Assembly (NCBI GenBank): GCA_022828225.1
Contig: JAJEJG010000002.1
Location: 20,268-84,267, forward strand
Source of the DNA: Nitrospirales bacterium
GTDB lineage: Bacteria > Nitrospirota > Nitrospiria > Nitrospirales > UBA8639
Reading direction: 5' to 3'
DNA: 64,000 nucleotides
In this document: positions 1 to 64,000 of the stretch, in pieces
How positions within the stretch are numbered: position 1 is the stretch's first letter
How the letters are laid out: each line of letters starts with the position of its first letter
Notes under the pieces: generated by a model
Told to the model about the DNA's origin: nothing
Seen by the model: only the letters and a program-made list of their open reading frames with translations
Databases searched by the model: none
Made by a program: the position numbers and the translations under genes

Positions 1-175
1 GGAGATCTCCGGCCTGCACCAGTTCCGCGACGGGCGATTCCAAGTTGGCAATCGTGTCGGCTGCCCGTTGATAGGCCCGGATGCGATACGGGTTTTCTCC
101 GTGTTTCTTCAACAAGTCCGCCATGGACAGGAAGAGATTGGCGAGTGTGTGGTTCGAGTCGTGACCGGTCGACAT
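1..175 (-). CDS. DNA polymerase X family protein, N-terminal fragment (continues beyond window)
   Basis: Minus-strand ORF from ATG 175-173: MSTGHDSNHTLANLFLSMADLLKKHGENPYRIRAYQRAADTIANLESPVAELVQAGDL. The GENPxRIRAYxRAA motif is the N-terminal HhH signature of bacterial PolX. Under 60 aa in the window, so absent from the ORF track. Confidence 0.5.
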   Translation of the reverse strand, partial: MSTGHDSNHTLANLFLSMADLLKKHGENPYRIRAYQRAADTIANLESPVAELVQAGDL

Positions 176-347
176 ACCTTGAGCCCATTCCATACGATGA
201 ATATTCCAAACGATGACGTCAGGGCATTGTAAAAGATTGTGCTTGGCGATGATAGGTTCATCGGCCTGAATCCCGCGTTCCCAAATTGACAAGGCTTGAG
301 AGGCTCTCGTAGGATGCCGGATAGTGACGGAGGATTTTCACTCACGC

Positions 348-569
348 ATGCACATCCAGGTCAATGGGGAGCCGCGTCAGGTTCGTGAGGAAAGCAATGT
401 GACCGACCTGCTCCGGGATTTACAACTGAACGTCGAACGGGTGGCCGTGGAAGTCAATCTGGAAATCCTCGACAGACGGGACTTCGATGCCAAGACGTTG
501 CAGGAAGGCGACCGGATAGAAATTCTGAGTTTCATCGGAGGAGGGGCAGGAGGAATTTTTGATTGCTGA
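348..569 (+). CDS. thiS: Sulfur-carrier protein ThiS with a 7-aa extension after the GG motif
   Basis: MHIQVNGEPRQV...EGDRIEILSFIGGG is a canonical 66-aa ThiS. It is followed by AGGIFDC and then the stop. Lies directly upstream of thiG. GGAGGA at 328-333. The track ORF starts at GTG 324; ATG 348 fits ThiS length. Confidence 0.8.
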   Translation: MHIQVNGEPRQVREESNVTDLLRDLQLNVERVAVEVNLEILDRRDFDAKTLQEGDRIEILSFIGGGAGGIFDC

Positions 570-607
570 TTGTGGATTGCTGATTGAAAAAATCCGCAAT
601 CCACAAT
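561..607. other. Direct repeat plus 12-bp perfect inverted repeat spanning the thiS stop
   Basis: gattgctgattg occurs twice (561-572, 575-586). ATTGTGGATTGC (569-580) pairs perfectly with GCAATCCACAAT (596-607), with a 15-nt A-rich loop. Sits between thiS and thiG. Confidence 0.6.
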
Positions 608-632
608 CCAAAATGTTTACTGGGGAGTAGCC

Positions 633-1406
633 ATGAGTGACGATCGTTTGACCATAGCCGGGCGAGAGTTTCGGTCCCGCTTGTGGGTCGGGACGGGCAA
701 GTACAAGGATTTTGTCGAGACCAAGAAAGCCATTGACGCGTCGGGCGCGGACGTCGTCACCGTGGCGGTGCGCCGGGTCAACATCACGGATAGAAATTCC
801 GAGAACCTGTTGGATTATCTTGATCCAAAACAATACACCATCCTTCCCAATACCGCGGGCTGCTACACGGTGGAAGACGCGGTCCGCTATGCCCGGTTGG
901 CCCGCGCCGCCGGGGTGTCGGATCTGGTCAAGCTCGAGGTGATCGGCGATGAGCGGACCCTGTTTCCCGATACCGCCGGGCTCATCGAGGCCGCCAAGAT
1001 TTTGATCAAGGAGGGCTTCGTGGTGTTGCCGTATACGAATGACGATCCCATCGTGGCTCAGAAACTGGTCGATATCGGCTGCCCCGCGGTCATGCCCTTG
1101 GCGGCCCCCATCGGTTCCGGGCTGGGCATCCGCAATCCCTACAATTTGAAGATCATCCTCGAAACAGTGAACGTCCCCGTCATTGTGGACGCGGGCGTGG
1201 GCACGGCTTCCGATGCCGCGTTGGCCATGGAATACGGAGCGGATGCGGTGTTGATGAACACCGCGATCGCGGGGGCGCGAGAACCCATTGCCATGGCCGA
1301 AGCCATGAAGTACGCGGTCGAAGCCGGCCGGTTGGCGTACAAAGCCGGGCGCATCCCCCGAAAACTCTATGCGACCGCCAGCAGCCCGATCGAAGGCATG
1401 CTGTAG
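633..1406 (+). CDS. thiG: Thiazole synthase ThiG
   Basis: 257 aa. [19 protein letters not shown]... and the rest match ThiG over full length. Follows thiS. Confidence 0.93.
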
Positions 1407-1461
1407 TCCGACGGTGAACGTGCGCTTCGACTTGTCATCGGCATGACCATAGCCCGAATCA

Positions 1462-1558
1462 GTCATTCCTGCGAAAGCAGGAATCCAGCGTCTTTCTCTT
1501 TCACAAACCGAAGACAAAAGCAAAGACACTGGATTCCCGATCGGTGTCGGGAATGACA
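1462..1558. repeat. Family-A double-hairpin palindromic repeat (copy A1)
   Basis: GTCATTCCTGCGAAAGCAGGAATCCAGCGTCTTT ... AAAGACACTGGATTCCCGATCGGTGTCGGGAATGACA. Two hairpin arms in inverted orientation. Same architecture at 10 other sites. Confidence 0.85.
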
Positions 1559-1602
1559 GAAGGAGGAATCGGGGATGCCCGAGATGACCGGCGAGGCCTT
1601 CG

Positions 1603-2250
1603 GTGTCTGTGATAACGAGTCCTCTCCCGCCATTGTACGTGGTCACCGACCGGTTCCGGACCGGAGAAGATCGGTTCCTCAGCATCCTCGAAGACATCGT
1701 CCCCGAGCAGGGGATGATGATTCAGATCCGGGAAAAAGACCTCGACACCCGTGAGCTGCTACGGTTTGTGGAAGCGGTTCGGCAATTGGCTCATCCCTTT
1801 CGTGTTCCGTGTTTGATCAATGACCGTGTGGACCTGGTCCTCGCGACCAAGGCCGCAGGCGTCCATCTTCCCGCTGACAGCATGCCGACCAAAGAGGCCC
1901 GCCAATGTCTGGGCGACGGCTATCTCATCGGCAAGTCGATCCATTCCGCGGAAGAGGCCCTGCAAAGCGAGCAGGATGGCGCGGACTTCGTGGTACTCGG
2001 CCCGGTGTATGAGACGCCGTCCAAACAGGAGTACGGTCCTCCGTTGGGTACTGACGTGATTCGTGAAGCCGTCCGGCACTGTACGATTCCCGTGTACGCG
2101 ATCGGCGGACTGACGCCGGCTCGCGTGGAACAGGTGATGGCGGCCGGCGCCGCGGGCGTCGCCGTCATTTCTTCCATTTTTCAAGCGGCGTCGTCACGCG
2201 AGGCCGTAACGAGGTATGCCACGCAACTGCGCAAATGGCGACCGCAATAG
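1603..2250 (+). CDS. thiE: Thiamine-phosphate synthase ThiE
   Basis: 215 aa. LYVVTDR...IQIREKDL...LINDRVDLVLATKAAGVHL...VYAIGG are typical ThiE motifs. GTG start is uncertain. Confidence 0.85.
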   Translation: MSVITSPLPPLYVVTDRFRTGEDRFLSILEDIVPEQGMMIQIREKDLDTRELLRFVEAVRQLAHPFRVPCLINDRVDLVLATKAAGVHLPADSMPTKEARQCLGDGYLIGKSIHSAEEALQSEQDGADFVVLGPVYETPSKQEYGPPLGTDVIREAVRHCTIPVYAIGGLTPARVEQVMAAGAAGVAVISSIFQAASSREAVTRYATQLRKWRPQ

Positions 2251-2264
2251 AACGGTCCCGTATA

Positions 2265-2406
2265 GGAACCTCTGATTTATGGTGATAGCGGGATGCAGGG
2301 CAAGGCGTCCCGCAGCGAAACCCGAGGCTTATCAGAGAGATAGGCGAGGGTTGAGCGAGGACACAACGCAGCCATGCGCCCGATAGTGCAATAAATCAGA
2401 GGTTCC
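2265..2406. mobile_element. Family-E MITE-like element, full copy E1 (142 bp)
   Basis: Perfect 16-bp terminal inverted repeat GGAACCTCTGATTTAT/ATAAATCAGAGGTTCC. About 93% identical by eye to the copy at 60495-60635. No ORF. Confidence 0.8.
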
Positions 2407-2526
2407 TTTATATTGACCCTTTCCGAAACCCAGTGCTAGAATTTGCCGCCCCGACGTGAGGTGAGCGGTATGTGGGTTTCGCCTCACCAATACAAGGGTT
2501 TCAGCGGTAGAGCAAAGGACCCTTCC

Positions 2527-4206
2527 ATGGGCTTGAGAAAACACGAAGACTACAACCGGGAGATCGAGAAACTACGCGGAGAACTCCAATCCCTGGAAAC
2601 CGAAATGCGCCATCTCTACGAGACGCGCATGAAACTCCAGCAATCGGAGAAACAGAATAAACGCTTGGCGGACAGTCTCCAGGAAGCCAAAGCCCAGATT
2701 GAAACCCTCCGCACGGAGATTGCCAAACTCACGGCCCCGCCCTCGGCGTATGCGCTCTTCTGCAGTTTGAATGATGACGCCAGCGCCAACGTCTACGTCT
2801 CGGGCAGAAAAATGCGCGTCAGCGTGCATAGTTCGGTGTCGAGCGCGACCCTGCGAAAAGGACAGGAAGTGATTTTGAATGAAGCCTTGAACATCATCGA
2901 GGCGCGGGCCTTCGATCCCCAGGGACAAGTGGTGAAGATGAAAGATCAACTGGATGGCTCGCGGGCGCTGATTCAATTGCACCACGACGAAGAACGCATC
3001 GTCGAACTGGGAGAGCCGCTACTGCACGAATCGTTGAGCGTGGGCGACCACCTGCTCTATGACCCCCGGTCGGGCTACGTCATCGAAAAAATCCCCAAAT
3101 CCGAAATCGAAGAGTTGGTCCTCGAAGAAGTCCCGGACGTGCAATATGAAGATGTGGGGGGATTGACCAAAGAAGTCGAGCAGGTAACGGATGCCGTGGA
3201 ATTGCCCTTTTTGTACCCGGAACTGTTCAAGGAACATCGTCTGACTCCACCCAAAGGTGTCCTCTTGTACGGACCTCCCGGGTGTGGAAAGACCATGATC
3301 GCCAAAGCCGTGGCGAATTCCATTTCCAGGAAAATGCGGCATTTGTCCGGCAAGGACGTGCGCAGTTACTTCCTGCACGTGAAGGGACCCGAGCTCTTGA
3401 ACAAATACGTGGGTGAATCCGAACGGTACATCCGCGAGGTTTTCGCCAAGGCGCGGGACAAAGCCGTAACCGGGAATCCCGTCGTGGTGTTTTTCGATGA
3501 AATGGACGCGTTGTTCCGCACGCGGGGGTCAGGGATTTCGTCCGATATCGAATCCACGATCGTCCCGCAGTTTTTGGCGGAGATCGACGGGGTCGAAAAG
3601 CTCAAGAACGTGATCGTCATCGGGGCGAGCAACCGGCAGGACCTCATCGATCCGGCGGTGTTACGAACGGGGCGGTTGGACGTGAAAGTCAAAATCCCCA
3701 GACCGAACAAACAGGGCGCGCGGGATATTTTCGCCAAGTACCTCACCGATGACCTGCCGTTCGCCAAAGAGGAACTCGACCGGCACGCCCGGGACCGGCA
3801 GGCCCTGGTCTCGCACCTGCTCGACCTGACGGTGGAGTCCATGTATGCCACGTCGGAGGACAACAAGTTCCTGGAAGTGACCTATGCCAACGGCGAAAAA
3901 GAACTCCTCTATTTCAAAGACTTTGCCAGTGGCGCCCTGATCGAAGGCGTGGTTTCGCGGGCGAAAAAAATCGCGGTGAAACGGGCCATCGGGACGGGTG
4001 AAAAAGGCCTGAAGGAAGAAGACCTCTTGTGCGCCATCCGGGATGAATTCAAGGCGCACGAGGATCTGCCCAATACGACCAATCCCGATGACTGGGCCCG
4101 CATCGCCGGGAAAAAAGGCGAAAAAATCATCCACGTGCGGACCCTGACCCCCGGCTCGGAAGGACCACGCGAGATCGAAACCGTGAGTGCCGGGCATTAC
4201 TTTTAG
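2527..4206 (+). CDS. mpa: Proteasome-associated AAA ATPase Mpa/ARC
   Basis: N-terminal coiled coil (EIEKLRGELQSLETEMRHL...), Walker A GPPGCGKT, C-terminus ...GHYF with the penultimate Tyr of an HbYX-type tail. Followed by dop. Start taken at ATG 2527 (MGLRKHEDY); the track ORF opens at 2443. Confidence 0.9.
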   Translation: MGLRKHEDYNREIEKLRGELQSLETEMRHLYETRMKLQQSEKQNKRLADSLQEAKAQIETLRTEIAKLTAPPSAYALFCSLNDDASANVYVSGRKMRVSVHSSVSSATLRKGQEVILNEALNIIEARAFDPQGQVVKMKDQLDGSRALIQLHHDEERIVELGEPLLHESLSVGDHLLYDPRSGYVIEKIPKSEIEELVLEEVPDVQYEDVGGLTKEVEQVTDAVELPFLYPELFKEHRLTPPKGVLLYGPPGCGKTMIAKAVANSISRKMRHLSGKDVRSYFLHVKGPELLNKYVGESERYIREVFAKARDKAVTGNPVVVFFDEMDALFRTRGSGISSDIESTIVPQFLAEIDGVEKLKNVIVIGASNRQDLIDPAVLRTGRLDVKVKIPRPNKQGARDIFAKYLTDDLPFAKEELDRHARDRQALVSHLLDLTVESMYATSEDNKFLEVTYANGEKELLYFKDFASGALIEGVVSRAKKIAVKRAIGTGEKGLKEEDLLCAIRDEFKAHEDLPNTTNPDDWARIAGKKGEKIIHVRTLTPGSEGPREIETVSAGHYF

Positions 4207-5699
4207 TGCTCTTGCTCAATGGAGAGTCTTTGCAGCGCATTATCGGCACAGAAACGGAATTTGGTGTCGCCTCGCGTCACGTCCACGCATCCGATCCCGT
4301 TGAGAACTCCCTCCACCTGATCAGTCAGTACCCGTCGCTCATCGCCCCACAGGCTATTTGGGATTACGAGAACGAAAACCCCCTGCGTGACGCGCGCGGG
4401 TTTGAAGTCGAGGGCGAACGCGAACGTCCGGGGCCCGAGTATAACCGGGCGCTCAACAAACTCCTGGCGAACGGCGGCCGCCTGTACGTGGACGGGGCCC
4501 ATCCCGAATATTCCACGCCGGAATGCAGTACGGCGCGCGAATTGGTCGCGTATGAACGCGCGGGGGAACTCGTGGCCGCCAAGTGCCTGGAGGCCCTGAA
4601 CCGGACGGCGGAGGGGTACGTGCTGTACAAGAACAATTCCGACGGCAAGGGGAACAGCTACGGGTACCATGAAAACTATCTGATGGACCGCTCGGTGCCG
4701 TTCGACGTGATTCTTCAGGGCTTGTTGCCGTTTTTCGTGTCGCGTCCCATCGTGGCGGGAGCCGGGAAAGTCGGCGCGGAAAACGGAGCCGCGCCCGCGA
4801 CGTATCAGATCTCTCAACGCGCGGACTTTTTCGAATGCGTGGCGGACCTCAATACCATGGTCAAACGACCTCTGATCAACACCCGTGATGAGCCACATGC
4901 GGACCCCGCGCGGTTTCGCCGGTTACACGTGATCGTCGGTGACGCCAACATGGCGGAACTCTCCACGTACCTGAAGGTGGGCACCACGGCGATCGTGACG
5001 CACATGCTGGACGAAGGCCACGACGTCCCCGCGTTTGAGCTGGAGAACCCCGTGGATGCCGTCAAGGTCGTTTCACGCGATCTCACCGTCAAGGCCGACC
5101 TGAAGTTGGTCCGGGGCGGCGCGACCAATGCGTTGGCCATCCAACGCGCCTACCTCCGGACCGCGCATGAGTTTTACGCCTGTCGCGAGTTGTCGCCTGC
5201 GACCAAGGACGTGTTGGTGCGATGGGAAAACGTCCTGGATAAACTCGAACGCGATCCCGGGCAATTGGCCGCGGAACTCGATTGGGTGGCCAAACGGCAA
5301 ATGATCGAGTCGTACGTGGACCGAAAAGGCTGCGGATGGAATGATCCGCGCGTGGCCTTGATGGACCTGCAATACCACGACGTGCGGCCGGACAAGGGCC
5401 TGTATTATACGCTCGAACGGAGCCGGCGGATTGAACGCTTGCTGGATGACGAGGAAATCGTCGCCGCGGAATTGCAGGCCCCGAGAGGGACGCGCGCCTA
5501 TTTTCGCGGCGCCTGTCTCCGGAAATTTCCCCAGCAGATCTACGGAGCCAGTTGGACCTCGGTGCTCTTCGACGTCGGAGACGTGGCCGTCAAACGGGTG
5601 CCGTTGATGGACCCCTTGAGGGGCACGCAGGATCTGACCAATGAGTTGTTGGAAGGCGTGGAGACCGCGCAACAACTCCTGGACCGTTTATCGGCTTGA
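4206..5699 (+). CDS. dop: Pup deamidase/depupylase Dop
   Basis: LQRIIGTETEFGV...WDYENENPLRDARGF...GGRLYVDGAHPEYSTPECS matches Dop rather than PafA. The true start may be TTG 4230, giving MQRIIGTE. Confidence 0.88.
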   Translation: MLLLNGESLQRIIGTETEFGVASRHVHASDPVENSLHLISQYPSLIAPQAIWDYENENPLRDARGFEVEGERERPGPEYNRALNKLLANGGRLYVDGAHPEYSTPECSTARELVAYERAGELVAAKCLEALNRTAEGYVLYKNNSDGKGNSYGYHENYLMDRSVPFDVILQGLLPFFVSRPIVAGAGKVGAENGAAPATYQISQRADFFECVADLNTMVKRPLINTRDEPHADPARFRRLHVIVGDANMAELSTYLKVGTTAIVTHMLDEGHDVPAFELENPVDAVKVVSRDLTVKADLKLVRGGATNALAIQRAYLRTAHEFYACRELSPATKDVLVRWENVLDKLERDPGQLAAELDWVAKRQMIESYVDRKGCGWNDPRVALMDLQYHDVRPDKGLYYTLERSRRIERLLDDEEIVAAELQAPRGTRAYFRGACLRKFPQQIYGASWTSVLFDVGDVAVKRVPLMDPLRGTQDLTNELLEGVETAQQLLDRLSA

Positions 5700-5710
5700 A
5701 CGAGCCACGC

Positions 5711-5801
5711 TTCTACCTCCCCTCGCCCCTCCTTACAAAGGAGGGGAAGGTTTGATGACTTTATACCTCCTCTTTGTAAGGGGAGGGAAGGTGGGGTAGA
5801 G
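5711..5801. repeat. Family-B REP-like hairpin units, inverted pair (B1) in the canonical pup slot
   Basis: CTACCTCCCCTCGCCCCTCCTTACAAAGGAGGGGA (5711-5748) and CCTCCTCTTTGTAAGGGGAGGGAAGGTGGGGTAGAG (5766-5801). Each holds a CCTCCCCTT-TGT-AAGGGGAGG type stem-loop. Confidence 0.85.
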
Positions 5802-5896
5802 TGTCTGGGCATGGGAAGGGGAAGTAGATGAGGGAATCGTCAACAAATGACAGAACACATAGAAAATCACAGAGTATGAGGTAACTTCTGGCCACC

Positions 5897-6733
5897 ATGA
5901 AATCGTTCCTGTCCCAGATGCCCGTGAATCAATGCTCCAGTTTTTTTGATTTCATCCATCAGACTCGGCCCGAACTGACGCCCGCGGCGCGGTGGGGGAG
6001 CGAAGGGCACGTCTCCGCGTCGGCGGACGAGATTCAGCGGCACGTCGTCTCACAGCTTGCTCACGGGACGACCGTGTTGGCCGTGAAATACGAGAAGGGC
6101 GTCGTGATCGTCGGTGATCGCCGCGCCATCGAAGGCTATCAGGTCGCGTCGCGTCGCATGGAGAAGGTCTTCAAAACCGACAGCCATTCGGCTATCGCCA
6201 TCGCCGGGGCCGCGGGTCCCTGCATGGAAATGGCCAAGCTGTTCGGGATCGAACTGGAACATTATGAAAAACTGGACGGCGTCCCGTTATCCTGCGAAGG
6301 CAAGGCCAACCGGTTGGGGCAGATGGTGAAAGCCAATTTGCCCATGGTCATGCAAGGGTTGGTCGTGATTCCGCTCTTCGTGGGGTTCGACCTGAAGCAA
6401 CAGGAGGGCCGGATTTTCAAATACGACGTCACCGGCGGAAAATACGAAGAAACGGAGTATCACGCGGTCGGGTCCGGGGGAAAAGACGCCCGGGTGACCA
6501 TCAAGGAACGGTTTCGCAAGAACTTGTCCCAGCCCGAAGCGATTGCCCTGGGGCTCCAGGCGATCCTGAGCGCGGCGGAAGAGGACTTGGGAACCGGCGG
6601 ACCCGATGCCTTCCGGGGCATCTATCCGACCATCAAAATCGTCGACGTCCAAGGCGTGCGGGACGTGGAAGAATCCGAGGTGGCGTCCCAATGCGACCGT
6701 TTGGCTCAAGCACGACCCGGGGGTGAATCCTGA
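5897..6733 (+). CDS. prcB: Proteasome beta subunit PrcB (with propeptide)
   Basis: 278 aa. Propeptide ends ...QLAHG and is followed by TTVLAVKYEKGVV, the catalytic Thr1 context. ATGA overlap with prcA. Confidence 0.9.
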   Translation: MKSFLSQMPVNQCSSFFDFIHQTRPELTPAARWGSEGHVSASADEIQRHVVSQLAHGTTVLAVKYEKGVVIVGDRRAIEGYQVASRRMEKVFKTDSHSAIAIAGAAGPCMEMAKLFGIELEHYEKLDGVPLSCEGKANRLGQMVKANLPMVMQGLVVIPLFVGFDLKQQEGRIFKYDVTGGKYEETEYHAVGSGGKDARVTIKERFRKNLSQPEAIALGLQAILSAAEEDLGTGGPDAFRGIYPTIKIVDVQGVRDVEESEVASQCDRLAQARPGGES

Positions 6734-7416
6734 TGACGCTGCCGTTCTACGTGTCCCCCGAACAATTAATGCAAGACAAGGCGGAGTATGCCAAGAAAGG
6801 CATTGCCAAGGGCCGGTCGATCGTGGCCATCGAGTACCGCGACGGCGTACTGTTCGTCGCGGACAATCCCAGCAGTTCATTATTCAAGATCTCCGAAATT
6901 TACGACAACATCGCCTTTTCCGGAGCGGGGCGATACAGCGAATTCGAAAGCCTGCGCAAGGCGGGCATTCAACACGCCGACTTGAAGGGGTTCATGTACA
7001 GTCGTGAAGACGTCACGGCCCGTTCCCTGGCCAACGGGTATTCGCAGACCCTGGGCACGATATTCAGCCAGGAACTGAAACCCTTCGAAGTGGAAATCCT
7101 TTTGGCTCAAATCGGAGAACAACCCGAACAGACGGAACTGTACCGCATCGCGTTCGATGGAACGATCATTCACGAAAAGGAATTCGTCGCCATCGGAGGC
7201 CGGGCGGACGCCGTAGTATCCGCCTTGCGCGCAATGGGATCGGAACAAGTCCCCGACCTGAAAACCGCCCTCACCCGGTGCATGAGCGCCCTCGAAACCG
7301 CCACGAGCCAGACCATATCCCTCCAAGCCCTCGAAGTGGCACTCCTCGACCGCACCCGCACCGGCCGCAAATTCCGCCGCATCCCCGCAGAAGAAGCCGT
7401 CACCCTCCTGTCCTAA
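6733..7416 (+). CDS. prcA: Proteasome alpha subunit PrcA
   Basis: 227 aa. MTLPFYVSPEQLMQDKAEYAKKGIAKGRSIVAIEYRDGVLFVADNPS...ISEIYD matches bacterial 20S alpha subunits. Confidence 0.9.
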   Translation: MTLPFYVSPEQLMQDKAEYAKKGIAKGRSIVAIEYRDGVLFVADNPSSSLFKISEIYDNIAFSGAGRYSEFESLRKAGIQHADLKGFMYSREDVTARSLANGYSQTLGTIFSQELKPFEVEILLAQIGEQPEQTELYRIAFDGTIIHEKEFVAIGGRADAVVSALRAMGSEQVPDLKTALTRCMSALETATSQTISLQALEVALLDRTRTGRKFRRIPAEEAVTLLS

Positions 7417-7418
7417 CC

Positions 7419-7477
7419 TCCCTTATTCCCTTCCTTTGTAAGCCTGTCCTGAGCCTGTCGAAGGGGAGGGGCAAGGT
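7419..7477. repeat. Family-B unit with a family-C segment inserted in its loop (B2/C)
   Basis: TTCCCTTCCTTTGTAAG-[CCTGTCCTGAGCCTGTCGAAGG]-GGAGGGGCAAGGT. The B stem halves are split by the 22-bp C motif. Confidence 0.7.
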
Positions 7478-7521
7478 CCGCATTGAGGATCTCCCACTCA
7501 CCTTGAACACGCGTAACAGGC

Positions 7522-7564
7522 TTGAAAAAGCGACTCTTTCCGTGTATCTTGACTAACTTAGTCA
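7522..7564 (+). promoter_or_regulatory. Candidate sigma-70 promoter plus palindromic operator of the phd/vapC pair
   Basis: TTGAAA (7522-7527), 17-nt spacer, TATCTT (7545-7550). Perfect palindrome TGACTAAcTTAGTCA at 7550-7564, 18 nt before the antitoxin ATG. Confidence 0.45.
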
Positions 7565-7581
7565 TAAAGGAGGAAGCCATT

Positions 7582-7878
7582 ATGGGTAGATCTCGTCAAG
7601 CCAAGCAGACCGGTTCGACGCGGCTTCACGGCTGGAAGTTGGGAGAGGCCAAAGCGAAGTTCAGCGACGTTGTCCGCCTGGCTGCCTCAGGCCAGCCACA
7701 ACGTGTGACGGTGCGAGGCAGGGAGACGGTCGTCGTCGTGGAGGCGTCCGAATTCGAACGCCTTCGTGCGCGGAGCACGTCGGCCAGCCTGCACGATCTC
7801 TTGTCTCGGTCTCCCTTGAACCGCTTGGAGTTCGGCGATGAAGGCGTACGGAGTCCGGTCCGTGCGGTCGAGTTGTGA
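7582..7878 (+). CDS. Phd/YefM-type antitoxin
   Basis: 98 aa. WKLGEAKAKFSDVVRLAASGQPQRVTVRGRETVVVVEASEFERL is typical prevent-host-death. AAGGAGG RBS before ATG 7582. Stop overlaps the vapC GTG. Confidence 0.8.
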   Translation: MGRSRQAKQTGSTRLHGWKLGEAKAKFSDVVRLAASGQPQRVTVRGRETVVVVEASEFERLRARSTSASLHDLLSRSPLNRLEFGDEGVRSPVRAVEL

Positions 7879-8300
7879 ATGGATGGCTGCTCGATACCAA
7901 CGTCGTGTCCGAGTTACGCAAGACCCGGCCCAACCGGCGCGTGAAGGCGTGGTCCGATGCGCAAGCGGCGGATAACTTCTTTCTCAGCAGCGTCACCCTT
8001 GCCGAGATTCGTTTCGGGATCGAGTGCCAAGCAGACCCCATACTTCGCGAGGAACTCGAAGCGTGGCTTGCCCACCGGCTGAGGCCCTGGTTTGCCGGGC
8101 GTATTTTGCCCGTGGACGAGGAAGTCATCCTGGAATGGCGCCGCATGGTCGCGCGAGGCAGAGAAAGGGCGATTACGTTCAGTCAACCGGATCTCTTTAT
8201 CGCCGCGACCGCACAAGTGCATGCCCTGACGCTCTGTACCCGTAACGAGAGAGACTTTCGCAGGGCCGACATTCGGGTCTTCAATCCTTGGTCGGAGTGA
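7875..8300 (+). CDS. vapC: PIN-domain toxin VapC (FitB-like)
   Basis: 141 aa. WLLDTNVVSELRK...SSVTLAEIRFGIE...LFIAATAQVHALTLCTRNERDF carries the PIN acidic residues. GTGA overlap with the antitoxin. Confidence 0.85.
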   Translation: MNGWLLDTNVVSELRKTRPNRRVKAWSDAQAADNFFLSSVTLAEIRFGIECQADPILREELEAWLAHRLRPWFAGRILPVDEEVILEWRRMVARGRERAITFSQPDLFIAATAQVHALTLCTRNERDFRRADIRVFNPWSE

Positions 8301-8328
8301 GCAGGCTAGGTACGCCCACTTTGCGAAA

Positions 8329-8483
8329 CATAGCAAAATAATAGCAGGACATAGCAGAAAACATAGCAAGTTATAGCAGAATCATAGCAAACATAGCGTG
8401 GCATAGCATGAAACATAGCAATCATAGCATGAAACATAGCAAGACATAGCAACAGTGCAACAAAACATAGCAAAAGCATAGCA
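8329..8483 (+). repeat. Helically phased array of 15 (C)ATAGCA heptamers
   Basis: ATAGCA starts at 8330, 8341, 8351, 8363, 8373, 8384, 8393 (ATAGCG), 8403, 8415, 8424, 8436, 8446, 8454 (AGTGCA), 8467, 8478. All share one orientation. Spacings run 8-13 bp, mean about 10.6. AT-rich and non-coding. Confidence 0.9.
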
Positions 8484-8484
8484 A

Positions 8485-8763
8485 TGTCATGCCCGACGCC
8501 GATCGGGCATCCAGCGTCTTTTCTTTTTCCTGCGGGGTTTCGCCCCCGCACGCCGAGGTTCCTTCGGCAGGTCCTTCGCGTTGCTCAGGACAAGCTCAGG
8601 ACAGGCTCTTTTATTTCGGCAAAAGGATCCAGAACCATCGGCGCCCGGGCGCAGCCCCGCCCGCAGGCGCCAAGACGTGGCGGCATAAGATGCCGCGGCT
8701 ACGAATGTAAAAAAATGAAAGGAGAGGACGCTGGATTCCCGATTAAAAATGTCGGGAATGACA
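8485..8763. repeat. Family-A arms enclosing about 200 bp (copy A2, expanded or compound)
   Basis: Left arm TGTCATGCCCGACGCCGATCGGGCATCCAGCGTCTTTT (8485-8522). Right arm AGGACGCTGGATTCCCGATTAAAAATGTCGGGAATGACA (8725-8763). Interior holds a family-C motif (8573-8606). Confidence 0.6.
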
Positions 8764-8870
8764 AGAGGGGAGTCGGGGCTGACAAGAGGGGCGTTGGGGA
8801 ATTGGGGATGCCAGGAAAGGAGGCGGACGCGTCTGTTCCGTCTGTGTCACGTCTATGCTAACATGAAAGC

Positions 8871-10244
8871 ATGAAACGGATTTTCGGACTGGAGTGTGAA
8901 TACGGGCTCACCTTCTCGCCCAACGGCCGGGTGTATCTGCCCATTGAAAAAATTCTGGGGTACATCTTCGAAGGGTTGATCCCGAACAGTTGGCCGTCCA
9001 ACGCGTTCCTGACGAACGGGGCCAGGTTTTATCAGGATACCGGGTGCCATCCCGAGTATGCCACGCCGGAGTGCGACGACATTTTCGAGTTGGTGGTGCA
9101 CGAAAAAGCCGGCGAGCGCATCCTGGAATCCTGTTTGCCCGCGGCGGAAGAACGTCTCCGGGAAGAAGGGCTGGCCGGGGACATCTATATTTTCAAGAAC
9201 AACACGGATTCCCTGGGGAACACCTACGGGTGTCATGAAAACTTTTTGATGCAGCGTGACGTGGATTTCTGGAAGGTGGCGGAACAGTTGATCCCGTTTT
9301 TCGTGACGCGACAGATTTATTCAGGCGCGGGGAAAGTGCTCAAGGTCTCGGGCAAACCGCACTATTTTCTGTCCCAGCGGGCCCAGCACATTCACGAAAA
9401 AACCTCGTCTTCCACGACCTCGTCCCGCAGCATCATCAACACGCGGGATGAGCCGCATGCGGATGCGGAACGGTATCGACGCCTCCATATCATTCTCGGG
9501 GATTCCAATATGTCGGAGTTCGCGACGTACCTGAAGGTCGGCACTGCGGATCTGGTGTTGTCCATGATCGAGGCCGGGTATTTTATCCAGGGTATTGAAT
9601 TGGAAGATCCCGTCAAAGCCATCAGGGAAATTTCCCGTGACCCCACGTTGAAGAAAAAGGTGAAATTGGACGACGGGCGGGAGTTCTCCGCCTTGGAAAT
9701 CCAACGCATCTTTTTGGAAAAGGCCTCGGAATTTCTCCACGCCCGGCCTTATGACAAGGTGCTGGCCGACGTGCTGACGGAATGGGAACGCGTATTGAAC
9801 GCATTGGCGGATGACCCCATGCAGTTGGTCAAGGAGGTCGATTGGGTGACGAAGCGCTGGATTATTCAGTCGTATATCGACCGCAAAGGGTGCGGGTGGG
9901 ATGATCCGCGAGTGGCGATGATGGATCTGCAATATCACGACGTGAACCGGAAGCGCGGGCTCTATTACATATTGGAGGCGCACGACAAGACGGTGAAAAT
10001 GGTGGATGAAGCCGCCGTGGAACGCGCCACGTCGATTCCGCCCCAGTCCACCCGCGCCAAGGTGCGAGGCGACTTTATCCGGTTCGCCCGGGCCAAGAAC
10101 CGGTCCTACACGGTCGATTGGACGTACTTGAAATTAAACGGCTATTGGGAAGAAACGATCTTGTGCATGGATCCTTTTTGTGCGTCCAGCCGGCGGGTGG
10201 ATGAACTATTGGCCCAGGTGTCTCCCGCCTCCCTCCGGACGTAA
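8871..10244 (+). CDS. pafA: Pup-protein ligase PafA
   Basis: 457 aa. MKRIFGLECEYGLTF...NAFLTNGARFYQDTGCHPEYATPECD matches PafA and is paralogous to Dop. Confidence 0.88.
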   Translation: MKRIFGLECEYGLTFSPNGRVYLPIEKILGYIFEGLIPNSWPSNAFLTNGARFYQDTGCHPEYATPECDDIFELVVHEKAGERILESCLPAAEERLREEGLAGDIYIFKNNTDSLGNTYGCHENFLMQRDVDFWKVAEQLIPFFVTRQIYSGAGKVLKVSGKPHYFLSQRAQHIHEKTSSSTTSSRSIINTRDEPHADAERYRRLHIILGDSNMSEFATYLKVGTADLVLSMIEAGYFIQGIELEDPVKAIREISRDPTLKKKVKLDDGREFSALEIQRIFLEKASEFLHARPYDKVLADVLTEWERVLNALADDPMQLVKEVDWVTKRWIIQSYIDRKGCGWDDPRVAMMDLQYHDVNRKRGLYYILEAHDKTVKMVDEAAVERATSIPPQSTRAKVRGDFIRFARAKNRSYTVDWTYLKLNGYWEETILCMDPFCASSRRVDELLAQVSPASLRT

Positions 10245-10245
10245 T

Positions 10246-11163
10246 ATGGACTTGCCTTCCTACTCTTTCCGCCCGACCGTTCGTCCGTGGCTCGTGGCAC
10301 TGGTGTTGGTGCTGGCGAGCGTGTTCCCGGTCAGCCTGTTGTTCAAGGACGGTCCGCGGTACTCCGTGGGGGCCGACGGACAAGTCAGCGGCAAACAGGG
10401 AGAAGTCGTGCTGGTGACGATCCCCGTCAAGGGCCGTCCGGACCGGATCACAGGGCGATTCTTAACACGCACGCTGACTTTTTTCCCCGTCAAGGAGCAG
10501 ACCTATGCCGGACTGCTGGGACTGGACATGCAGGACCGTCCCGGCCGGTATGAACTGACGATCGACGTCGTCTATCTCCAACGGACGGAACGCCGGAGTC
10601 TGTCGGTGTTGGTGATGAAGGAAGAGTATCCCGAGCAACGGTTGACCCTGCCCTCCAAGATGGTGGATCTCGATAAGAAAACCTTGGCCCGGGTCACGAC
10701 CGAATCCAAAGCCGTTCACGAGGCATTCGACGCTTTCGTGCCGCATCCCCTGTGGAAGGGCCGGTTTGTGGAGCCGGTTTCGGGAAAAATCTCCGGGCGA
10801 TTCGGCAGTCGCCGGGTCATCAACGGCCAGCCCAGAAAACCCCATAGCGGGGAAGACATCGCGGCGCCCAAAGGCACGCCCGTCGTAGCCATGAACGATG
10901 GGATGGTGCGCCTCACCGCGGATCACTTCTTCTCGGGAAAAGGGGTGATCGTGGATCATGGGCTCGGTCTCTTTTCCATGTACTTTCACCTATCCAGCGT
11001 GGACGTGAAACACGGCCAGGTCGTGAAAAAAGGGCAGGTGATCGGGAAGGTCGGCTCCACGGGACGGGCGACCGGCCCGCATCTCCATTGGGGGGTGCGC
11101 CTGAACGGATCACGAGTCGATCCCTACTCGTTGCTTGACCTGAGCGTTGGCGTCCGATCGTAA
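10246..11163 (+). CDS. M23 family metallopeptidase
   Basis: N-terminal TM/signal (WLVALVLVLASVF). C-terminal HSGEDIAAPKGTPV...HLHWGVRLNGSRVDP is the M23 LytM motif. ATG lies 2 nt after the pafA stop. Confidence 0.8.
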   Translation: MDLPSYSFRPTVRPWLVALVLVLASVFPVSLLFKDGPRYSVGADGQVSGKQGEVVLVTIPVKGRPDRITGRFLTRTLTFFPVKEQTYAGLLGLDMQDRPGRYELTIDVVYLQRTERRSLSVLVMKEEYPEQRLTLPSKMVDLDKKTLARVTTESKAVHEAFDAFVPHPLWKGRFVEPVSGKISGRFGSRRVINGQPRKPHSGEDIAAPKGTPVVAMNDGMVRLTADHFFSGKGVIVDHGLGLFSMYFHLSSVDVKHGQVVKKGQVIGKVGSTGRATGPHLHWGVRLNGSRVDPYSLLDLSVGVRS

Positions 11164-11184
11164 CCGGTTCTCCGACGTGTATCC

Positions 11185-11724
11185 ATGAACAACGTCTGTG
11201 TGTTTTGCGGCTCCCATACCGGCTCGAACAGCCGGTATGCCGAGATGGCCGGGCTGCTGGGCCAAGAACTCGCCGCGCGTGACCTGGGGCTGGTCTATGG
11301 CGGGGGCAACATCGGATTGATGGAGGTGCTGGCGAACGCCTGCCTGGCGGGAAATGGCCGGGTGATCGGGGTGATCCCGGAATTCATGGTGAACAACCAA
11401 TGGGCCCGGCACGATGTATCCGCGCTCCACGTGGTGGGATCGATGCATGCGCGCAAAGCCCTCATGGAAGACCTGGCCGATGCCTTCATCGCGCTGCCCG
11501 GAGGCTATGGGACCCTGGAAGAGTTTTGCGAAACGATCACCTGGCGCCAACTCGACTTACACCAAAAACCCTGCGGCCTGTTGAACGTGGACGGATTTTA
11601 CGATGGTTTCCTGGCGTTCCTGGACCATCAGACCCGTGAAGGATTCCTGGCCCCTGACAATCGCGCGTTAATCCGGGTTGCGTCCGACCCGGCCACGCTG
11701 CTCGATATGCTGACTGACGTCTGA
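11185..11724 (+). CDS. LOG family protein (cytokinin riboside 5'-monophosphate phosphoribohydrolase-like)
   Basis: 179 aa. VCVFCGS...LVYGGGNIGLM...VIGVIP...PGGYGTLEE are the diagnostic LOG/TIGR00730 motifs. Confidence 0.85.
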   Translation: MNNVCVFCGSHTGSNSRYAEMAGLLGQELAARDLGLVYGGGNIGLMEVLANACLAGNGRVIGVIPEFMVNNQWARHDVSALHVVGSMHARKALMEDLADAFIALPGGYGTLEEFCETITWRQLDLHQKPCGLLNVDGFYDGFLAFLDHQTREGFLAPDNRALIRVASDPATLLDMLTDV

Positions 11725-11749
11725 AGCTTGGAATGGAAATGGGGTCCGG

Positions 11750-11865
11750 TTCCTCCCCTTTGTAAGGGGGAGGTCAGGTGGGGTAGAACCAATTTCCCAA
11801 AGAGCAGGGGGGGCGTTCTAACCACAGGCTCTACCTCCCCTTGCCCCTCCTTACAAAGGAGGGGA
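11750..11865. repeat. Family-B inverted pair (B3)
   Basis: TTCCTCCCCTTTGTAAGGGGGAGGTCAGGTGGGGTAGA (11750-11788) and CTCTACCTCCCCTTGCCCCTCCTTACAAAGGAGGGGA (11829-11865). Confidence 0.85.
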
Positions 11866-11880
11866 ATAGAAAGGGCTGTC

Positions 11881-11935
11881 TGAGCGAGGACACAACGCCG
11901 CGATGCGCCCGATAGTGCGATAAAGCAGGGGTTCC
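11881..11935. mobile_element. Family-E right-half remnant (E3)
   Basis: TGAGCGAGGACACAACGCCGCGATGCGCCCGATAGTGCGATAAAGCAGGGGTTCC aligns with E1 positions 2352-2406. Abuts the stop codon of the next minus-strand gene. Confidence 0.7.
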
Positions 11936-12781
11936 CTAATAAGCCGCTGGCCGGGACAGCGGTTCGCTCGTCACCAATTCCACGACTCGCAGATTGTCGA
12001 ATGCGAATTTTCCGTCCCCGGTGGTCATGATTCCAATCCGGCCCGTGCGCAAGGTCGAGTCATAGACGGAGAGGAAGAATTGGTTGTCGAACGAAATCTC
12101 GAAAAAATCCTTGCTCACGATCGTATTTCTCTGAACCCGCAGGAAATGCCACGGCGTGCGTTTCTTCGGCAGGACCTCATGTTCCTTGATCAGGGTGGGT
12201 TTCCCGTCGGTAAAACGATAGGCCTTGACCATGTTGCTGGCCGGATAAATGAGGACGGCATAAAAGTTATCCGTATCCTGGAGGTTCAGCACCAGGCCGG
12301 CGGCCGAGCTCGGGGTCCCGAGTTTGGAGAGGATGCCCACCGTCAGGTCCAGGTATTCCACCTGAATATTATCGTTGACGAGCAGTTGATAGCAGCCGGG
12401 CTTTGGACAGGGCGTCGGCTGAAGCAGCACGTGGGAACGGCTGGGAGCATCGTCGGCAGTCATAAGCGACCATTCCGCTGGATACCCGTCCCCCAGGGTG
12501 TGGGAGGAAAACCCGGGCGGGAGAGCCGCGTCGAGATGTTTTTCAAAAGTCCATTCTTCAAAAATTGGAGGCGTATGACGCAAAACGGCGCGGGGCAGTT
12601 CCTTCAGGGGCTCGGCATCTTCAGCGAAAAGATCGGGAACGCTTGCACACAGGACAAGTGCCGCGGCCGCGAAGCCGAGCATGAGGCCGCGTGAAAACAA
12701 ATTGACCGTCTGCGATGAAAGGCGACGGGAAAGAACACGGGTATACGGAAAAGGATTTGTGTTATGCATGAATCTCACCAT
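11936..12781 (-). CDS. Secreted hypothetical protein, possibly DUF1080 (3-keto-disaccharide hydrolase-like) fold
   Basis: 281 aa. Signal-like LMLGFAAAALVLCASV. C-terminal GKFAFDNLRVVEL resembles DUF1080 C-termini. The start is uncertain because the first codons overlap a family-E terminal repeat. Confidence 0.4.
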   Translation of the reverse strand: MVRFMHNTNPFPYTRVLSRRLSSQTVNLFSRGLMLGFAAAALVLCASVPDLFAEDAEPLKELPRAVLRHTPPIFEEWTFEKHLDAALPPGFSSHTLGDGYPAEWSLMTADDAPSRSHVLLQPTPCPKPGCYQLLVNDNIQVEYLDLTVGILSKLGTPSSAAGLVLNLQDTDNFYAVLIYPASNMVKAYRFTDGKPTLIKEHEVLPKKRTPWHFLRVQRNTIVSKDFFEISFDNQFFLSVYDSTLRTGRIGIMTTGDGKFAFDNLRVVELVTSEPLSRPAAY

Positions 12782-12795
12782 AAATCAGAGGTTCC
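12780..12795. mobile_element. Isolated family-E terminal repeat (E4)
   Basis: ATAAATCAGAGGTTCC is identical to the 16-bp right terminus of E1. Same orientation as E3. Confidence 0.55.
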
Positions 12796-12880
12796 TGAGG
12801 GTTTGCCAATGGGTTCTCGACTAAATCATACGAAGAAAAAGTCCCTTGCTGCAAGGTGACAAAAGAGGGAAAAGATAATC

Positions 12881-13013
12881 TGTCATCCTCGACGCTTGTC
12901 CCCGACTTGATCGGGGACCCAGACATTCTACTGGGATCCAGGGTCTTTGCTTTGTTCGACATCCGTGAAGACAAAAGACACTGGATTCCCGATTATTAAC
13001 GTCGGGAATGACA
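12881..13013. repeat. Family-A compound element (A3)
   Basis: TGTCATCCTCGACGCTTGTCCCCGACTTGATCGGGGACCCAG...AAAGACACTGGATTCCCGATTATTAACGTCGGGAATGACA. Confidence 0.8.
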
Positions 13014-13042
13014 GTTAGGGCTATTTTCATGGCAATGCCGAT

Positions 13043-13765
13043 ATGCCGTTAATGAAAAAAAAGCAGTGGCAGAGCGCCGCACCGGACGATGAACGGGTGG
13101 CGTGGCTGGCGTTGGTGCCGGTTGGACTGACAGCGTGCTTTTATCTTCTTCCGGCCTCGGCCCGGGAGAACCTGTTCCTGCAATTCCTGCCGCAGTTCGC
13201 CGCATACGGAGCGCTGGTCATCTGGTGGAAAGCCAATACCGATGTGCTGCCGGCACTGGGACTTTCCCGGGACAGCCCGACGCGAGGCGTGGGGTGGGGG
13301 CTCGCCACGGGGTGTATCCTGGGTGTGGTCAATTCGACCGTGATCCTGTGGGTGGTCCCGGTGCTCGGTGGCGACGTGCGGTTTCTGGCGGACACGCCGC
13401 ATGCCCGGATGCCCGTGTTCGTGATGATCCCCTGGTTCACGGTCCTGATCGCGATTGCAGTCGAATTAAATTTTCGAGGGTTTCTTCTGGGCCGGCTGGA
13501 GTTTTTCTGTTGCCGGTGGCTGCCGGTGACGAGCGCACGAGGCCTCCGCCTTGGGTCGATCGTAGCGATGTTGGTGTCGGCCTTGGTCTTTGCATTCGAT
13601 CCGTTCATGGTGATGACGTTTCGGCATCTCCACTGGATTGCCGTCTGGGACGGACTCATTTGGGCGGTCCTCTTCGTGCGGTGGCGGAACCTGGGGACCG
13701 TGATCGCAGCCCACGCCATCGAGGTGATGATCCTGTATCTTAGCGTGAAAACGGCACTCGCGTGA
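13043..13765 (+). CDS. CPBP family intramembrane glutamic endopeptidase (CAAX protease-like)
   Basis: 240 aa, polytopic. AVELNFRGFLLGRL (EExxxR-type motif) and AAHAIEVM (HxxxN/D-type motif). Confidence 0.6.
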   Translation: MPLMKKKQWQSAAPDDERVAWLALVPVGLTACFYLLPASARENLFLQFLPQFAAYGALVIWWKANTDVLPALGLSRDSPTRGVGWGLATGCILGVVNSTVILWVVPVLGGDVRFLADTPHARMPVFVMIPWFTVLIAIAVELNFRGFLLGRLEFFCCRWLPVTSARGLRLGSIVAMLVSALVFAFDPFMVMTFRHLHWIAVWDGLIWAVLFVRWRNLGTVIAAHAIEVMILYLSVKTALA

Positions 13766-13899
13766 TCTTCCCTGCGTCGTTGACGGAGGGGACAGGATTT
13801 GCGCCCGGAACAAGTCTGGTGTAAGTCTAACAGGAATCCCTCATCAGGCTTGCCGTCTGCACACCAAGAGATGAAAATGAGGACACCTCTCCCCAATCC

Positions 13900-13928
13900 G
13901 TCATTCCCGATCGGGGTCGGGAATGACA
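13900..13928. repeat. Family-A minimal palindrome (A4)
   Basis: GTCATTCCCGA-TCGGGG-TCGGGAATGAC(A). The two family-A termini are joined directly as an 11-bp stem. Confidence 0.75.
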
Positions 13929-14010
13929 AAAAGGGGCTATTTTCATACCAAGATCATTCGACGATGAACGCTTGCTCGCCGTTACCAAGAATCCGGAGAG
14001 GAATCATGTG

Positions 14011-14436
14011 ATGGAAGAACTGGTCAAACCCATCGTTCAGGCTTTTTTGGTGTGCGATTCCGTGATCCTGGACAGCTTCACCAGAAAAAAGAGCATCATC
14101 GGCACGTTCACGCATTTGTGGGCGCCGCGCTTTCCTTGCCAGCATCCTCAGATGGGCGTGTATTTCTGTTTGACGGACGCGGAAGGACAGTATGAATTCG
14201 AACTCCGCCTCGTGTATTTGGATCAGGATCAGCTCATCGGGACCGCCTCGTTGCCGTCGGTCGCTATCAAGGACCGGTTGCAGATCCATGATTTCGGAGT
14301 GAATATTCCTGCCTTGGTCTTTCCCGCTCCGGGCCGGTATGAATTCCGCTTGTTTGCCAATGGTTACTTCGTCACCCAAAAAGACTTCAATGTAATCCAA
14401 CAAACCCCTCAGCAACCCAACCCCGAATCCTCATAG
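14011..14436 (+). CDS. Hypothetical protein
   Basis: 141 aa from ATG 14011, with GGAGAGG 9 nt upstream. Coding-like composition. No family recognised. Confidence 0.5.
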   Translation: MEELVKPIVQAFLVCDSVILDSFTRKKSIIGTFTHLWAPRFPCQHPQMGVYFCLTDAEGQYEFELRLVYLDQDQLIGTASLPSVAIKDRLQIHDFGVNIPALVFPAPGRYEFRLFANGYFVTQKDFNVIQQTPQQPNPESS

Positions 14437-14456
14437 TAAAGCCCTCGCACCCGGTT

Positions 14457-14520
14457 TGTCATCCTTGACTACTCCCGTCTGTCATTCCCGATATTTTTAA
14501 TCGGGAATCCAGCGTCTTTT
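14457..14520. repeat. Family-A left arm only (A5)
   Basis: TGTCATCCTTGACTACTCCCGTCTGTCATTCCCGATATTTTTAATCGGGAATCCAGCGTCTTTT. No matching right arm follows. Confidence 0.7.
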
Positions 14521-14692
14521 GTTTTTTCCTTCGTTCGTGAAGACATGGGACGGCACTCTTCGGCTTCGCTTAGGGCAGGCTCCGGCCGTCTTCTACACAG
14601 CCGGGCCTTGACTTATAACTGACGGGATTTATCTGTAATTCTGGAAGCGCTTCAACGGAAACAGAACAAGACAACATAAGAGGAGGTGCGAT

Positions 14693-15133
14693 ATGTTGGT
14701 CAAATGGAATCCGTTTCAAGAACTCGAACGAACCGTGGGCTGGTGGAATACGCAACCGTTTCAGCGTCCGCAATGGGATGATCCGGAGGCATCGGCGATC
14801 AACTGGGTCCCGCCGGTGAACGTCTATGAAGACAAAGAACACTTGTTTGTCGAAGCCCAATTGCCGGGTATCGACATGCAGGACGTGAAGATCTCCGTGA
14901 CCGACGACACGTTGCAACTGCACGGCGAGCGGAAAGAGGAACGCACGGAAGACCGGGACAATTATCATTTCCGTGAAGCGCAGTACGGATCGTTTGCCCG
15001 GAATTTCCGTCTTCCCGACTACGTCAACCCGGATCAGGCGTCGGCGCGGTACGAGAAAGGCGTGTTGATCGTACAGGTTCCCAAGCGGGAAGAAACCAAG
15101 CCCAAGTCGATCCCGATCAACGTCAAGGGCTAA
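14693..15133 (+). CDS. Hsp20/alpha-crystallin small heat-shock protein
   Basis: 146 aa. VPPVNVYEDKEHLFVEAQLPGIDMQDVKISV...FARNFRLPDYV...ARYEKGVLIVQVPK. GAGGAGG RBS. Confidence 0.9.
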   Translation: MLVKWNPFQELERTVGWWNTQPFQRPQWDDPEASAINWVPPVNVYEDKEHLFVEAQLPGIDMQDVKISVTDDTLQLHGERKEERTEDRDNYHFREAQYGSFARNFRLPDYVNPDQASARYEKGVLIVQVPKREETKPKSIPINVKG

Positions 15134-15192
15134 GGCGCGTCCGTTCTGAACATGCCGGTCGAGAGCCCCATTCACTCCCTCCGGGGCTCCAA

Positions 15193-15313
15193 TTCCCCTC
15201 CTTTGTAAGGAGGGGCAAGGGGAGGTAGAGGCTATGACCGGGAGAACGATCCTTGTGCTTCATGGTTAGTTAGTTCTACCCCACCCTCGCCCTCCCCTTA
15301 CAAAGGGGAGGGA
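15193..15313. repeat. Family-B inverted pair (B4)
   Basis: Units at 15193-15230 and 15274-15313, just downstream of the hsp20 stop. Confidence 0.85.
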
Positions 15314-15457
15314 ACGAGGTCGAATCCTGTGCGTCCCCGTTTTATCCCTTCTGGTCAGGCGGTCTGTCCCAGGGTTTCTTGTGAAAAATGTCCTGCTCGT
15401 TTAATCTGCCCCTCCTGATTGCAGGCATCCCATTCGAGCAATGCCAGGAGGAAACAA

Positions 15458-15883
15458 GTGATTGTTGTCACGTCACAGCTAGCGATACCCGAACAGGAAC
15501 TCCGGTTTCGCGCGTCACGCAGTAGTGGTCCGGGCGGGCAAAACGTCAACAAGGTGAATACGCGCGTGACGTTGCATTTTGACGTTCGGCATTCACCGTC
15601 GTTGACCCCCGGGCAAAAATCCCTGATCGGCAGAAAGCTCAAAACCCGCATCAACAAGGAAGGCGTGTTGTACCTGCACGCCCAACGGGCCGCAAGTCAG
15701 GCCATGAATCGAGCCGACCTGGTGGAGAAGTTCTGTCATCTCCTGCACGAAGCCTTGGCTCCCCGGAAGATCCGAAAAGAAACCCGCGTCTCCCAACGTT
15801 CCATTGAGAAACGACTGGATCAGAAAAAGCAGCGAGGACGGGTCAAGCAATTACGTCATCGATCAATCCGAGTCGAGGATTGA
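15458..15883 (+). CDS. arfB: Alternative ribosome-rescue factor ArfB (peptidyl-tRNA hydrolase, GGQ)
   Basis: LAIPEQELRFRASRSSGPGGQNVNKVNTRV plus a basic C-tail. GTG 15458 sits 7 nt after AGGAGG. The track ORF opens at 15419. Confidence 0.85.
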   Translation: MIVVTSQLAIPEQELRFRASRSSGPGGQNVNKVNTRVTLHFDVRHSPSLTPGQKSLIGRKLKTRINKEGVLYLHAQRAASQAMNRADLVEKFCHLLHEALAPRKIRKETRVSQRSIEKRLDQKKQRGRVKQLRHRSIRVED

Positions 15884-15927
15884 CTCTTTGACGAATGCCT
15901 CCTTCGGCCATTCCCGATTCCTTCTCT

Positions 15928-16030
15928 TGTCATCCTCGACATTTTTAATCGAGGATCCAGCGTCTTTGTTTTTTCATTGTCCGTAAAGATAAAAGACACT
16001 GGATTCCCGATTACTAACGTCGGGAATGAC
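15928..16030. repeat. Family-A element (A6)
   Basis: TGTCATCCTCGACATTTTTAATCGAGGATCCAGCGTCTTT...AAAGACACTGGATTCCCGATTACTAACGTCGGGAATGAC. Confidence 0.85.
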
Positions 16031-16071
16031 GGAAGGGAGCCATTTCCCCACCACCTGACAAGGAGCATCGC

Positions 16072-18162
16072 ATGTCAAGTAACCCGAACGATTCCCTCGA
16101 AGCGGTGAATCCTCCAATAGCCCAAACGATTCCCGCGACCCTGGAAAAACATGGCCGGTCCCGGGTCGATCCGTATTATTGGTTGTCCGAACGTGACAAT
16201 CCTGACGTGCAGGCCTATCTCGAGGAAGAGAATGCCTATGCCCGGGAAGTCATGGCGCACCGCGACAAGTTCGAGGATGCCCTGTTTGAAGAGATCAAAG
16301 GCCGGATCAAACAGACCGACCGGTCCGTCCCTTACAAGCTCGATGATTACTACTATTACACGCGATACGAGGAAGGGAAGGAGTATCCCCTGTACTGCCG
16401 GAAGCGGGAAACGTTGGACGCCCGGGAAGAGGTGATGTTGGAGGTGAACACTTTGGCCGAAGGCCATGAATATTTTGCCGTCGGCGGGATGGCCGTGAGT
16501 TTTGACCGGAATCTCCTCGCGTTTGCGTTCGACGCGCAGGGGAGGCGTATCTACACGGTGCGCTTCAAGAACCTGGAAACCGGCGAGTTGTTGGACGACG
16601 TGTTGGAACACGTCACGGGCAACGTTGCCTGGGCCAACGACAACGCGACGCTGTTCTACGGCAAACAGGACCCGAATACCCTGCGCGCATATCAGGTGTT
16701 TCGACATCGGCTGGGTTCCGACCCGTCCTCAGACATCCTGGTATTTGAAGAAGAGGACGAGACCTTTACCACGGCCGTCTTCAAAACCAAATCGAAACAG
16801 TACCTGATGATCGCGTCCTATCAAACCGTGAGTACGGAGTACCGCTATCTTTCGGCGGACGATCCGGACGGGGAATTTACGGTGTTTCTGCCTCGCGAAC
16901 GGTTTCACGAGTACGACGTGGATCATGCCGGGGACGCCTTCTATATTCGGACCAACTGGGAGGCGAAGAACTTCCGTCTCATGAAAACGACGCTTCGGCA
17001 AACGGACCGGTCGTCGTGGCGGGAAGTCCTGCCTCATCGCGACGACGTCCTTCTCGAATCCTTCGAACTGTTCCGGGATTTCCTGGTGACGGAAGAACGA
17101 CGCCAAGGGTTGGTGCGGTTCCGCGTCATGCCGGCGAAGGGAGACGGCGAACATGACGTGGATTTCGGGGAACCCGCGTACGCGGCGGCGTTGGGAGACA
17201 ATCATGATTTCAATGCCTCCATCTTGCGGTACGAATATACCTCGATGACTACGCCGGATTCGGTCTATGACTATGACATGAAGACCCGGGAGAAGGTACT
17301 GCTGAAGCAGGAAGAAGTCCTGGGCGGGTTCGCGATCTCGCACTACGCCACCGAACGAACGTGGGCCACGGCGCCGGATGGAAAACGGATCCCGATTTCG
17401 TTGGCATACCGGAAACCGCTCCGAAACCCCGAAGGGAACCCGCTCCTGCTGTACGGATACGGGTCTTACGGCATCAGCATGGACGCGGACTTTCGTTCTC
17501 CGCGTTTAAGCCTGCTCGATCGGGGATTCACGTTTGCGATTGCGCACGTGCGCGGCGGGGAGGAGTTGGGTCGTGACTGGTATGAATCAGGAAAACTCTT
17601 TCACAAGAAAAACACGTTTACGGATTTTATCGCCTGTGCCGAACACCTGGTGCAACAAGGCTATGCCGCAAGAGAGCACGTGTATGCCATGGGCGGCAGC
17701 GCCGGCGGGTTGCTCATGGGGGCGGTGATCAACCTGCGGCCCGATCTGTTTCACGGGGTTGTGGCGCAAGTCCCGTTTGTCGACATCATGACCACGATGT
17801 TGGATGCGTCGATTCCCTTGACTACGGGAGAATACGATGAATGGGGAGATCCCAACCGGAAAGAAGATTACGAGTACATGCTGTCCTATTCGCCCTATGA
17901 CAACGTCACGGCACAGGCATATCCCCATCTCCTGGTGACCACGGGACTTCACGATTCCCAAGTGCAATATTGGGAGCCCGCGAAATGGGTGGCCAAATTA
18001 CGTCGCGTGAAAACCGACGGAAACCGGTTGCTGCTCAAAACCAACATGGACGCGGGTCATGGAGGAGCGTCCGGCCGGTTCAGGCGATACAAGGAACTGG
18101 CCTTCATCTACACGTTCCTCCTGGACCTGGCCGGCCGGGCGGATTCGGCGTCAGCGTCTTAA
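16072..18162 (+). CDS. ptrB: Oligopeptidase B (S9A prolyl oligopeptidase family)
   Basis: 696 aa. N-terminal beta-propeller region. Catalytic GGSAGGLLMG. C-terminal DAGHGG. Confidence 0.85.
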   Translation: MSSNPNDSLEAVNPPIAQTIPATLEKHGRSRVDPYYWLSERDNPDVQAYLEEENAYAREVMAHRDKFEDALFEEIKGRIKQTDRSVPYKLDDYYYYTRYEEGKEYPLYCRKRETLDAREEVMLEVNTLAEGHEYFAVGGMAVSFDRNLLAFAFDAQGRRIYTVRFKNLETGELLDDVLEHVTGNVAWANDNATLFYGKQDPNTLRAYQVFRHRLGSDPSSDILVFEEEDETFTTAVFKTKSKQYLMIASYQTVSTEYRYLSADDPDGEFTVFLPRERFHEYDVDHAGDAFYIRTNWEAKNFRLMKTTLRQTDRSSWREVLPHRDDVLLESFELFRDFLVTEERRQGLVRFRVMPAKGDGEHDVDFGEPAYAAALGDNHDFNASILRYEYTSMTTPDSVYDYDMKTREKVLLKQEEVLGGFAISHYATERTWATAPDGKRIPISLAYRKPLRNPEGNPLLLYGYGSYGISMDADFRSPRLSLLDRGFTFAIAHVRGGEELGRDWYESGKLFHKKNTFTDFIACAEHLVQQGYAAREHVYAMGGSAGGLLMGAVINLRPDLFHGVVAQVPFVDIMTTMLDASIPLTTGEYDEWGDPNRKEDYEYMLSYSPYDNVTAQAYPHLLVTTGLHDSQVQYWEPAKWVAKLRRVKTDGNRLLLKTNMDAGHGGASGRFRRYKELAFIYTFLLDLAGRADSASAS

Positions 18163-18298
18163 CCGGCGGTCGCAAGGCCGGATGTCGAAAAGGCCCGTCC
18201 GGCAAGGCCCCAGGAACGTTGGCGCGCGGAGCGTACACGGAGTACGTGAGCTCGACAGCGGACCGAGAACGCCGCCGGCGGAGTTTTGCGGCATCCTG

Positions 18299-19537
18299 TC
18301 AGCACATCGTGGCCAGTTGCGCCTTCATCGTCGGCTCGCGGAGTTTTTTCAGGGCCAACACTTCGATCTGCCGGATCCGTTCGCGCGTCACGTTCAGGAG
18401 TTTCCCCACTTCCTCCAGGGTACGGGACTGTCCGTTGCCGATGCCGAAACGTAACCGGATCACCTGTGCTTCTCGTGGCGTCAGGAACCCAAGCAAACGA
18501 TGGAGTTGCGACCGCATCTGTTCTTCCTGGACGTTGGCGTCAGGAGCCGGAGCCGTGTCATCCGGGAGACAATCTTCCAGGAACGTTTCCCCGTCGGCAT
18601 TGGGTTGATCAAAAGAAATCGGTTCCAGGAACGCCTGCATCGTCTGCTGCACCCGTTCGGGATTAGTGGCCAGGGCCAGGGCAATTTCCTCGTGACTGGG
18701 TTCGCGTCCCAGCTTTTGCGCCAGGCGATGGGAAACCTTGATCATGCGTTGCCACGACTCGGTGGTATGAACCGGAACCCGTATGGTCCGGGACTGGTCG
18801 GCCACGGCCCGTAAAATGCCCTGGCGGATCCACCACGTGGCATACGTGCTGAATTTGAACCCCTTCCGGTACTGGAACCGTTCGGCCGCTCGCATTAACC
18901 CGATGTTCCCTTCCTGGATGAGATCCAGAAATCCCAATCCGCGTCCCGTAAAGCGTTTGGCAATATCGACGACAAGGCGAAGGTTGCGTTGAACCAACTC
19001 TTCCTTGGCCTGTTCCAACTGGGCGCGGTTGTCAGCCAACTCGCGTTGAAACTCTCGCAGGCGTTTCCCGAGCGTGCGGCCTTTCAATCCGCGACCGGGC
19101 AAGGCGTTACTGAGTCCGGACAGACGTTCCTCCGCCTCGTTCAGGGCAGGGGCCGACAAGCCGCTCAGTTCCCGAATCTCGGTCAGGGAATGCAACGCTT
19201 CATGAAACTCCGGTTTATCGCCGAGGCCTTTGACGTCTTGAATGGCTTGGGCGAGCATGGTCCGGATGTTTTGGCTGCTTTCGTCGATCCGTTTGGCCAG
19301 TTCCAGCTCTTCCTGTTTGTTCAGAAGTGGACGTGACCGGAAGGTACGAAAATAGATCGGTTCCAGCGCGGTGTCCTGAGTTTCCTTGTCTTCATTTTTC
19401 TTGTCATCCGGAAAATCCTCGATCATGGTATCCAGCGTCGGGACATCATGAGGGAAAACTTTCGAGAGCTTGCCGTTGGTCGGAAGTCGCCCCGCGACCT
19501 TGTTGACGTTGAGCAGTGCGTTGTCGGTCGTCTTCAT
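18299..19537 (-). CDS. RNA polymerase sigma-70 family factor (RpoD-like, no obvious region 1.1)
   Basis: Region 1.2 [14 protein letters not shown]. Region 2 [29 protein letters not shown]. Region 4 [23 protein letters not shown] 19537 follows GGAGAG. Confidence 0.85.
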
Positions 19538-19583
19538 GGCTCTCTCCTCTCTCGTCGTAAAAGATCCGATTCCGGGGAATTCG

Positions 19584-19609
19584 CAGGGAACCACAATCGT
19601 GGTTCCCTG
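19584..19609 (-). terminator. 11-bp perfect hairpin between degP stop and sigma-factor start
   Basis: CAGGGAACCAC-aatc-GTGGTTCCCTG. No clear U-tract, so it could be a terminator, attenuator or processing site. Confidence 0.4.
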
Positions 19610-19623
19610 CGGTCTCTCCCCGG

Positions 19624-21168
19624 TTACACCTTGACGGTCAGGAACAACGGTGTTCCTTGACGGTTGATAAACAGGAGAATCGTCTGTTCCTTCGACAAGG
19701 TCTTCACCGCTTGTCGAAAGTCTTGCGACGATTCCACCGGGGTCCGGTTGATCTCACGGATCACGTCACCTTGAACGAGTCCGGCCTGCTCGGCTTGGCT
19801 GCCCGCGCGAATATCCGTCACGACGACACCGGCGATTTGGCCGTCAATGCCGAGTCGTTTGGCCATGCGGGGAGTGAGGTCCTCCACGGTCAGCCCGGCC
19901 AGGCGAGACTCCGCATCGGCGTCCTGCGCGGAGGCGACCCGTTGCCCCATCGGATGTTCCACGATCGACGTGCGCAGGGCCTGCTCGGCTCCGTCACGCA
20001 TGACCGTGATGGTGACCTCGGTCCCGACCGGGGTGGTGGTCACCGCCCGTTGCAGCTCCCTGGGGCCGGCAATCGGTTGATCCTGGTATCGAATGATGGT
20101 ATCGCCTCGCCGGAGTCCGGCTCGGTCTGCCGGGCTGGCATCACGCACCTCCGTCACGATGGCGCCGTCAGGTCGGTCCAGGTGAAACGACTTGGCCAGT
20201 TCAGGCGTGACGGCTTGAATCCCGACGCCCAAAAACCCGCGGGTGACTTTCCCCGTCGATACCAAGCTGGCATAGACGTGTTGGCCGATGCTGGCGGGAA
20301 TGGCCAATCCGACGCCCTGGTAGCCGCCCGACCTCGAAAGGATGGCGGTGTTGATACCCACCAATTCGCCGTGCATGTTGACCAGGGCGCCGCCGGAGTT
20401 CCCGGGATTGATCGCGGCATCGGTTTGAATGAAATCTTCATATTGCGTAATGCCCACGCCGCGCCCCTTGGCGCTCACGATGCCCTGCGTGACCGTGGAG
20501 CGCAGCCCGAACGGACTTCCGATGGCGAGCACGTAATCCCCCACCTCGAGTTTGGACGAATCGCCCCAGGCGATGAACGGCAGGTTGTCCCCTTGAATTT
20601 TAATCACGGCCAAATCCGTTTGCGGGTCGCTGCCCACGATCGAGCCGGTGAACTCTCGTTTGTCGAGCAGGGCAACCGTGACCGTTTTCGCACCATCGAC
20701 GACGTGGTGGTTGGTGACCACGTATCCCTCGGGACTCACGATGACCCCGGAGCCCATCCCCTTGCCGCGAGGTTCTTGCCAGGGGTTGGAAAAGGGCGGC
20801 GTCCCATAGGAATGTTTGTCCCGCGGGCCGAACTTGAACCAATCGGGGACGCCGGGGACGTCCGGTACGTCAGAGAGTCCGGTGCCCACAACCTTGGAGA
20901 CGGTGATATTGACGACGGCCGGTCTGACGGCTTTGACAATGTGTGCGAACCCGCGCCCGACCTCGAATTCGGACGGGACGGCTTTCGTCATGGAATGAGC
21001 CGGAGTTGGAACTGCGGACGGTGCCGGCGAGCCCACCGCGCCGGTCGAAAACGCGGCGACCAGCATTCCCGTCAATAATAAGCTCACCGTCACAGCGATC
21101 AGGAAATTCTTCCTGCCCTGCGTTTCGGTGAGCGACATGGACGATGAACGATTCAGCGATTGTTTCAT
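19624..21168 (-). CDS. Periplasmic serine endoprotease DegP/HtrA (two PDZ domains)
   Basis: Signal/TM region, then GNSGGALVNMHGELVGINTAI (catalytic Ser). Two PDZ-like regions. AAGGAGG precedes ATG 21168. Confidence 0.88.
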   Translation of the reverse strand: MKQSLNRSSSMSLTETQGRKNFLIAVTVSLLLTGMLVAAFSTGAVGSPAPSAVPTPAHSMTKAVPSEFEVGRGFAHIVKAVRPAVVNITVSKVVGTGLSDVPDVPGVPDWFKFGPRDKHSYGTPPFSNPWQEPRGKGMGSGVIVSPEGYVVTNHHVVDGAKTVTVALLDKREFTGSIVGSDPQTDLAVIKIQGDNLPFIAWGDSSKLEVGDYVLAIGSPFGLRSTVTQGIVSAKGRGVGITQYEDFIQTDAAINPGNSGGALVNMHGELVGINTAILSRSGGYQGVGLAIPASIGQHVYASLVSTGKVTRGFLGVGIQAVTPELAKSFHLDRPDGAIVTEVRDASPADRAGLRRGDTIIRYQDQPIAGPRELQRAVTTTPVGTEVTITVMRDGAEQALRTSIVEHPMGQRVASAQDADAESRLAGLTVEDLTPRMAKRLGIDGQIAGVVVTDIRAGSQAEQAGLVQGDVIREINRTPVESSQDFRQAVKTLSKEQTILLFINRQGTPLFLTVKV

Positions 21169-21308
21169 GGGTTCCTCCTTTATGTAGCGGCGAAGCTGTG
21201 TATTTTCCCTGTGCAATCCTGCGTTGAAACAGTTATAGCAACGGAACATGAAAGGAAAATTAATCTCGGATTAAAAACTTCTAATTTGGAAAACAACTCT
21301 CCCCTTTC

Positions 21309-21429
21309 CTCTACCTCCCCTCACCCCTCCCCTTCGACAAGCTCAGGACAGGCTTACAAAGGAGGGGAAGCAGGAAGGAGTGCTTGTCGTTACCTCCCCT
21401 TTGTAAGGGGAGGGCAGGGTGGGGTAGAG
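21309..21429. repeat. Family-B inverted pair (B5); the left unit carries a family-C insertion
   Basis: CTCTACCTCCCCTCACCCCTCCCCTT-[CGACAAGCTCAGGACAGGC]-TTACAAAGGAGGGGA (21309-21368). Intact unit at 21392-21429. Confidence 0.8.
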
Positions 21430-21478
21430 CCGACGGACGGATTGGTCAGGCAGAAGGGGATAGAAGAAGCGTGAATCG

Positions 21479-22906
21479 TCAAGAAACAGAGGTGGCAGGA
21501 AGCAGAGGGAGAGAAATCGTAAAACGGGAGCCTTGCCCAAAGGTGCTGGCAACCTCGATGGTGCCGTGGTGCGCTTCGGCAATCCATTTGCAGATCGACA
21601 AGCCGAGGCCGGTGCCTTTTTGCGCGTGCGCCCGTGCGGCATCGGTTCGGTAAAACCGGTCGAAGACGAGACGTTGTTCTTCCGGAGTCATGCCGATCCC
21701 ATGATCCTGAACGGTCACCCGGGCCATCCCGCGGTCTTGCGTCAACCCGAGTTCCACGGTGCCGCGGGGCAAGGAATATTTGACGGCGTTGTCGACCACG
21801 TTCAGGATCAGCTCCCGAAGCCGCCATTCATCTCCCGATACCCGGAGCGGTTCGACTTGCCCCAAGGTCGTGGCGATCTGTTGCTCTTTCCCCAGGACCA
21901 TGGCTTGCATTTGAATTTCCTGCACCAACGTGTCGAGTTGGACGGGGTCCGACGCGACGTGCACTTCCCCGAGATCGGCGCGTGAGAGGAACATGAGTTC
22001 TTCCACGATCCGGCTCATCCGGTCTATTTCTTCCAGGTTGCTTTCCAGGGCTTCCCGGTAGACTTCCGGCGAGCGGGGTTTGCGTAACGCCAATTCGGTT
22101 TCACCCTTCGTGATCGTCAGCGGGGTGCGTAATTCGTGCGACGCATCGGCGCTGAATTGACGGATTTGGCGGATTGAGGCTTCCAGCCTGCCGATCATGT
22201 TGTTAAACGTAGACGCGAGGCGGCCGATTTCGTCTTTCGACGTGGTTTCGATCCGCTGGGTGAGATCGCCGCCGGCAATCCGTTGAGCGGTCAGCGTGAT
22301 ATCGTCCACGGGTCGCAACGCCCGCCCGGCCAGGAACCAGCCCCCCAACACGCTCACCACCACGGCCAATGGGGAGCCGATGAGCAGGACGAACACCAGG
22401 CGAGCCAGCATTTCTTTCTCGGGCTGGAGAGATGTCCCGACCCGCAAAATATTGACGAGGGTCTGTCCATGTCGAATCGGATACGAGAGCAAGCGTATGG
22501 GGATTTCGTCACGGAACCGGACGGTTTCGAAGACGGCTCGGCCTTGCAGGCTCGATTGGAGGGCGGTTTGACTGAGGGGAATGTTGCGGGTCTTGATGTT
22601 GGCGGATTGAAGGGTGACTTGCCCCTGCGGGCCGAAAATCTGGAAGAACTTGTCGAGCAGGGCCAATTCTGGAAAGGCTTGCGCCAAGTCGTCCAACAAC
22701 AGGAATGGACCGAAGCGATGTTCTTCAAGCGACTGGGAGGCGGCTACGGCGGCTTCCTCCAGCGAACGGTCAATCTGGTCTTCCAACGCGCGGGCCATGA
22801 CAACGTACAGCGCGGTCGCGAAGAGGAGCATGATCAAGGCCAAGCCCCCGCCATACCAGATGGTCAACCTGACGCGGATGGACGTGTTGGCCCGCATGTT
22901 AGGCAT
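21479..22906 (-). CDS. Sensor histidine kinase (CusS/heavy-metal-sensor-like)
   Basis: SIRVRLTIWYGG N-terminus, two TM segments, HAMP, H-box FSADASHELRTPL, HATPase G-boxes. Confidence 0.8.
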   Translation of the reverse strand: MPNMRANTSIRVRLTIWYGGGLALIMLLFATALYVVMARALEDQIDRSLEEAAVAASQSLEEHRFGPFLLLDDLAQAFPELALLDKFFQIFGPQGQVTLQSANIKTRNIPLSQTALQSSLQGRAVFETVRFRDEIPIRLLSYPIRHGQTLVNILRVGTSLQPEKEMLARLVFVLLIGSPLAVVVSVLGGWFLAGRALRPVDDITLTAQRIAGGDLTQRIETTSKDEIGRLASTFNNMIGRLEASIRQIRQFSADASHELRTPLTITKGETELALRKPRSPEVYREALESNLEEIDRMSRIVEELMFLSRADLGEVHVASDPVQLDTLVQEIQMQAMVLGKEQQIATTLGQVEPLRVSGDEWRLRELILNVVDNAVKYSLPRGTVELGLTQDRGMARVTVQDHGIGMTPEEQRLVFDRFYRTDAARAHAQKGTGLGLSICKWIAEAHHGTIEVASTFGQGSRFTISLPLLPATSVS

Positions 22907-23576
22907 CGGTCAACTTCAGGGTATAGCCACTGCCGCGGACGGTATGGATGAGGCCCCGGTCATAGCCGCGATCGATTTTGTTCCGAAGATAACTGATATA
23001 GACGTCGATGACGTTGGTGAAGGTGTCGAAATCCAGGTCCCATACGTGCTCGGCAATCATCGGGCGCGTGAGGACGCGTCCCGCGTTGCGCATCATGTAT
23101 TCCAGCAACGCGTATTCCTTCGAGGTCAGGTCAATCCGTTGCCCGCCTCGCGTGACTTCATGGTTGGTGGGATTCAGGATGAGATCGTCGATTTGCAAGA
23201 GACCGGCCGAGTCTCCGCTGGCTCGACGCAACAAGGCTCGGGTCCTGGCGATCAGCTCTTCAATGGCAAAGGGTTTGGTCAGGTAGTCGTCCGCGCCGGC
23301 GTCCAAACCTTTTACGCGCTGGTCCACTTTCGAGCGCGCGGTCAAAATGAGAATCGGAGTGGCGACCTTGGCGTCCCGGACGGCTTTCAGTACCTCGATG
23401 CCGGGCAGGCCGGGCAGCATGAGATCCAGGATGATCAGGTCATAGTCGATTTCCGATGCCAGGTCCCGACCCTGAATGCCGTCGGAACACACGTCCACCG
23501 CGTAACTCTCCTCTTCCAATGCGCGGCGAATGAACGAGGCGACTTTGGGTTCGTCTTCGATAATCAGAATACGCAT
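22899..23576 (-). CDS. OmpR-family response regulator (CusR-like)
   Basis: MRILIIEDEPKV...DLIILDLMLPG receiver domain. Winged-helix C-terminus ...IHTVRGSGY. 8-nt overlap with the kinase gene. Confidence 0.88.
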   Translation of the reverse strand: MRILIIEDEPKVASFIRRALEEESYAVDVCSDGIQGRDLASEIDYDLIILDLMLPGLPGIEVLKAVRDAKVATPILILTARSKVDQRVKGLDAGADDYLTKPFAIEELIARTRALLRRASGDSAGLLQIDDLILNPTNHEVTRGGQRIDLTSKEYALLEYMMRNAGRVLTRPMIAEHVWDLDFDTFTNVIDVYISYLRNKIDRGYDRGLIHTVRGSGYTLKLTDA

Positions 23577-23603
23577 GACCCCTCATTATAGCATGGATTC
23601 TAT

Positions 23604-23642
23604 CTCCCTCTCCCCTGGTGGGAGAGGGCAGGGTGAGGGGGG
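23604..23642. repeat. Family-D palindromic repeat (D1)
   Basis: CTCCCTCTCCCCTGGTGGGAGAGGGCAGGGTGAGGGGG. Related units at 28668-28690 and 37078-37116. Confidence 0.7.
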
Positions 23643-23659
23643 GATCAAGAACTCTTCTT

Positions 23660-24061
23660 CTATTCTGACGATTTCAGGCGGAATCCGTATTCCCGACTGG
23701 TCAGGGCAACGATGGTGCCGGTTGTGGTGTCATAGTAGGCGGCTTGCCATGCGGGCCGTCCCTGGGCGTCGGTCGTGGTCGCGGCACAGCGGACGACTCT
23801 ATCCAGCGTGTGTTTCTCGGACAGTGGAAGCGCATGCCATCGAGGTCCGACGTGGACCCACAGCAGGTTGGACAGGCTGGGGGGGTGGCTCGTGCCTTGG
23901 ATACCTTTTTCGGCATACGTCGCCAGTGTGGCTTCGGCTGCCTGTGGGTCACATTGCGAAGATTCGGTGCGGTATATCACAATAGCCGTGAGTACAAGGC
24001 CCGCGGCCACAAGAATGAGCGGCAGGATTCGGTTGGAAGTTCGGAAAGATGATCCGGCCAT
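23660..24061 (-). CDS. Hypothetical membrane-anchored protein
   Basis: 133 aa. N-terminal TM ILPLILVAAGLVLTAIVIY. No family recognised. Confidence 0.45.
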   Translation of the reverse strand: MAGSSFRTSNRILPLILVAAGLVLTAIVIYRTESSQCDPQAAEATLATYAEKGIQGTSHPPSLSNLLWVHVGPRWHALPLSEKHTLDRVVRCAATTTDAQGRPAWQAAYYDTTTGTIVALTSREYGFRLKSSE

Positions 24062-24230
24062 CGTGCCTTCAGAATCAGGAGCAAGAAAACGTGATGAGAC
24101 AATTTTTTAGTGGAATCATGATGCCTCGACGGATAACATTACCAAAAATACAAAAACCGATCCGCAACATTCTGATACTCTCGACTAGCATCAACAAGTC
24201 AATGGGCCACAACACCTGAGGTAGCCGAAT

Positions 24231-25643
24231 ATGCCAAAAGCCATACGTGACATGATAGACGCCGACCTTCTGTGTATCGGCAGCGGGCCGGCGGGCCAGC
24301 GGGCCGCGGTGCAAGCGGCGAAGCTGGGCAAGCGCGTGGTCGTCGTTGAAAAACGACGGGTGGTCGGGGGCGTCTGTCTGGATACGGGCACCATTCCCAG
24401 TAAGACCTTTCGGGAAGCCGTGCTGGCGTTTGGCCGGCAAGCCGAACAATTTCGCAAACGTCATGGATTTGCCGCGCCATCCCGCCTCGGAGTTGATCAG
24501 TTGTTTTCGAGAGTCAACGAGGTGGTGGAACGGGAAGGGGAGGTGGTGCAACGGCAACTGGAACGCAATGACATCACGGTGATCCGGGGCGAAGCGTCGT
24601 TCATTGACGAACACACCGTTCAAATCTTTGCCGAGGAGGCCCTGCAATGGGTTCAAGCGGAACACATCGTGATTGCCGTGGGAACCGTGCCTGCCCCGCC
24701 GCTTGGTCTGAAGGACGAGTATCCGCAGATTATCACCAGCGATAAGGTGATGAGCCTGGAGAGTCTGCCCCGATCCATGGTCGTCGTGGGCGCAGGGGTG
24801 ATCGGTCTCGAATATGCCTCGATGTTCGGCTCCCTCGGCGTCGACGTGACATTGGTGGATACCCGCCATCGGCCCCTGGAATTTCTGGATACCGAAATCG
24901 TGGATGAACTCATTCATCAGATGCGGAATTACGGTGTGACCTTTCGGCTGGGGGAAACGGTCGAACAGATGGAATGTTCGGAAGGGAAACCGACGAAGGC
25001 CGTCATTTATCTGGAGTCGGGGAAAAAGCTCGTGTCCGATCTGGTGTTGTATGCCGTCGGCCGCATTGGGGCGACCGAATCGTTGGGGTTGGAACGGGCG
25101 GGCCTCGAAGCCGACGAGCGGGGCCGGTTGAAGGTCAATGAACGATTTCAGACCGCCGTGCCGCATATCTTTGCCGCCGGTGACGTAATCGGGTATCCCA
25201 GTCTGGCCGCCACGTCGTCCGAGCAAGGTCGTCTGGCGGCCTGTCATGCCTTTGGGATGAAGGCGGAGCCCATGTCGGCGAATTTTCCCATCGGGATTTA
25301 CGCCGTGCCGGAAATTTCCATGGTCGGCGAAAATGAGCAGAACCTCACCATGAAGAAAGTGCCGTATGAAATCGGGATGGCCCGCTATAAGGAAATCGCG
25401 CGCGGGCACATCATGGGCGACGATAGCGGACTCCTCAAACTGCTGTTCCATCGTAAGAACCGCCAACTGCTGGGCGTGCATGCCATCGGACTCGGCGCCA
25501 CGGAATTGGTGCACATCGGCCAAGCCGTCCTGGGCCTGGGGGGCGGGCTGGATTACTTCATAAACACCGTCTTCAATTACCCGACCATGGCCGAATGCTA
25601 CAAAGTCGCCTCCCTGGACGCCTTCAACAAGTTATCGCAGTAA
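24231..25643 (+). CDS. sthA: Soluble pyridine nucleotide transhydrogenase (SthA-type flavoprotein)
   Basis: 470 aa. GSGPAG FAD motif. GGVCLDTGTIPSK has Thr where lipoamide dehydrogenases carry the second redox Cys. Confidence 0.65.
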   Translation: MPKAIRDMIDADLLCIGSGPAGQRAAVQAAKLGKRVVVVEKRRVVGGVCLDTGTIPSKTFREAVLAFGRQAEQFRKRHGFAAPSRLGVDQLFSRVNEVVEREGEVVQRQLERNDITVIRGEASFIDEHTVQIFAEEALQWVQAEHIVIAVGTVPAPPLGLKDEYPQIITSDKVMSLESLPRSMVVVGAGVIGLEYASMFGSLGVDVTLVDTRHRPLEFLDTEIVDELIHQMRNYGVTFRLGETVEQMECSEGKPTKAVIYLESGKKLVSDLVLYAVGRIGATESLGLERAGLEADERGRLKVNERFQTAVPHIFAAGDVIGYPSLAATSSEQGRLAACHAFGMKAEPMSANFPIGIYAVPEISMVGENEQNLTMKKVPYEIGMARYKEIARGHIMGDDSGLLKLLFHRKNRQLLGVHAIGLGATELVHIGQAVLGLGGGLDYFINTVFNYPTMAECYKVASLDAFNKLSQ

Positions 25644-25698
25644 ACTTCCCATAGCGTCGTCTTTTTGTCGCGAGCGTGGGACCGAATCGTGAAGCACC

Positions 25699-26112
25699 AT
25701 GGCTATTATCGCCAATTTTGCAGACGACGTTCTCGCGCAGCCGGTCGCCGTTCAGCTTTGGGTGCTCTGGATGATTGCCGCAATTTTCGTCGTCCCGGGC
25801 CTGCTGCTGAGGTACGAATCCTCCCGGCGCGAAGGAACCGTGATTCTCGCTTCGAGTATCGTGCTGGCCGTCCTGATGCTGCTCTGGTATTCACAAGTGG
25901 GCTATACCCGCATTATTGCGCTTCCGCACATCCTGATCTGGCCGCCGCTCTTGGGGTACCTGTATTTGAGACGAAACAATCTGGCATCTCCGGCGCGCGT
26001 GCGCTGGCTGACGACGATCCTTGTGCTCACGCTCGTCGTCTCCCTCGCCTTCGACTGCACGGACGTTATTCGTTACATCTTGGATGCACAAGCGCGTACC
26101 CGGGAGGATTGA
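25699..26112 (+). CDS. Hypothetical integral membrane protein
   Basis: 137 aa with four predicted hydrophobic segments. No family recognised. Confidence 0.5.
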   Translation: MAIIANFADDVLAQPVAVQLWVLWMIAAIFVVPGLLLRYESSRREGTVILASSIVLAVLMLLWYSQVGYTRIIALPHILIWPPLLGYLYLRRNNLASPARVRWLTTILVLTLVVSLAFDCTDVIRYILDAQARTRED

Positions 26113-26145
26113 CTTCAGGGTATTACCGTCGTTATACCCAAGTCC

Positions 26146-26385
26146 ATGAAAACAGCGGTCTCCATACCGGATACCGTGTTCCAATAGGCAGATCGATTCG
26201 CCAAGCGCAAAGCCATCTCGCGGAGTGAACTCTACACCAGAGCCGTCAGGACCAATCTGGAACGGGAAGAGCACATCACGGAGCAACTCAATGCCGTGTA
26301 CGATGCTGAAGAGTCTAGGCTGGACACGGTGTTGGAGGATCTTCAGTATCGTTTCGTCCGGGAGAATGGTTTTGCGGAGAGGTGA
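26146..26385 (+). pseudogene. Ribbon-helix-helix (CopG/MazE-like) antitoxin with an in-frame TAG at codon 14; no toxin partner
   Basis: MKTAVSIPDTVFQ*ADRFAKRKAISRSELYTRAVRTNLEREEH... has an RHH antitoxin N-terminus. TAG at 26185-26187. No downstream Met to restart. The next gene is a porin rather than a toxin. Confidence 0.55.
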
Positions 26386-27170
26386 GATTGAAAATTCTCA
26401 GATCTTTCCGTTTTGCCCCGGTATTGGCGTTGTTGGCATTCGTCTTGCTGCAACCGGCCTATGCTCTTGATTGGAGCCGGACCGAACTGCATCTGCAATA
26501 CGGCAACCTGGCCGTGCCGACGTTTGCCGGCGGAGGGAATGCATACCATCTGATCTATACAGTGCAACATGCCAGTGGATGGAAATACGGGGACAACTTT
26601 TTTTTCGTCGACACGCTCGATGCCCAGAATTCGGAGTTTCAGGATTTCGACACCTATGGCGAGTGGTACGCGAACCTGAGCCTTGGCAAGATCACGGGCC
26701 GGAAGATCGGGGCCGGCATCGTTTCAGACGTCGGCGTGATTCTCGGCTTCAACTGGGCCCGCAAGCCCGGCATCAAAAAGTACCTGCCTGGCCTGCGGCT
26801 GTCCTTGGACCTTGATGGATTCGCGTTCGCCAATCTGGACTTCACGGCGTATATTGACGACAGCGACGGCGTCTCCTCCGGAGGGGCCCCGAGCGAAACC
26901 GATTCGTTCATGATTGACTTCAATTTCAGGCGGCCCTTCAAGATCGGCGAAGCCAGTTTCAGTATCGAAGGTCACGCGGAATATATCGGCGGGCGGAGGA
27001 ACGAGTTCGGCGGCACGGTCGAGCCCTGGATTCTTGCGCAGCCCCAATTGCGATGGAACGCGCACGAACGGTTTGCCTTGGGCATTGAATATCAGTTTTG
27101 GATGAACAAACTTGGCGACAGAGTCACTGATGAGAACGTAGTGCAGACGTTGTTTGTCTGGAAATTCTAG
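26382..27170 (+). CDS. Outer-membrane beta-barrel protein (Tsx/OmpK-like)
   Basis: Signal peptide ...LLQPAYA. Alternating amphipathic strands. C-terminal ...TLFVWKF with the terminal Phe typical of OMPs. Confidence 0.55.
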   Translation: MRLKILRSFRFAPVLALLAFVLLQPAYALDWSRTELHLQYGNLAVPTFAGGGNAYHLIYTVQHASGWKYGDNFFFVDTLDAQNSEFQDFDTYGEWYANLSLGKITGRKIGAGIVSDVGVILGFNWARKPGIKKYLPGLRLSLDLDGFAFANLDFTAYIDDSDGVSSGGAPSETDSFMIDFNFRRPFKIGEASFSIEGHAEYIGGRRNEFGGTVEPWILAQPQLRWNAHERFALGIEYQFWMNKLGDRVTDENVVQTLFVWKF

Positions 27171-27197
27171 CGCCGGGATGTGGGTAGGGCTTGTTCG

Positions 27198-27608
27198 ATG
27201 AACGGAAGGTTCCATAGACTCACCCTTGCGGGTCAGGTTCTCTTGCTATCGTGTTTTCCCCTGAGCGCGGTGGCGCAACAGGTTATCACGTCGTCGCTTT
27301 TGTCTCGGGCAACCGGTTCAACGCAGGCAGAGGTTCCCGTGGATCCAGTGTTCCCGATGACGACGGGTATTGTTCTGGCGTTTCATGAATGGCCCGATGA
27401 GGAGGAAAAAGCCGGCATTCTTCGAGACGCACAAAAAGCGGGTCTGCAAAAAGACAAAGAAGAGCTTGAGTATACCAAGGTATGGTTTTTTACGTGGAGA
27501 GATCAAAAGCCACGAAATCTCATAGAGGCGTACTGGATTTGCAAAACGTTTTCTGCCTTGTCCACGTTACGGTACTGCAGGCCGATGCACGTGAGCGTAC
27601 CTAAATGA
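27198..27608 (+). CDS. Hypothetical secreted protein
   Basis: 136 aa. Signal peptide LLLSCFPLSAVAQQ. Visibly lower GC than neighbouring genes. Confidence 0.4.
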   Translation: MNGRFHRLTLAGQVLLLSCFPLSAVAQQVITSSLLSRATGSTQAEVPVDPVFPMTTGIVLAFHEWPDEEEKAGILRDAQKAGLQKDKEELEYTKVWFFTWRDQKPRNLIEAYWICKTFSALSTLRYCRPMHVSVPK

Positions 27609-27641
27609 TGCTAACCCAATCGCAAGAAATGGAGTTCAAAG

Positions 27642-28106
27642 ATGCAACGCCCGCCATTCCCTCCTTTCACCGAAGAGACGGCAGCGCAAAAGGTGCGCAT
27701 GGCCGAAGATGCATGGAACGGTCGCGATCCCGCCAAGGTCGCCCTTGCGTACACCCCCGACAGCCAATGGCGAAACCGCACCGAATTTCTTAATGGTCGT
27801 GCTGAGATCGAAGCCTTTCTGACCAGGAAATGGAACAGGGAACTCGATTATCGACTGATCAAGGAACTCTGGACGTTCGGCGAGAATCGTATTGCCGTTC
27901 GTTTCGCCTACGAATACCACGACGACAGCGGGAATTGGTTCCGCGCCTACGGCAATGAGAATTGGGAGTTCGACGAAAACGGCTTGATGCGCCGACGGAT
28001 CGCCAGCATCAATGACCTGCCCATGGCTGAAAGCGATCGCAAGTTTCGATGGCCTTCGGGTCGCCGTCCCGACAACCATCCTGGTTTGAGTGACCTTGGA
28101 CTGTGA
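27642..28106 (+). CDS. DUF1348 (NTF2/SnoaL-like) protein
   Basis: [43 protein letters not shown]...[14 protein letters not shown] is the characteristic DUF1348 sequence. Confidence 0.7.
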
Positions 28107-28117
28107 ATGAAAATACA

Positions 28118-28184
28118 AAGATACTGGATTCCTTATAGATTGTCTGGATCCCTGATCAAGTCAGGGACAAGCGTCGAGAATGAC
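28118..28184. repeat. Family-A right arms only (A7)
   Basis: AAAGATACTGGATTCC...CTGGATCCCTGATCAAGTCAGGGACAAGCGTCGAGAATGAC. Confidence 0.65.
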
Positions 28185-28242
28185 CGATAAGGAAACGGCG
28201 GGGATGATAGGAGTGAGGGCTCTCCTGCATGCTCGGATTTGG

Positions 28243-28662
28243 CTACTGGGCCTTGGCGGCATCCTTGAAACGCAGGGATAGGGAGTTGATGCAGAACCGT
28301 TGGCCCGTGGGTGCGGGGCCGTCGTCAAAGACGTGTCCCAGGTGGGCATCGCAGTGGCTGCACGTGACTTCCACGCGCGTCATCCCGTAGCTGTGGTCGG
28401 TTTTCGTCCCCACGGCCGCTTCATTCGAGGGTTGCGTGAAACTCGGCCAGCCCGTGCCGGATTCAAACTTGTGGTCGGAACGGAACAGGGGGTTCTCACA
28501 ACAAATGCAGTGATACGTCCCGTCGGCTTTGTGGTGATAGTAGGGGCCACTGAACGCCGGTTCGGTCCCGGCCTGGCGGGTCACGTAATATTGTTCCGGG
28601 GTGAGTTGTTGCTTCCATTCATCCTCGGACTTGTGAATTTTATCGGTCATGTTTTCCCTCAT
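28243..28662 (-). CDS. msrB: Peptide-methionine (R)-S-oxide reductase MsrB
   Basis: GTEPAFSGPYYHHKADGTYHCICC...GTGWPSF...CSHCDAHLGHVFDDGP. ATGA overlap with the upstream gene. Confidence 0.92.
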   Translation of the reverse strand: MRENMTDKIHKSEDEWKQQLTPEQYYVTRQAGTEPAFSGPYYHHKADGTYHCICCENPLFRSDHKFESGTGWPSFTQPSNEAAVGTKTDHSYGMTRVEVTCSHCDAHLGHVFDDGPAPTGQRFCINSLSLRFKDAAKAQ

Positions 28663-29249
28663 CCCGACCCTCTCCCGGCGGGAGAGGGAGATGCCGATAA
28701 CATAGCGGCAGCGGCCTTTTTCTGCACGGCGTCCAGGATTGCGCGGTCATCCGTGCCGGCGTCCCACACGGTTTTCAAGAACTCGGCCGGTTCCATATTG
28801 ACGCTTCGCAAAAACGGCCGGTCGGCGCCACAGCCGAACATGATATCCGGTGCGAGTTCGCCGCGCAGTTTGGCACGGGCCTTGACGATGATACGGGGCA
28901 GCCATCGGTACCCGCCCATCTCGGCATAGCCGGATGGAAGGGTCGCTGATGGGATTACCGTGTCTGAGCGTTTCCCTTCTTGCACGGTCAGAAAGTACGT
29001 GCGACGCAGGTCGGTCATGGCCTCCACGGTTTCGAAGTCGGGCTCGCCGTCTTCCACCCAATCTTCCGCGAAATCATACAGTTCCTGGGCGGAGGTGCCG
29101 ATCGAATCGAGAAACTCGAGAGCCTCACGGCCAACGACCTGTTCAGGGTCGCGCCGGCCTTCTTCAAACCGTTGCACGGCTTGGTCGTAAATCTCGCGAA
29201 ATTGAGAAGTCCAGTCTTGAGAACTTGCGGGTGTCGTTTCCTTCGTCAT
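28659..29249 (-). CDS. DUF5069-like protein
   Basis: GGYRWLPRIIVKARAKLRGELAPDIMFGCGADRPFL resembles the DUF5069 core. The C-terminal SPSPAGRGSG tail is encoded by family-D repeat D2 (28668-28690). Start taken at ATG 29249; the track ORF opens at TTG 29285. Confidence 0.5.
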   Translation of the reverse strand: MTKETTPASSQDWTSQFREIYDQAVQRFEEGRRDPEQVVGREALEFLDSIGTSAQELYDFAEDWVEDGEPDFETVEAMTDLRRTYFLTVQEGKRSDTVIPSATLPSGYAEMGGYRWLPRIIVKARAKLRGELAPDIMFGCGADRPFLRSVNMEPAEFLKTVWDAGTDDRAILDAVQKKAAAAMLSASPSPAGRGSG

Positions 29250-29313
29250 GTCTATATTGTCCGGGCAAAATGGGGGCAACGTCAAGTTCTTCGTCTACAG
29301 CAGGAACATCTTA

Positions 29314-29356
29314 TTCCTCCCCTTTGTAAGGGGAGGACAGGGTGGGGAGGGTAGAG
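29314..29356. repeat. Family-B single unit (B6)
   Basis: TTCCTCCCCTTTGTAAGGGGAGGACAGGGTGGGGAGGGTAGAG. Confidence 0.8.
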
Positions 29357-29448
29357 CCCCGGTATTTGTAACCGCGCCATTTTATGGCGCTTCTTCTTGG
29401 CCGCATGAGATGCGGCAGCTACTTTTTTCTCTTCTTTGCAAAGGGGCG

Positions 29449-30795
29449 TCAGAGATCGGATGCGTTTGCCAGGCGGTGAAACGTCAGGTAGTCCATGGCT
29501 CCTTGGCGCACAGTGATTCCTTTGGCGAGGAGGTTGCGATGTGCGCGAGGCGTGGGCTTGCCCGTCAGCCACAATTCGACCGTCTTGACCTCTTTGGTGG
29601 AAGCCCAGGTTGCGACGGTTTCCGCGGCTTCGGCAAGTTCGGCTCTCCAGGAAAGATACTCGCTGGGCAGCATGCCGACCAACGTCTGATCGCGTGTCAA
29701 TCCCATCAAGAGCCTGTCGTCAATCGCCACGATTTCCGCAAAAGGTTTCACGTTCTGATGGTATGAGAGCAACATTTCAGCCATGCGTTGAAAAAACAAG
29801 GCCTCTTCCTCGAACCGGGCCGACGAGGCGACTTTAAAGAACGTTTTTCGATTCTTGACGATATTCATTTCAAACAACGCCTGGACCAATACCGTTTCAT
29901 GACGAGGAGAGTACCAGGGATGTTGCAGAAAGGCTTCGATAAGCGAGTCGTCAAGCTTCATGATTTCCAGTTTGTTACGGTTCAGGTGTCGAAGTTCTTC
30001 AGGCGTATGATCTCGTAAAAGTTCGCCGACGGTGGTACTGAACGACGTTCCGGTAAGCACGGCTCCGGCAGGGCCTCCAATGGGTAGCGTTGCGAATCGA
30101 ATGGCTGCGTCCCCGGCGTATCCCGCCCAACTTAAGCTATCCAGTTTTTTCTGCAGGAGCCGGTTGGAGGAATAGGCGTCCACACCAAAGTGATTGGCCA
30201 CCTGTCGTTTGACGGAAGAAAAACCCAGCAGTTCTGCGTTTTCGGGGTCTTCAAGGCTTCCCCGTTCGCCGACCGCCATTTCGCCGATGCGTGTCGCCAT
30301 ATGCCACATGCCCTTGGGTACGGCCAAAAGGGTTTCCGCCGGTTCAGTGAAGAGTCCCATTACAAATTTAAAGGGGCTCAGGATGGCGTGCTTCGCCCCC
30401 GCCGCCACACTTTGAATGTGATTCACTTCTTCATCCATGGTAGCGATCGCCTGAATCTCCTGAATGCGGATCTTGAGCATCTCACCCCCGTAGGCCTCGA
30501 ATTGGCCATACGGCGAGGTGATCCGGTACCGGTAAGTATGTCGAAAGGGGACAACCTCATCCAAAACGGTATGGTGTGACCCTTTGCGAACGTCAGGCGG
30601 GAGGATGGCTCTGGCGTCGAGAGTGGACGGGGTTTCATAGGCGGTGGTGGTCGAAGAATGAGGCAAAAGTGAAACGGCTGTGGCGAAATTTGCACAGAGC
30701 AGTGTCAAAAAGACGATGGTCGCAACGGTAAAACACCATTGTCGTTTCAAAGACGTCTGCTGCGTATGGGACGCGTTTCCCTCGTGTTTTCGCAT
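29449..30795 (-). CDS. Hypothetical exported protein (448 aa), unknown family
   Basis: N-terminal TM/signal FTVATIVFLTLLCANFATA. Good coding character. No recognisable motifs. Confidence 0.55.
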   Translation of the reverse strand: MRKHEGNASHTQQTSLKRQWCFTVATIVFLTLLCANFATAVSLLPHSSTTTAYETPSTLDARAILPPDVRKGSHHTVLDEVVPFRHTYRYRITSPYGQFEAYGGEMLKIRIQEIQAIATMDEEVNHIQSVAAGAKHAILSPFKFVMGLFTEPAETLLAVPKGMWHMATRIGEMAVGERGSLEDPENAELLGFSSVKRQVANHFGVDAYSSNRLLQKKLDSLSWAGYAGDAAIRFATLPIGGPAGAVLTGTSFSTTVGELLRDHTPEELRHLNRNKLEIMKLDDSLIEAFLQHPWYSPRHETVLVQALFEMNIVKNRKTFFKVASSARFEEEALFFQRMAEMLLSYHQNVKPFAEIVAIDDRLLMGLTRDQTLVGMLPSEYLSWRAELAEAAETVATWASTKEVKTVELWLTGKPTPRAHRNLLAKGITVRQGAMDYLTFHRLANASDL

Positions 30796-30941
30796 GAAAT
30801 CGGCCTCTCTTTGGCCTAGCCGTTTAGTTCAATAATCTTATTACTGCAAACTCCATTCCAAATATTCGTTTCGAGGGCTGCTATGCGCTAAAAAAGGGCC
30901 TTTTGGGCTGAAAACTCTTGATCAACAGGGTCGAATCAGCA

Positions 30942-30978
30942 GAAAAAAAGAGGAGCAAAGCGCAAAGCTTTGCTCCTC
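30942..30978 (-). terminator. Intrinsic terminator of the DsrE-like gene
   Basis: On the minus strand, GAGGAGCAAAGC-tttgc-GCTTTGCTCCTC (12-bp perfect stem) is followed by TTTTTTTC. Lies 22 nt after the stop at 31000. Confidence 0.75.
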
Positions 30979-30999
30979 CGGAAGAAAGATGAACCGGCC

Positions 31000-31464
31000 T
31001 TACGGCTTGATGTAGATATAGCCTTGTTGCTGAAGGTCGGCAATGCGTTTGACCGCGACGGGATGTTCGGTGGGTTGAAATCCCGCGACGAGTTTTTCCA
31101 GCGGTGTCCCGAACAGTTTCATCGAAACCTGGCACATTTCGGCGTCTATTCCTTTGTCCAGGGCGGACTTGAGTTTGGCTTTGAGTTTCGGATCGACACT
31201 GTCTGCCTTGAAAAGCTCGAGGGCCGGGCCATGGACCACAAGCTTCACGTCGATATTGTCCGGTCCGCCTTCGGCTTCAATATGTTTATTGATGAGTGCC
31301 ATCGCATAGGTGGCGGTGGCCAGATCTTTGCCATCGACGTGATACAGTACTTTTATTTTTTCTTTGGCCAGGACGGAGGCAGGGGCGACGACAAATGCGA
31401 TGCCAACGGCTAATGCCACGCCGGCAACGAGAGAGCAGAACATAGATGGTTTATGAGAGAGCAT
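31000..31464 (-). CDS. DsrE/DsrF-like family protein with signal peptide
   Basis: 154 aa from ATG 31464, with AAGGAGAA upstream. SLVAGVALAVGIAFVVAPASVLA, then KVLYHVDG...LVVHGPALELF in a DsrE-like layout. Confidence 0.5.
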   Translation of the reverse strand: MLSHKPSMFCSLVAGVALAVGIAFVVAPASVLAKEKIKVLYHVDGKDLATATYAMALINKHIEAEGGPDNIDVKLVVHGPALELFKADSVDPKLKAKLKSALDKGIDAEMCQVSMKLFGTPLEKLVAGFQPTEHPVAVKRIADLQQQGYIYIKP

Positions 31465-31637
31465 GGTTTTCTCCTTTGGAAGAAATGATAAAGCAACTCG
31501 AAATTTTCCTTGAATAGGAACATTATTCCAGCTTTCATCAGGAACAGGCAAGAAGACACAATGGAGCGGTGAAAGCAAAACCTCTTGCCCCCTTTGCTGG
31601 TACCCGCTAAGCTTGCCGGATTCTCCGGAAACACTGC

Positions 31638-32912
31638 ATGTCATTCATCGCCGACCTCCACATTCATTCCCGCTATTCCCGTGCCGTCAGCAGGGACATG
31701 GTCCCGGAGAGTCTCTATCGCTGGGCACAGCTTAAGGGGATTACCGTTGTCGGGACAGGAGACTTCACGCATCCCGCCTGGTTCACCGAACTTCAGGAGA
31801 AGCTCGAACCGGCCGAGTCGGGACTCTATCGCCTGAAGCCGGAATTGGCGGCTCCGGTAGATGCCGGAATTCCCGCGTCCTGCCGGGCCAAGGTCCGGTT
31901 CATGCTGACGACCGAGATCAGCAGTATCTATAAGCGCCATGACCGTACGCGCAAAGTGCATAACCTGATCTTTGCGCCGAGTTTCAGCGCCGTGGCGAAC
32001 ATGACGGACAAGCTGGCGCGTATCGGCAACCTTCATTCGGACGGACGGCCTATCCTGGGGTTGGACAGCGAGGAATTATTGCGAATCATGATCGAGCGCG
32101 CACCGGACGCTCTCTTTGTCCCGGCCCATGCCTGGACCCCGCACTTTTCGGTCTTCGGGGCCAACTCGGGATTTGATTCGCTGGAAGAATGTTTCGGGGA
32201 CTTGAGTCCGCATATCCACGTGATCGAAACCGGCCTGTCCTCGGATCCACCCATGAACTGGCGATTGAGCCAACTCGACGGCATTACCTTGATTTCCAAC
32301 TCCGATGCGCATTCGCCGAGCAAGCTCGGCCGGGAAGCCAACGTGTTGAGTGGCGACTTGTCGTTCGACGGCATCAAGGCAGCCTTTACGAGCGGCGACC
32401 CCGCGCTGTTCGAGGGGACGATCGAGTTTTTTCCCGAAGAGGGCAAGTACCATTACGACGGACACCGAAACTGCCAAGTCCGCCTGTCTCCGGAGGAAGC
32501 CAGAGCCCACGATGATGCCTGTCCCGAATGCGGAAAGCCCGTGACGCGTGGGGTCATGCACCGCGTCGAAATATTGGCCGACCAGCCTGCAGGGCATCGT
32601 GCTCAGAGGGCGTTGCCCTACCGGAGTCTGGTCCCGTTGGTGGAAGTCCGTGGCGCCGGAGTGAATACCAAAGGGGTCACCGAAGCCTATCATCAGTTGC
32701 TGGCGAGCCTGGGCAATGAGTTCGAGATTCTGATGAACGTGCCTATTGCGGCCATCGAAGAGAATGGAGGCGGCCTCCTTGCCCTTGCGATCCAACGCAT
32801 GCGCGAGGGCAACGTGACCATCGCCCCCGGCTACGACGGGGAGTACGGAACCGTTCGCCTGCTGTCCCAAGAGGACCGGCAAGCCGATGCCTCGCAAACG
32901 TCGTTGTTCTAG
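31638..32912 (+). CDS. Endonuclease Q-like PHP-domain protein (TIGR00375 family)
   Basis: MSFIADLHIHSRYSRAVS...GTGDFTHPAW PHP N-terminus. Zn-ribbon CPECGKPVTRGVMHRV. Adjacent to a UvrD helicase, as is usual for this family. Confidence 0.65.
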   Translation: MSFIADLHIHSRYSRAVSRDMVPESLYRWAQLKGITVVGTGDFTHPAWFTELQEKLEPAESGLYRLKPELAAPVDAGIPASCRAKVRFMLTTEISSIYKRHDRTRKVHNLIFAPSFSAVANMTDKLARIGNLHSDGRPILGLDSEELLRIMIERAPDALFVPAHAWTPHFSVFGANSGFDSLEECFGDLSPHIHVIETGLSSDPPMNWRLSQLDGITLISNSDAHSPSKLGREANVLSGDLSFDGIKAAFTSGDPALFEGTIEFFPEEGKYHYDGHRNCQVRLSPEEARAHDDACPECGKPVTRGVMHRVEILADQPAGHRAQRALPYRSLVPLVEVRGAGVNTKGVTEAYHQLLASLGNEFEILMNVPIAAIEENGGGLLALAIQRMREGNVTIAPGYDGEYGTVRLLSQEDRQADASQTSLF

Positions 32913-32964
32913 CTCCTACCTCCCTCTTCGGTGCTGGGACAAGCGTATTGGTGCTCATCATTAT

Positions 32965-33083
32965 TTCCTCCCCTTTGTAAGGGGAGGATAGGAGGGGTAG
33001 AGTCCACCGGCCATGGGGCACGAGGCTTTGCCGTTCTGCCCACAGCCTCTACCTCCCCTCGCCCCTCCTTACAAAGGAGGGGA
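32965..33083. repeat. Family-B inverted pair (B7)
   Basis: Units at 32965-33002 and 33047-33083, between the EndoQ-like gene and uvrD. Confidence 0.85.
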
Positions 33084-33109
33084 ACCAGGAAACGACAAGT
33101 GAGGTATAC

Positions 33110-35104
33110 ATGAACGTCGAGACCAACCGTTGGCTCGAGGACCTCAATGACCGGCAGCGGGAAGCCGTGCTTGCCGGTGACGGTCCGGTGCTTGTTGTCG
33201 CGGGACCCGGGACCGGCAAGACCAAAACGTTGACGGTTCGTCTCGCGTACCTGCTGGCTGAGAGGCGCATCGCGCCTGAGGCATTGCTGGCGGTGACCTT
33301 TACGACGCGGGCGGCGCGAGAAATGCGTGAGCGTCTGGAACGGCTCATCGGGTCACAGGCGGACCGGGTGGTCCTGGGAACCTTCCATGGCTTTTGTTTT
33401 CAATTGCTGAAAACAGAAGGACATCGACTCGACCTGCCGCCCGACTTCGGCGTGGCTGATCGCCGTGATCAGATCACGATCATGCAACGGGCCTTGCGGC
33501 GAGTGGGCGAGCCGGATACGCGAACCGCCACCCAACGGAAGCTGCACGAGGTGACCGCGTTCCGCCGGCGTCAAGCGAACGTTGAACCGCCGGTGGATGA
33601 CACGGGCATGACAGAAATTGCCGAAGCCTATCAACGACAATTGCGCAAATGCGAGTTGCTGGATTTCGATGAATTGTTGTTCCTCGGCGTGCGGCTGCTT
33701 GAAGGTTATGCCGACGTGAGGGAAAGCTTGCAACAACAATATGAGCACGTGTTGGTCGATGAATTTCAGGACGTCGATCCGGTGCAACGGCAACTGTTGC
33801 GGTTCCTGGCCGGCGACCGAAACCGCCTTTGGGCTGTGGGAGACGGCGACCAGGCGATCTACGCGTTTCGGGGCGCGGAGTCCGAGCATCTGTTACGGTT
33901 TGAACAGCATTTTCCGAATGGGCGGGTCATCACGTTGGAACAGAGTTATCGCTTCACCCCGCAGATTGCAGCCGTGGCTTCACAGGTCATCCGGCGGAAC
34001 GCGTCACGTCGGCCCGTGACTTTGAATACAGCGAATGCGTCCGGAGTGCCGGTTCACGTCGTGAGCTTTCCCGACGAACAGGCGGAAGCCGCGTGGATCG
34101 TCAGGCAGATCGAGGAAAGGGTGGGCGGCACGAGTCATTATCAACAGTACAGGGGAAAGGTGACCGACACCGTGAGCCAACGGGAGCAAAGCTTCCGGGA
34201 CGTGGCCGTGCTGTGTCGTCTTCACGCCCTGACGAAACCGCTTCAAGAGGCCTTGAGAAACTCGGGCATTCCGCATCGAGTCGTGGGCGAAGCCCGGTTC
34301 TTCGACAAGGCTATCGTCAAGGACGTGCTGGCGTACCTGCGGGTTATCCTGAATCCGCACGACGACAGCAGCTTTGCGCACGTGCTCAATCGTCCGCCTC
34401 GGGGTATCGGCGGTCAGACGCAAGCGGCCCTTGAAGCCGAGGCCGAGCGATACGGTCTCTCGCTGTATGCCGCCTTGGGACGATCCGCGGTCCTTTCGCC
34501 GTCTCAAACGAGAGGGGCCAAGTCGCTGGTCCAGCTCATGGATGACGTCCGGAAGAACAAGGACGAGCAATCTCTTTCACAGTTCATCGCGTACGTGGCC
34601 GACGTCACGGGTCTTCGGCAATGGCGGATCGACCAGGACCCGCGTCATGAGAACGACCTGTTGCTGCTGCGCTCGATCGCCGCGAAATATGACGGAGTCA
34701 ACACGGGAAAGGCGCTGGAGCAATTTCTGGAGGAAGCGTCGTTGGCCGTCGAGGTCGATGACTATGATGCCTCCATCGACGCGGTGAGCCTGATGACCAT
34801 CCATGCCGCGAAGGGATTGGAGTTTCCCGAAGTGATGCTCTGCGGGGTTGAAGAAGGGAGCCTGCCGCGCGAAAACGGAGACCTCGAGGAAGAACGGCGG
34901 CTGTTCTACGTCGGGTTGACGCGCGCGAAAGAACGGGTGTGGCTCCTCCATTGCCGCAGCCGGTTCTTGTTCGGGGAACGCAGAGACCGTGACCCGTCGC
35001 GTTTTCTTCAGGAATTCGACGAGAGCCTCAAAGAAACCACCATCATGCCCGACCGTCCCCGACGGTCCAAACCGGAACCGGAACAACTTTCTTTATTGGG
35101 GTGA
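33110..35104 (+). CDS. UvrD/PcrA-family ATP-dependent DNA helicase
   Basis: 664 aa. AGPGTGKT Walker A, DEFQD, TIHAAKGLEFP, LFYVGLTRA. Confidence 0.88.
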   Translation: MNVETNRWLEDLNDRQREAVLAGDGPVLVVAGPGTGKTKTLTVRLAYLLAERRIAPEALLAVTFTTRAAREMRERLERLIGSQADRVVLGTFHGFCFQLLKTEGHRLDLPPDFGVADRRDQITIMQRALRRVGEPDTRTATQRKLHEVTAFRRRQANVEPPVDDTGMTEIAEAYQRQLRKCELLDFDELLFLGVRLLEGYADVRESLQQQYEHVLVDEFQDVDPVQRQLLRFLAGDRNRLWAVGDGDQAIYAFRGAESEHLLRFEQHFPNGRVITLEQSYRFTPQIAAVASQVIRRNASRRPVTLNTANASGVPVHVVSFPDEQAEAAWIVRQIEERVGGTSHYQQYRGKVTDTVSQREQSFRDVAVLCRLHALTKPLQEALRNSGIPHRVVGEARFFDKAIVKDVLAYLRVILNPHDDSSFAHVLNRPPRGIGGQTQAALEAEAERYGLSLYAALGRSAVLSPSQTRGAKSLVQLMDDVRKNKDEQSLSQFIAYVADVTGLRQWRIDQDPRHENDLLLLRSIAAKYDGVNTGKALEQFLEEASLAVEVDDYDASIDAVSLMTIHAAKGLEFPEVMLCGVEEGSLPRENGDLEEERRLFYVGLTRAKERVWLLHCRSRFLFGERRDRDPSRFLQEFDESLKETTIMPDRPRRSKPEPEQLSLLG

Positions 35105-35107
35105 TTA

Positions 35108-35127
35108 TTCCTCCCCTTTGTAAGAGG
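35108..35127. repeat. Left half of a split family-B unit (B8) including the left copy of the duplication
   Basis: TTCCTC-CCCTTTGTAAGAGG. 35114-35127 matches 35660-35673 (CCCTTTGTAAGGGG) at 13 of 14 positions. Confidence 0.7.
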
Positions 35128-35659
35128 AATTATGTAGCAAGATCCGCTGGCAAGAAAATCACCACTGTTCCGACTCATACTGCAAGGTATTTGGACATTC
35201 ACCTACTCAATATACTGAATCACCGTTCTTAAAATTACGAACATGAGCAGAAAAAACAGAATCGGTATGGATATGAACGTAAAAAGTCCTAGCAGTTCCC
35301 TTGCTTCGTTCGGAAATATGTCTTTTAGTGCATGCGCTAAAAACCCTTCTGATGTCACCGTCTCGTCCTTGTCTATAGTCGCACGATTACGATTATCTTG
35401 ACCATCTCTAGGCCAAACAATAAAGGCAACAAGGAAACCGACAAAGGCTATGATAAGCCATATCCAATGAGGTGCATCTGGAAACATGATGCCTACCCAA
35501 CACCCCAAAGCAAAAATCGCGGCTTCACAACAACCAATGGCGATAAGCTTTCGAGCCCACTCCATGCCGCAAACTTAGAATGGTGGCCGTGCTTTGTCAA
35601 AAGCATCTTTCCTGCCCAAAAAAATCACACCAAGTATTTGCGGATTTTGCTGCATAAAT
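35128..35659. mobile_element. 532-bp AT-rich element with terminal inverted repeats, one cargo ORF and no transposase
   Basis: Left end AATTATGTAGCAAGATCCGC (35128-35147). The reverse complement of the right end (35640-35659) is ATTTATGCAGCAAAATCCGC, a 17/20 match. Flanked by 14-bp direct repeats. Removing the element plus one repeat restores a canonical family-B unit. Confidence 0.75.
35203..35565 (-). CDS. Small integral membrane protein (cargo of the terminal-inverted-repeat element)
   Basis: 120 aa. Hydrophobic segments LIAIGCCEAAIFALGCWVGIMF, WIWLIIAFVGFLVAFIVW and LLGLFTFISIPILFFLLMFVIL. AT-rich codon usage unlike neighbouring genes. Confidence 0.55.
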   Translation of the reverse strand: MEWARKLIAIGCCEAAIFALGCWVGIMFPDAPHWIWLIIAFVGFLVAFIVWPRDGQDNRNRATIDKDETVTSEGFLAHALKDIFPNEARELLGLFTFISIPILFFLLMFVILRTVIQYIE

Positions 35660-35690
35660 CCCTTTGTAAGGGGAGGGCAGGGTGGGGTAG
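35660..35690. repeat. Right half of the split family-B unit (B9)
   Basis: CCCTTTGTAAGGGGAGGGCAGGGTGGGGTAG. Confidence 0.75.
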
Positions 35691-35710
35691 CGTCTTTGCT
35701 TTTCTTTTTC

Positions 35711-35809
35711 TGTCATTCCCGACATCCTTAATCGGGAATCCAGAGTCTTTGCTTTTTCCTCAGGTGTGCAGGATAAAGACGCTGGATTCCTGCTTTCGCA
35801 GGAATGACA
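35711..35809. repeat. Family-A element (A8)
   Basis: TGTCATTCCCGACATCCTTAATCGGGAATCCAGAGTCTTT...AAAGACGCTGGATTCCTGCTTTCGCAGGAATGACA. Confidence 0.85.
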
Positions 35810-35923
35810 GAAGGGGGCGTCGGGGAAATGACAAGCGTCGGTTTCTTGCCTCCTGTGTCCTAACCGAGTTCGGTGCTTTGCAAATGAAGCCGGTTGGGTA
35901 GTAAGGTACGTCGCTTACGCAAT

Positions 35924-35946
35924 GTCTGTCCTGAGCCTGTCGAAGG
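35924..35946. repeat. Family-C motif (stand-alone copy)
   Basis: GTCTGTCCTGAGCCTGTCGAAGG. The same motif occurs at 7443-7464, and in inverted orientation at 8573-8606 and 21335-21353. Confidence 0.65.
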
Positions 35947-36002
35947 GATTGATCGCTTGGTTCTCCCGTCCACTGTCTTGTCCTGACACAAAACTGAAAT
36001 TC

Positions 36003-36617
36003 ATGCCCCCTCCGGTTGTCGAAAACAGAAACAGGGTCAATGCCACCGCCTGGACGAACGTTGTCGCCTTAGGTTTCGCGCTCGCGTTGGTCAGCGGGAT
36101 GGTCGCGGGTCCGGCCTGGGGTAACGAAGGCCCGAAGACGACGGCGAAGAAGACTTTGTATCTGGCGAATCCGTATGGTTTCTCCGCACAACAGCGTGAG
36201 GGGCCGTTGCGGGTGCTTGTGGGGACACTGGAGGCCGCGGGCGCCGAGGTGTGGGAGCCTTTCTCCCGGAATAATCAGATCGATCGAACAACACCCGGTT
36301 GGGCTTACCGGATCGGACAGGCCGATCTTCGAGACGTGCGGGACGCCGACGGGCTGTTTGCGGTCGTCAACGGCTGTCCCCCGGACGAGGGCGTGATGGT
36401 GGAATTGGGTATGGCCATCGCCTGGAACAAGCCCGTGTTCCTGTTTCGTGACGACTTTCGTCGTTGCACCGACAGCGAGGCCTATCCGCTGAACCTGATG
36501 GTCTTTACCGGGCTGCCGGAAGCCGGCTGGCAGGCTTATTGGTACGGCTCAGTCAACGAGATTGCCGATCCCGACAAGGCTATCGCCCAATGGTTGAAAG
36601 ACGGCACGTTGCCCTGA
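36003..36617 (+). CDS. Nucleoside 2-deoxyribosyltransferase-like protein
   Basis: KKTLYLANPYGFS...DADGLFAVVNGCPPDEGVMVELGMAIAWNKPVFLF matches the PF05014-type core. Start is ambiguous. ATG 36003 adds a signal-like segment; ATG 36099 gives a cytosolic protein. The track start 35922 lies inside a repeat. Confidence 0.6.
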   Translation: MPPPVVENRNRVNATAWTNVVALGFALALVSGMVAGPAWGNEGPKTTAKKTLYLANPYGFSAQQREGPLRVLVGTLEAAGAEVWEPFSRNNQIDRTTPGWAYRIGQADLRDVRDADGLFAVVNGCPPDEGVMVELGMAIAWNKPVFLFRDDFRRCTDSEAYPLNLMVFTGLPEAGWQAYWYGSVNEIADPDKAIAQWLKDGTLP

Positions 36618-36668
36618 GCGTTGGTAGGTCGGATTAGCGAAGCGTAATCCGACATCTTTGTCTCTTTC

Positions 36669-36769
36669 TGTCATCCTCGACATTTTTAATCGAGGATCCA
36701 GCGTCTTTGTCCGTTTCTTCTGGTTGTGAAGGCGAAAGACACTGGATTCCTGCTTTCGCAGGAATGACA
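36669..36769. repeat. Family-A element (A9)
   Basis: TGTCATCCTCGACATTTTTAATCGAGGATCCAGCGTCTTT...AAAGACACTGGATTCCTGCTTTCGCAGGAATGACA. Confidence 0.85.
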
Positions 36770-36784
36770 GCTTGGGGATCCATC

Positions 36785-37030
36785 ATGCGTTCGAGAAAAG
36801 GGATGCTCATGCAATACGCCGGTTGGCTCGTCATGGTGCTGGGAATCTTGTTTCAGGTGCTGGTTCCGCTTGGTGTTTTTGGAAGGCCCGCGGGACGATG
36901 GTTGGGCATGCCGGCCGAAATCGCCGCATTGTTTATGGCTACGGGCACAGTAGTCGTCGGGATGGTGATCGTCTATGTTACGTGGTTGAAACCATACGCG
37001 ACACGCCTCGACCGGAACATCAAGCAATAG
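36785..37030 (+). CDS. Small two-TM membrane protein upstream of the symporter
   Basis: 81 aa from ATG 36785. WLVMVLGILFQVLVPLGVF and IAALFMATGTVVVGMVIVYV. The upstream part of the track ORF is family-A repeat sequence. Confidence 0.4.
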   Translation: MRSRKGMLMQYAGWLVMVLGILFQVLVPLGVFGRPAGRWLGMPAEIAALFMATGTVVVGMVIVYVTWLKPYATRLDRNIKQ

Positions 37031-37077
37031 CCATGGTGTTGTCCCGATTGTCGTTTATGTGTGTGTTCTTGCGAATG

Positions 37078-37116
37078 CCCCCTCACCCCAGCCCTCTCTC
37101 TCCAGGGGAGAGGGAG
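37078..37116. repeat. Family-D palindromic repeat (D3)
   Basis: CCCCCTCACCCCAGCCCTCTCTCTCCAGGGGAGAGGGAG. Confidence 0.7.
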
Positions 37117-37138
37117 ATATAAGAGCCGGCTGCAAGCA

Positions 37139-38614
37139 ATGATGATGAGCGTGGCGCAATTCACCATTCTCCTGTTGTTGGTCTATCTGGTAGGGATCAA
37201 GTGTATTTCGTATTTTGCCTATCGGATCTCCAAAAGCGATTCCGAGGATTATTTCCTGGCCGGCCGCAACATCGGCATGCTCGCCCTGACGGGAACGATC
37301 ATGGCGAGTATCTTTTCGACCGGGACGATCGTGGTCGCGCCGTCCGAGTTTTTCAGGCAGGGAGCGGGCTATTTCTGGTTCTTCTTCTTCGCTCCCATGC
37401 CCGTGATCTATTTTTTCCTCGCGACCAAAATGTGGAAGCTCGGGAAAGTGAAGGGTTACGTCACTCCTGGGGAAATGCTCGGCGATTTTTTTCAGAGTCG
37501 CTCGGTCACGTTTTGGGCGGGGGCGGTCGGGCTTCTGGCGTTGTTGCCGTATTCGGTGGCGCAACTCGTGGCTATCGGCAAGACCTTTGAGGCGCTCACC
37601 GACGGCCACGTGACCTATTTCTGGGGCGTGACGATTGCCTCGGGGTCGATTGCCGCGTATCTTTATTTTGGCGGCGCGCGTGCGGTGGTGTGGACGGACA
37701 TGGCCCAAGGGTTTCTGTTGGCTTTCCTGCTGATTCTCGCCGCGCTGTTGTCGATGAAGTGGGCCGGCGGATGGAACGCGATGGTCGATGCCCTGATGAC
37801 CCATGCTCCCCAGAACGTGACGTTCGAGGGGAAAGTATCGTGGGCAAGGTATTACGAATACGGGCTGCTGACGCTGTCGTTTCCGTTTCTGCCCTACATC
37901 TGGCAGCGGATGTACATGGCACGCTCGGCGTCGGCCGTGGCCTTCAGCCTCTGCTCTTACCCCGTCATTTTCATCATTCTGTTTTTTTCTGCCTGGGTGA
38001 TCGGGACGTCGGCCTTTTCCCTCTTTCCGGACGGGTTACAGGATGCCGATACCGTCGTGGGAGCGATTTTTCGGGAAAATGCGCCCTATTTCGGATCGAT
38101 GGTCCTCGTCGCGGCCTTTGCCGCCGGCATGTCCACGGTCGATAGTCAGATGCTCTCGGCCGGGTCGTTGTTCGTCCGCGACCTCGTCCCGCTCGTGGTT
38201 ACCGGCATCGATCAGCGCCGCAATTTCCTGATCGGCCGTTGGGCCACGATGGGTCTGTTGGTTCTCCTGTACCTCTGGAGTCTGACCCTGCAATCGGAAC
38301 CGGTCCTGTCGTTGATCGTGTTCGGCATGAGCCTGACGGTCATCTTTATCCCGTGCGTCTTCGGTATGTTCTACTGGAAACGGGCCACGCCCCAGGGGGC
38401 GGCCTGGTCAATGGGTTTGGGACTGCTGGCATTCCTGGTGAAGCAGTTCCAACTGGTCGGGTTGGATGCGTACCTGCCCGTCATGGGTCCCATTACCTGG
38501 GCCTTGATTACGGCGGTGCTCGCGTTTGTGGTGGTCAGCCTGTTGACCGGCTCCGAGCACGTGTCAGCGAAGCGTCGGGAATACGACGAACTGTTGGGAT
38601 CGGCGTCGAAATAA
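37139..38614 (+). CDS. Sodium:solute symporter family transporter
   Basis: 491 aa from ATG 37139. SEDYFLAGRNIG N-terminal SSF signature. About 13 hydrophobic segments. Confidence 0.75.
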   Translation: MMMSVAQFTILLLLVYLVGIKCISYFAYRISKSDSEDYFLAGRNIGMLALTGTIMASIFSTGTIVVAPSEFFRQGAGYFWFFFFAPMPVIYFFLATKMWKLGKVKGYVTPGEMLGDFFQSRSVTFWAGAVGLLALLPYSVAQLVAIGKTFEALTDGHVTYFWGVTIASGSIAAYLYFGGARAVVWTDMAQGFLLAFLLILAALLSMKWAGGWNAMVDALMTHAPQNVTFEGKVSWARYYEYGLLTLSFPFLPYIWQRMYMARSASAVAFSLCSYPVIFIILFFSAWVIGTSAFSLFPDGLQDADTVVGAIFRENAPYFGSMVLVAAFAAGMSTVDSQMLSAGSLFVRDLVPLVVTGIDQRRNFLIGRWATMGLLVLLYLWSLTLQSEPVLSLIVFGMSLTVIFIPCVFGMFYWKRATPQGAAWSMGLGLLAFLVKQFQLVGLDAYLPVMGPITWALITAVLAFVVVSLLTGSEHVSAKRREYDELLGSASK

Positions 38615-38658
38615 ACGACGATCTCAGGTATCATTGATTCGCGCTGATTCAACTTCTG

Positions 38659-41600
38659 GTGGATCATTTGGTGAGCAACGGCGAACGTCATCGGACCCTT
38701 TCTCCCCTTCGCGGCCTGCTGATTGCCCAGTTCTTCGGGGCGTTCAACGACAACGCGTGGAAGTTGATGGTGGCGTTGCTGGCCATCAAACAGTTGTCCT
38801 CGCAAATGGGCGCCGGTCCGGAATTCGAGGCCGCGTCCCAGGCCCAAACGACCCTCACGTTCGTCGTTTTCACCCTGCCGCTGATGCTCGTGTCCATCTT
38901 TGCCGGCGTCTTTTCCGATCGATTCAGCAAGCGGTCCGTGATCGTGGTCATGAAGGTCGTCGAAGTGGTACTGATGGCCTTGGGGACCTTGGCCCTCTAC
39001 CATAATCCTTCCGGGGGCATCCTGCCGCTCATCGTGTTGGCGGGGATGGCCGTCCAAAGCGCGCTCTTCAGTCCGGCCAAGTACGGCATCCTGCCGGAAC
39101 TGCTTCCTCACGAACGATTGGCCGAAGGGAACGGGCAACTGGAATTGTGGACCTTCCTGGCCATTATCGGAGGGACGGGGACAGGGGGTATCTTGTTGCA
39201 GATGTCGGGCTCATCCCCGTGGTTGGGGGGAGCGGTGCTGCTGTTGTTCTCGATCGCAGGGTGTGCCGCGTCCCTGATGGTCCCTGTCGTGCCGCGGGCC
39301 CGTGACGAAGGCGGGTTGCGAGCCACGCTGCAAGGGGCTTGGCAAGCCGTTCAAGCGGATCGCGTGTTGCGATTGGGCATTTCCGGCAACGTCGGCTATT
39401 GGACTATCGCCAGTTTGGTGGGCCAGGACATTCTCGTCTATGCCAAGGCCGTGTTGGGCCTGTCCGATTCCTTGTCGGGACTGCCCTTGGCGACGTTCGG
39501 AATCGGGATTGGCCTGGGATCGGTGTTGGCCGGGAAACTTTCACATGCCAAAGTCGAAGTCGGGCAGATTCCATTGGGCGCGGTCGGGCTGACGCTGGGG
39601 TTGCTTCTGTTGGGCACGCTGTCTCCGGGATTGACGGGTACGCTGTTGGGTATGGGATGGCTGGGATTTGCCAGCGGATTCATTCTGGTTCCGATCAACG
39701 CCTTGATCCAATGGCGTGCGCCGCAGGACCGGCGAGGCGCCGTGATCGCGTTCGGAAATATTTTTGTGTTCAGCGGCGTGGTGGCCGGGTCACTGGGGGC
39801 CTGGACGTTGTCCTCCGTCGGCCTCAACGCCGCCGGGATTCTGAATGCCGCCGGGATTGCGGCCATAGCCTTGACGGCGTGGGTCATTTGGCTCATGCCC
39901 GAGTCCTTCATACGGATGGCGTTGTTCCTTGTCACCAACACCTTCTATCGGCTCCGGGTCGTCGGCCTGGAGCACGTACCTGAACGAGGCGGGGCATTGT
40001 TGCTGCCGAACCACGTGTCGTTTGTCGATGGGTTGTTTCTGATCGCAAGCATCGATCGTCCGATCCGGTTTCTTGCGGACCGGCGTTACTACGAGATGCC
40101 CTTCCTGCATTGGGCGGCGCGTATCATGGGAGTGATTCCCATTTCCGCCGGAGGATCGCCGAAGGAGATTCTCCATGCCCTCCGTGAAGCCGGTCGCCGG
40201 CTGGACGAGGGTGAAGTCGTCTGCGTGTTTCCCGAAGGGCAGATTACCCGGACGGGCGGGCTCTTGTCGTTTCGCCAGGGGTTCGAACGGATCGTCAAGG
40301 GCCGGGAGATCCCCGTGATCCCCGTGCACCTCGATCGGGTATGGGGGAGCATTTTCAGTTTTATCGGCGGGAAATTTCTGACGAAACGGCCGGACCGCAT
40401 TCCCTATCCCGTCACGGTTTCCTATGGTGAGCCCATGCCGTCGACCTCCACGGCGAGCGACGTCCGGCAGCGCGTGCAGGAATTGGGCGAGGAAGCCTGG
40501 CGTTCTCGCAAGTCCGATCGGCGGCTGCTTCATCATTCCTTTATTCGTGCGGCTCGCCGTCATCCCTTGCGTTTCGCCTTTGCCGACGCGACCCGGTCCA
40601 GGGTTTCGAGCCTGGAGTCGCTTGCCGGCGCCGTGGCGTTGGCCCGGGCGCTCCGCCCGCACTGGACGAACCAGTACACCGTGGGCATTCTGTTGCCTCC
40701 CAGTGTCGGGGGCGCGCTGGTCAATCTTGCCGCCACCTTGTCGGGACGCACCGTCGTCAATCTCAATTACACGGTAGGGCGAAGCGGGATCGAGTCGATG
40801 GCCAGGCAAGCCGGGCTCGAAACGATCGTGACGAGCCGCCTGTTTCTTGAAAAAGCCAATCTCGAAATGCCCGAAGGCGTCAAAATCATTTGGGCAGAGG
40901 AGGTTCGCAAGACCATCGGGATCGCCGAACGGTTGAAGGCGTTTGCCATGGCATTGGTGGCGCCCATCGGCATGCTGGAGAAAGGCGTCGGTGCGATCCA
41001 TCGTCCTCAACTGGACGATCTCGCGACGATCATTTTCAGCAGCGGCAGTACGGGTGAGCCGAAGGGGGTCATGCTCAGTCATTTCAACGTCGATGCCAAT
41101 ATCGAGGGAGTCGTACAGGTGTTTCACGTGGGCGCCGGCGACCGGGTGATGGGGATCCTGCCGTTCTTTCATTCCTTTGGTTACCTGGCGACGTTGTGGT
41201 TGGCCGTCAATCACGGCGTGGGCGTGGTGTATCATCCCACGCCGTTGGATCCGGGGGCCATCGGCGAGCTCATGGAAAAGAAGCGGGTCACGATCCTGAT
41301 CGCGACACCGACTTTTCTGCAACTCTATTGGCGGCGGTGCCTGCCGGAGCAATTCGGATCGGTGCGCATCGTGTTGACCGGGGCCGAGAAATTGTCGGAA
41401 CGTCTGGCTGCTGCGTTTGAAGACAAGTTCGGAATCCGTCCCTACGAAGGATACGGGGTAACGGAATGTGCTCCCGTGATTTCCGTGAATTGTCCGGACT
41501 TTCGTGCAGCGGGATTTCATCAGCCGGCCTCGCGTCGCGGCACGGTCGGCCGGCCCTTGCCCGGTGTGTCCCTGCGTATCGTCGATCCCGATTCGTTTGA

Positions 41601-42102
41601 ACCCCTTCCGGTGGGAACGGCCGGTATGTTGCTCGTCAAGGGGCCCAACGTCATGCAGGGTTACCTGAACCGTCCGGACCTGACGGCCAAAATCATACAC
41701 GATGGGTGGTACGTGACCGGAGACGTTGCCGTCCTGGATGAAGACGGATTCCTGTCCATAACGGACCGGCTGTCCCGTTTTGCCAAAATCGGCGGGGAGA
41801 TGGTCCCTCATGGAAAGGTCGAAGAAGCGCTACAGCAGGCCGCCGAATCCGATGAGCAGGTATTTGCCGTGACGTCCATCCCCGATGAAAAAAAAGGGGA
41901 ACAATTGGCCGTGCTCCATACACTCGATGAATCCGTTATCCCCGATGTGTTGGAAAAAATCGCGGCGAGCGGGTTGCCGAATTTATTCATTCCACGAAAA
42001 GACGCCTTCATCAAGGTCGATCAGCTTCCGGTACTGGGGACGGGAAAGTTGGACCTGCGTGCCCTGAAACAAATCGCCTTGGAGCGGCTGTCAGCCGGTT
42101 AA
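38659..42102 (+). CDS. Triple fusion: LplT-like MFS transporter + PlsC-type acyltransferase + acyl-ACP/acyl-CoA synthetase (Aas-like)
   Basis: 1147 aa. N-terminal ~420 aa polytopic MFS. NHVSFVDG (HX4D acyltransferase motif). IIFSSGSTGEPKGV and GYGVTE AMP-binding motifs. Confidence 0.85.
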   Translation: MDHLVSNGERHRTLSPLRGLLIAQFFGAFNDNAWKLMVALLAIKQLSSQMGAGPEFEAASQAQTTLTFVVFTLPLMLVSIFAGVFSDRFSKRSVIVVMKVVEVVLMALGTLALYHNPSGGILPLIVLAGMAVQSALFSPAKYGILPELLPHERLAEGNGQLELWTFLAIIGGTGTGGILLQMSGSSPWLGGAVLLLFSIAGCAASLMVPVVPRARDEGGLRATLQGAWQAVQADRVLRLGISGNVGYWTIASLVGQDILVYAKAVLGLSDSLSGLPLATFGIGIGLGSVLAGKLSHAKVEVGQIPLGAVGLTLGLLLLGTLSPGLTGTLLGMGWLGFASGFILVPINALIQWRAPQDRRGAVIAFGNIFVFSGVVAGSLGAWTLSSVGLNAAGILNAAGIAAIALTAWVIWLMPESFIRMALFLVTNTFYRLRVVGLEHVPERGGALLLPNHVSFVDGLFLIASIDRPIRFLADRRYYEMPFLHWAARIMGVIPISAGGSPKEILHALREAGRRLDEGEVVCVFPEGQITRTGGLLSFRQGFERIVKGREIPVIPVHLDRVWGSIFSFIGGKFLTKRPDRIPYPVTVSYGEPMPSTSTASDVRQRVQELGEEAWRSRKSDRRLLHHSFIRAARRHPLRFAFADATRSRVSSLESLAGAVALARALRPHWTNQYTVGILLPPSVGGALVNLAATLSGRTVVNLNYTVGRSGIESMARQAGLETIVTSRLFLEKANLEMPEGVKIIWAEEVRKTIGIAERLKAFAMALVAPIGMLEKGVGAIHRPQLDDLATIIFSSGSTGEPKGVMLSHFNVDANIEGVVQVFHVGAGDRVMGILPFFHSFGYLATLWLAVNHGVGVVYHPTPLDPGAIGELMEKKRVTILIATPTFLQLYWRRCLPEQFGSVRIVLTGAEKLSERLAAAFEDKFGIRPYEGYGVTECAPVISVNCPDFRAAGFHQPASRRGTVGRPLPGVSLRIVDPDSFEPLPVGTAGMLLVKGPNVMQGYLNRPDLTAKIIHDGWYVTGDVAVLDEDGFLSITDRLSRFAKIGGEMVPHGKVEEALQQAAESDEQVFAVTSIPDEKKGEQLAVLHTLDESVIPDVLEKIAASGLPNLFIPRKDAFIKVDQLPVLGTGKLDLRALKQIALERLSAG

Positions 42103-42125
42103 CCATGAGCGGTCATTCTGCTCTT

Positions 42126-42296
42126 TTCCTCCCCTTTGTAAGGGGAGGGTAGGAGGGGTAGAGCCCAATCGACATGAGACACAGGCAAAGAATCCGACAA
42201 GGACTCCCAAGGACGTGTTCTGGGGTGGTTGAACATCTGCTTGCAATTCTATCTGCAGACTCTACCTCCCCTCGCCCCTCCTTACAAAGGAGGGGA
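42126..42296. repeat. Family-B inverted pair (B10)
   Basis: Units at 42126-42163 and 42260-42296. Confidence 0.85.
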
Positions 42297-42315
42297 ATCA
42301 GATGGCTCTGACACC

Positions 42316-43281
42316 ATGCTGCCGGCGAAGAAAATCATTGATTGTCACGTACACGTCGCCGCGCTTCCCGACGGCAATAACGGCTGTTACGTTTCCGCAA
42401 AATTATTGAGAAGCCCGTTGTTCAGGTTTTTGATTTGGAAGCATGGGTTGGACGTGAACGACCCGCGTAGCGCCAATCAAAGATACGTGGCTGATTTGCG
42501 CAATGAACTGCGCCAGTCGCTTCACGTGAGCAAGGCTGTGTTGTTGGCCATTGATGGGGTTTATGACGACAAAGGAAACCCTGATCAATCGGCGACTGAA
42601 TTCCTGGTCGGGAACGATTACATCCTGAACCTGGCCCACCGTTACCCTGAGACGTTCCTGGCCGGCGTGTCAATCAATCCGCAACGGCGAGACGCAGTCG
42701 AGGAAGTGCACCGCTGCGCCGACAAGGGTGCCGCGTTGGTGAAGGTGCTGCCCAATACCCAGCAATTCGATCCCGCCAATACCCGGTACAGGGCGTTTTA
42801 TAGGGCGATGGCCCAACGGCGTCTTCCCTTGCTTAGCCACGTGGGATATGAGTTCAGCCTGATCGGCAAAGATCAATCCGTCGGTGACCCGAACCGCCTC
42901 CGGGTCCCCTTGGAGGAAGGCGTCACGGTGATCGCCGCCCATGCGTGCAGTTACGGCTTGATGCTGTATGAAAAGTTCTATCCCACTTTGTTGGAATTTG
43001 TACGGAAGTATCCGAACTTCTACGCTGACATATCCGCCTTAACGCTCCCCAATCGATTCAGAATGCTTCTGCGCCTGCGGGAGAATCCTGAAGTCCATCG
43101 GCGCTTGCTGTTCGGAACGGATTATCCGCTTGCGGTCTTTCACCTGCCGGCATGGGGCCGGACCGGGACGGGTGCGTTGTGGGACATTATGAACACGACG
43201 AATCGGTTTGACCGGCAGTTCAAGGTGTGTGAGTCGTTGGGCGTTCGATTCCATTCTTTCGAACAGGTCGTGAAGGTCTGA
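42316..43281 (+). CDS. Amidohydrolase-2 family metal-dependent hydrolase
   Basis: 321 aa from ATG 42316. IIDCHVHV metal-binding start. TIM-barrel amidohydrolase layout. LFGTDYPL near the C-terminus. Confidence 0.65.
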   Translation: MLPAKKIIDCHVHVAALPDGNNGCYVSAKLLRSPLFRFLIWKHGLDVNDPRSANQRYVADLRNELRQSLHVSKAVLLAIDGVYDDKGNPDQSATEFLVGNDYILNLAHRYPETFLAGVSINPQRRDAVEEVHRCADKGAALVKVLPNTQQFDPANTRYRAFYRAMAQRRLPLLSHVGYEFSLIGKDQSVGDPNRLRVPLEEGVTVIAAHACSYGLMLYEKFYPTLLEFVRKYPNFYADISALTLPNRFRMLLRLRENPEVHRRLLFGTDYPLAVFHLPAWGRTGTGALWDIMNTTNRFDRQFKVCESLGVRFHSFEQVVKV

Positions 43282-43302
43282 ACGTCGCGGATCGGCAGGG
43301 AA

Positions 43303-43623
43303 TCAAGCCAACATCGGTCGATCGCTTCCGCAATTCCAGCACGATGTGAAATCTCTCTCGTGCGACTCGCCGCAACGGGAACAGGTCCAGGCCGTGGATT
43401 CATAAGGGCCGGCGGCGCGCCAATTTTCCAGAAATTGTTGAGCCGCGGCATAGTCGGCGTCATTCAATACCCAGAGTTCAGGAAAGACCTCGGCAAACGG
43501 GACTTCACCGGCCAAGGAAGAACCCCGCTGGTTCTTGATCCAGCATTCGATGCCCGCTTGATCCAGGATGTCTTTCAGTGACTCGACTTCGACCAAATTC
43601 GAGGAGACAAATAATTTCTGCAT
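43303..43623 (-). CDS. DUF2007-like domain protein with C-terminal zinc ribbon
   Basis: 106 aa. LVEVESLKDILDQAGIECWIKNQ (DUF2007-like). CSRCGESHERDFTSCWNCG (CxxC...CxxC). Confidence 0.5.
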   Translation of the reverse strand: MQKLFVSSNLVEVESLKDILDQAGIECWIKNQRGSSLAGEVPFAEVFPELWVLNDADYAAAQQFLENWRAAGPYESTAWTCSRCGESHERDFTSCWNCGSDRPMLA

Positions 43624-43669
43624 TGTCGGAGTTGTCGCAAGGAACGCGATGCCTTGCCTTCCTTCCTTG

Positions 43670-43840
43670 TGTCATCCTCGATCCTCCCTTCTGTCATCCC
43701 CGACTTGATCGGGGATCCAGAGTCTTTTTGTCTTTACGGACGAAAAAAAAGAAAAACCCTGGATCCCACGGATCGTCTGGATCCCCGATCAAGTCGGGGA
43801 CAAGTGTCGAGGATGACAGAAAGAGACGTCGGGAATGACA
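43670..43840. repeat. Family-A compound element with nested hairpins (A10)
   Basis: TGTCATCCTCGA...CTGTCATCCCCGACTTGATCGGGGATCCAGAGTCTTT...CTGGATCCCCGATCAAGTCGGGGACAAGTGTCGAGGATGACAGAAAGAGACGTCGGGAATGACA. Confidence 0.8.
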
Positions 43841-43902
43841 AAAGGGGGCATTTTTATATCAATGGCAGACATGAATGGGGAATGCCTGTCTACATGAAAA
43901 TT

Positions 43903-44202
43903 TCACGCGTAAAAAATAAGCGCCAATCCCGTCAATGCCAGTCCGAGAGCGGCAAGGCCGATGATCAGCGTGCGCCAGAGAATCGTGTGCAGGGCATCGA
44001 TTTGTTTCATCAATTTCTCGATGAGTTCGAGTTGCTGCGTCAGCCGCTGCTCCATTTCCGCTATGCGTGCCTGGAGGGGTTCTTCCCGTGTTTGGGGCTC
44101 TGCTTGTTGATTTTTGAGGGTCGAAATGGTGGAGACAATGTCGGGGATGCTGGGGGCGACCAGCTTGAACAAAACCTTGGCAATGGGCCACGCAGCAGGC
44201 AT
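43903..44202 (-). CDS. Hypothetical tail-anchored coiled-coil protein
   Basis: 99 aa. Central heptad-like ARIAEMEQRLTQQLELIEKLMKQIDAL. C-terminal TM LIIGLAALGLALTGLALIFYA. Confidence 0.45.
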   Translation of the reverse strand: MPAAWPIAKVLFKLVAPSIPDIVSTISTLKNQQAEPQTREEPLQARIAEMEQRLTQQLELIEKLMKQIDALHTILWRTLIIGLAALGLALTGLALIFYA

Positions 44203-44249
44203 GTGTTCGATTGTAGCCTTCCTCTCGAAAAAAGAGAAGCGGTTTTTGC

Positions 44250-45572
44250 TTAGGACTGTTTTGCCATTCGTCGAGCCAAACGGCGCTCGTCGGTTTCCGT
44301 TTCCACGGTTCCGTCCAATCGTGCATCCAAAAGCCGATCCAGGATCCGGTTGTACAAGGGCCCCGGTTTAAGGCCCATGGTTTTCAAGTCGGTTCCATTC
44401 AAGACCGGTTTCATTCGTCGATAGATGGTGAACATATCGACGATCTTCTGTTTTGCCCGGGTTTTAGCCATGAGAAACACCAGTGTCTCGTCAGGGAGGT
44501 TGCGAAGCGTCCGAAATGTTTCGGACGGCTTGACGGTCCGGTCAAGGGTCCGCAATAGGGGAGCCTCCTCGTAGGGGCGAACCTGCGTGTTCGCCCACCA
44601 CAACATGGCTTGGGTCTCACGCCGGGGAAACGTGAACCGGGCCAGGGTTTCCTGAACGGCCGGTTGAGGGAGTTGATCCATCAGGGCCATGACATAGACG
44701 ACCCATGGAGAGGCGAGCGGTCCGAGAGAGAGCCCGGCATGCCATGCGACGGCTTTCTCCACGGCCTTCAGCAGCCGGGCCAGTCCGGAAGTCCATTTCA
44801 ATTGAGGGTGAATGAATTGAAGCAGGTTGAAGTCCGCCAGCCCGGCGAGAGTTTTGACGGGCTCACGTTCCGACAACACGTGAAGGAATTCAGCCGAGAG
44901 TCGGGACGGAGAGAGGCGGTGAAACAGTCCCATTTTGACGGCTTCCGTCATGAGGACGGCCGTATCCTGGTCCAGTTGAAACCCCAGGCGTTGCTCGAAC
45001 CTGATCGCGCGGAACACGCGAGTCGGGTCATCGATAAAGCTGAGGCCGTGCAGCACGCGTATGGTTTTGTTCTGCAAGTCCCGCAGGCCGCCGTGGAGAT
45101 CCACCAAGTCGCCGAGATGATCGGCATTGAGCCGGATGGCCAGGGTGTTGATCGTGAAATCCCGGCGGCGAAGGTCTTCCTTGATGGAACTCCGTTTCAC
45201 CGTTGGGAGTGCGCCCGGAGCTTCATATGATTCGGTTCGAGCCGTGGCCACGTCGATGGTCTGTCCGTCCGCCAATGTAACGGTGGCCGTACCGAACCGG
45301 TTATGCGTGGTGACGCGGGCCTGGTACCGTCGGGCGAGGGCCTTCGCAAAACGAATCCCATCGCCTTCGACAACCAGGTCCACGTCCAGGTTCGGGATAC
45401 CCAGAAGCAGATCTCGGACGAACCCACCGACGGCATACACGCGAACGTGACGTCGCTCGGCGAGTTCGCCGGTTTCTTGCAAGAGAGAAAAAAACGGCGC
45501 GGGCACACGGTCCTTCATGTAGGAGCGAAGGCGGCGAGGTTTGCGGGATGCGGGTTGCGGTAGTGAGGTCAC
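44250..45572 (-). CDS. CCA tRNA nucleotidyltransferase / poly(A) polymerase family protein
   Basis: VYAVGGFVRDLLLGIPNLDVDLVVEGDG head-domain motif and RRDFTINTLA. Start may be ATG 45518. Confidence 0.75.
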   Translation of the reverse strand: MTSLPQPASRKPRRLRSYMKDRVPAPFFSLLQETGELAERRHVRVYAVGGFVRDLLLGIPNLDVDLVVEGDGIRFAKALARRYQARVTTHNRFGTATVTLADGQTIDVATARTESYEAPGALPTVKRSSIKEDLRRRDFTINTLAIRLNADHLGDLVDLHGGLRDLQNKTIRVLHGLSFIDDPTRVFRAIRFEQRLGFQLDQDTAVLMTEAVKMGLFHRLSPSRLSAEFLHVLSEREPVKTLAGLADFNLLQFIHPQLKWTSGLARLLKAVEKAVAWHAGLSLGPLASPWVVYVMALMDQLPQPAVQETLARFTFPRRETQAMLWWANTQVRPYEEAPLLRTLDRTVKPSETFRTLRNLPDETLVFLMAKTRAKQKIVDMFTIYRRMKPVLNGTDLKTMGLKPGPLYNRILDRLLDARLDGTVETETDERRLARRMAKQS

Positions 45573-45633
45573 GGTGGGACAGGATTTGGATCCGTGGAGG
45601 GCGGCCCCTGTGCCGTCCCGAAAAAGAAAAGGA

Positions 45634-47454
45634 TCAGCCCCGGGAGCCCAATGCTCGATCGAGGTTGAACGCGGCGCTGATCAACGCCAGGTGGGTAAAC
45701 GCCTGGGGGAAGTTGCCGAGACCTTCGCCGTGGTGTCCCGTTTCTTCGGCGTAGAGTCCGACGTGATTGGCATAGCCGAGGATTTGCTCGAACATCAGCC
45801 GGGCTTCATCGATCCGGCCCGCGCGGGTGAGCGCTTCGACCAACCAGAACGTACAGATGTTGAAAGTACCTTCTTCGCCTTGCAGGCCATCCTCCGTTTC
45901 GTTGACGTTGTACCGGTGCACCAGGGCATTGGCGACCAGGCCCCCTTTCTCGGTGGATTGGTTGATCGCTTCCAGGGTTTTGAGCATCCGGGGATCGGTC
46001 GGCGACACAAAAAAGACCAGGGGCATCATGAGGTTGGCCGCGTCCAAGGCGTCGCTGCCGTACCGCTGGACGAAGGCTTGTCTGGTCTCGCTCCATCCTT
46101 TTTTCATGATTTCTTCATAAATGGTGTCGCGGACTTTCAGCCACCGGTCACGATCCGCGGGAAACGATCGCCGGTCGGCAAGGCGCAGGCCCCGGTCGAC
46201 GGCGACCCAGCACATGAGTTTCGAATACAGGAAATGTTGTTGGCTGCCCCGGACTTCCCAAATCCCTTCATCAGTCCGCGTCCAGTTGTCGCACACCCAG
46301 TTCACCAACCGGCGCAAATGGCTCCAGAGGTCGTAAGAAATCGGGCTGCCGTATTTGTTGTAGAGATACACCGAATCCATTAATTCGCCGTAAATGTCCA
46401 ATTGCAGTTGATCGTAGGCCCCGTTTCCGACGCGAACGGGACGCGAGCCCTTATACCCGTCGAGGTGAGACAGGGTTTCTTCATGCAATCGATGCCGGCC
46501 GTCGATGCCATACATGATTTGCAACGACCCGTCCGGATTCAGTTCGTGGCATCGTGTTTCCAGCCAGTGCATGAATTGTTCCGCTTCTTCCGTGAACCCG
46601 ATGCGCAGGAGGGCATAGATGGTAAAGGCTGCATCGCGGATCCACGTATACCGATAGTCCCAGTTGCGTTCTCCCCCGATGCCTTCCGGAAGGCTGCACG
46701 TCGGAGAGGCGACGATCGCTCCCGTCGGCTCAAACGTCAGCAGTTTAAGAGTCAGGGCCGAGCGTTGCACCATTTCGCGCCATCGACCTCGATAGGTACA
46801 GTGGGAAAGCCATTGTCGCCAATAGGTGACGGTCTGGCGGAAGAGTCTATCGGCCTGGTCTTCGGAGATGGCCTTGCCGCAGGCATCGATTCGCTCCACT
46901 GCTTGAAGGGAGAACGTCAATTCGTGACCTTCCTGGATCTCAAATTCGGCGACCACGCCGTCGCCTTCCCGTTTCAAGGGAATGGTCGATCCCAACCACA
47001 AACCGAGCCCCGGGGCTTCGAAATAGGCGCCGTCGGCGGTGAGGGCGGTCGTGTGGGAGTCTCGAGCGTAATTGAACGCGGGGAGACACTCCAAGCGAAA
47101 CGTCATGTTCCCGCGAATCGCCTGGACGCGGCGAATGATGCCGTGATAGCCGGCCTCGGTGGCCTTGAGATCGACCGGCATGAAGTCGACCACTTGGCCC
47201 ACGCCCTGCTCGGAGAGAAACCTGGTGACGAGCACGTTGGTGTCCGGCCAATAGAATTGTTTTTGCGTGGCGTCATTTCCTTTTGATGCAATTTTCCACC
47301 ACCCGCCTTTGCGGTCATCCAGGATGGCACCGAACACGCTTGGAGAATCGAAGTGAGGAAAGCAGAACCAGTCGATGGAGCCGTTCACACCGACCAGGGC
47401 GCTGGTTCGCATGTTGCCGATCAGGCCGTACTCTTCAATTGGCAGATAGGGCAT
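45634..47454 (-). CDS. Glycoside hydrolase family 15 (glucoamylase/trehalase-like)
   Basis: 606 aa. [38 protein letters not shown]-terminus typical of bacterial GH15. (alpha/alpha)6 catalytic region. Confidence 0.85.
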
Positions 47455-47506
47455 ACGTCACTTATATGCGTTAACTCATTCGTTGGCCTCTTCTTCTGTG
47501 TCCCAA

Positions 47507-47625
47507 TTCCCCTCCTTTGTAAGGAGGGGATAGGGGAGGTAGAGACCATCCTGAGGACGGCGAACCCCCGTGCTTTTTGGGTGGTTGACTCTACCCCACC
47601 CGACCTCCCCTTCCAAAGGGGAGGA
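47507..47625. repeat. Family-B inverted pair (B11)
   Basis: Units at 47507-47544 and 47589-47625. Confidence 0.85.
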
Positions 47626-48468
47626 AAAAGACAGGTGTATCCTCGCTTTTGAAAGTCGGTTTACCCAAGACGCGAACGGGCAGTCAAGCAAAAAATCATA
47701 GGCTGTTCATTGTAAGTGCAGAGTGGCATCCAGGGTCAAGTCCGGAGATACGGTCCTGACATTGCCTCCCTGCGATCGTCCGGACCGTCTTCCTCGCCGG
47801 TCGCCCCATACACCAATGTCTTGGAAAGCCGCAAATCGCCTGTCTTGCCCGGCGAATACCTTTCCTCCCAGTTCCTGATCAACCGCACTTTCTCACTCCG
47901 TCGCCGACAGCGGATACCCGTGGCTGGTGGTGCGTCCCCGGCGTCGTCGCCTGGCTTCGCATCGGTAGCCCGAGAAAACCACACAAAACACATGCAATAC
48001 ATCAAAAACACACACTTACCTCATGGACTATCGTGTCGTTTTCGGCCTATTTTGCGCGAGGCTGCTCGATGATGACGCGTGGGTGGGTTCTGGTAGTGGT
48101 GCGAGGCCGATGCAGCGGATTCAAATACGGGTAGGCCCGGCCTATTGGAGTCGGGACCGCTCATTCATCTTTGGGCCACCGACGGTGACATTCAGCGACG
48201 TGGACGTGAAGAACACCACCCTGAGGGACTGACAGTAGCGTTGTAAGCCTGACACCGCATGGACTCGGCCAGTCCTGCGGACCTCGCCATCGGGAGCTTC
48301 TCCTCTCGACAGGAGCCTTCGAGACGCGGGTGGCGCCGTCCGTGTCTCGAAGGTGGTGGGGTCAGGCCCGCCACGGTGGAGCACACAGGTTCCGGAGGCC
48401 CTGGCTTCGTCGGCGCGATAAGTCCCGGCCTGTCCGGGACGCCACAACCATGTATCAGGAGGTGTCCT

Positions 48469-49599
48469 ATGTTCTCATTCATTCGTCTCAGTGTCCTGTG
48501 GTGTTGCGTCATGGTCCTGCTTGCCGCATGTGGCGGCGGGGGCGGCGGTGGGAGCATGGCGATGCGGCCAAGCGAACCTTCGTCCCCGCCTCCCGCTGCC
48601 GACCCGCAAACGGCCTTCGGCGAGGCCGGGACGCCGCCAGAATTTTCCTCCGCACCGTCCCGTCGGCCCATACGCGGCACCTTGCAGCAGAGCCCCCCGG
48701 CCTTTGGCAGCGTGGCGATGAACTTGTATTCTCCGAACCTCGCGCCTGTCCGGAGCGTCGACACCACGTTTACGGGCGACCGCTTTACGTTATCGGTCAG
48801 GAGACAGAACGGCAGCAGCTTCACGCTGGACACCGACCGCCATTACGCCGAAGTGGTGTCCGATTCCACCACCACGGCCAATCAGGTCACGGAACGGCCG
48901 TTTGCGGCGGGCTACATCGTCGATGTCAGCAGCACCCGGGTGACGCTGGCCGGAGCGTCGGTGGAATGGTCCAACGCCGATGTGACGGATTATCTCGCGG
49001 GGGGCTACTGGATGACCTTCGATGCGGAAGCCGCATCGGTCGATATGGGCGCGTTTATTGATGGGACGGACTATCCAACGCCCCGCGACGCCGCGTATAC
49101 GTTGCCCGTCACCGGCACCGCCACGTACAACGGCCGGGCCGGGGGCCTCTATGTGGCAAGCGCCGGCACGGATTCGCCAGTGCCCGGAGCCTTGGGAATC
49201 GGCGAATATGAAGGCCGGGCGACCCTGACGGCTGATTTTGGGACCATGCGGATCGGCGGGAGAGTCGATCAAGTGCAAGCCGGGGGCGGGTTGACTGAAT
49301 TGCCAGACGGGACGCAGTACGTCACCGAGGTGTCGGCCACGGACATTGAAATGATTTTCCGGCCGGTGCCGATCAATTCAAACGGCACGTTTTTCGGGGA
49401 CAATGTGGGCTTTACGAGTCGGACCTACAATATCACCAACTCGTCGGGCTCCTGGGCAGGCCAATTCTCCACGGTCGAGGATGCGCGAGGGAATCCCCGC
49501 GCCGCGGCAGGAACCAATACCGGCTACCTGGAGACGGCGGGCGGGAGTCGAGCAGTTTTTACCGGGGCCTTTTACGGAGCCACCGGGCGGTTTGAGTAA
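48469..49599 (+). CDS. Surface-lipoprotein-like protein with TbpB-type beta-barrel/handle C-terminus
   Basis: AGGAGG RBS. Lipobox LLAAC followed by GGGGGGG and a Pro-rich linker. ATYNGRAGG...GRATLTADFGTMRIGGRVD...NGTFFGD...GSWAGQFS...FTGAFYGA resembles TbpB/fHbp-like barrels. Confidence 0.55.
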   Translation: MFSFIRLSVLWCCVMVLLAACGGGGGGGSMAMRPSEPSSPPPAADPQTAFGEAGTPPEFSSAPSRRPIRGTLQQSPPAFGSVAMNLYSPNLAPVRSVDTTFTGDRFTLSVRRQNGSSFTLDTDRHYAEVVSDSTTTANQVTERPFAAGYIVDVSSTRVTLAGASVEWSNADVTDYLAGGYWMTFDAEAASVDMGAFIDGTDYPTPRDAAYTLPVTGTATYNGRAGGLYVASAGTDSPVPGALGIGEYEGRATLTADFGTMRIGGRVDQVQAGGGLTELPDGTQYVTEVSATDIEMIFRPVPINSNGTFFGDNVGFTSRTYNITNSSGSWAGQFSTVEDARGNPRAAAGTNTGYLETAGGSRAVFTGAFYGATGRFE

Positions 49600-49610
49600 G
49601 GGATCTCTCA

Positions 49611-49642
49611 AGCGGGAGCCAAGGCGGACCTTGGCTCCCGCT
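49611..49642 (+). terminator. 14-bp perfect hairpin after the lipoprotein gene
   Basis: AGCGGGAGCCAAGG-cgga-CCTTGGCTCCCGCT, starting 12 nt after the stop. No U-tract. Confidence 0.5.
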
Positions 49643-49952
49643 CCCCGTGGTCGAAGACCGTTTACGCGGGAATGATCCAACCAACTTGACCACGAGAGGC
49701 AATACTCCTGGTCGAGTGTTTGCCATCCATATTCTTTCAGAGCCAGTCAGACTAGCGGGGTATCGCCATGTGCGCCGTCCCGGGGTGTGATTCCCTTCAG
49801 GGACAGCCGGTGGACACGGGCGGGATTTTGTGCCGGAGCATCAAGTTAAATGGATACGTCCCTCTCTTCTTCTCTTGACGGCGTCTTCCAACCGGTGCCC
49901 GTTTCCTTTACACTGTTTCTCATGCTTAACAAATCTTCCGGAGAACTAAAAG

Positions 49953-51248
49953 ATGGCTGACAAAAACGGGAAGTCAACGCCGGGTGAACAGGAGTCGAAA
50001 TTTCCGTCGCCCAACGCTTCTGTGAGTACGCGACCGAAAGAGCCACCGACGCGCAGGGCGTTCTTGACCGGTGCCACGTCATTATTCGGCGCGGCCGCGG
50101 CGCACGTGCTGCTGGCGCCTTTTCTGGGCCATGCGACGAACGCTTCCGGCGATCCCACCCGGGTGCCCGGGGCCTTGGCAACGGAATATGGGCGACGCTC
50201 ATCATTCGAACGCGCCAAGCGGTTGACCAAACCACAGCGGTCGAGAACGCCCTTACAGGACTTGCATGGCATCGTGACGCCATCGGCCCTGCATTTTGAA
50301 CGTCACCATAACGGCGTGCCGCTCATCGATCCTGCGAAGCACCGGCTTTTGGTCCACGGCTTGGTGGACCGGCCGTTGCTCTTTACCATCGCCGAATTGA
50401 AACGCTTTCCCGCGACCTCACGTCTTGTCTTTGTCGAATGTTCGGGTAACAGCGGTAAGGAATGGAAGGGGGCGAAGGGCAAGACCGTGCAGGAGATCCA
50501 TGGCCTGACGAGCACCAGTGAGTGGACGGGCGTTCGGCTGTCCACGGTCCTGGCGGAAGCGGGTCTGGCCCCCGGGGCCACGTGGATGTTGGCCGAAGGC
50601 AGCGATGCCGCGGCCCTGACGCGGAGTCTCCCGTTGGATCGGGTCCTGGATGAAGCCCTGTTATGTTACGCCCAGAACGGGGAACCGCTCCGTCCGGAGC
50701 AAGGCTATCCCCTGCGCTTGTTGGTGCCGGGCTTTGAGGCCAACACCTGTATCAAGTGGTTGCGACGGCTGAAACTGGTTTCCGCACCGGTGATGACTCG
50801 TGAAGAAACGTCGAAATACACCGATCTGATGCCGGATGGGACCGCGCGTCAATTCACCTTCGACATGGAAGCGAAATCCGTGATCACGGTGCCTTCCGGC
50901 GGGCAGCGATTGAAAAAGACGGGGTACGTTGAAATCCGGGGTTTGGCGTGGAGCGGGCATGGCCGGGTCGAGAAAGTGGAAGTGAGCGTTGATGGGGGAA
51001 AGAACTGGCGAACCGCGAGGTTGCAGGCGCCAGTTTTGCCGAAATGTCATACCAGGTTTTGTCTCGATTGGTGGTGGGACGGGGGGGGAGCCGTTCTTCA
51101 AAGCCGCTGTATCGATGAGACCGGGTACCGGCAACCGGCGCGTCAGGAGTTGGTGGATGTCCGGGGGACCAATTCCTACTATCATTACAATGCCATCCAG
51201 AGTTGGCAAATCGACGAAGAGGGGAACGTGCGGAATGTGCAGGTGTGA
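49953..51248 (+). CDS. Molybdopterin sulfite dehydrogenase (SorA/SoxC family), Tat-exported
   Basis: Twin-arginine TRRAFLTGATSLFGAAAA. Sulfite-oxidase Moco-binding and dimerisation domains (FVECSGNS...). Confidence 0.8.
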   Translation: MADKNGKSTPGEQESKFPSPNASVSTRPKEPPTRRAFLTGATSLFGAAAAHVLLAPFLGHATNASGDPTRVPGALATEYGRRSSFERAKRLTKPQRSRTPLQDLHGIVTPSALHFERHHNGVPLIDPAKHRLLVHGLVDRPLLFTIAELKRFPATSRLVFVECSGNSGKEWKGAKGKTVQEIHGLTSTSEWTGVRLSTVLAEAGLAPGATWMLAEGSDAAALTRSLPLDRVLDEALLCYAQNGEPLRPEQGYPLRLLVPGFEANTCIKWLRRLKLVSAPVMTREETSKYTDLMPDGTARQFTFDMEAKSVITVPSGGQRLKKTGYVEIRGLAWSGHGRVEKVEVSVDGGKNWRTARLQAPVLPKCHTRFCLDWWWDGGGAVLQSRCIDETGYRQPARQELVDVRGTNSYYHYNAIQSWQIDEEGNVRNVQV

Positions 51249-51290
51249 GGGCCACGGATGACTGAGGATAGGAGTACGGCCCGGGTTGGA

Positions 51291-51387
51291 CTCTACCCCT
51301 CCTGCCCTCCCCTTACAAAGGGGAGGAAAAGACTGTCATTTCCCACTTGTTCCCCTCCTTTGTAAGGAGGAGATGGGGGAGGTAGAG
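51291..51387. repeat. Family-B inverted pair (B12)
   Basis: Units at 51291-51326 and 51350-51387. Confidence 0.85.
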
Positions 51388-51421
51388 AGGGTGACTCTAT
51401 GAAGAACGGGTCGGGAAGCTG

Positions 51422-53374
51422 ATGATGTGTCAACGGCAATCAGGGTATTTACTTCTGCTGTTCGTCTTGCTGGTGGCTGGTTCGGCTGACGTGTGGGGAG
51501 CATCGAAGAATGATCTCTTTCACCTCGGGCGCGTGGCAACCCCGGAGGAGATTCAAGCCTGGGATATTGACGTCGGCCCTGACGGCCAAGGGTTGCCGTC
51601 CGGCCGGGGGACAGTAGAGGAAGGTGCGCGCGTCTATGCCGGGCACTGTGCGGGTTGTCACGGCGCGACCGGCGTGGAAGGTCCCATGCCGAAACTGGTC
51701 GGCGGACAGGGGACGCTGGCGAGTGCGCGCCCCGTGAAAACGGTCGGCAGTTATTGGCCGTATGCCACGACCCTGTTCGATTACATTTATCGGGCGATGC
51801 CCTTTGTGGCCCCGCAGTCCCTGACGCCGGATCAGGTCTATGCGGTGACGGCGTGGATTTTGTTTCAAAACGGGCTACTGGACAAAGCCGTCGTCCTCGA
51901 CAGAGAGACGCTGCCCAAGGTGCGGATGTCGCATCGGACCGGCTTTGTCCCGGACCCTCGTCCGGACGTGAACAGATCGGGTTCCGGTACAGCACACGCA
52001 TCCTCACTTGGCGAGATTGAATTTCCCAATTCGGGTTCTCCTGAAGCCCAACAGCCGTTTCTTCGGGGAGTGTTGCTGTTACACAATTTCGAGTATGACG
52101 ACGCCCAAGCGGCTTTCCGGCAGGCGCAGGAACTCGACCCTGGTTTTGCCATGGCCTACTGGGGAGAAGCCATGACGATGACTCATCCCCTATGGGGCCA
52201 GCAGGACGTTCAGCAGGCCTTGGAGGTGTTGCAGCGACTGGCTCCCACGCCAGGTCAGCGAGTGGCCGCGGCGCCCACCGAACGTGAACAAGGTTATCTG
52301 CGCGCGGTTGAGGCGTTGTACGGGGACGGAGATAAACCGCAACGTGACCGGGCCTATATGGCTGCCATGCAGGCCCTTGCCCGGCAATTTCCCGAGGATG
52401 ATAACGCCCAAACTTTGTATGCACTCTCCATTTTGGGGTCCGCGCAAGGCAAACGGGTCGAGAAGCTCTATCTGAAGGCTGCTTCCATTGCACGAACCGT
52501 GTTCAAAAGAAGTCCGCGTCATCCCGGTGCCGTCCATTATTTGATTCACGCACTGGACGATCCGGCACATGCTCAAGGGGCCCTGGAAGCAGCGCGCGTC
52601 TATGCCGACCTTGCCCCTGCAGCCCCACATGCCCGGCACATGCCTTCACACATTTTTATGGCCGTCGGTCTCTGGGATGACGTCGTCCAAGCCAATGAGC
52701 GGAGTTGGGCGGCCAGTGAGGAACGGCGATTGCACAAAGGGTTGGGCGTGGCGGAACGTTCCTGGCACGTGGCCCATTGGCTGATGTATGCCTTGCTCCA
52801 GCAAGGGCGGGTAAAAGAAGCCAGGCCTTTTCTCCGCATGGTTGAAGAGGATGCCGAAAGGGTCAACTCCCGGGTCGTGGAGCGATACCGGGCGGCCATG
52901 CGTGCGACGTATATCATTGAGACCGAGGAATGGGACGTGACCGGGTTCGATCGTGATCGATCAACCGTGCGGGCCTCGGCAGCGATGAGTGAGTTGTTCG
53001 CCATCGGGCTGAGTGCCTTCAAGACCGGACGGGGAGACGTGGCCGATCGGGTGTTGGAGCAGTTCCGTCAGGTGGATCAGGTGAAGAACGCGACGCAAAG
53101 GCGGCCGGTAAAGGTCATGAAGAACCAACTGGCCGCTCTCAAGTTGTTTGTGGAGGAACGCGTTGACGAGGGGGTCACGCTGTTACGGGAAACGGCTGCC
53201 ATGGAAGATGCCATACCGTTTAGCGCCGGTCCGGTCTTTCCGGTCAAACCGACGCATGAGCTACTTGGTGAAGTGCTCTTGAGCCTGGGAGACCTCGACG
53301 AGGCTCGGCGTGAGTTTGCCTTGGCTTTGAAGCGTGCGCCCAACCGGGCGTTGTCGCTCGTGGGGTTGCAGTAG
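51422..53374 (+). CDS. SoxD/SorB-like c-type cytochrome fused to a ~450-aa His-rich helical (TPR-like) domain
   Basis: Signal peptide. WDIDVGPDGQGLP...CAGCHG heme motif...GSYWPYATTLFDYIYRAMP. Then a helical domain with HPGAVHYLIHALDD and HARHMPSHIFMAVGLWDD. Confidence 0.7.
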   Translation: MMCQRQSGYLLLLFVLLVAGSADVWGASKNDLFHLGRVATPEEIQAWDIDVGPDGQGLPSGRGTVEEGARVYAGHCAGCHGATGVEGPMPKLVGGQGTLASARPVKTVGSYWPYATTLFDYIYRAMPFVAPQSLTPDQVYAVTAWILFQNGLLDKAVVLDRETLPKVRMSHRTGFVPDPRPDVNRSGSGTAHASSLGEIEFPNSGSPEAQQPFLRGVLLLHNFEYDDAQAAFRQAQELDPGFAMAYWGEAMTMTHPLWGQQDVQQALEVLQRLAPTPGQRVAAAPTEREQGYLRAVEALYGDGDKPQRDRAYMAAMQALARQFPEDDNAQTLYALSILGSAQGKRVEKLYLKAASIARTVFKRSPRHPGAVHYLIHALDDPAHAQGALEAARVYADLAPAAPHARHMPSHIFMAVGLWDDVVQANERSWAASEERRLHKGLGVAERSWHVAHWLMYALLQQGRVKEARPFLRMVEEDAERVNSRVVERYRAAMRATYIIETEEWDVTGFDRDRSTVRASAAMSELFAIGLSAFKTGRGDVADRVLEQFRQVDQVKNATQRRPVKVMKNQLAALKLFVEERVDEGVTLLRETAAMEDAIPFSAGPVFPVKPTHELLGEVLLSLGDLDEARREFALALKRAPNRALSLVGLQ

Positions 53375-53403
53375 ACGAAGGCTCGCCGAACGGTTACGAA
53401 AAA

Positions 53404-53423
53404 CGGGGGCAGGTGCCCCTTTG
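53404..53423. terminator. Short GC hairpin between convergent genes, possibly a bidirectional terminator
   Basis: GGGGC-aggt-GCCCC is flanked by AAAAAC on one side and TTT on the other. Confidence 0.35.
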
Positions 53424-53440
53424 GCTTCGCTGCGCTAGGC

Positions 53441-53866
53441 TCAGGGCAGGCTCTTGGAAGAAACCGAGGGTTTGTGTGTCGTCAGGAATCGCTTCTTGAC
53501 GCTGCCCCACGTGGGGAGATTGCTGGTCGTCAGATACGCGCGGGTTCTACGCAACAAGTGCACGCACGCCAGCAGGAATTCTCGAATGATGCGAACCATG
53601 TATGCGTAAAGGGACAGCGCCGCTTGGCCCCCATGAGAGATGTGCGCGTGGAGGCGCTGTCGGATGGGTACTTGCCAGCCCACGTAAATGGATTGCCCCC
53701 CTTTCTTCGTGAACCACTCGATAGCGCAATACACGACCAGGGCTGCCATGAGTCCGGCCAGGATCGGGGAAGTCACCATGGCGTCATCCAAATAGCCCAT
53801 GACGCTGAAAAATCCGAAACACACGCACCACAAAAAAACGATCACGAATCGAAGAACATTTTCCAT
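53441..53866 (-). CDS. Hypothetical membrane protein
   Basis: 141 aa. Two N-terminal hydrophobic segments. No family recognised. Confidence 0.4.
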   Translation of the reverse strand: MENVLRFVIVFLWCVCFGFFSVMGYLDDAMVTSPILAGLMAALVVYCAIEWFTKKGGQSIYVGWQVPIRQRLHAHISHGGQAALSLYAYMVRIIREFLLACVHLLRRTRAYLTTSNLPTWGSVKKRFLTTHKPSVSSKSLP

Positions 53867-53948
53867 TAAGTTTCCCTTTTCCTCATTGTGCGGCTTTTGC
53901 GGCCCTCATGCAAGGGGGGCCTCAGAGGGCAAAGGGATGGACTAGGCT

Positions 53949-55145
53949 TCAGGAGTCTTTCTCGATATCGGCGATTCGGGCTTCGAATTCCTGAGCGTCT
54001 TGTGCGCGGTTGGTCTTTTTCAGGAGCGCGACGTAGTTCTTGAGCATGCGGGCGACAACCGGGTGTTCCTTGCCCAAGGTTTTTTCGTTGATCGCCAGTG
54101 CCCGGGTGAAGAGTGGCTCGGCTTGCGCGTATTTCTCCTGCAAGAAGTAGAGCAGCGCCAAATTATTGGCGACGTTGGCGACCTTTTCATGCTCCGGGCC
54201 GAACTTCTTTTCGTTAATTTCCAATGCGCTGCTCAGCAGGGGTTCGGCTTGATCGAATTGCCCTTGCAAGCGATAGAAGTCGGCAAGTTTGGTCAGGCTG
54301 GCCACCAATCGCGGGTTTTCCGGCCCGAACGATAGTTCCGTAATAGTGAGCGCCCGTTGCAGTAATTCTTCGGCTTTGCCGGGGGCGCCTTGAGCCACGA
54401 GCATGGACGCGAGGTTATTGAGGCTGCCAAGCAGCCCCGGACTCTCGGCGCCGTATTGTTTCGTATTAATGGCGAGTGCGCGTTCCAGCAACGGGATAGC
54501 TTTGTCATAGTCCTGTTGGGCTCGATACAGGAGCGCGAGATTGTTGAGGCGCTCCACCAGTTGGGGGGCGTCCGGGCCCGTGGCGTTTTCGGTAATCTCC
54601 AGGGCCCGGAGCAAGTGCGTCTCCGCTTGAGCATAGTGTTCTTGAGCAGCCAGCACGCCGGCCAGATTTTTGAGATCCAGGGTCAGATCGATATGGTCCG
54701 CCCCAAGTGCTTCTTCACGAACGTGCAAGGCCCGTTCAAAGAGGGGGCGGGCTTTCTCCAAGTGTCGTTGCGCAAAATACACCGCCGCGAGGTTGCTCAG
54801 GCTGGCGGCGAACTGAGGATCGCGATCTCCAAGAATCGTTTCATTCAGACTGACGGCTCGATTCAACAGCGGTTCGGCCTGCTCATATTCACCCTGCGCG
54901 TCATGGACGGCGGCCAGTTTCGTCAGCGTTCGGGGAAGCCGGGAATCCTGTTCCCCGAACGTTTCCGCTTCCTTGAGCGCGGCGGCGTACTGTTCCTTGG
55001 CCTCTTTGAAGCGTCCTTGTTGGAAGAGAAGATCACCGCGGTCTACGTGCCTGTCCCAAGGAGATTGCGTATCTCCACATCCTGTCAGGCCGATTGCTCC
55101 AACCAGGCAAGCGGCCGTCAGTCCTCTCCACCAACGATTCAGCAT
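53949..55145 (-). CDS. TPR-repeat lipoprotein (TPR_10/12-type repeats)
   Basis: Lipobox GLTGC. About 8 tandem 42-aa repeats of the form LxxLAxxYxxQGxYxxAEPLxxRALxIxE. Confidence 0.8.
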   Translation of the reverse strand: MLNRWWRGLTAACLVGAIGLTGCGDTQSPWDRHVDRGDLLFQQGRFKEAKEQYAAALKEAETFGEQDSRLPRTLTKLAAVHDAQGEYEQAEPLLNRAVSLNETILGDRDPQFAASLSNLAAVYFAQRHLEKARPLFERALHVREEALGADHIDLTLDLKNLAGVLAAQEHYAQAETHLLRALEITENATGPDAPQLVERLNNLALLYRAQQDYDKAIPLLERALAINTKQYGAESPGLLGSLNNLASMLVAQGAPGKAEELLQRALTITELSFGPENPRLVASLTKLADFYRLQGQFDQAEPLLSSALEINEKKFGPEHEKVANVANNLALLYFLQEKYAQAEPLFTRALAINEKTLGKEHPVVARMLKNYVALLKKTNRAQDAQEFEARIADIEKDS

Positions 55146-55249
55146 GTCGTCACCTTTTTCCGTATTTTCAAAAGTCTCTGATCCAGGCTTGCCGCCTGCA
55201 CACCGGGAAGTGAATCCTGTCTTTTCCTACCAGCCCCGACTCCCACTCC

Positions 55250-55362
55250 TGTCATCCCCGACCTGATCGGGGATCCAGTGTCTTTACGGACGAAAAAAAG
55301 AAAAACCCTGGATCCTCGATTAAAAATGTCGAGGATGACAGAAAGAAGCGGCGGGAATGACA
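55250..55362. repeat. Family-A compound element (A11)
   Basis: TGTCATCCCCGACCTGATCGGGGATCCAGTGTCTTT...CTGGATCCTCGATTAAAAATGTCGAGGATGACAGAAAGAAGCGGCGGGAATGACA. The spacer is near-identical to A10. Confidence 0.85.
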
Positions 55363-55466
55363 GAAGGGCGTTTTTTTCAGATCAAGAGAATCAAACACTT
55401 CATCTCCGATTGTAAAGGGAGAAACAGCCTCGTGCCAACTGAAAAACGCGGATGGATCGGGTTGCC

Positions 55467-56630
55467 TCAAAACAGGTCGAGTTGACCCTTCGGTGGTCTG
55501 GTGAAGGTCGCGGGAACGGCATCGTCTCGATCTAATCGATCAAAGCCTTCTTTGCGAAACGCCAAATTGAACAACTGTTCGATGGTGTGCCAGGTCGAGC
55601 CCCGGCCTTGATGACGCGCGAAGAACCGCTTTTCCTCCAACGTCCCGCCCCTGGTCTCTTTGAGGCGATTGGCGATTTTCTTGATGCGGTCGGGAAAGGC
55701 CTCGGCCATCCGTTCCAGAAACACCGGTTGCACGTTGTCGTTCAGCCGCAACAACGTATACGCGGCGCCTGTAGCGCCGGCCTGTCTCGCGCGGTGAAGA
55801 ATCTCCGGAATGTCCTGCTCATTCAGTCCCGGAATGACGGGACCGATCATCACGGCCGTGGAGATGCCGGCCGCGGACAGGGCGGCCATGGCTTCCAAGC
55901 GTTTGGTGATGGACGGCGTTTGTGGTTCGACTTTTCGAGCGACTTCGTTGTCTGCAAACGGGATGCTGAAATACACGCGGATCCAAGCCCGTTCATGGAG
56001 GACTTGCAGCAGGTCGAGATCCCGTTGAATGAGCGCGGCTTTGGTAATCACGGTGACGGGGTTGCGAAATTCGGCGCACACGGCCAAACAGGCGCGGGTG
56101 AGTTCATACGTGGCTTCCAACGGTTGATAGCAGTCGGTGTTGCCGGAAAAGACCACGAGTTCACCTTTCCACGAGGGTTTCAAGAACGCCGCGCGAAGGG
56201 CCGTGGCCGCGTTGGGTTTCACGATGAGTTTGGATTCGAAATCCGTACCCGCGCCGAAACCCCAATACTGGTGACTTGGTCGTGCATAGCAATAGGCGCA
56301 GGCATGAAAGCAGCCGCGATACGGGTTCACGCTCCACCGGAAGGGCAGGTCCGGGCTGTCGTTGCGACTCAGAATGGCTCCGGTCTGTTCCTCAAAAACC
56401 TGAGTCGCGACGTTGGGCGCCGGTTCGAGAAGTTCCCGGTGATGCGAGTCAAAGGGGTTGGGCGGATTGGCGATGGGCTTCACGTGTTCATCTCCCGGCG
56501 AAGTGGTCGATTGGCTCGAATCCCACGTCCAATCATACCGCTCCCTGCAACTTGAACCAACCGGCTTTCTTTGAATCCAACCCGTTGTCTCGCCCCAAGC
56601 AATGCGGTAGACTGCACTACTCTGCTGCAT
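55467..56630 (-). CDS. PA0069-family radical SAM protein
   Basis: NPPNPF N-terminal motif. RGCFHACAYCYARP (CxxxCxxC). Start is uncertain, either ATG 56630 or GTG 56483. Confidence 0.75.
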   Translation of the reverse strand: MQQSSAVYRIAWGETTGWIQRKPVGSSCRERYDWTWDSSQSTTSPGDEHVKPIANPPNPFDSHHRELLEPAPNVATQVFEEQTGAILSRNDSPDLPFRWSVNPYRGCFHACAYCYARPSHQYWGFGAGTDFESKLIVKPNAATALRAAFLKPSWKGELVVFSGNTDCYQPLEATYELTRACLAVCAEFRNPVTVITKAALIQRDLDLLQVLHERAWIRVYFSIPFADNEVARKVEPQTPSITKRLEAMAALSAAGISTAVMIGPVIPGLNEQDIPEILHRARQAGATGAAYTLLRLNDNVQPVFLERMAEAFPDRIKKIANRLKETRGGTLEEKRFFARHQGRGSTWHTIEQLFNLAFRKEGFDRLDRDDAVPATFTRPPKGQLDLF

Positions 56631-56657
56631 CCTGCCTTACGCGGCACATCGTTGGTT

Positions 56658-56734
56658 GCCCCCGTAGCTCAGGTGGATAGAGCAACGGTTTCCTAAACCG
56701 CAGGTCGGACGTTCAAATCGTCTCGGGGGCACCA
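56658..56734 (+). tRNA. tRNA-Arg (anticodon CCT)
   Basis: Manual cloverleaf. Acceptor GCCCCCG/CGGGGGC. D-arm GCTC-AGGTGGATA-GAGC. Anticodon arm ACGGT-TTCCTAA-ACCGC. T-arm GGACG-TTCAAAT-CGTCT. Discriminator A and encoded CCA. 77 nt. Confidence 0.9.
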
Positions 56735-56860
56735 TGTCTTGATAGCAGGCCATATGAGAGAATTCCGCGTCTTCTGTTCAAATCAGATCAAACTGCGACA
56801 CACGGTTGATGGCGAATCAGCCGAATGGGTGGCGTCCGGGCTATGAAGGGAGACCGTATT

Positions 56861-58717
56861 ATGTTTCGTCATGTTCGTCTGTTCGGTATTCTTGTTGTCA
56901 TCTTTGGTTTCACCGGTAGCGCCTGGGGCCAGAATTTCAGCGACGTCGTCGTATTCGGCGACAGCCTGAGCGACTCGGGCAATGCAGGAAGCTTGCAACC
57001 ACTGCCTCCGGGCACCAGCTTCACCACTAATCCCGATCCGGTCTGGTCCGAGATCGTTGCGGAAAATTTCAGCGCGTCGGGCATGAACTCGCTCGCCGGC
57101 GGGCCAAACTACGCTTTTGCCGGGGCCTGCGTGAATCCGGCTACGCCTTGCACTTTTGATGTGGTGCCGACGGTGACGGAGCAGATCGAACAGTACTTCT
57201 TGAGATCGGACGGGCAAGCCGACCCGAACGCGCTCTATGTCATCTGGGGCGGCGGGAACGACGTCGCCGACTCCGCGGGAAGTGACCCGCTTAACGCGGC
57301 AAGACATACGGTGATGGCTGCAAGCGTCAACGTTCAGCAGATACGGCGTCTTCAGGACGCCGGCGCCCGTACTATCGTGGTGTACAACCTGCCCGATATC
57401 AGCAAATCCCCTTATGCCGGCAATCAAGGTCCGCTGGTCCAGGGAGCATTGACCCAACTGGTTACCGCCTACAACGAGGGGCTTCATGCCGGCATTCGCG
57501 AAAGCGAGAATGGGATCGTTCCCATCAACGTCTTTGCTTTTGCGAATGAAATCGTCGAAAACCCCGGGACGTATGGCTTCCTCAACGTCACCGGCACGGC
57601 TTGCGGGGAGCCGGATGCCACAAGTGCGGTTTCGATCACGTGCGGCCCGCAGGGCTCCGGTTATCCCGTTTCCTATGAAGATGGTGCCAACCGGCAATAT
57701 CTGTTCGCGGACCGGAGCCACCCCAGCGGCGCGATGCACGCGATGATCGCGAGTCTGGTCACCTCCACGCTGGCGGCTCCGGTTCAGGTGTCCCTTGCCG
57801 GCGAAGGGGGCGTCGAGATGGCGAACATTCACCGTAGCGCCGTATCAGCCGAGCGGATGACGGATCTCGGGCTCGACCGTTCGGTCGGGAGTTGGCGCGC
57901 CTACGTGACGGGTCGCATCGGTCAGTATGAGCTGGATGCCCTGCCGCGTCTCGGCGAAACGCAAGCCGACGTGCAGGTGTTCACCCTGGGAGCCAACCAC
58001 CGGCCGGGAACCAATCTGTGGTGGGGCGCTGCCTTGAGCTTTGGGTGGTATAACAATGACGCCTCGGGTGCGAGTCTCGAGAGCAGTGCGGTAATCGGGT
58101 CGGTGCACGGCACGTGGCGCCGCGGCGGCCTCTACGTGAGCGGCGCCCTGAGCGCGGGCAGTACGTCGGTGGACGTCAAGCGCTCGATCACTTTCGGCCC
58201 TGTCGTGCGTGCCGAGCAGGGCTCCACCAGCGCCGGTCAGTTCGGAGCTGAATTCGATACAGGCTGGATGCTTGGTGATCCCGGTGGTCTCCAACACGGT
58301 CCCTTCCTGGGTCTGGCCTGGCTCAATCAGTCGGTCGACGGGTTCCGGGAGAGCGGAAGTCGCTCCACCGCGATGAACTTCTCCGGCTTCGACCGGGACT
58401 CCCTCATCGCGCGTGCGGGCTACCGCGTCACGAGGACTTTAACCTTGAATCGCGTGGGGCTGCGCCCTTATGCCAATCTCGCCTATGCGAAGGAGTTCAA
58501 GGACGATCCCATTGCGGTGACCGCGGGCTCCAATACCATGCCGGGGCGTTTTACTCTCTCGGGTTTCACCCCGCCGCGCCATTGGGGCAGCGCCGATCTT
58601 GGTGTCGTCGTGAGCCTGTTTGAGAAAGCAAACGTCTTCGCCGGATACACCGGACGATACGGTAGCGAGTCCCGTCTGGACCACAGGGTGAACCTCGGAG
58701 TGAGTATGACCTTCTGA
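56861..58717 (+). CDS. SGNH/GDSL esterase autotransporter (EstA-like)
   Basis: Signal peptide. VVVFGDSLSDSGN (GDSL block I). C-terminal ~280-aa autotransporter beta-domain ending ...LGVSMTF. Confidence 0.85.
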   Translation: MFRHVRLFGILVVIFGFTGSAWGQNFSDVVVFGDSLSDSGNAGSLQPLPPGTSFTTNPDPVWSEIVAENFSASGMNSLAGGPNYAFAGACVNPATPCTFDVVPTVTEQIEQYFLRSDGQADPNALYVIWGGGNDVADSAGSDPLNAARHTVMAASVNVQQIRRLQDAGARTIVVYNLPDISKSPYAGNQGPLVQGALTQLVTAYNEGLHAGIRESENGIVPINVFAFANEIVENPGTYGFLNVTGTACGEPDATSAVSITCGPQGSGYPVSYEDGANRQYLFADRSHPSGAMHAMIASLVTSTLAAPVQVSLAGEGGVEMANIHRSAVSAERMTDLGLDRSVGSWRAYVTGRIGQYELDALPRLGETQADVQVFTLGANHRPGTNLWWGAALSFGWYNNDASGASLESSAVIGSVHGTWRRGGLYVSGALSAGSTSVDVKRSITFGPVVRAEQGSTSAGQFGAEFDTGWMLGDPGGLQHGPFLGLAWLNQSVDGFRESGSRSTAMNFSGFDRDSLIARAGYRVTRTLTLNRVGLRPYANLAYAKEFKDDPIAVTAGSNTMPGRFTLSGFTPPRHWGSADLGVVVSLFEKANVFAGYTGRYGSESRLDHRVNLGVSMTF

Positions 58718-58839
58718 CCCGTGTTTTGACAGACCTATCAGCGAAGAGAGAACATGTACTCACATTCCTCATGCGCGGGTCAAACCGTTGACGACGCGTT
58801 CTGTCTGATTGCGCTAATGTCGGGTTCCTTCTATCAGAC

Positions 58840-58868
58840 TTGCGCCATTTTGCCTTTTGGTGTATTGT
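58840..58868 (+). promoter_or_regulatory. Candidate promoter of vapB/vapC, possibly giving a leaderless transcript
   Basis: TTGCGC (58840-58845), 17-nt spacer, TATTGT (58863-58868). The ATG lies only 6 nt downstream of the -10 element. Confidence 0.3.
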
Positions 58869-58874
58869 AGGTGT

Positions 58875-59084
58875 ATGGCGCGTACCAATATAGATATCGA
58901 CGATCAGGCCTGCGCCGATGTGATGCGGCGTTATCAGCTTGCGACCAAGCGTGAGGCCGTTAACTTTGCCCTGCGGACGCTGGCGACCGAACCTATGTCG
59001 GTCGAGAAGGCTCGTGCGCTCCGAGGGATTGGGTGGGAAGGCGACCTCGAGGCGATGCGTTCCGGCCGGTTGCCGTGGTCCTGA
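58875..59084 (+). CDS. vapB: VapB-family antitoxin (DUF2191-type)
   Basis: MARTNIDIDDQACADVMRRYQLATKREAVNFALRTLA is the characteristic N-terminus. Overlaps the vapC start. Confidence 0.8.
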   Translation: MARTNIDIDDQACADVMRRYQLATKREAVNFALRTLATEPMSVEKARALRGIGWEGDLEAMRSGRLPWS

Positions 59085-59476
59085 TCGACACCTCAGCTTG
59101 GATAGAGTTCCTGCGGGACACGGGGTCAGCGGTGTGTGTTCTCGTGGATGAGTTGCTGGCGCGCGAGGTGGCCATCTGCGACGCCGTACGGATGGAGGTG
59201 CTCGCCGGGGCGCGGGACGAGGCACATCTGTTGAACCTCCGACGGCTCTTGGCGAGGGCCACAGTGATACCCACGCGGGCGACTGACTATGAAGACGCCG
59301 CCGCTCTATATCGCCGTTGCCGAACGCAAGGAGAAACCGTTCGCAGGCTGATCGACTGTCTCATTGCCTCGATCGCCATACGCGCCGGGGTGCCGATTTT
59401 GCATAACGACGCTGATTTCCACGTCCTTGCACGCCACACGGAACTGCAAATCCATGAAGCTATAATCACAAGCTGA
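59075..59476 (+). CDS. vapC: PIN-domain toxin VapC
   Basis: VVLIDTSAWIEFLR...RMEVLAGA...LIDCLIASIAIRAGVPILHNDADF. GTG 59075 overlaps the antitoxin by 10 nt. Confidence 0.82.
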   Translation: MVLIDTSAWIEFLRDTGSAVCVLVDELLAREVAICDAVRMEVLAGARDEAHLLNLRRLLARATVIPTRATDYEDAAALYRRCRTQGETVRRLIDCLIASIAIRAGVPILHNDADFHVLARHTELQIHEAIITS

Positions 59477-59501
59477 TTCCACACCATACCGGCCTTTGAA
59501 A

Positions 59502-60425
59502 TCAGGGGGCTTGGATTTCGTGGGTGGGTTGAATGTCGATGCGTTCACCGAAGGTGTCGAGCGTGCCGACTCCGAAGTGGGGATTGTCAACCATCGTGGT
59601 GTGAGCCATGCGACGATCCGTGGCGTTCTCGAATTCGAACCTGACTTGCAGCGTATCGTCTTTCAGCACGATGGCCTTCATATCCAGAATCCCGCCCATG
59701 CCGGGATGCCATGCGACCAAGGTGTAGACGCCTTCCGGGATGTCCGAGATGGTGAACCGGCCTTCGGCATCGGTCACTGCATAATAGGGATTGGTCACGG
59801 CCACGCCCCAGGTTTGCATGAACTCGTGAAATCCGCATTCCAGGTAAAAGATCCGGCGTCCTTTGGTAAAGGCGATCGTATCGACGAGCGGCGTGCCCGG
59901 GAGGTGATCGTGGGCCCCGGCGTCGTTCTTGGGGTGATGGGGATTCATCCGCAACGGGCGATGGAATATCACTTCGGACTCGAAGGGTGCGACTTCGTAC
60001 ATCTGGATGTCGTGAATAATGGGATCCATGTTCACGATCCGGAGGTCCTGCCGGTTCCGTACCGCCATGACCGGGGGCGTGAGCGTACAATCCCGGGCTT
60101 CTATAGTGGGTGAGGCAGCGGGAAATGGTTTCCCTTGCTCAACGCCTTCCAACATGACCACGGCATGTTGCAGGCCTCCGTCCTGTGCGACGCGGACCTG
60201 GTCAAGCAGTCGCCAGACCGTACCGGTGGAAATACGGCCGCAAAACACGGTTTCGGGATAGGTAATGAGGTTAAACGCCTTGGGCGGCGGCGGGGCACCG
60301 TTCAGGACGACTTTCCCCGACACATGGCCGCCGTTGGTGACGGGCTGCTCGGTATAAGCCCAACCCGGTGAACCAGCTAGCAGGGCGAGGATGACGCTGA
60401 GCAGTCCTATCGGGACAGTTTTCAT
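59502..60425 (-). CDS. Secreted cupredoxin-like protein with carboxypeptidase-regulatory-like C-terminal domain
   Basis: Signal peptide. IVNMDPIIHDIQ and YLECGFHEFM (CxxHxxM, an amicyanin-type type-1 Cu loop). DAEGRFTISDIPEGVYTLVAWH is a CarboxypepD_reg-like motif. Confidence 0.5.
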   Translation of the reverse strand: MKTVPIGLLSVILALLAGSPGWAYTEQPVTNGGHVSGKVVLNGAPPPPKAFNLITYPETVFCGRISTGTVWRLLDQVRVAQDGGLQHAVVMLEGVEQGKPFPAASPTIEARDCTLTPPVMAVRNRQDLRIVNMDPIIHDIQMYEVAPFESEVIFHRPLRMNPHHPKNDAGAHDHLPGTPLVDTIAFTKGRRIFYLECGFHEFMQTWGVAVTNPYYAVTDAEGRFTISDIPEGVYTLVAWHPGMGGILDMKAIVLKDDTLQVRFEFENATDRRMAHTTMVDNPHFGVGTLDTFGERIDIQPTHEIQAP

Positions 60426-60494
60426 TGAAAACCAGGTTTCATAAATGGGAAAGATGGGACTGACGGGGCGATGATGGTGTTCTCTCCAACCTTT

Positions 60495-60635
60495 GGAACC
60501 TCTGATTTTTGTGATAGCGGGATGCAGGGCAAGGCGTCCCGCAGCGAAACCCGAGGCTTATCACAGAGATAGGTGAGTGTTGAGCGAGGACACAACGCCG
60601 CCATGCGCCCGATGGTGCAAAAAATCAGCGGTTCC
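60495..60635. mobile_element. Family-E MITE-like element, full copy E2 (141 bp)
   Basis: GGAACCTCTGATTT...AAATCAGCGGTTCC. Collinear with E1 along its whole length, with few substitutions. Confidence 0.8.
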
Positions 60636-60637
60636 GG

Positions 60638-61141
60638 TTATTTTACGCTGACCCGTTCGGCCGCGTCCTTCTTGGGCCGTCCCTGTTTGGCCCGGGTTCT
60701 GGCGCGAGTGTTTAACGTCGTGTCGTCCGTCAGATAAAAGAATTGATCGTCCACCGACAACTTGTCGGACCAAGCCCGACAGGCGTCGCACATCCGGATC
60801 TTGCGACGGTCTGGACTCCAAAAGCGTTTTTCGCAATGGCAGGCTTTTCCGCAGAGGCAACTCACCCAGCCTGCATAGGGAGATGGTTCGGGTTCCGGAA
60901 TCTCCTGTTGGTCGACCAGTTCCCGCGCCTTTTCGACGGCACGGGCCCATGACCCCCAATGCCGAACAAAAAATTGAACCGAATATGCTTTCTCTTCGGC
61001 AAGATCGTATTCCAACTGTGTCAAATGAGGACGGCCTTCCTGACCCATGAATCGCGCCAATTCCTGCAAAGCTTGGTGTCGTTTCCAGGCGCTGAGCGGT
61101 TCCAACGTTCCGCGGCCTCCCGCGTTCTTAGTTTTTGGCAT
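60638..61141 (-). CDS. Hypothetical protein: HEARO-like helical repeat + Cys-rich module + basic tail
   Basis: LQELARFMGQEGRPHLTQLEY...FFVRHWGSWARAVEKA resembles homing-endonuclease-associated repeats. CLCGKACHC...CDAC. C-terminal RARTRAKQGRPKK. Confidence 0.4.
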   Translation of the reverse strand: MPKTKNAGGRGTLEPLSAWKRHQALQELARFMGQEGRPHLTQLEYDLAEEKAYSVQFFVRHWGSWARAVEKARELVDQQEIPEPEPSPYAGWVSCLCGKACHCEKRFWSPDRRKIRMCDACRAWSDKLSVDDQFFYLTDDTTLNTRARTRAKQGRPKKDAAERVSVK

Positions 61142-61565
61142 GGTGCAACCCCTTATGTCTATATCCAACCGGTCTTCTGCAGTACAGGTGGATTACCTTA
61201 AGTTTTGAATCGTACGACAAAGACTATGTATTTTCCAGTCCATTTCATTATTATAACCACACCGGGGGAAAAAGGTAAGGCGACGCCCTAAAACCGTGAA
61301 AACCCCGGCGGTTGGCTACGGTTTCTTGGCAAAATTAACCGCACCCAATTTTCAAATTTAAACAGAATAACATGAAATTCATGGCAAAGCCAGTAAAAAA
61401 AGAAAAAAATGATGAGTGATCAGTTTGAAAGGGATGTAGGCGGTCGCTCGTGACAAGGGACCGGCTGAAATGTTATTTAAGGTCAAGCACTTAGGTAGAC
61501 TTGGGAGCGAAATTTGTAGTGCCGTCGGGGAGGCCTGATCTGCGTGCCTCTTCGATCAGAAGGGC

Positions 61566-63059
61566 TTGAGCGTGGGTTTATCCATCGACAGGGAAACATT
61601 TTCTCAAGCGGATTACGAACTGTTCGCCGAACGTCTCAACCAGAGCCTGGCGGTGCTCCGCGACCTGCTCAATCGTCCAGGGTTCGGCGACGGCCCCGCG
61701 ACCCTGGGCGCGGAAATGGAGCTTTCCATCGTGGACCGGGAGGGGAATGCGTACCCCATCAACCGGTCGGTGCTGGCCGGGAATCTTGATCCGTCGTTCC
61801 AATTGGAACTGGACCGCTTCAATCTGGAGTACAATACGTCGCCCGTTGCCCTGGCCGGGACTCCCTTCAGTCGAATCGAGTCCGAGTTGACCCAAGCCCT
61901 GGAAACCCTCAACCGCCTGGCAAGCGCCAGAGGCGGACGTATCGTCCCGATCGGTATTCTTCCGACTTTAATGGAAAAGGATCTGCAACCTTCGGCCCTG
62001 ACCGACCTTCCCAGGTATCGTGCGCTTTCCACCGCGTTGCGGGAATTGCGCGACCGGCCGTTTCAGGTTCGCATCAACGGGCTCGACCGGCTCGACGTGA
62101 CCTGCGACGACGTCACACTGGAAGGGGCGAATACCTCTTTCCAGGTGCATCTTCGGGTTCGGCCGTCGGACTTCGCCGCGCTGTACAATGCCGCCCAGCT
62201 CGTCAGCCCCATCGTGGTTGCGGTGAGTGCGAATTCTCCGTTGTTTTTGGGACACCGCTTGTGGGACGAGACCAGGGTGGCCCTGTTCAAGCAGTCCGTA
62301 GACAGTCGGCCTCCCCGGGAAGGCGATTGGCATCTGCCCGGGCGCGTGTCCTACGGGTTGGGGTGGGTGCGCCAGGGCGCGTATGAGCTGTTCGCGGAAG
62401 CCGTCGGGCTGTTCCCCCCGTTGTTGCCCGTATCGGGCGCGCAGCCCCCCTTGGAACAGCATCGGCAGGGGGCCTTGCCGCAGTTGGACGAATTGCGGTT
62501 GCATCAGGGGACCGTGTGGCGGTGGAATCGTCCCGTCTATGATCCCAAACACGGCGGGCATCTGCGGATCGAGTTCCGGTCGTTGCCCTCGGGTCCCACA
62601 CCCCTGGACATGGTAGCGAACACTGCGTTTCTGGTGGGTATGGTGCAGGGCCTCGCGTCACAGATGGACGAACTCCTCCCGAGTTTTCCATTCGAGTATG
62701 CGCACCACAATTTCTACCGCGGGGCGCAATTCGGCCTGGACGCCGTTCTGCTGTGGCCTTCCACGCAGTATCCTTCGCCGAGGGAAAGGCCGGTGTGCGA
62801 CTTGGCCCTCGAGATGCTGCCGGTCGCGGAGCGGGGATTGTCGCAATTGGGGGTCGAGTCGAAAGAAAGGGAGCGTATGACGGAAGTCATCCGGACACGC
62901 ATTGAACGCCGCTGCACGGGCGCCCGCTGGCAACGCCGGATGCTGGATCACCTGGAACAACGCGTCTCGCGACGGCAGGCGGTCGCGCACATGCTGGACC
63001 AATATCTGGAACACACGACCCGCGGCTGTCCCGTAGGAGAATGGACGGTACCCGATTGA
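61566..63059 (+). CDS. Glutamate-cysteine ligase family 2 (GCS2, carboxylate-amine ligase)
   Basis: 497 aa. TLGAEMELSIVD...FNLEYNT...NTSFQVHL are typical GCS2/YbdK-type blocks. Start is TTG 61566 or GTG 61572. Confidence 0.55.
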   Translation: MSVGLSIDRETFSQADYELFAERLNQSLAVLRDLLNRPGFGDGPATLGAEMELSIVDREGNAYPINRSVLAGNLDPSFQLELDRFNLEYNTSPVALAGTPFSRIESELTQALETLNRLASARGGRIVPIGILPTLMEKDLQPSALTDLPRYRALSTALRELRDRPFQVRINGLDRLDVTCDDVTLEGANTSFQVHLRVRPSDFAALYNAAQLVSPIVVAVSANSPLFLGHRLWDETRVALFKQSVDSRPPREGDWHLPGRVSYGLGWVRQGAYELFAEAVGLFPPLLPVSGAQPPLEQHRQGALPQLDELRLHQGTVWRWNRPVYDPKHGGHLRIEFRSLPSGPTPLDMVANTAFLVGMVQGLASQMDELLPSFPFEYAHHNFYRGAQFGLDAVLLWPSTQYPSPRERPVCDLALEMLPVAERGLSQLGVESKERERMTEVIRTRIERRCTGARWQRRMLDHLEQRVSRRQAVAHMLDQYLEHTTRGCPVGEWTVPD

Positions 63060-64000
63060 GTGAGACCACGACCGGGGAATGGACGGACCCCACGACGCAG
63101 GACGCCGGTGCGACAGTGGAAGAATTCCTGGCGCGTTTGGGCGGGCCGGCATGGGTGTTCCTGACCGGAGAAGACACGTCCCGGACGCGAGCCGTGACGA
63201 CCTTGTTGCACGGCAACGAACCGTCCGGGGTCCGGGCGATCTTCCAGGTGCTTCGGGCCGGGATTCGGCCTCGCGTCAATCTCGCCTGTTTCATCGGGGC
63301 CGTGGAGGCGGCGATGGCTTCGCCGGGATTCGTCCACCGGCAGTTGCCGGACGCCCGGGACCTGAACCGCTGTTTCCGCATGCCGTTCGAGGGCCGTGAA
63401 GGCCGGTTGGCGGCTGGGGTACTCGACCGGTTGCGTGCCATCGCCCCCGAGGCTCTGGTGGATTTTCACAATACGTCCGGGCGCAGTCCCGCGTACGGCG
63501 TGACGACGCGATTGGGAGAACCGCAAAAAGCCCTGACCGCTCTGGTTTCGAACCATCTGATCGTGACGGATCTGCGGCTGGGGACCTTGATGGAAGCCAC
63601 GGAAGACGATTTCCCCACCATTACGGCGGAATGCGGCGGGGCCGGCGATGCCCGGTCCGATCAAACCGCGATGACGGCGCTCAAGTCCTATGCCCTGGCG
63701 GACTCATTATGGGACGCGCCTCAACGCTATGCGCACGTGAAAACCTTCCATCACCCCATCCGGGTCTCATTGGAAACGGGGAAACAGGTGGCGTATGGCG
63801 CTACGGCCGTGCCCGGCGTGGACCTGACGTTACGGGCGGACGCCGATCACTTCAATTTCGGCATCCTGAATCAAGGCGAGATTCTGGGGTGGGTCCGGGA
63901 TTCTTCGCCCGGTGTGGTCGTGGCCCGTGACGCCAAGGGGCGTGACCGGACCCGGGAGTTGTTTGCCGTAGACGCAGGCCGGCTCGTGGTCGCACAGGCT
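63056..64000 (+). CDS. Succinylglutamate desuccinylase/aspartoacylase (AstE/AspA) family protein, partial
   Basis: Open frame from TTG 63056, overlapping the GCS2 TGA, to the window end (315 codons). LLHGNEPSG and ARDLNRCF are zinc-site motifs. Absent from the ORF track because there is no stop in the window. Confidence 0.55.
   Translation, partial: MSETTTGEWTDPTTQDAGATVEEFLARLGGPAWVFLTGEDTSRTRAVTTLLHGNEPSGVRAIFQVLRAGIRPRVNLACFIGAVEAAMASPGFVHRQLPDARDLNRCFRMPFEGREGRLAAGVLDRLRAIAPEALVDFHNTSGRSPAYGVTTRLGEPQKALTALVSNHLIVTDLRLGTLMEATEDDFPTITAECGGAGDARSDQTAMTALKSYALADSLWDAPQRYAHVKTFHHPIRVSLETGKQVAYGATAVPGVDLTLRADADHFNFGILNQGEILGWVRDSSPGVVVARDAKGRDRTRELFAVDAGRLVVAQA

Follow-up and report, generated by a model that had tools for sequence, protein, structure and literature searches.

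The genome of a Nitrospirales sponge symbiont carries an intact, conserved Pup-proteasome operon of the actinobacterial type, with no Pup tag gene in cis. Within the stretch of DNA analysed here (64 kb in full, termed the window), the operon lies between thiSGE on one side and an M23 peptidase gene on the other, a position that is conserved across the order. The host is diderm, as the earlier note on this DNA had held; evidence for this comes from an autotransporter at 56825-58717 (PF03797) and from the Nitrospirales ancestry. To our knowledge, pupylation is the only bacterial analogue of ubiquitin-directed proteasomal degradation. The features of the locus are as follows.

2264..2407, no strand: MITE-like insertion of ~142 bp between thiE and mpa, bounded by terminal inverted repeats of 17 nt
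2413..2442, + strand: promoter-like element upstream of mpa, sigma-70-like TTGACC-18-TAGAAT with TG before the -10
2527..4206, + strand: mpa (arc), proteasomal AAA ATPase (TIGR03689, 730 bits, cutoff 505)
4206..5699, + strand: dop, Pup deamidase/depupylase (TIGR03688, 952 bits)
5700..5896 (197 bp), no strand: dop-prcB spacer, the canonical pup slot, with an inverted repeat pair and no tag coding capacity
5897..6733, + strand: prcB, 20S beta subunit (TIGR03690, 278 bits)
6733..7416, + strand: prcA, 20S alpha subunit (TIGR03691, 298 bits)
7582..7878, + strand: phd/yefM-family antitoxin between prcA and pafA (PF02604), called at the same start in the source scaffold
7875..8300, + strand: PIN-domain VapC toxin, partner of the antitoxin (PF01850)
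8325..8870, no strand: non-coding filler before pafA, a CATAGCA heptamer array at 8325-8485 (TRF) and then dispersed-repeat fragments
8871..10244, + strand: pafA, Pup ligase (TIGR03686, 936 bits, cutoff 551, profile positions 1-456 of 457)

All five operon proteins (Mpa, Dop, PrcB, PrcA and PafA) match NCBIfam equivalogs and show 50-60% identity to actinobacterial proteins of solved structure. Mpa contains an N-terminal coiled coil and two OB domains (Pfam Prot_ATP_ID_OB_N, Prot_ATP_ID_OB_C and AAA), and it aligns with residues 52 to 603 of M. tuberculosis Mpa 7px9, coiled coil included (644 bits); its C-terminal tail, ...GHYF, has the penultimate Tyr of a proteasome-docking tail. Dop and PafA are two distinct PafA-family paralogues, each with its own equivalog and with a Dop and a PafA, respectively, as best PDB match, namely Acidothermus Dop 4b0r (465 bits, residues 10-495) and C. 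glutamicum PafA 4b0t (373 bits). PrcB, as read from the sequence, has a propeptide of ~55 residues and an HG/TT processing site (...LAHG/TTVLAV) that would leave an N-terminal Thr. These results bear out what the earlier note had read at these coordinates, that is, five intact genes with the Mpa coiled coil and penultimate Tyr, the PrcB site and distinct Dop and PafA.

The ATG start of mpa at 2527 is kept in relatives. Upstream of it, the promoter-like element gave 10/12 matches in a consensus scan, and the promoter block TATATTGACCC...GCTAGAAT is kept in 15 aligned relatives. Judging from these features, the element at 2413..2442 may work as the mpa promoter.

The locus is like that of M. tuberculosis (mpa, dop-pup-prcB-prcA, pafA) in the five proteins, their order, the PrcB HG/Thr propeptide and the Mpa penultimate-Tyr tail. 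Unlike the actinobacterial system, the window has no pup anywhere in cis, its host is a diderm member of the Nitrospirales, and its operon is flanked by thiSGE and M23.

Search for a Tag Gene

The canonical pup gene encodes 50-90 aa with a C-terminal G-[EQ] and is usually located between dop and prcB (PMC2588565, PMC3511204). According to published surveys, Pup always adjoins a PafA-family gene (PMC2588565) and the order of pupylation genes is rigidly conserved (PMC3511204), which would make any unlinked pup a departure from the rule. Neither in the window nor in 80 related loci does a pup gene adjoin a PafA-family gene.

Among the stop-to-stop ORFs of the locus, none has G-Q or G-E at its C-terminus, in agreement with the earlier report that no ORF there ends in GGQ or GGE. 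Ten G-[EQ]-terminated ORFs elsewhere in the window matched no Pfam family, and none of them is Pup-like. The sensitive Pup profile search that had been proposed for the locus revealed no Pup-family ORF within it. When 2101-10400 was translated in its three + frames, neither TIGR03687 (Pup) nor NF033388 (UBact) matched (frame +0 being covered by the best 25 of 53 families), and the intergenic pieces of the locus, translated in all six frames, gave no match at E<=10 either; both positive controls matched, and the UBact control sequences scored 76-80 bits. PF05639 (Pup) and PF20513/NF033388 (UBact) had no match in the locus, elsewhere in the 64-kb window or over the next 10 kb upstream. For home-built HMMs, based on 120 real sequences of Pup and 126 of UBact, the lowest E-value was 0.43 when all six frames of the window, of the adjoining 10 kb upstream (L370) and of the 80 related loci were searched. 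This single weak match, at 26188-26382, falls on an RHH-antitoxin-like ORF that is interrupted by stops and ends in neither G-E nor G-Q. A phmmer search with M. tuberculosis Pup and UBact as queries was also negative, both for the six-frame translation of the window and for all loci. The search reached over 74 kb (the 64-kb window plus 10 kb further upstream) and the 17-kb loci of relatives, and within that reach a tag gene is absent in cis.

In a protein search with the Pup consensus, the best 120 of >8000 matches were from Actinobacteria only. As a separate observation, viral contigs scanned for the Pup pattern yielded 7 matches, which have no bearing on this locus.

Repeats and Insertions in the Operon

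The 197-bp gap at 5700-5896 does hold an inverted pair of dispersed repeats, as had been described, with arms of 29 nt at 5712-5740 and 5772-5800 that are 79% complementary. The repeat core CCTCCTTACAAAGGAGGGGAAGG is present in 7 copies in the window versus 0 expected, and further arms were also found. It occurs 13 times in the loci of the sponge clade (L001-L021) versus 0 times in ~1.46 Mb of other Nitrospirales loci, and is therefore a recent, clade-specific invader. The family has the properties of dispersed palindromic (REP-like) repeats, being a short imperfect palindrome with many intergenic copies that vary between close relatives. As with REP-like and MITE-like bacterial intergenic repeats, the copies are single or in inverted pairs; unlike those, the family in the window is a clade-specific sequence.

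The other spacers have also received insertions. The MITE-like element between thiE and mpa is missing from 13/15 aligned relatives, and a second copy is located at 60495-60635 (94%); in metatranscriptomes, the element shows very high contig depth and many different flanks. The phd/yefM antitoxin is missing from most relatives, in which the prcA-pafA spacer is as short as 93-110 bp. Its VapC partner scores 39 bits against NF047863, far below the curated cutoff of 140, which makes this a weak family match only. The 125-aa ORF that shares the frame of pafA (8484-8861) is not a gene, being made up of repeat fragments, without a Pfam match and uncalled in the source scaffold.

The Empty Slot in Related Loci

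The 80 related loci all come from Nitrospirales or Nitrospiraceae, and none has a Pup or UBact match. As far as the contigs reach, they keep the order thiE-mpa-dop-prcB-prcA-pafA-M23, and the Dop of the window is 66-98% identical to that of these pup-less clusters. Between dop and prcB, pup is absent from 75/75 related Nitrospirales loci in which both genes were found (two families); their spacers measure between -10 and 387 bp. For example, in six close relatives (L002, L009, L011, L013, L018 and L020) the spacer measures 16-31 bp and contains neither repeats nor pup, and in a coral metatranscriptome contig of a relative 21 nt separate the dop stop from the prcB start. Consequently, the slot was ancestrally empty and the repeats were inserted later. 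The empty slot dates back at least to the common ancestor of the Nitrospirales sampled, and the repeats in the gap are secondary. Since it is common to the relatives, the empty slot is a feature of the whole order and not of this genome, and the locus represents a known system with a variant architecture that extends across the lineage.

In addition, the minimum spacers in relatives are 78 bp (thiE-mpa), 16 bp (dop-prcB) and 93 bp (prcA-pafA), leaving no room for a tag gene of any kind. The alignment of the thiE-mpa spacer across relatives reveals a promoter and a leader but no conserved ORF. The larger mpa-dop gaps of some Nitrospiraceae loci were considered as a tag site and discarded, as they contain repeat-like sequence only.

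Selection, Expression and Loss

The dN/dS values of the five operon genes, calculated against 8 relatives, are 0.03-0.15, compared with 0.12-0.26 for the flanking thiE and M23 genes (mpa, 0.05-0.10; dop, 0.05-0.10; prcB, 0.03-0.12; prcA, 0.05-0.15). The most constrained gene of the operon is pafA (0.03-0.06). The operon is thus under strong purifying selection. Metatranscriptomes from sponges and corals contain contigs with 88-99% identity over mpa, dop, prcB, prcA and pafA; these contigs may include DNA carry-over. The closest complete genome (L001, OZ242026.1) has a pafA that breaks off after residue 97 beside an IS1595 transposase, so loss of the system is possible in at least one strain.

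A Second, UBact-Type Cluster

The earlier note overlooked a second system of the Nitrospirota. Nitrospiraceae possess a paralogous cluster, mpa-dop-UBact-prcB-prcA-pafA, with the tag gene in the canonical slot; the UBact-proteasome cluster was reportedly described by Lehmann et al. in 2017. It is complete in Nitrospira defluvii FP929003.1 and many others. A locus search based on the Dop of the N. defluvii cluster gave 80 best matches, all in Nitrospiraceae, while the 80 best matches of the UBact-based locus search are mostly from Verrucomicrobiota, plus some Nitrospira and other phyla. A degenerate DNA pattern for UBact had at least 120 matches, and the UBact protein search was evaluated for the best 120 of 392.

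The window locus shares with the N. defluvii cluster its logic, its gene order around the tag and the organism family. The differences are that the window locus has no ubact, that its proteins are only 31-44% identical to the Nitrospira UBact-cluster proteins and its enzymes are not orthologous to those of UBact clusters, and that UBact is basic, unlike Pup. More precisely, the C-terminal half of UBact (LLKRMRKVDPKQAERYRQRTGE) is basic, ending in RYRQRTG[EQ], whereas the binding region of Pup (LLDEIDDVLEENAEDFVRAYVQKGGQ) is acidic. An HtrA-like homologue at 19624-21249 was tried as a marker of synteny with the Nitrospira UBact clusters; it has two PDZ domains versus one, so it is a paralogue and permits no synteny inference.

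Both clusters are present in at least nine MAGs (CAWGSC, CAWAIH, DIHJ, JAABQN, CBDDRH, JANNIV, CAVPGK, CAZKRH and JAICXS). Leptospirillum ferrooxidans, another member of the Nitrospirota, has two complete pupylation systems, L1 and L2, in one genome (PMC3511204). Those MAGs resemble it in phylum and in having an actinobacteria-like system beside a divergent second one; as far as the description in that paper goes, L1 and L2 share one genetic context and both have a tag gene, and the actinobacteria-like locus of Nitrospirales does not. A UBact-type locus of Leptospirillum was also seen among our loci (L319).

For the sponge clade, contigs of four sponge metagenomes, including the source sample, were aligned to two Nitrospira UBact loci and gave no match at the UBact gene at an 80% threshold, where the expected nucleotide identity of 0.75-0.83 gives the search low power. 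The ENA subgroup P0053 was dismissed as a sponge-clade UBact source, with a GC content of 46% versus 57.7% for the sponge clade.

Possible Sources of the Tag

The operon is probably an actinobacterial-type one that has had no pup in its slot since the Nitrospirales ancestor, that received repeats later, and that relies on a tag supplied in trans. It would be functional, with an Mpa unfoldase, a Dop depupylase/deamidase, the 20S beta and alpha subunits and a PafA ligase. PafA would attach a small Glu/Gln-ending tag to lysines, Dop would remove or deamidate the tag, and Mpa would feed the tagged proteins into the 20S core. The 197-bp gap probably represents a former spacer of ~20 bp that was later given two copies of the clade-specific palindromic repeat, and the prcA-pafA spacer probably likewise gained the phd-vapC pair and other repeats later. 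We infer both the existence of a tag and the site where it is encoded, and supply in trans is the most likely reading. The source could be an unlinked pup gene or, less conventionally, the ubact of the paralogous cluster co-resident in many Nitrospiraceae genomes; the basic character of UBact compared with acidic Pup argues against simple sharing, given that the enzymes still have 50-60% identity to their actinobacterial counterparts.

The earlier note had left three options for pup, namely that it is encoded elsewhere, that it is very short or divergent, or that repeats have displaced it. The last of these has two repeat copies in the slot in its favor, but it is refuted by the 75/75 pup-less loci, the short repeat-free spacers of close relatives and a repeat family that is limited to the sponge clade and much younger than the empty slot. 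It is also very improbable that a tag encoded in cis is so divergent or so short that all profiles miss it: small ORFs are easily missed and Pup is intrinsically disordered with a poorly conserved N-terminus, but the six-frame profiles were negative, no ORF of the locus has the required G-E or G-Q end, the spacers of relatives shrink as described, and the thiE-mpa spacer has no conserved ORF. Of the three, a pup encoded elsewhere is the best reading, and a putative one for the sponge clade. The related suggestion that relatives share the arrangement as ancestral holds for the empty slot.

Two further explanations go beyond these options. The cognate pup could have been lost and PafA, Dop and Mpa could use UBact, so that one tag would serve two enzyme sets and two proteasomes. 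The co-occurrence of both clusters in the nine or more MAGs, the purifying selection on the pup-less cluster and the lack of any detected Pup near either cluster type (240 loci) speak for it. We nevertheless regard such cross-talk as unlikely, since the window enzymes still resemble the actinobacterial ones, down to the coiled coil of Mpa, the C-terminal half of UBact is basic, the UBact cluster owns a complete enzyme set, and two attempts of low power gave no UBact match in sponge-clade metagenome contigs. It is also conceivable, though quite improbable, that there is no tag, and that Mpa-20S degrades proteins directly while PafA and Dop are kept for another carboxylate-amine ligase or amidase activity. 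This would fit the lack of a tag in the 74 kb around the operon and in the loci of relatives, as well as the disrupted pafA of one close relative; on the other side, PafA has the lowest dN/dS of the operon and a score far above the cutoff of the Pup-ligase equivalog, and we know of no Pup-independent role for PafA or Dop. A wider proposal, somewhat speculative and rather doubtful, is that the whole order keeps PafA, Dop, Mpa and the 20S core without a cognate pup, with the enzymes re-targeted to co-resident UBact or to an unrecognised modifier, and that the reduced genomes of sponge symbionts may have no Pup-family gene at all.

Implications

For annotators, a repeat-filled gap should not be taken as gene loss until relatives have been compared. 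The presence of pup beside dop and prcB belongs to an order that was previously described as invariant, and here 75 species-level loci of Nitrospirales, from nitrite oxidisers and sponge symbionts, combine strongly constrained enzymes with no cis tag gene; a complete UBact system is also present in many of these genomes. This raises the testable question of whether a tag or substrates are common to the Pup and UBact systems, or whether pup is simply unlinked. In the case of an unlinked pup, the "rigid synteny" rule would need only a modest correction; a shared tag or shared substrates would change the view of how the Pup and UBact systems diverged.

The operon and its integrity

The locus examined (2200-10300) contains five genes, all on the forward strand, which were clearly identified by Pfam and NCBIfam as the earlier note had read them, and each NCBIfam score is far over the curated cutoff. 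They are listed below with their dN/dS ranges, computed against eight relatives.

2527-4206, +, mpa (TIGR03689, 730 bits; Pfam), dN/dS 0.05-0.10
4206-5699, +, dop (TIGR03688, 952 bits; Pfam), dN/dS 0.05-0.10
5897-6733, +, prcB (TIGR03690, 278 bits; Pfam), dN/dS 0.03-0.12
6733-7416, +, prcA (TIGR03691, 298 bits; Pfam), dN/dS 0.05-0.15
8871-10244, +, pafA (TIGR03686, 936 bits; Pfam), dN/dS 0.03-0.06

Compared with known structures, Mpa matched that of M. tuberculosis with 644 bits, most of the coiled coil included, Dop that of Acidothermus with 465 bits, and PafA that of Corynebacterium glutamicum with 373 bits. The Mpa tail (GHYF) and the PrcB HG/TT junction, with a propeptide of about 55 residues ahead of it, are both present as described previously. 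A longer mpa ORF from the TTG at 2443 was discarded as an artefact, since the ATG at 2527 is kept in relatives and the promoter-like element stops at 2442. That putative promoter, TTGACC-18-TAGAAT, is conserved in the alignment of the thiE-mpa spacers across relatives and is followed by a leader.

The five genes are more constrained than the flanking thiE (dN/dS 0.13-0.26) and M23 (0.12-0.19) genes. Sponge and coral metatranscriptome contigs, 88-99% identical to the window, span all five, where DNA carry-over is possible. On this evidence, the operon is alive. Of the complete genomes, L001 (OZ242026.1) is the closest; its pafA region (13085-14984) has a gene that is 98% identical up to residue 97, where it is cut and followed by an IS1595-family transposase. 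Neither the remainder of pafA nor the M23 gene lies in the next 4 kb, while the rest of the operon is 97-99% identical at the protein level. This strain seems to have a broken PafA ligase, and therefore the system can be lost in individual strains.

Elements inserted in the spacers

The following features were found in and around the operon.

5699 (dop stop) to 5897 (prcB start), dop-prcB spacer, 197 bp
7582-7878, phd/yefM antitoxin gene, between prcA and pafA
7875-8300, vapC toxin gene, between prcA and pafA
8325-8485, CATAGCA heptamer array, between vapC and pafA
2264-2407 (thiE-mpa spacer) and 60495-60635, MITE-like element of 142 bp with 17-nt terminal inverted repeats AGGAACCTCTGATTTAT / ATAAATCAGAGGTTCCT

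The dop-prcB spacer, the canonical position of pup, indeed contains the inverted repeat pair noticed earlier (arms 5712-5740 and 5772-5800), and additional arms occur at other places in the window. Their palindromic core CCTCCTTACAAAGGAGGGGAAGG has seven copies in the window versus zero expected, and 13 matches in the related loci of the sponge-/coral-associated clade (L001-L021, 316 kb), whereas the remaining Nitrospirales loci, about 1.46 Mb in all, have none. The core is specific to this clade, and could act as a lineage marker in metagenomes.

The prcA-pafA spacer (7417-8870), an insertion hot spot that is 93-160 bp long in some relatives, also contains further repeat fragments. The phd-vapC pair is shared with L001, and the iteron-like array consists of about 14 heptamers spaced by 10-12 bp. 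A 125-aa ORF at 8484-8861 was rejected as a gene. In L021, this spacer (11063-15856) carries a 4.8-kb insert with genes for ankyrin-repeat as well as FGE-sulfatase proteins, both of them typical of sponge symbionts. The MITE-like insertion is missing from the thiE-mpa spacers of most relatives. Its contig depth in the metatranscriptomes of sponges and corals is very high and its flanks there are many and different; consequently it is multi-copy and probably transcribed.

Search for a tag gene

A G-E or G-Q ending is absent from all stop-to-stop ORFs of the locus. With NCBIfam, Pup (TIGR03687) and UBact (NF033388) were matched neither in 2101-10400, read in the three forward frames (the best 25 of 53 families being listed for the +0 frame), nor, at E<=10, in the intergenic pieces, each read in six frames, while the positive controls, M. 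tuberculosis Pup and one UBact sequence, scored 75 and 80 bits. Ten G-[EQ]-ended ORFs in the window outside the locus have no Pfam family match. HMMs were also built from real sequences (120 of Pup, 126 of UBact) and run on six-frame ORFs of at least 12 aa from the window, from the adjoining 10 kb upstream of it on the source scaffold, and from 80 related loci; the top match reached only E=0.43. This match to the Pup HMM (26188-26382) is a weak chance one, lying in a stop-interrupted RHH/CopG-like antitoxin ORF (26128-26382; MKTAVSIPDTVFQ, stop, ADRFAKRKAISRSELYTRAV...) whose end is neither G-E nor G-Q.

The sulfur carrier ThiS, which has a ubiquitin fold, is encoded at 324-569 in a thiS-thiG-thiE block, 2 kb upstream of mpa, and its C-terminus (...FIGGGAGGIFDC) extends past the usual GG end. 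It was not taken as a tag candidate, because its thiamine-pathway neighbours account for its presence and PafA chemistry requires a C-terminal Glu. A 497-aa protein at 61566-63059, with an uncertain start codon, weakly matches GCS2 (glutamate-cysteine ligase family 2), whose enzymes are carboxylate-amine ligases; for its exact product there is no recorded gene.

Relatives and a second cluster

The window is part of a 269-kb scaffold from a sponge metagenome. The 80 relatives, retrieved by the Dop protein, all belong to Nitrospirales or Nitrospiraceae, the nearest being sponge-/coral-associated MAGs with 88-98% Dop identity, some of them complete chromosomes. The order thiE-mpa-dop-prcB-prcA-pafA-M23 is found wherever the contig extends far enough, and all 80 loci are without an ORF for Pup or UBact. 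The dop-prcB spacer ranges from -10 to 387 bp (75 loci with both genes found) and is just 16-31 bp in six close relatives; in a relative's coral metatranscriptome contig, 21 nt separate the stop codon of dop from the start of prcB. In some relatives, such as L022 (thiE-mpa 78 bp, prcA-pafA 93 bp), the other spacers likewise leave no room for a gene.

A UBact query retrieved, among the matches listed, mpa-dop-UBact-prcB-prcA-pafA clusters in many phyla, including Nitrospira defluvii, N. lenta, other Nitrospiraceae and one Leptospirillum. Their proteins are just 31-44% identical to those of the window, and therefore the two clusters are old paralogues. At least nine MAGs carry both, on different contigs, resembling Leptospirillum ferrooxidans with its two complete systems, L1 and L2; however, these are described as sharing one genetic context that includes a tag gene (PMC3511204), unlike the actinobacterial-type cluster of Nitrospirales. 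Contigs of four sponge metagenomes gave no match at the UBact gene of two Nitrospira loci, a comparison of low power because the expected nucleotide identity is only 0.75-0.83, against a floor of 80%. In L372 (ENA ERZ25070917, a 142-kb contig, 46% GC), the UBact cluster has an Mpa-like ATPase called as two genes (OB-domain part 330 aa, AAA part 258 aa), either by a frameshift or as a truly split gene.

Probable source of the tag

The earlier note had left pup to be encoded elsewhere, very short or divergent, or displaced by repeat invasion. Displacement is refuted by the relatives, whose slots are also without pup, as the synteny comparison proposed there reveals: with the repeat core confined to the sponge clade, the emptiness is far older than the repeats, which therefore entered a spacer already empty. 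A very short or divergent Pup within the locus is contradicted by the negative profile searches and the short spacers of some relatives, and a hidden tag gene there appears to be excluded. The basic UBact tag might serve the enzymes of the pup-less cluster, an unconventional reading; however, because these are so near to the actinobacterial ones, a conventional acidic Pup would be the partner to be expected. The most likely mechanism is tagging of the usual pupylation type, by a tag whose gene lies elsewhere.

The slot without pup represents the ancestral state of the order Nitrospirales. According to earlier surveys, Pup always lies next to a PafA-family gene (PMC2588565), and we found no published mention of a Nitrospirales exception. 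The Nitrospirales cluster breaks this rule of adjacency, and the pup-less operon is rated as a lineage-wide architectural variation on a known system.

Follow-up and report, generated by a model that had tools for sequence, protein, structure and literature searches.

Between the genes for the proteasome alpha subunit and the Pup ligase of a Nitrospirales bacterium lies an intergenic tract of 155 bp in which the seven-base motif (C)ATAGCA recurs 15 times, about once per turn of the double helix. What is this array, and does its place downstream of vapC, inside a Pup-proteasome locus, say anything about what it does? The original prediction had compared the tract with plasmid iterons, with ParR-type parC centromeres and with a landing pad for a cooperatively binding regulator. 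We examined these possibilities in the window (the whole stretch of DNA analysed, 64 kb in length) and in related genomes and metagenomes.

The array in the window and its insertion site

We observed 13 exact copies of ATAGCA on the + strand between 8330 and 8483, as compared with 8 in the remaining 64 kb on both strands. When the whole window was shuffled with its dinucleotides preserved, 8.3 copies were obtained on average and 16 at most. The set is completed by two degenerate copies, ATAGCG at 8393 and AGTGCA at 8456, and all 15 copies lie on the same strand, in agreement with the composition and single orientation described earlier. The start-to-start spacings (11, 10, 12, 10, 11, 9, 10, 12, 9, 12, 10, 8, 13 and 11; range 8-13, mean 10.57 bp) reproduced exactly the 14 values given in the original prediction, where the mean had been put at about 10.6 bp. 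Most copies are preceded by C, as had been stated, the count being 13 of 15 and not 12, a trivial difference.

Long A-rich spacers alternate with short ones in this array, resulting in a double unit of about 21 bp. The double unit that had been noted in the core was confirmed at 21 bp, and its two copies represent a recent tandem duplication (Table 1). The GC content of the array was 0.40, compared with about 0.58-0.62 in the flanks (AT skew, +0.44), so that it is indeed an AT-rich island in GC-rich DNA. The first CATAGCA begins at the 29th base past the vapC stop (a 28-nt gap), which matches the earlier description. The same was true of the coding potential, as only non-credible ORFs (81 aa, on the - strand) cross the array. 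A coding repeat was ruled out, since the period does not divide by 3 and TAG occurs in each of the three + frames. No second array, even a degenerate one, was found elsewhere in the 64-kb window. The tract is thus a real array, in which a conserved 7-base motif occurs once per helical turn.

Table 1. Coordinates of the array and of neighbouring features, counted from the first base of the window.
Feature	Position	Strand	Basis
prcA, proteasome alpha subunit; left flank of the insertion	6733..7416	+	
Segment absent from the closest relative, L228 (PafA 95% identical)	7436..8717		alignment; boundaries approximate
phd/yefM-type antitoxin gene, 98 aa (context only)	7582..7878	+	
vapC, PIN-domain toxin, 141 aa; co-oriented, directly 5' of the array	7875..8300	+	
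Leader remnant, gtacgcccactttgcgaaa in the window (family consensus GTCCGCCCGCTTTGCGGAA)	8310..8328	+	sequence comparison
(C)ATAGCA array, 15 heptamers	8329..8483	+	motif and spacing analysis
21-bp double unit CATAGCATGAAACATAGCAAT, two copies; recent tandem duplication within the array	8402..8443	+	
REP-like hairpin GTCATGCCCGAC..ATCGGGCATCCAG; abuts the 3' end of the array	8486..8517	+	
pafA, Pup ligase; right flank of the insertion	8871..10244	+	

When the prcA-pafA interval was compared with that of relatives, as the original prediction had proposed, we observed a presence/absence difference. The genes of PafA homologues of 95%, 87% and 82% identity lie 140, 89 and 63 nt after prcA, and these spacers contain neither vapBC nor an array. 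The segment present in the window contains phd-vapC and the array, with REP-like modules on either side and imperfect inverted repeats near its ends (at 7441-7464 and 8573-8607). The REP-like hairpin next to the array belongs to a dispersed family that has 8 further copies in the window and is separate from the array family. A second empty/filled site was found at the convergent xth/PvlArgDC junction, which measures 26-46 nt in L240-L244; in L076/L082 an array occupies it (loci and assemblies are given as L numbers). At both sites the filled and empty spacers are too diverged for an exact placement of the boundaries or of a target-site duplication.

We also examined the nearest homologues of phd-vapC, at five loci with 87-91% identity. 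None of them was followed by an array, and these cassettes sit in unrelated contexts, including a CRISPR-cas locus. A link to vapBC was therefore ruled out, as was a link to the Pup-proteasome, given the short prcA-pafA spacer of the relatives. The framing of the array as lying downstream of vapC and inside the Pup-proteasome locus consequently has no functional meaning, and on these comparisons its position beside vapC and in the proteasome cluster is an accident of insertion. The statement that no annotated gene explains the array held good, as nothing encoded nearby accounts for it. A ToxI-like type III toxin-antitoxin RNA, whose tandem repeats of about 36 nt directly precede the toxin gene in systems that have no protein antitoxin, was also ruled out: the array has a period of 10.5 nt and follows vapC, a Phd antitoxin is encoded beside it, and homologous vapBC cassettes have no array.

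A family of dispersed arrays in Nitrospirales

We scanned one genome per prokaryotic species with a query of three CATAGCA motifs 2-6 nt apart. This yielded at least 118 stretches, of which most were microsatellites with a strict period and came from unrelated taxa. Irregular arrays of 7-18 copies, with steps of 9-12 nt, occurred at no fewer than 19 loci, which among the matches listed came only from MAGs titled Nitrospirales or Nitrospira. A metagenome scan seeded with the leader (see below) added 3 further Nitrospirales arrays, giving 22 related arrays in all. The search for clustered CATAGCA in related genomes that had been suggested earlier thus located arrays at a minimum of about 15 independent intergenic sites in Nitrospirales MAGs. 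The contigs that carry arrays are chromosomes, 2.3-3.2 Mb in size, and each has several of them; a complete chromosome carries at least 3-4 (OZ242026 at least 3, OZ241905 at least 4), and both the number per genome and the taxonomic range obtained from the genome scan are lower bounds. In 93 kb of related Nitrospirales DNA (L228-L244) there were no further arrays.

An identical VapC was present on two assemblies, L119 and L120. In L119 both the array and its flanks match those of the window, while L120 represents a close strain in which the unit composition of the array differs. Several array-bearing bins (bin75, SB0662, SB0677 and the jk18 series) come from what we take to be sponge metagenomes, and the array-bearing Nitrospirales MAGs are apparently sponge-associated. 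The same heptamer is carried by a MITE-like element of Poribacteria, as 3 direct and 2 inverted subterminal repeats; a search of the Nitrospirales loci showed that this element is absent from them. We found no paper describing CATAGCA arrays. From the sequence comparisons we conclude that the window tract is one copy of a lineage-specific, previously undescribed family of dispersed intergenic repeats.

The arrays occupy all classes of intergenic region. They follow co-oriented genes (vapC, AcrB, Dyp peroxidase, PvlArgDC and a DHHA1-domain protein, the last by a weak Pfam match), and they lie between convergent genes at five independent loci (L024/L090, L065, L068 and L076/L082 among them), where they often fill the spacer. 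They are also seen in divergent regions, in L034 and in L061/L109, of which the latter adjoins a TPP riboswitch-thiC. Of 13 independent loci, 9 have an array that runs in the direction of the upstream gene; this ratio (9:4) is not significant. A TAG within the array serves as the stop of the upstream ORF in L014 and L065. The neighbours are unrelated housekeeping genes (AcrB, rhomboid, the weakly matched DHHA1-domain protein, Dyp peroxidase, DEAD helicase, xth and the thiC leader), and no recurrent neighbouring gene family that might encode a candidate binder was seen among about 15 independent loci. A classical regulator role is unlikely, because the arrays between convergent genes are far from promoters.

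We observed that arrays at non-orthologous loci have the leader GTCCGCCCGCTTTGCGGAA directly at their 5' side. It extends to about 94 nt in L022, L024/L090, L112 and L225, where it is about 90% conserved, and to 62 nt in L068. The 3' ends fall into two types. In type A the tail CATAGCAaTGCGATGTTTGCACGAG places an inverted heptamer against the last direct copy (CATAGCAaTGCGATG; L016, L024, L061, L090, L109 and L112), and in type B the tail is (A/C)AAGCCTTTT (L027, L065, L068, L120, L225 and L226). The window copy has lost its tail relative to L120, and the L076/L082 arrays have neither leader nor tail. Inverted copies were present at the 5' side in L034 and L079, and L034 also contains a perfect palindrome, CATAGCATGCTATG. 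In type-A copies the leader and first unit form an imperfect terminal inverted repeat of 13-14 nt with the tail (TGCGGAACATAGCA ... TGCGATGTTTGCA); type-B copies, the window copy and L076/L082 lack this repeat. The order of spacers is also partly common: the series aaat / gga / g(g/a)aaa / agt opens several arrays, and the string g-[TA]AG[CT]GCA-acaaaa-CATAGCA-aaa(g/t) recurs. Since non-orthologous arrays share leader, tails and spacer order, whole arrays were copied to new sites. The conserved ends and shared spacer order, together with the empty sites, show by comparison an element that is, or was, mobile as a unit.

A selfish or neutral repeat, either MITE-like or a minisatellite, which spreads and slips with no host function, could produce such a pattern; its heptamers would be sites of the mobilising enzyme or the slowest-decaying part of the unit. 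The presence/absence polymorphism at prcA-pafA and xth/PvlArgDC favours this explanation, as do the insertions in every intergenic class, the conserved ends with the terminal inverted repeat of type-A copies, a genome crowded with other dispersed repeats, and the use of CATAGCA by the Poribacteria element. It is weakened by the L076/L082 arrays, which lack both ends, and by the fact that no transposase is associated with the arrays. Its weight also depends on how the units change, which is described in the next section.

The mapping of the arrays also bears on the suggestion that they are a plasmid iteron origin or a ParR/ParG-type centromere, left on an integrated element with vapBC as addiction module. 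The direct repeats at about 10.5/21 bp do resemble parC and iterons, and the window array adjoins a toxin-antitoxin pair inside a 1.3-kb insertion. However, we found no rep, parA/parM or parR/parG/parB gene within several kb of the array in the window, in L119, in L120 or at about 15 independent loci. The arrays are multi-copy in chromosomes and often lie in convergent spacers, and the closest vapBC cassettes have none. PLSDB and the phage collection INPHARED gave no match in BLAST searches (to which the low-complexity filter of BLAST is a caveat), and IMG/VR contained the motif only as strict-period microsatellites. A phage or plasmid origin was rejected on these searches, and we consider an iteron or centromere function highly improbable. 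This part of the original prediction was not supported.

Motif constraint and helical phase

The family logo reads C(84%)-A-T-A-G-C-A, with 1.2-1.9 bits per position, compared with 0.2-0.6 at spacer positions. The 5' flank of the heptamer is weakly A-rich, and all units are separated by variable spacers of 2-7 nt that are heterogeneous in sequence (AAATC, AAAAC, AAAC, AAC, TGGC and others). The constraint on the heptamer is far stronger than that on the spacers. This could also be seen in orthologous pairs, whose upstream flanks are identical at 0.97 (window/L120), 0.96 (L024/L090), 0.82 (L076/L082) and 0.73 (L014/L113). Their arrays align at 66-85%, with differing copy number and reshuffled spacers, and the heptamer and the phase are kept. 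Copy number varies between strains (window and L120, L024 and L090), and units are gained and lost rapidly even between strains with an identical VapC.

This rapid turnover is a further point in favour of a selfish or neutral repeat. A neutral minisatellite should, however, homogenise or decay whole units, whereas here seven positions are near-invariant and the spacers are scrambled. Orthologous arrays have also persisted over about 10-25% flank divergence (L014/L113, L076/L082), with the phase retained. The case that had been set against the original prediction, a hypervariable simple VNTR conserving neither motif nor phase among strains, does not describe the family: copies and spacers are hypervariable, but motif and phase are conserved. 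We regard an element with no host function as rather unlikely, though as the most serious of the alternatives.

The 22 related arrays gave 258 spacings with a mean of 10.45 bp (sd 0.89); many of these arrays are related by descent, and independent events are therefore fewer than the statistics suggest. Spacings of 10 bp (98) and 11 bp (105) predominated, followed by 9 bp (29) and 12 bp (18). We observed that long and short spacers compensate one another, with a lag-1 autocorrelation of -0.44. The spacing next after one of 9 bp was 11 or 12 in 17 of 20 instances, and after one of 12 bp it was 9 or 10 in all 18. The sums of adjacent spacings had a variance of 0.91, compared with 1.60 expected if they were independent, and the commonest sum was 21. 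The observed order also fitted a straight lattice better than all of 2000 pooled shuffles (2000/2000). Per-array means cluster at 10.1-10.9, many being exactly 10.50. Owing to the compensating spacings the lattice deviates by no more than about 1 bp, even in arrays of up to 18 copies.

The family unit is a pair of 21 bp, or two turns, made up of a long A-rich spacer and a heptamer followed by a short spacer and a heptamer. The 21-bp register could have been inherited through slippage of the double unit and not selected. The claim that the copies are in helical phase, which had been made for the window array, extends with these compensating spacings to all 22 arrays.

We also evaluated the arrays as elements that act at the RNA level, either in the 3' UTR of an upstream gene or, in long-leader copies, from a promoter of their own. 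The product would be an unstructured A-rich RNA with 7-18 CAUAGCA sites, titrating or recruiting an RNA-binding protein, as CsrB/RsmZ do with CsrA, or pairing with RNAs that contain UGCUAUG. Consistent with this, all copies are on one strand with a strong A>T skew, and a co-oriented gene precedes the array within -13 to +240 nt in the 9 of 13 independent loci mentioned above. The predicted RNA was unstructured, as a platform for single-strand binding would be: no stable fold was seen on either strand in comparison with shuffles (z = -1.0 and 0.0). The long-leader copies (L022, L024/L090, L112, L225) have no co-oriented gene close by, as would be expected if they had their own promoter.

The remaining observations did not agree with an RNA element. 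Rfam gave no match for the window region or for 19 related loci, an alignment fold detected no covariation in the conserved 94-nt leader, and consensus scans revealed neither a sigma-70-like promoter in the leader nor a consistent terminator. A known RNA or an independent sRNA gene was rejected on these results. The nearest 5' gene points away from the array at four independent loci (L022, L034, L061/L109, L112), the 3'-side gene converges on it in L022 and L060, and in an RNA the motif would be sequestered wherever copies are palindromic or inverted (L034, type-A tails). An RNA also gives no reason for a mean of 10.45 nt with compensating spacings. We therefore consider a function in RNA, including the titration or pairing just described, to be unlikely.

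A candidate docking platform and its relation to known systems

The original prediction had also proposed that the DNA is curved. A wedge model (Bolshoy-Trifonov) predicted that no other 155-bp segment in the 64 kb is as curved as the array, with an end-to-end/contour ratio of 0.73-0.75 (about 150 degrees) compared with a window mean of 0.965, although any 10.5-bp repeat scores as curved in such a model. By the same model the ratios for other arrays were 0.31-0.65.

Taken together, these observations lead us to favour, at a probability of roughly 0.45, the reading that the array is a docking platform for a sequence-specific dsDNA-binding protein, bound cooperatively on one face of curved DNA. 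Each element has a short conserved leader, 7-18 CATAGCA copies in one orientation and often an inverted heptamer or short tail, and it would act as double-stranded DNA, the heptamers being recognition sites of the putative protein. Recognition of dsDNA by a one-face cooperative binder is suggested by the constrained heptamer, the free spacers and the compensated helical period, and also by the fact that direct, inverted and palindromic arrangements are all tolerated and that no RNA signature was seen. With an average of 10.45 bp from site to site, and with long and short spacers that together preserve the two-turn register of 21 bp, all of the sites would be displayed on a single side of the helix, along DNA for which strong curvature is predicted (about 150-270 degrees for each array). 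Such a geometry would favour side-by-side binding, either as a filament or with the DNA wrapped around an oligomer. In the history of the family, whole arrays were copied to new intergenic sites, after which units were gained and lost. A cellular role, if there is one, may be architectural, topological, regulatory or in the service of a mobile element. The landing pad of the original prediction thus fits a phased, constrained tract of predicted curvature, while membership among plasmid iterons or parC sites does not.

A more elaborate proposal is that the arrays wrap around, or are coated by, an oligomeric protein, forming curved nucleoprotein structures at gene ends that might, for example, pin supercoils or insulate convergent units. 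The CATAGCA system would in that case be shared horizontally among unrelated sponge symbionts, taking in the Nitrospirales arrays, the Poribacteria element with its 3+2 repeats, and repeats in Dehalococcoidia, Poriferihabitaceae and Thaumarchaeota. We hold this combination to be improbable.

The docking platform can be compared with several known arrangements. The centromeres of ParR-parC (type II; R1, pSK41) and type Ib ribbon-helix-helix systems consist of direct repeats one turn apart, bound cooperatively on one face in a curved or superhelical complex; they adjoin a par operon on plasmids, with one or two sites per replicon. The arrays resemble them in their numerous short direct repeats, which follow one another at about a helical turn (mean, 10.45 bp), but differ in being chromosomal and multi-copy, without par genes and often between convergent genes. 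The repeats of these centromeres are iterons of 11 or 20 bp, whereas the array core is 7 bp with variable spacers. Iteron origins have iterons of 17-22 bp, directly repeated at about 22 bp, and require an adjacent rep gene, a DnaA box and an AT-rich unwinding element, and there is no rep at the array loci. A double unit of 21 bp is present in the arrays, but its conserved core is only 7 bp and occurs twice per unit.

The omega protein of pSM19035 binds 7-10 heptads, mostly direct and some inverted, with one dimer on each and cooperatively. A 7-bp unit in direct and inverted orientation is likewise found in the arrays, which have inverted copies at their ends and a palindrome in L034. The omega heptads, however, are contiguous (a 7-bp step) and the protein spirals round straight DNA, while the array step is 8-13 (mean, 10.45 bp) and would present one face. 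Omega sites also overlap promoters of copy-control and partition genes, unlike the arrays.

Operators of the OmpR/PhoB family (Pho boxes, Streptomyces PhoP, GlnR a/b) and MraZ boxes have a 5-7-bp core and a 3-5-bp spacer, repeated head-to-tail at 10-11 bp. GlnR has a 22-bp double unit, and MraZ binds its repeats as a ring oligomer. The arrays also have a 6-7-bp core, head-to-tail at 10-11 bp. These operators, however, comprise 2-6 units at defined promoter positions, whereas the arrays have 7-18 units, lie between convergent genes at five loci and have no predicted promoter, and the whole array behaves as a dispersed repeat.

In REP/BIME, MITE and cyanobacterial STRR elements we see the same intergenic, multi-copy and lineage-specific occurrence with presence/absence polymorphism, and STRR units are heptamers as well. 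REP and MITE elements are defined by hairpins or terminal inverted repeats, whereas the array is non-palindromic, spaced and phased and has no significant fold; STRR heptamers are contiguous, whereas all the array units are spaced. CsrB and RsmZ, sponge sRNAs for CsrA that have their own promoter and terminator and carry GGA in hairpin loops, resemble the arrays in repeating a short motif many times within about 150-350 nt and in having paralogues in the same genome. Their promoter, terminator and hairpin-loop motifs were not detected in the arrays.

By analogy, the mechanism would most resemble ParR-parC or ribbon-helix-helix centromeres, omega heptads, and operators of the OmpR/PhoB type or of MraZ. 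The array fails the defining features of each, as it has no par or rep gene, is not on a plasmid, has heptads that are not contiguous and does not lie at promoters. In its sequence and distribution it is, as a genomic object, an interspersed repeat like REP/BIME, MITE and STRR, without their hairpins and contiguity.

For annotation, the position of the window array is a warning that a feature found beside a toxin-antitoxin cassette, or within a conserved operon, may have been inserted independently. The family is a practical marker, being strain-variable and lineage-specific. The array also makes a compact and testable system, with 155 bp of DNA, a 7-bp motif and natural copy-number variants, which would be useful for studying the interplay of phased sites, intrinsic curvature and gene-end position. 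If the arrays are landing pads, they would constitute a new class of bacterial interspersed element, built for cooperative binding on one face of curved DNA and not for hairpins, and they would point to a sequence-specific chromosomal protein in these uncultured nitrite oxidisers, which apparently live in sponges.

CATAGCA repeats outside the Nitrospirales

We observed a conserved MITE-like element of ~140 bp in Poribacteria MAGs, built on the same heptamer as the Nitrospirales arrays (loci L002-L005, L009, L035, L037, L045, L062, L063, L067, L078, L089, L092, L093, L101, L110 and L111). The element has three direct TTTCATAGCA repeats (12-bp step), followed by ~75 nt containing an AAACCC..GGGTTT hairpin and, after these, two inverted copies, TTTGCTATGAAA-ACTGTGAAA. 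It is intergenic and present in several copies per genome. The element had no match in Rfam and no covariation was found within it, and it is absent from the Nitrospirales loci.

CATAGCA repeat arrays were also seen in L087 (Dehalococcoidia), L106 (Poriferihabitaceae), L033/L081 (Thaumarchaeota APA_bin_56) and L114 (an unclassified bacterium), the layouts across these loci being three direct plus one inverted copy, 12-nt tandem, 13-nt tandem and kilobase-scale 10-nt arrays. These MAGs appear to be of sponge-metagenome origin, and sponge-metagenome bins look over-represented among the matches listed for a search pattern that itself selects for CATAGCA. In the AT-rich, gene-dense 3.3-kb contig L025 (binned as Gammaproteobacteria Glo_16), almost all intergenic regions contain arrays of the 11-bp unit TTAA[CT]ATAGCA, both direct and inverted, and the encoded proteins are lysine-rich. 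This contig resembles viral or organellar DNA and was probably assigned to the wrong bin.

Hairpin repeats and a candidate mobiliser

Two further kinds of hairpin were observed in the window (see the table). The one between the thiS-like and thiG-like genes is made of 7-nt units, GATTGTG/GATTGCT, and the reverse complement, ATCCACA, is similar to the DnaA-box core. Its TTGTGGATT repeats also lie just 5' of the ATAGCA arrays in L027 (a Nitrospirales locus) and L104. The other is a REP-like family, GTCATNCCCGAC-N7-ATCGGGNATCCAG, whose stem variants are compensated (CCCGAC/ATCGGG vs CCTCGAC/ATCGAGG); the pattern gave 0 chance matches in shuffles. A 21-bp tandem repeat, GTCGGG(A/G)(A/C)TGACAAGAGGGG (2.3 copies), lies shortly upstream of pafA, overlapping a REP-like hairpin at the hairpin's end.

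In L233, a locus of a relative, a gene at 9061-9380 encodes both an IS200/RAYT-like Y1 transposase domain and the C-terminal DNA-binding domain of DnaA. This gene is a candidate for mobilising the repeats of REP-like or DnaA-box-like type that these genomes carry.

Coordinates of features in the window
Feature	Position
DnaA-box-like hairpin	556-615
dop	4206-5699
prcB	5897-6733
REP-like hairpin, variant copy	8486-8517
REP-like hairpin copies	8731-8762, 12981-13012, 14481-14512, 15929-15960, 15999-16030, 35712-35743, 36670-36701, 55308-55339
21-bp tandem repeat	8751-8799

The pup gene and the phd-vapC cassette

A Pup-like ORF (ending in GGQ or GGE) was not found between dop and prcB (5700-5896) or in the rest of the 64-kb window, and in relatives dop and prcB lie just ~35-55 nt apart (L233, 34 nt; L229, 54 nt). 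Therefore, pup must be located elsewhere in this lineage.

A phd-vapC cassette with 89% identity to that of the window was observed in L238 (PANK22 scaffold_2165), inserted between a Cas_GSU0053-family gene, from which an unannotated 504-aa ORF separates it, and cas4-cas1/cas2. This insertion shows independent movement of the cassette.

Follow-up and report, generated by a model that had tools for sequence, protein, structure and literature searches.

A probable transposase-less IS1595-family derivative carrying a small membrane-protein gene, inserted in a hairpin repeat of a Nitrospirales bacterium

The 64,000-nt stretch of Nitrospirales DNA that we analyzed (hereafter, the window) harbors, just downstream of a uvrD-like gene, a 538-bp element (35125-35662) that is very probably a transposase-less derivative of the IS1595 family, either MIC-like or the stump of a transporter IS. 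This appears to be the best explanation because of the homology of the element ends, the 8-bp target-site duplication, the clean insertion footprint, the foreign composition, and the link between the passenger gene family and IS1595 transposases; the 538-bp form is known from a single copy and is thus no more than a candidate for mobility as a cassette. An earlier sequence-only reading of this DNA, whose quoted strings were all present where it had placed them, had described a 532-bp element with a 14-bp duplication that fitted no common IS family, and our analysis revises both the length and the borders.

Ends, target-site duplication and insertion footprint

The features of the element and its flanks, in window coordinates, are as follows.

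35108..35116, plus strand: 5' stem half of the split family-B unit, TTCCTCCCC; fits the head of the repeat consensus and is colinear with the intact unit of L004
35117..35124, no strand: left 8-bp target-site duplication, TTTGTAAG, that is, the hairpin loop and neighboring stem bases; 8/8 identical to 35663-35670
35125..35148, plus strand: left 24-nt terminal inverted repeat, AGGAATTATGTAGCAAGATCCGCT; 21/24 to the consensus GGGAATTATGTAGCAAAATCCGCA
35203..35565, minus strand: passenger gene encoding a 120-aa protein of an uncharacterized family with three hydrophobic helices (HMMER homologs, hydropathy, AF2)
35572..35600, minus strand: candidate promoter of the passenger gene, TTGACA, 17 nt, TAAGTT, ending 6 nt before the ATG (inferred, weak)
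35639..35662, minus strand: right 24-nt terminal inverted repeat, reverse complement GGGATTTATGCAGCAAAATCCGCA; 22/24 to the consensus
35663..35670, no strand: right 8-bp target-site duplication, TTTGTAAG; 8/8 to the left copy
35671..35690, plus strand: 3' remainder of the split family-B unit, GGGAGGGCAGGGTGGGGTAG; identical to the tail of the unit at 21397

The borders are set by the consensus of the 24-nt inverted repeats, which was built from 15 related loci (11 to 13 distinct) and can be written as the search pattern GGGAWTTATGYAGCAARATCCGC; the left and right repeats of the window element agree with each other at just 19/24 positions. The inverted pair seen in the sequence-only reading is real, and its 20-nt end, AATTATGTAGCAAGATCCGC, is confined in the 64-kb window to 35128-35147 and, in inverted orientation with 3 mismatches, 35640-35659 (0 occurrences expected); the true ends, however, are 24 nt long, as established from the relatives. 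Because GGGA lies within the end at no fewer than 13 non-hairpin ends, AGGA (35125-28) and TCCC (35659-62) of the window belong to the element, and with this assignment the duplication is 8 bp. The interior of the element is A/T-rich, as had been noticed, with a GC content of 0.43 compared to 0.58 in the flanks, and 74% of it is occupied by one open reading frame (ORF) of 120 codons.

The target is a unit of a hairpin repeat, family B (consensus ttCCTCCCCTTTGTAAGGGGAGGgcagggtggggtagag), which has a sibling, B-prime (ttCCCCTCCTTTGTAAGGAGGGG...), with compensatory stem changes relative to B. The halves of B are CCTCCCCTTTGTAAGGGGAGG and gcagggtggggtagag, and those of B-prime are CCCCTCCTTTGTAAGGAGGGG and cgaggggaggtagag. 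The units in the window are located as follows.

5729, 5770, 11756, 11847, 15199, 15294, 21397, 29320: B/B-prime units
32971, 33065, 42132, 42278, 47513, 47607, 51309, 51356: B/B-prime units, continued

These units usually occur as convergent pairs 95-150 bp apart or as divergent pairs ~20-30 bp apart, and the pairing suggests a MITE-like or REP/BIME-like composite; the B/B-prime hairpins had no match in Rfam, which returned nothing for 30-40 kb of the window either.

The 5' stem half of the split unit begins 4 nt after the stop codon of the uvrD-like gene, so that the left flank of the element is the head of a B unit and the right flank is its tail. Removing the element and one copy of the repeat in silico restores a canonical unit, which bears out the clean footprint claimed previously. 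The expected empty-site sequence, with 35124 joined directly to 35671, is ...CCCCTTTGTAAGGGGAGGG..., and the excised window is colinear with an uninterrupted hairpin unit at the orthologous position of L004 and for ~25 nt further. For the empty sites in related strains that had been proposed as a check, L004 is the nearest available equivalent, the unit at this position being an intact B-prime. Part of the hairpin that follows uvrD is preserved, as a stem of 7-9 bp (ATTCCTC...GAGGAAT) forms anew at the left junction. Upstream of uvrD in L004 (minus strand, ~5975), another B-prime unit is split directly after TTTGTAAG by 22 nt, cctgtcctgagcctgtcgaagg; the break falls at the same loop/stem boundary as the insertion in the window, where the orthologous unit (33065) is intact.

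A transposase was found neither in the element (Pfam) nor elsewhere in the 64-kb window (Pfam and tblastn), and the 55 nt separating the left end from the ORF stop codon contain no trace of one, so that the description of the element as a single membrane-protein gene with no transposase holds. A candidate C-terminal transposase relic (HTARYLD) at 35149-35232 was dropped given its shuffle p value of ~0.1-0.3. Scans of the window and of the sequence collections, as well as database searches, yielded no second copy of the 538-bp form, and plasmid and phage sequences gave no blastn match to the element. The only locus with the element is represented in three assemblies of the same population; the locus, including the insertion, is found on a 269-kb metagenome scaffold and two short Logan contigs.

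Related ends enclose IS1595-family transposases

Scanning JGI metagenome contigs with the 18-nt core TTATGYAGCAARATCCGC of the end identified 76 loci, most of which resemble chance matches. A subset, however, shares bases absent from the query, namely, outer GGGA(A/C/T) and inner A, from which the 24-nt consensus follows, and many single ends carry 5 additional outer nt (GGGAA/GGGAC) beyond the 18-nt query. This related subset (L013/38, L020/31/32, L024, L041, L044/74, L045, L049, L054, L058, L072, L082) comes mainly from Mediterranean sponge microbiomes (assemblies MKWU and LXNI; PMC5099237, PMC5649159). A scan of viral contigs with the 18-mer gave a single, chance-like match.

At the loci with both ends, these are in inverted orientation and enclose discrete elements, one of 1.3 kb and two of 3.4 kb among the inverted pairs from the 18-nt scan. 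Between the ends of the two 3.4-kb elements (L082 and L074), we found a stop-interrupted coding sequence with the Zn_ribbon_IS1595 and DDE_Tnp_IS1595 (58 bits) domains, along with EcoRI-like methylase and GmrSD/HNH genes; further transposase fragments are present at L013 and L045. As a check free of the DNA seed, the N-terminus of the L082 transposase was used as a protein query, and the genes of two close homologs, P0021 and P0052, were inspected, both of which have the same type of end ~35-70 nt upstream. In L097/L098, TGGAACTATGTAGCAAAACCCGCA lies 70 nt upstream of the transposase gene, and the 2576-bp element of L099 is complete, its ends being GGGATTTATGTAGCAAAATCAGAA and the inverted counterpart and its duplication, AATTCAAT, a perfect 8-mer. 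IS1595-family DDE transposases are encoded between these ends in L074, L082, L097 and L099, and homologs of these transposases carry the PGAP label 'IS1595 family transposase'. The search for other copies and for an autonomous partner that had been advised earlier was therefore successful for the ends and for transposase-encoding partners, but not for a further copy of the 538-bp form.

The duplications flanking the compared elements match at 8/8 positions in the window and in L099, 7/8 in L054, 6/8 in L082 and 5/8 in L074, and in L049 they are out of register; imperfect duplications (L074, L049) belong to some older relatives. Every junction of the compared elements is A/T-rich. Beyond the 24-nt ends, the window element has no interior similarity to its relatives, and no convincing subterminal similarity to them was found.

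These properties agree with those of the IS1595 family, members of which are usually flanked by 8-bp duplications (PMC8101967); one member, ISApl4, prefers A/T-rich 8-mers and has ends beginning with GGGG (PMC12561309). The window element is similar in that its ends are homologous to those of elements with Zn_ribbon_IS1595 and DDE_Tnp_IS1595 domains and begin with GG(G), and in the length (8 bp) and A/T-richness of its duplication. The earlier view that no common IS family would match is thus not supported, an 8-bp A/T-rich duplication being typical of IS1595 (PMC8101967, PMC12561309). The difference from an autonomous IS1595 IS, which encodes a DDE_Tnp_IS1595 protein, usually with an N-terminal Zn-ribbon, is that the window element lacks a transposase and has a gene for a small membrane protein as its sole gene. 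ISfinder gives 'ggnnatTAT' for the ends of the ISNwi1 group, a pattern that GGGAATTAT would fit.

The transposases of this end lineage are mostly split or short: that of L082 (10622-11554) contains in-frame stops, that of L099 (4001-4946) is divided into 245 and 64 aa in different frames, and L097 (162-896) is another example. An intact ~300-aa transposase with exactly these ends was not found, all 77 of the 77 homologs (P0019-P0095) being either no longer than 251 aa or split; for comparison, the L089 transposase discussed below is 305 aa long. Either such decay is widespread among sponge symbionts, or these genes are subject to some kind of recoding. A conserved box, ACATATAATAATC(C/A)GCA, is found upstream of the transposase start codon, on the inner side of the transposase-proximal end (L074:~13040, L082:~10590, L097:~125, L099:~3985), and probably represents the promoter of this gene; no such box is present in the window element.

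A passenger gene family associated with IS1595 transposases

An exhaustive HMMER search of 1.84 billion representative proteins with the 120-aa ORF product returned 18 matches at E ≤1e-3, one of which, P0001, is the same protein truncated to 94 aa, leaving 17 distant homologs; the best of these has an E-value of 5e-21 and 43% identity over the full length. These results overturned the view of the ORF as an orphan, which came from a word-indexed protein search that found the query alone. The family has an N-terminal two-helix hairpin (IACCExAIFAxGxW...MFPDAPHWVWL...VW..P), followed by a variable hydrophilic linker and a DIFP motif, and, in one subgroup, a C-terminal hydrophobic helix. Structure prediction of the ORF, which had been advised earlier, was run with AF2 on the single sequence and on a 9-sequence alignment; both runs reached a pLDDT of ~66, and the predicted helices (2-27, 33-50 and 86-119) agree with hydropathy. 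The GC3 of the ORF is 0.41 compared to 0.70 in neighboring host genes, and open frames of 120 codons or more appeared in 1.3% of shuffles. Judged by its sequence, the ORF is evidently a real, foreign gene. As to its function, neither Pfam nor PADLOC gave a match, and PHROGs gave just phrog_5405 (unknown function).

In a promoter and terminator scan, nothing passed the criteria for this ORF, the -10 hexamer of the TTGACA-17-TAAGTT candidate matching at 3/6 positions, and no Shine-Dalgarno sequence precedes the ATG. The candidate promoter may nevertheless drive a leaderless or near-leaderless mRNA.

Among seven independent other contexts of the ORF homologs, four contain an IS1595-family transposase that is convergent with the homolog and lies within 0.6 kb of it. 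The L089 homolog is part of a 1.45-kb IS that has different ends (CTTGACTCCCTA...) and encodes an intact transposase of 305 aa. The convergent transposase is near-intact in L095, and in L096 and L088, the latter containing the closest homolog of the ORF, C-terminal remnants of 63 and 57 aa, respectively, are left. No transposase was found beside the homologs in L090, L091-93 and the very short L094, and we did not find a full-length element joining the ends described here with an ORF of this type. This uncharacterized family of small membrane proteins thus recurrently travels with IS1595 transposases.

In L091, L092 and L093, from the KELL22-1 project that also yielded the window, a 117-aa protein paralogous to the passenger product (P0006, 39% identical) is encoded next to a Peptidase_S8 gene, with HATPase_c_3 and UvrD/PDDEXK genes in the vicinity, no IS1595 transposase, and downstream sequence that varies between the contigs. 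This context resembles a defense island.

Origin of the element and alternative explanations

We propose that an IS1595-type DDE transposase would have cut, with an 8-bp stagger, at the A/T-rich loop of the GC-rich family-B hairpin, 4 nt past the stop codon of the uvrD-like gene, and that these staggered cuts would have given rise to the duplication. The transposase could have been encoded by the element at the time of insertion or supplied in trans, and its gene was presumably lost through internal deletion, a process that appears to be in progress beside the homologs in L088 and L096. The hairpin loop (TTTGTAA) would have been chosen simply for offering an A/T-rich 8-mer locally, the genome being 60% GC, and the ORF would be expressed from a promoter immediately upstream.

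The relationship to known types of elements is as follows. MICs, which contain passenger genes and no transposase, and transporter ISs are established kinds of elements (PMC3129680), the latter with passenger genes as described by Siguier, Gagnevin and Chandler (2009, as cited in PMC3129680 and PMC8101967). Passenger genes are likewise frequent in the end lineage described here (R-M and GmrSD modules, tnpB, and others). Similar to MICs, examples of which are the qnrD MICs (PMC3913671) and MIC231, derived from IS231 of Bacillus cereus (De Palmenaer et al. 2004, as cited in PMC3129680), the window element consists of IS-type inverted repeats around one passenger gene, with a target-site duplication and no transposase, and it might in principle be mobilized in trans. 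Unlike MIC231, it derives, on our reading, from IS1595 rather than IS4, was seen in one copy, and has no cognate transposase in the 64-kb window. The element also resembles MITEs in being short, bounded by inverted repeats, non-autonomous, and flanked by a target-site duplication, but whereas MITEs are non-coding and reach high copy numbers, its interior is mostly a conserved protein-coding gene and it is present in one copy in the available data. The IS200/IS605 elements, with tnpA/tnpB genes, subterminal hairpins, and neither inverted repeats nor duplications, differ from the window element, which has both repeats and duplication and no tnpB. Nothing in these observations alters the understanding of transposition.

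In a sub-variant of our preferred explanation, to which we assign slightly less than an even chance, a full transporter IS with both transposase and ORF inserted at this site, the transposase was later deleted in place, and the 538-bp unit itself never moved. This scenario accounts for the single known copy, for the predominance of broken transposases in the end lineage, and for the graded erosion of the transposase next to the ORF homologs, from L089 through L095 and L096 to L088, a series which implies that in-place decay is common. Against it, the 55-nt segment from the left end to the ORF stop codon is free of any transposase trace, and the intact ends and duplication are compatible with mobilization in trans as well.

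Quite unlikely, in our assessment, is structure-directed targeting, in which the transposase would specifically recognize REP-like hairpins rather than A/T-rich 8-mers. The IS110/IS1111-type ISs that target REP sequences and hairpins have DEDD transposases and sequence- or structure-specific targeting, with REP sequences as their obligatory target, and usually produce no duplication or an atypical one. The window element resembles them in its insertion inside a repetitive extragenic hairpin, and two independent insertions, in the window (ttCCTCCCCTTTGTAAG|) and in L045 (ttCCCCTCTTTTGCAAG|), abut closely similar hairpins. However, ~12 other junctions lie in ordinary, hairpin-free A/T-rich sequence, and a third apparent case, L033, where a hairpin-like flank adjoins the 18-mer, is located upstream of a serine recombinase gene and was treated as probably unrelated. 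The window element further departs from the IS110/IS1111 type in its DDE-type 8-bp duplication, the lack of a DEDD gene, and sister insertions that are mostly outside hairpins. Of the previous characterization as a non-autonomous, cargo-carrying, hairpin-targeting element, the first two parts are therefore upheld, but targeting is not general, with 2 of ~14 sites in hairpins; on the compared junctions, the hairpin is probably incidental.

The sequence-only reading favored a novel non-autonomous element with 20-nt ends and a 14-bp duplication, belonging to no common IS family; together with a further variant, integration by a site-specific recombinase with a 14-bp core, we consider this very improbable. 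The model draws on a literal 13/14 direct repeat that flanks the 20-nt inverted repeats. This repeat, with the 14-mer CCCTTTGTAAGGGG, nevertheless resolves into the perfect 8-bp duplication and the outermost 3-4 nt of each 24-nt inverted repeat (AGGA.../...TCCC), and its sole mismatch (GAGG vs GGGG) falls exactly in the portion reassigned to the inverted repeat. The position of GGGA(A/C/T) inside the end at the 13 or more ends in non-hairpin contexts leaves 8 bp, complete relatives have 8-bp duplications, and a recombinase is absent. The 14-bp duplication fitting no family is, in the light of the aligned ends, evidently an artefact: the terminal GGG/CCC of the inverted repeats prolong the G/C stem of the target hairpin and were misread as part of it. 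This case cautions that transposon ends defined on a single copy can mislead.

The last reading, in which the palindromic family-B repeats generate the inverted and direct repeats by chance similarity and the ORF is not a real gene, has a negligible probability: although the 14-mer is partly palindromic and belongs to a high-copy hairpin repeat (18 matches at ≤2 mismatches vs 0.37 expected in the 64-kb window), the 20- to 24-nt end is missing from the other 16 units of the window and is seen again at IS1595 element termini on unrelated contigs, and the ORF has significant homologs.

TnpB between IS1595-type ends

The 1.3-kb elements of the end lineage are complete in L049 (5061-6356) and L054 (3517-4812), with partial counterparts in L024, L041 and L058. 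In these, a 416-aa TnpB is the sole gene product encoded between 24-nt IS1595-type inverted repeats, with duplications of ~8 bp. The protein contains the HTH_OrfB_IS605, OrfB_IS605 and Cas12f1-like_TNB domains, with intact RuvC-like motifs (VGIDRN / EALNIRGM / DDADVNAALNI). The tnpB reading frame opens 17 nt inward of the left end and terminates within the right end itself, such that IS605-style ends cannot fit. At the position of the conserved box seen upstream of the transposase genes, the tnpB versions have TATAAT. A full-text literature search retrieved no paper tying TnpB to IS1595. One end lineage in sponge microbiomes thus moves highly varied cargo, including R-M/GmrSD modules and tnpB.

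A broader, speculative reading, which we regard as rather unlikely, is that the membrane-protein gene may serve several IS1595 clades as a conserved accessory, acting for instance in addiction or regulation, with the end lineage then being a shared sponge-symbiont shuttle for defense modules and tnpB. If this were true, bacterial tnpB genes within DDE-type inverted repeats would parallel the Fanzor genes carried by TIR transposons. In a weaker variant of that reading, the transposase would truly prefer the loops of REP-like hairpins.

The uvrD-ndt spacer is an insertion hot spot

The element resides in the spacer between uvrD and a nucleoside 2-deoxyribosyltransferase gene (ndt; identified with Pfam), which has the following coordinates.

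35105-35921 of the window; around 7980-8300 in L004-L010: uvrD-ndt spacer

The flanking uvrD-like helicase gene has orthologs with 84-93% identity in seven Nitrospirales/Nitrospira MAGs of the sponge-associated type, of which L004 is the closest relative (UvrD 93% identical). The spacer is hypervariable among these relatives. It is minimal in L008 (~50 bp, repeat-free), contains other repeats in L005, L006 and L009, and in L004 consists of the hairpin unit followed by an IS4-like (DUF4372 + DDE_Tnp_1) transposase. In L007 and L010, the spacers are A/T-rich islands with a common start (cttagccccgttcgatatgattgac...), and that of L010 encodes a 1644-aa Csx12-type (type II-B) Cas9. This Nitrospirales lineage has an insertion hot spot in the uvrD-ndt spacer.

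Just to the right of the element, at 35700-35835 of the window, the spacer contains a different repeat, ctgtcattcccgac...ggaatgacag, with an inverted pair matching at 12/12 positions (35708-19 and 35801-12) and a 21-nt pair with 86% identity (35730-50 and 35775-95). Relatives of this repeat are present in L005 and at ~36700 of the window.
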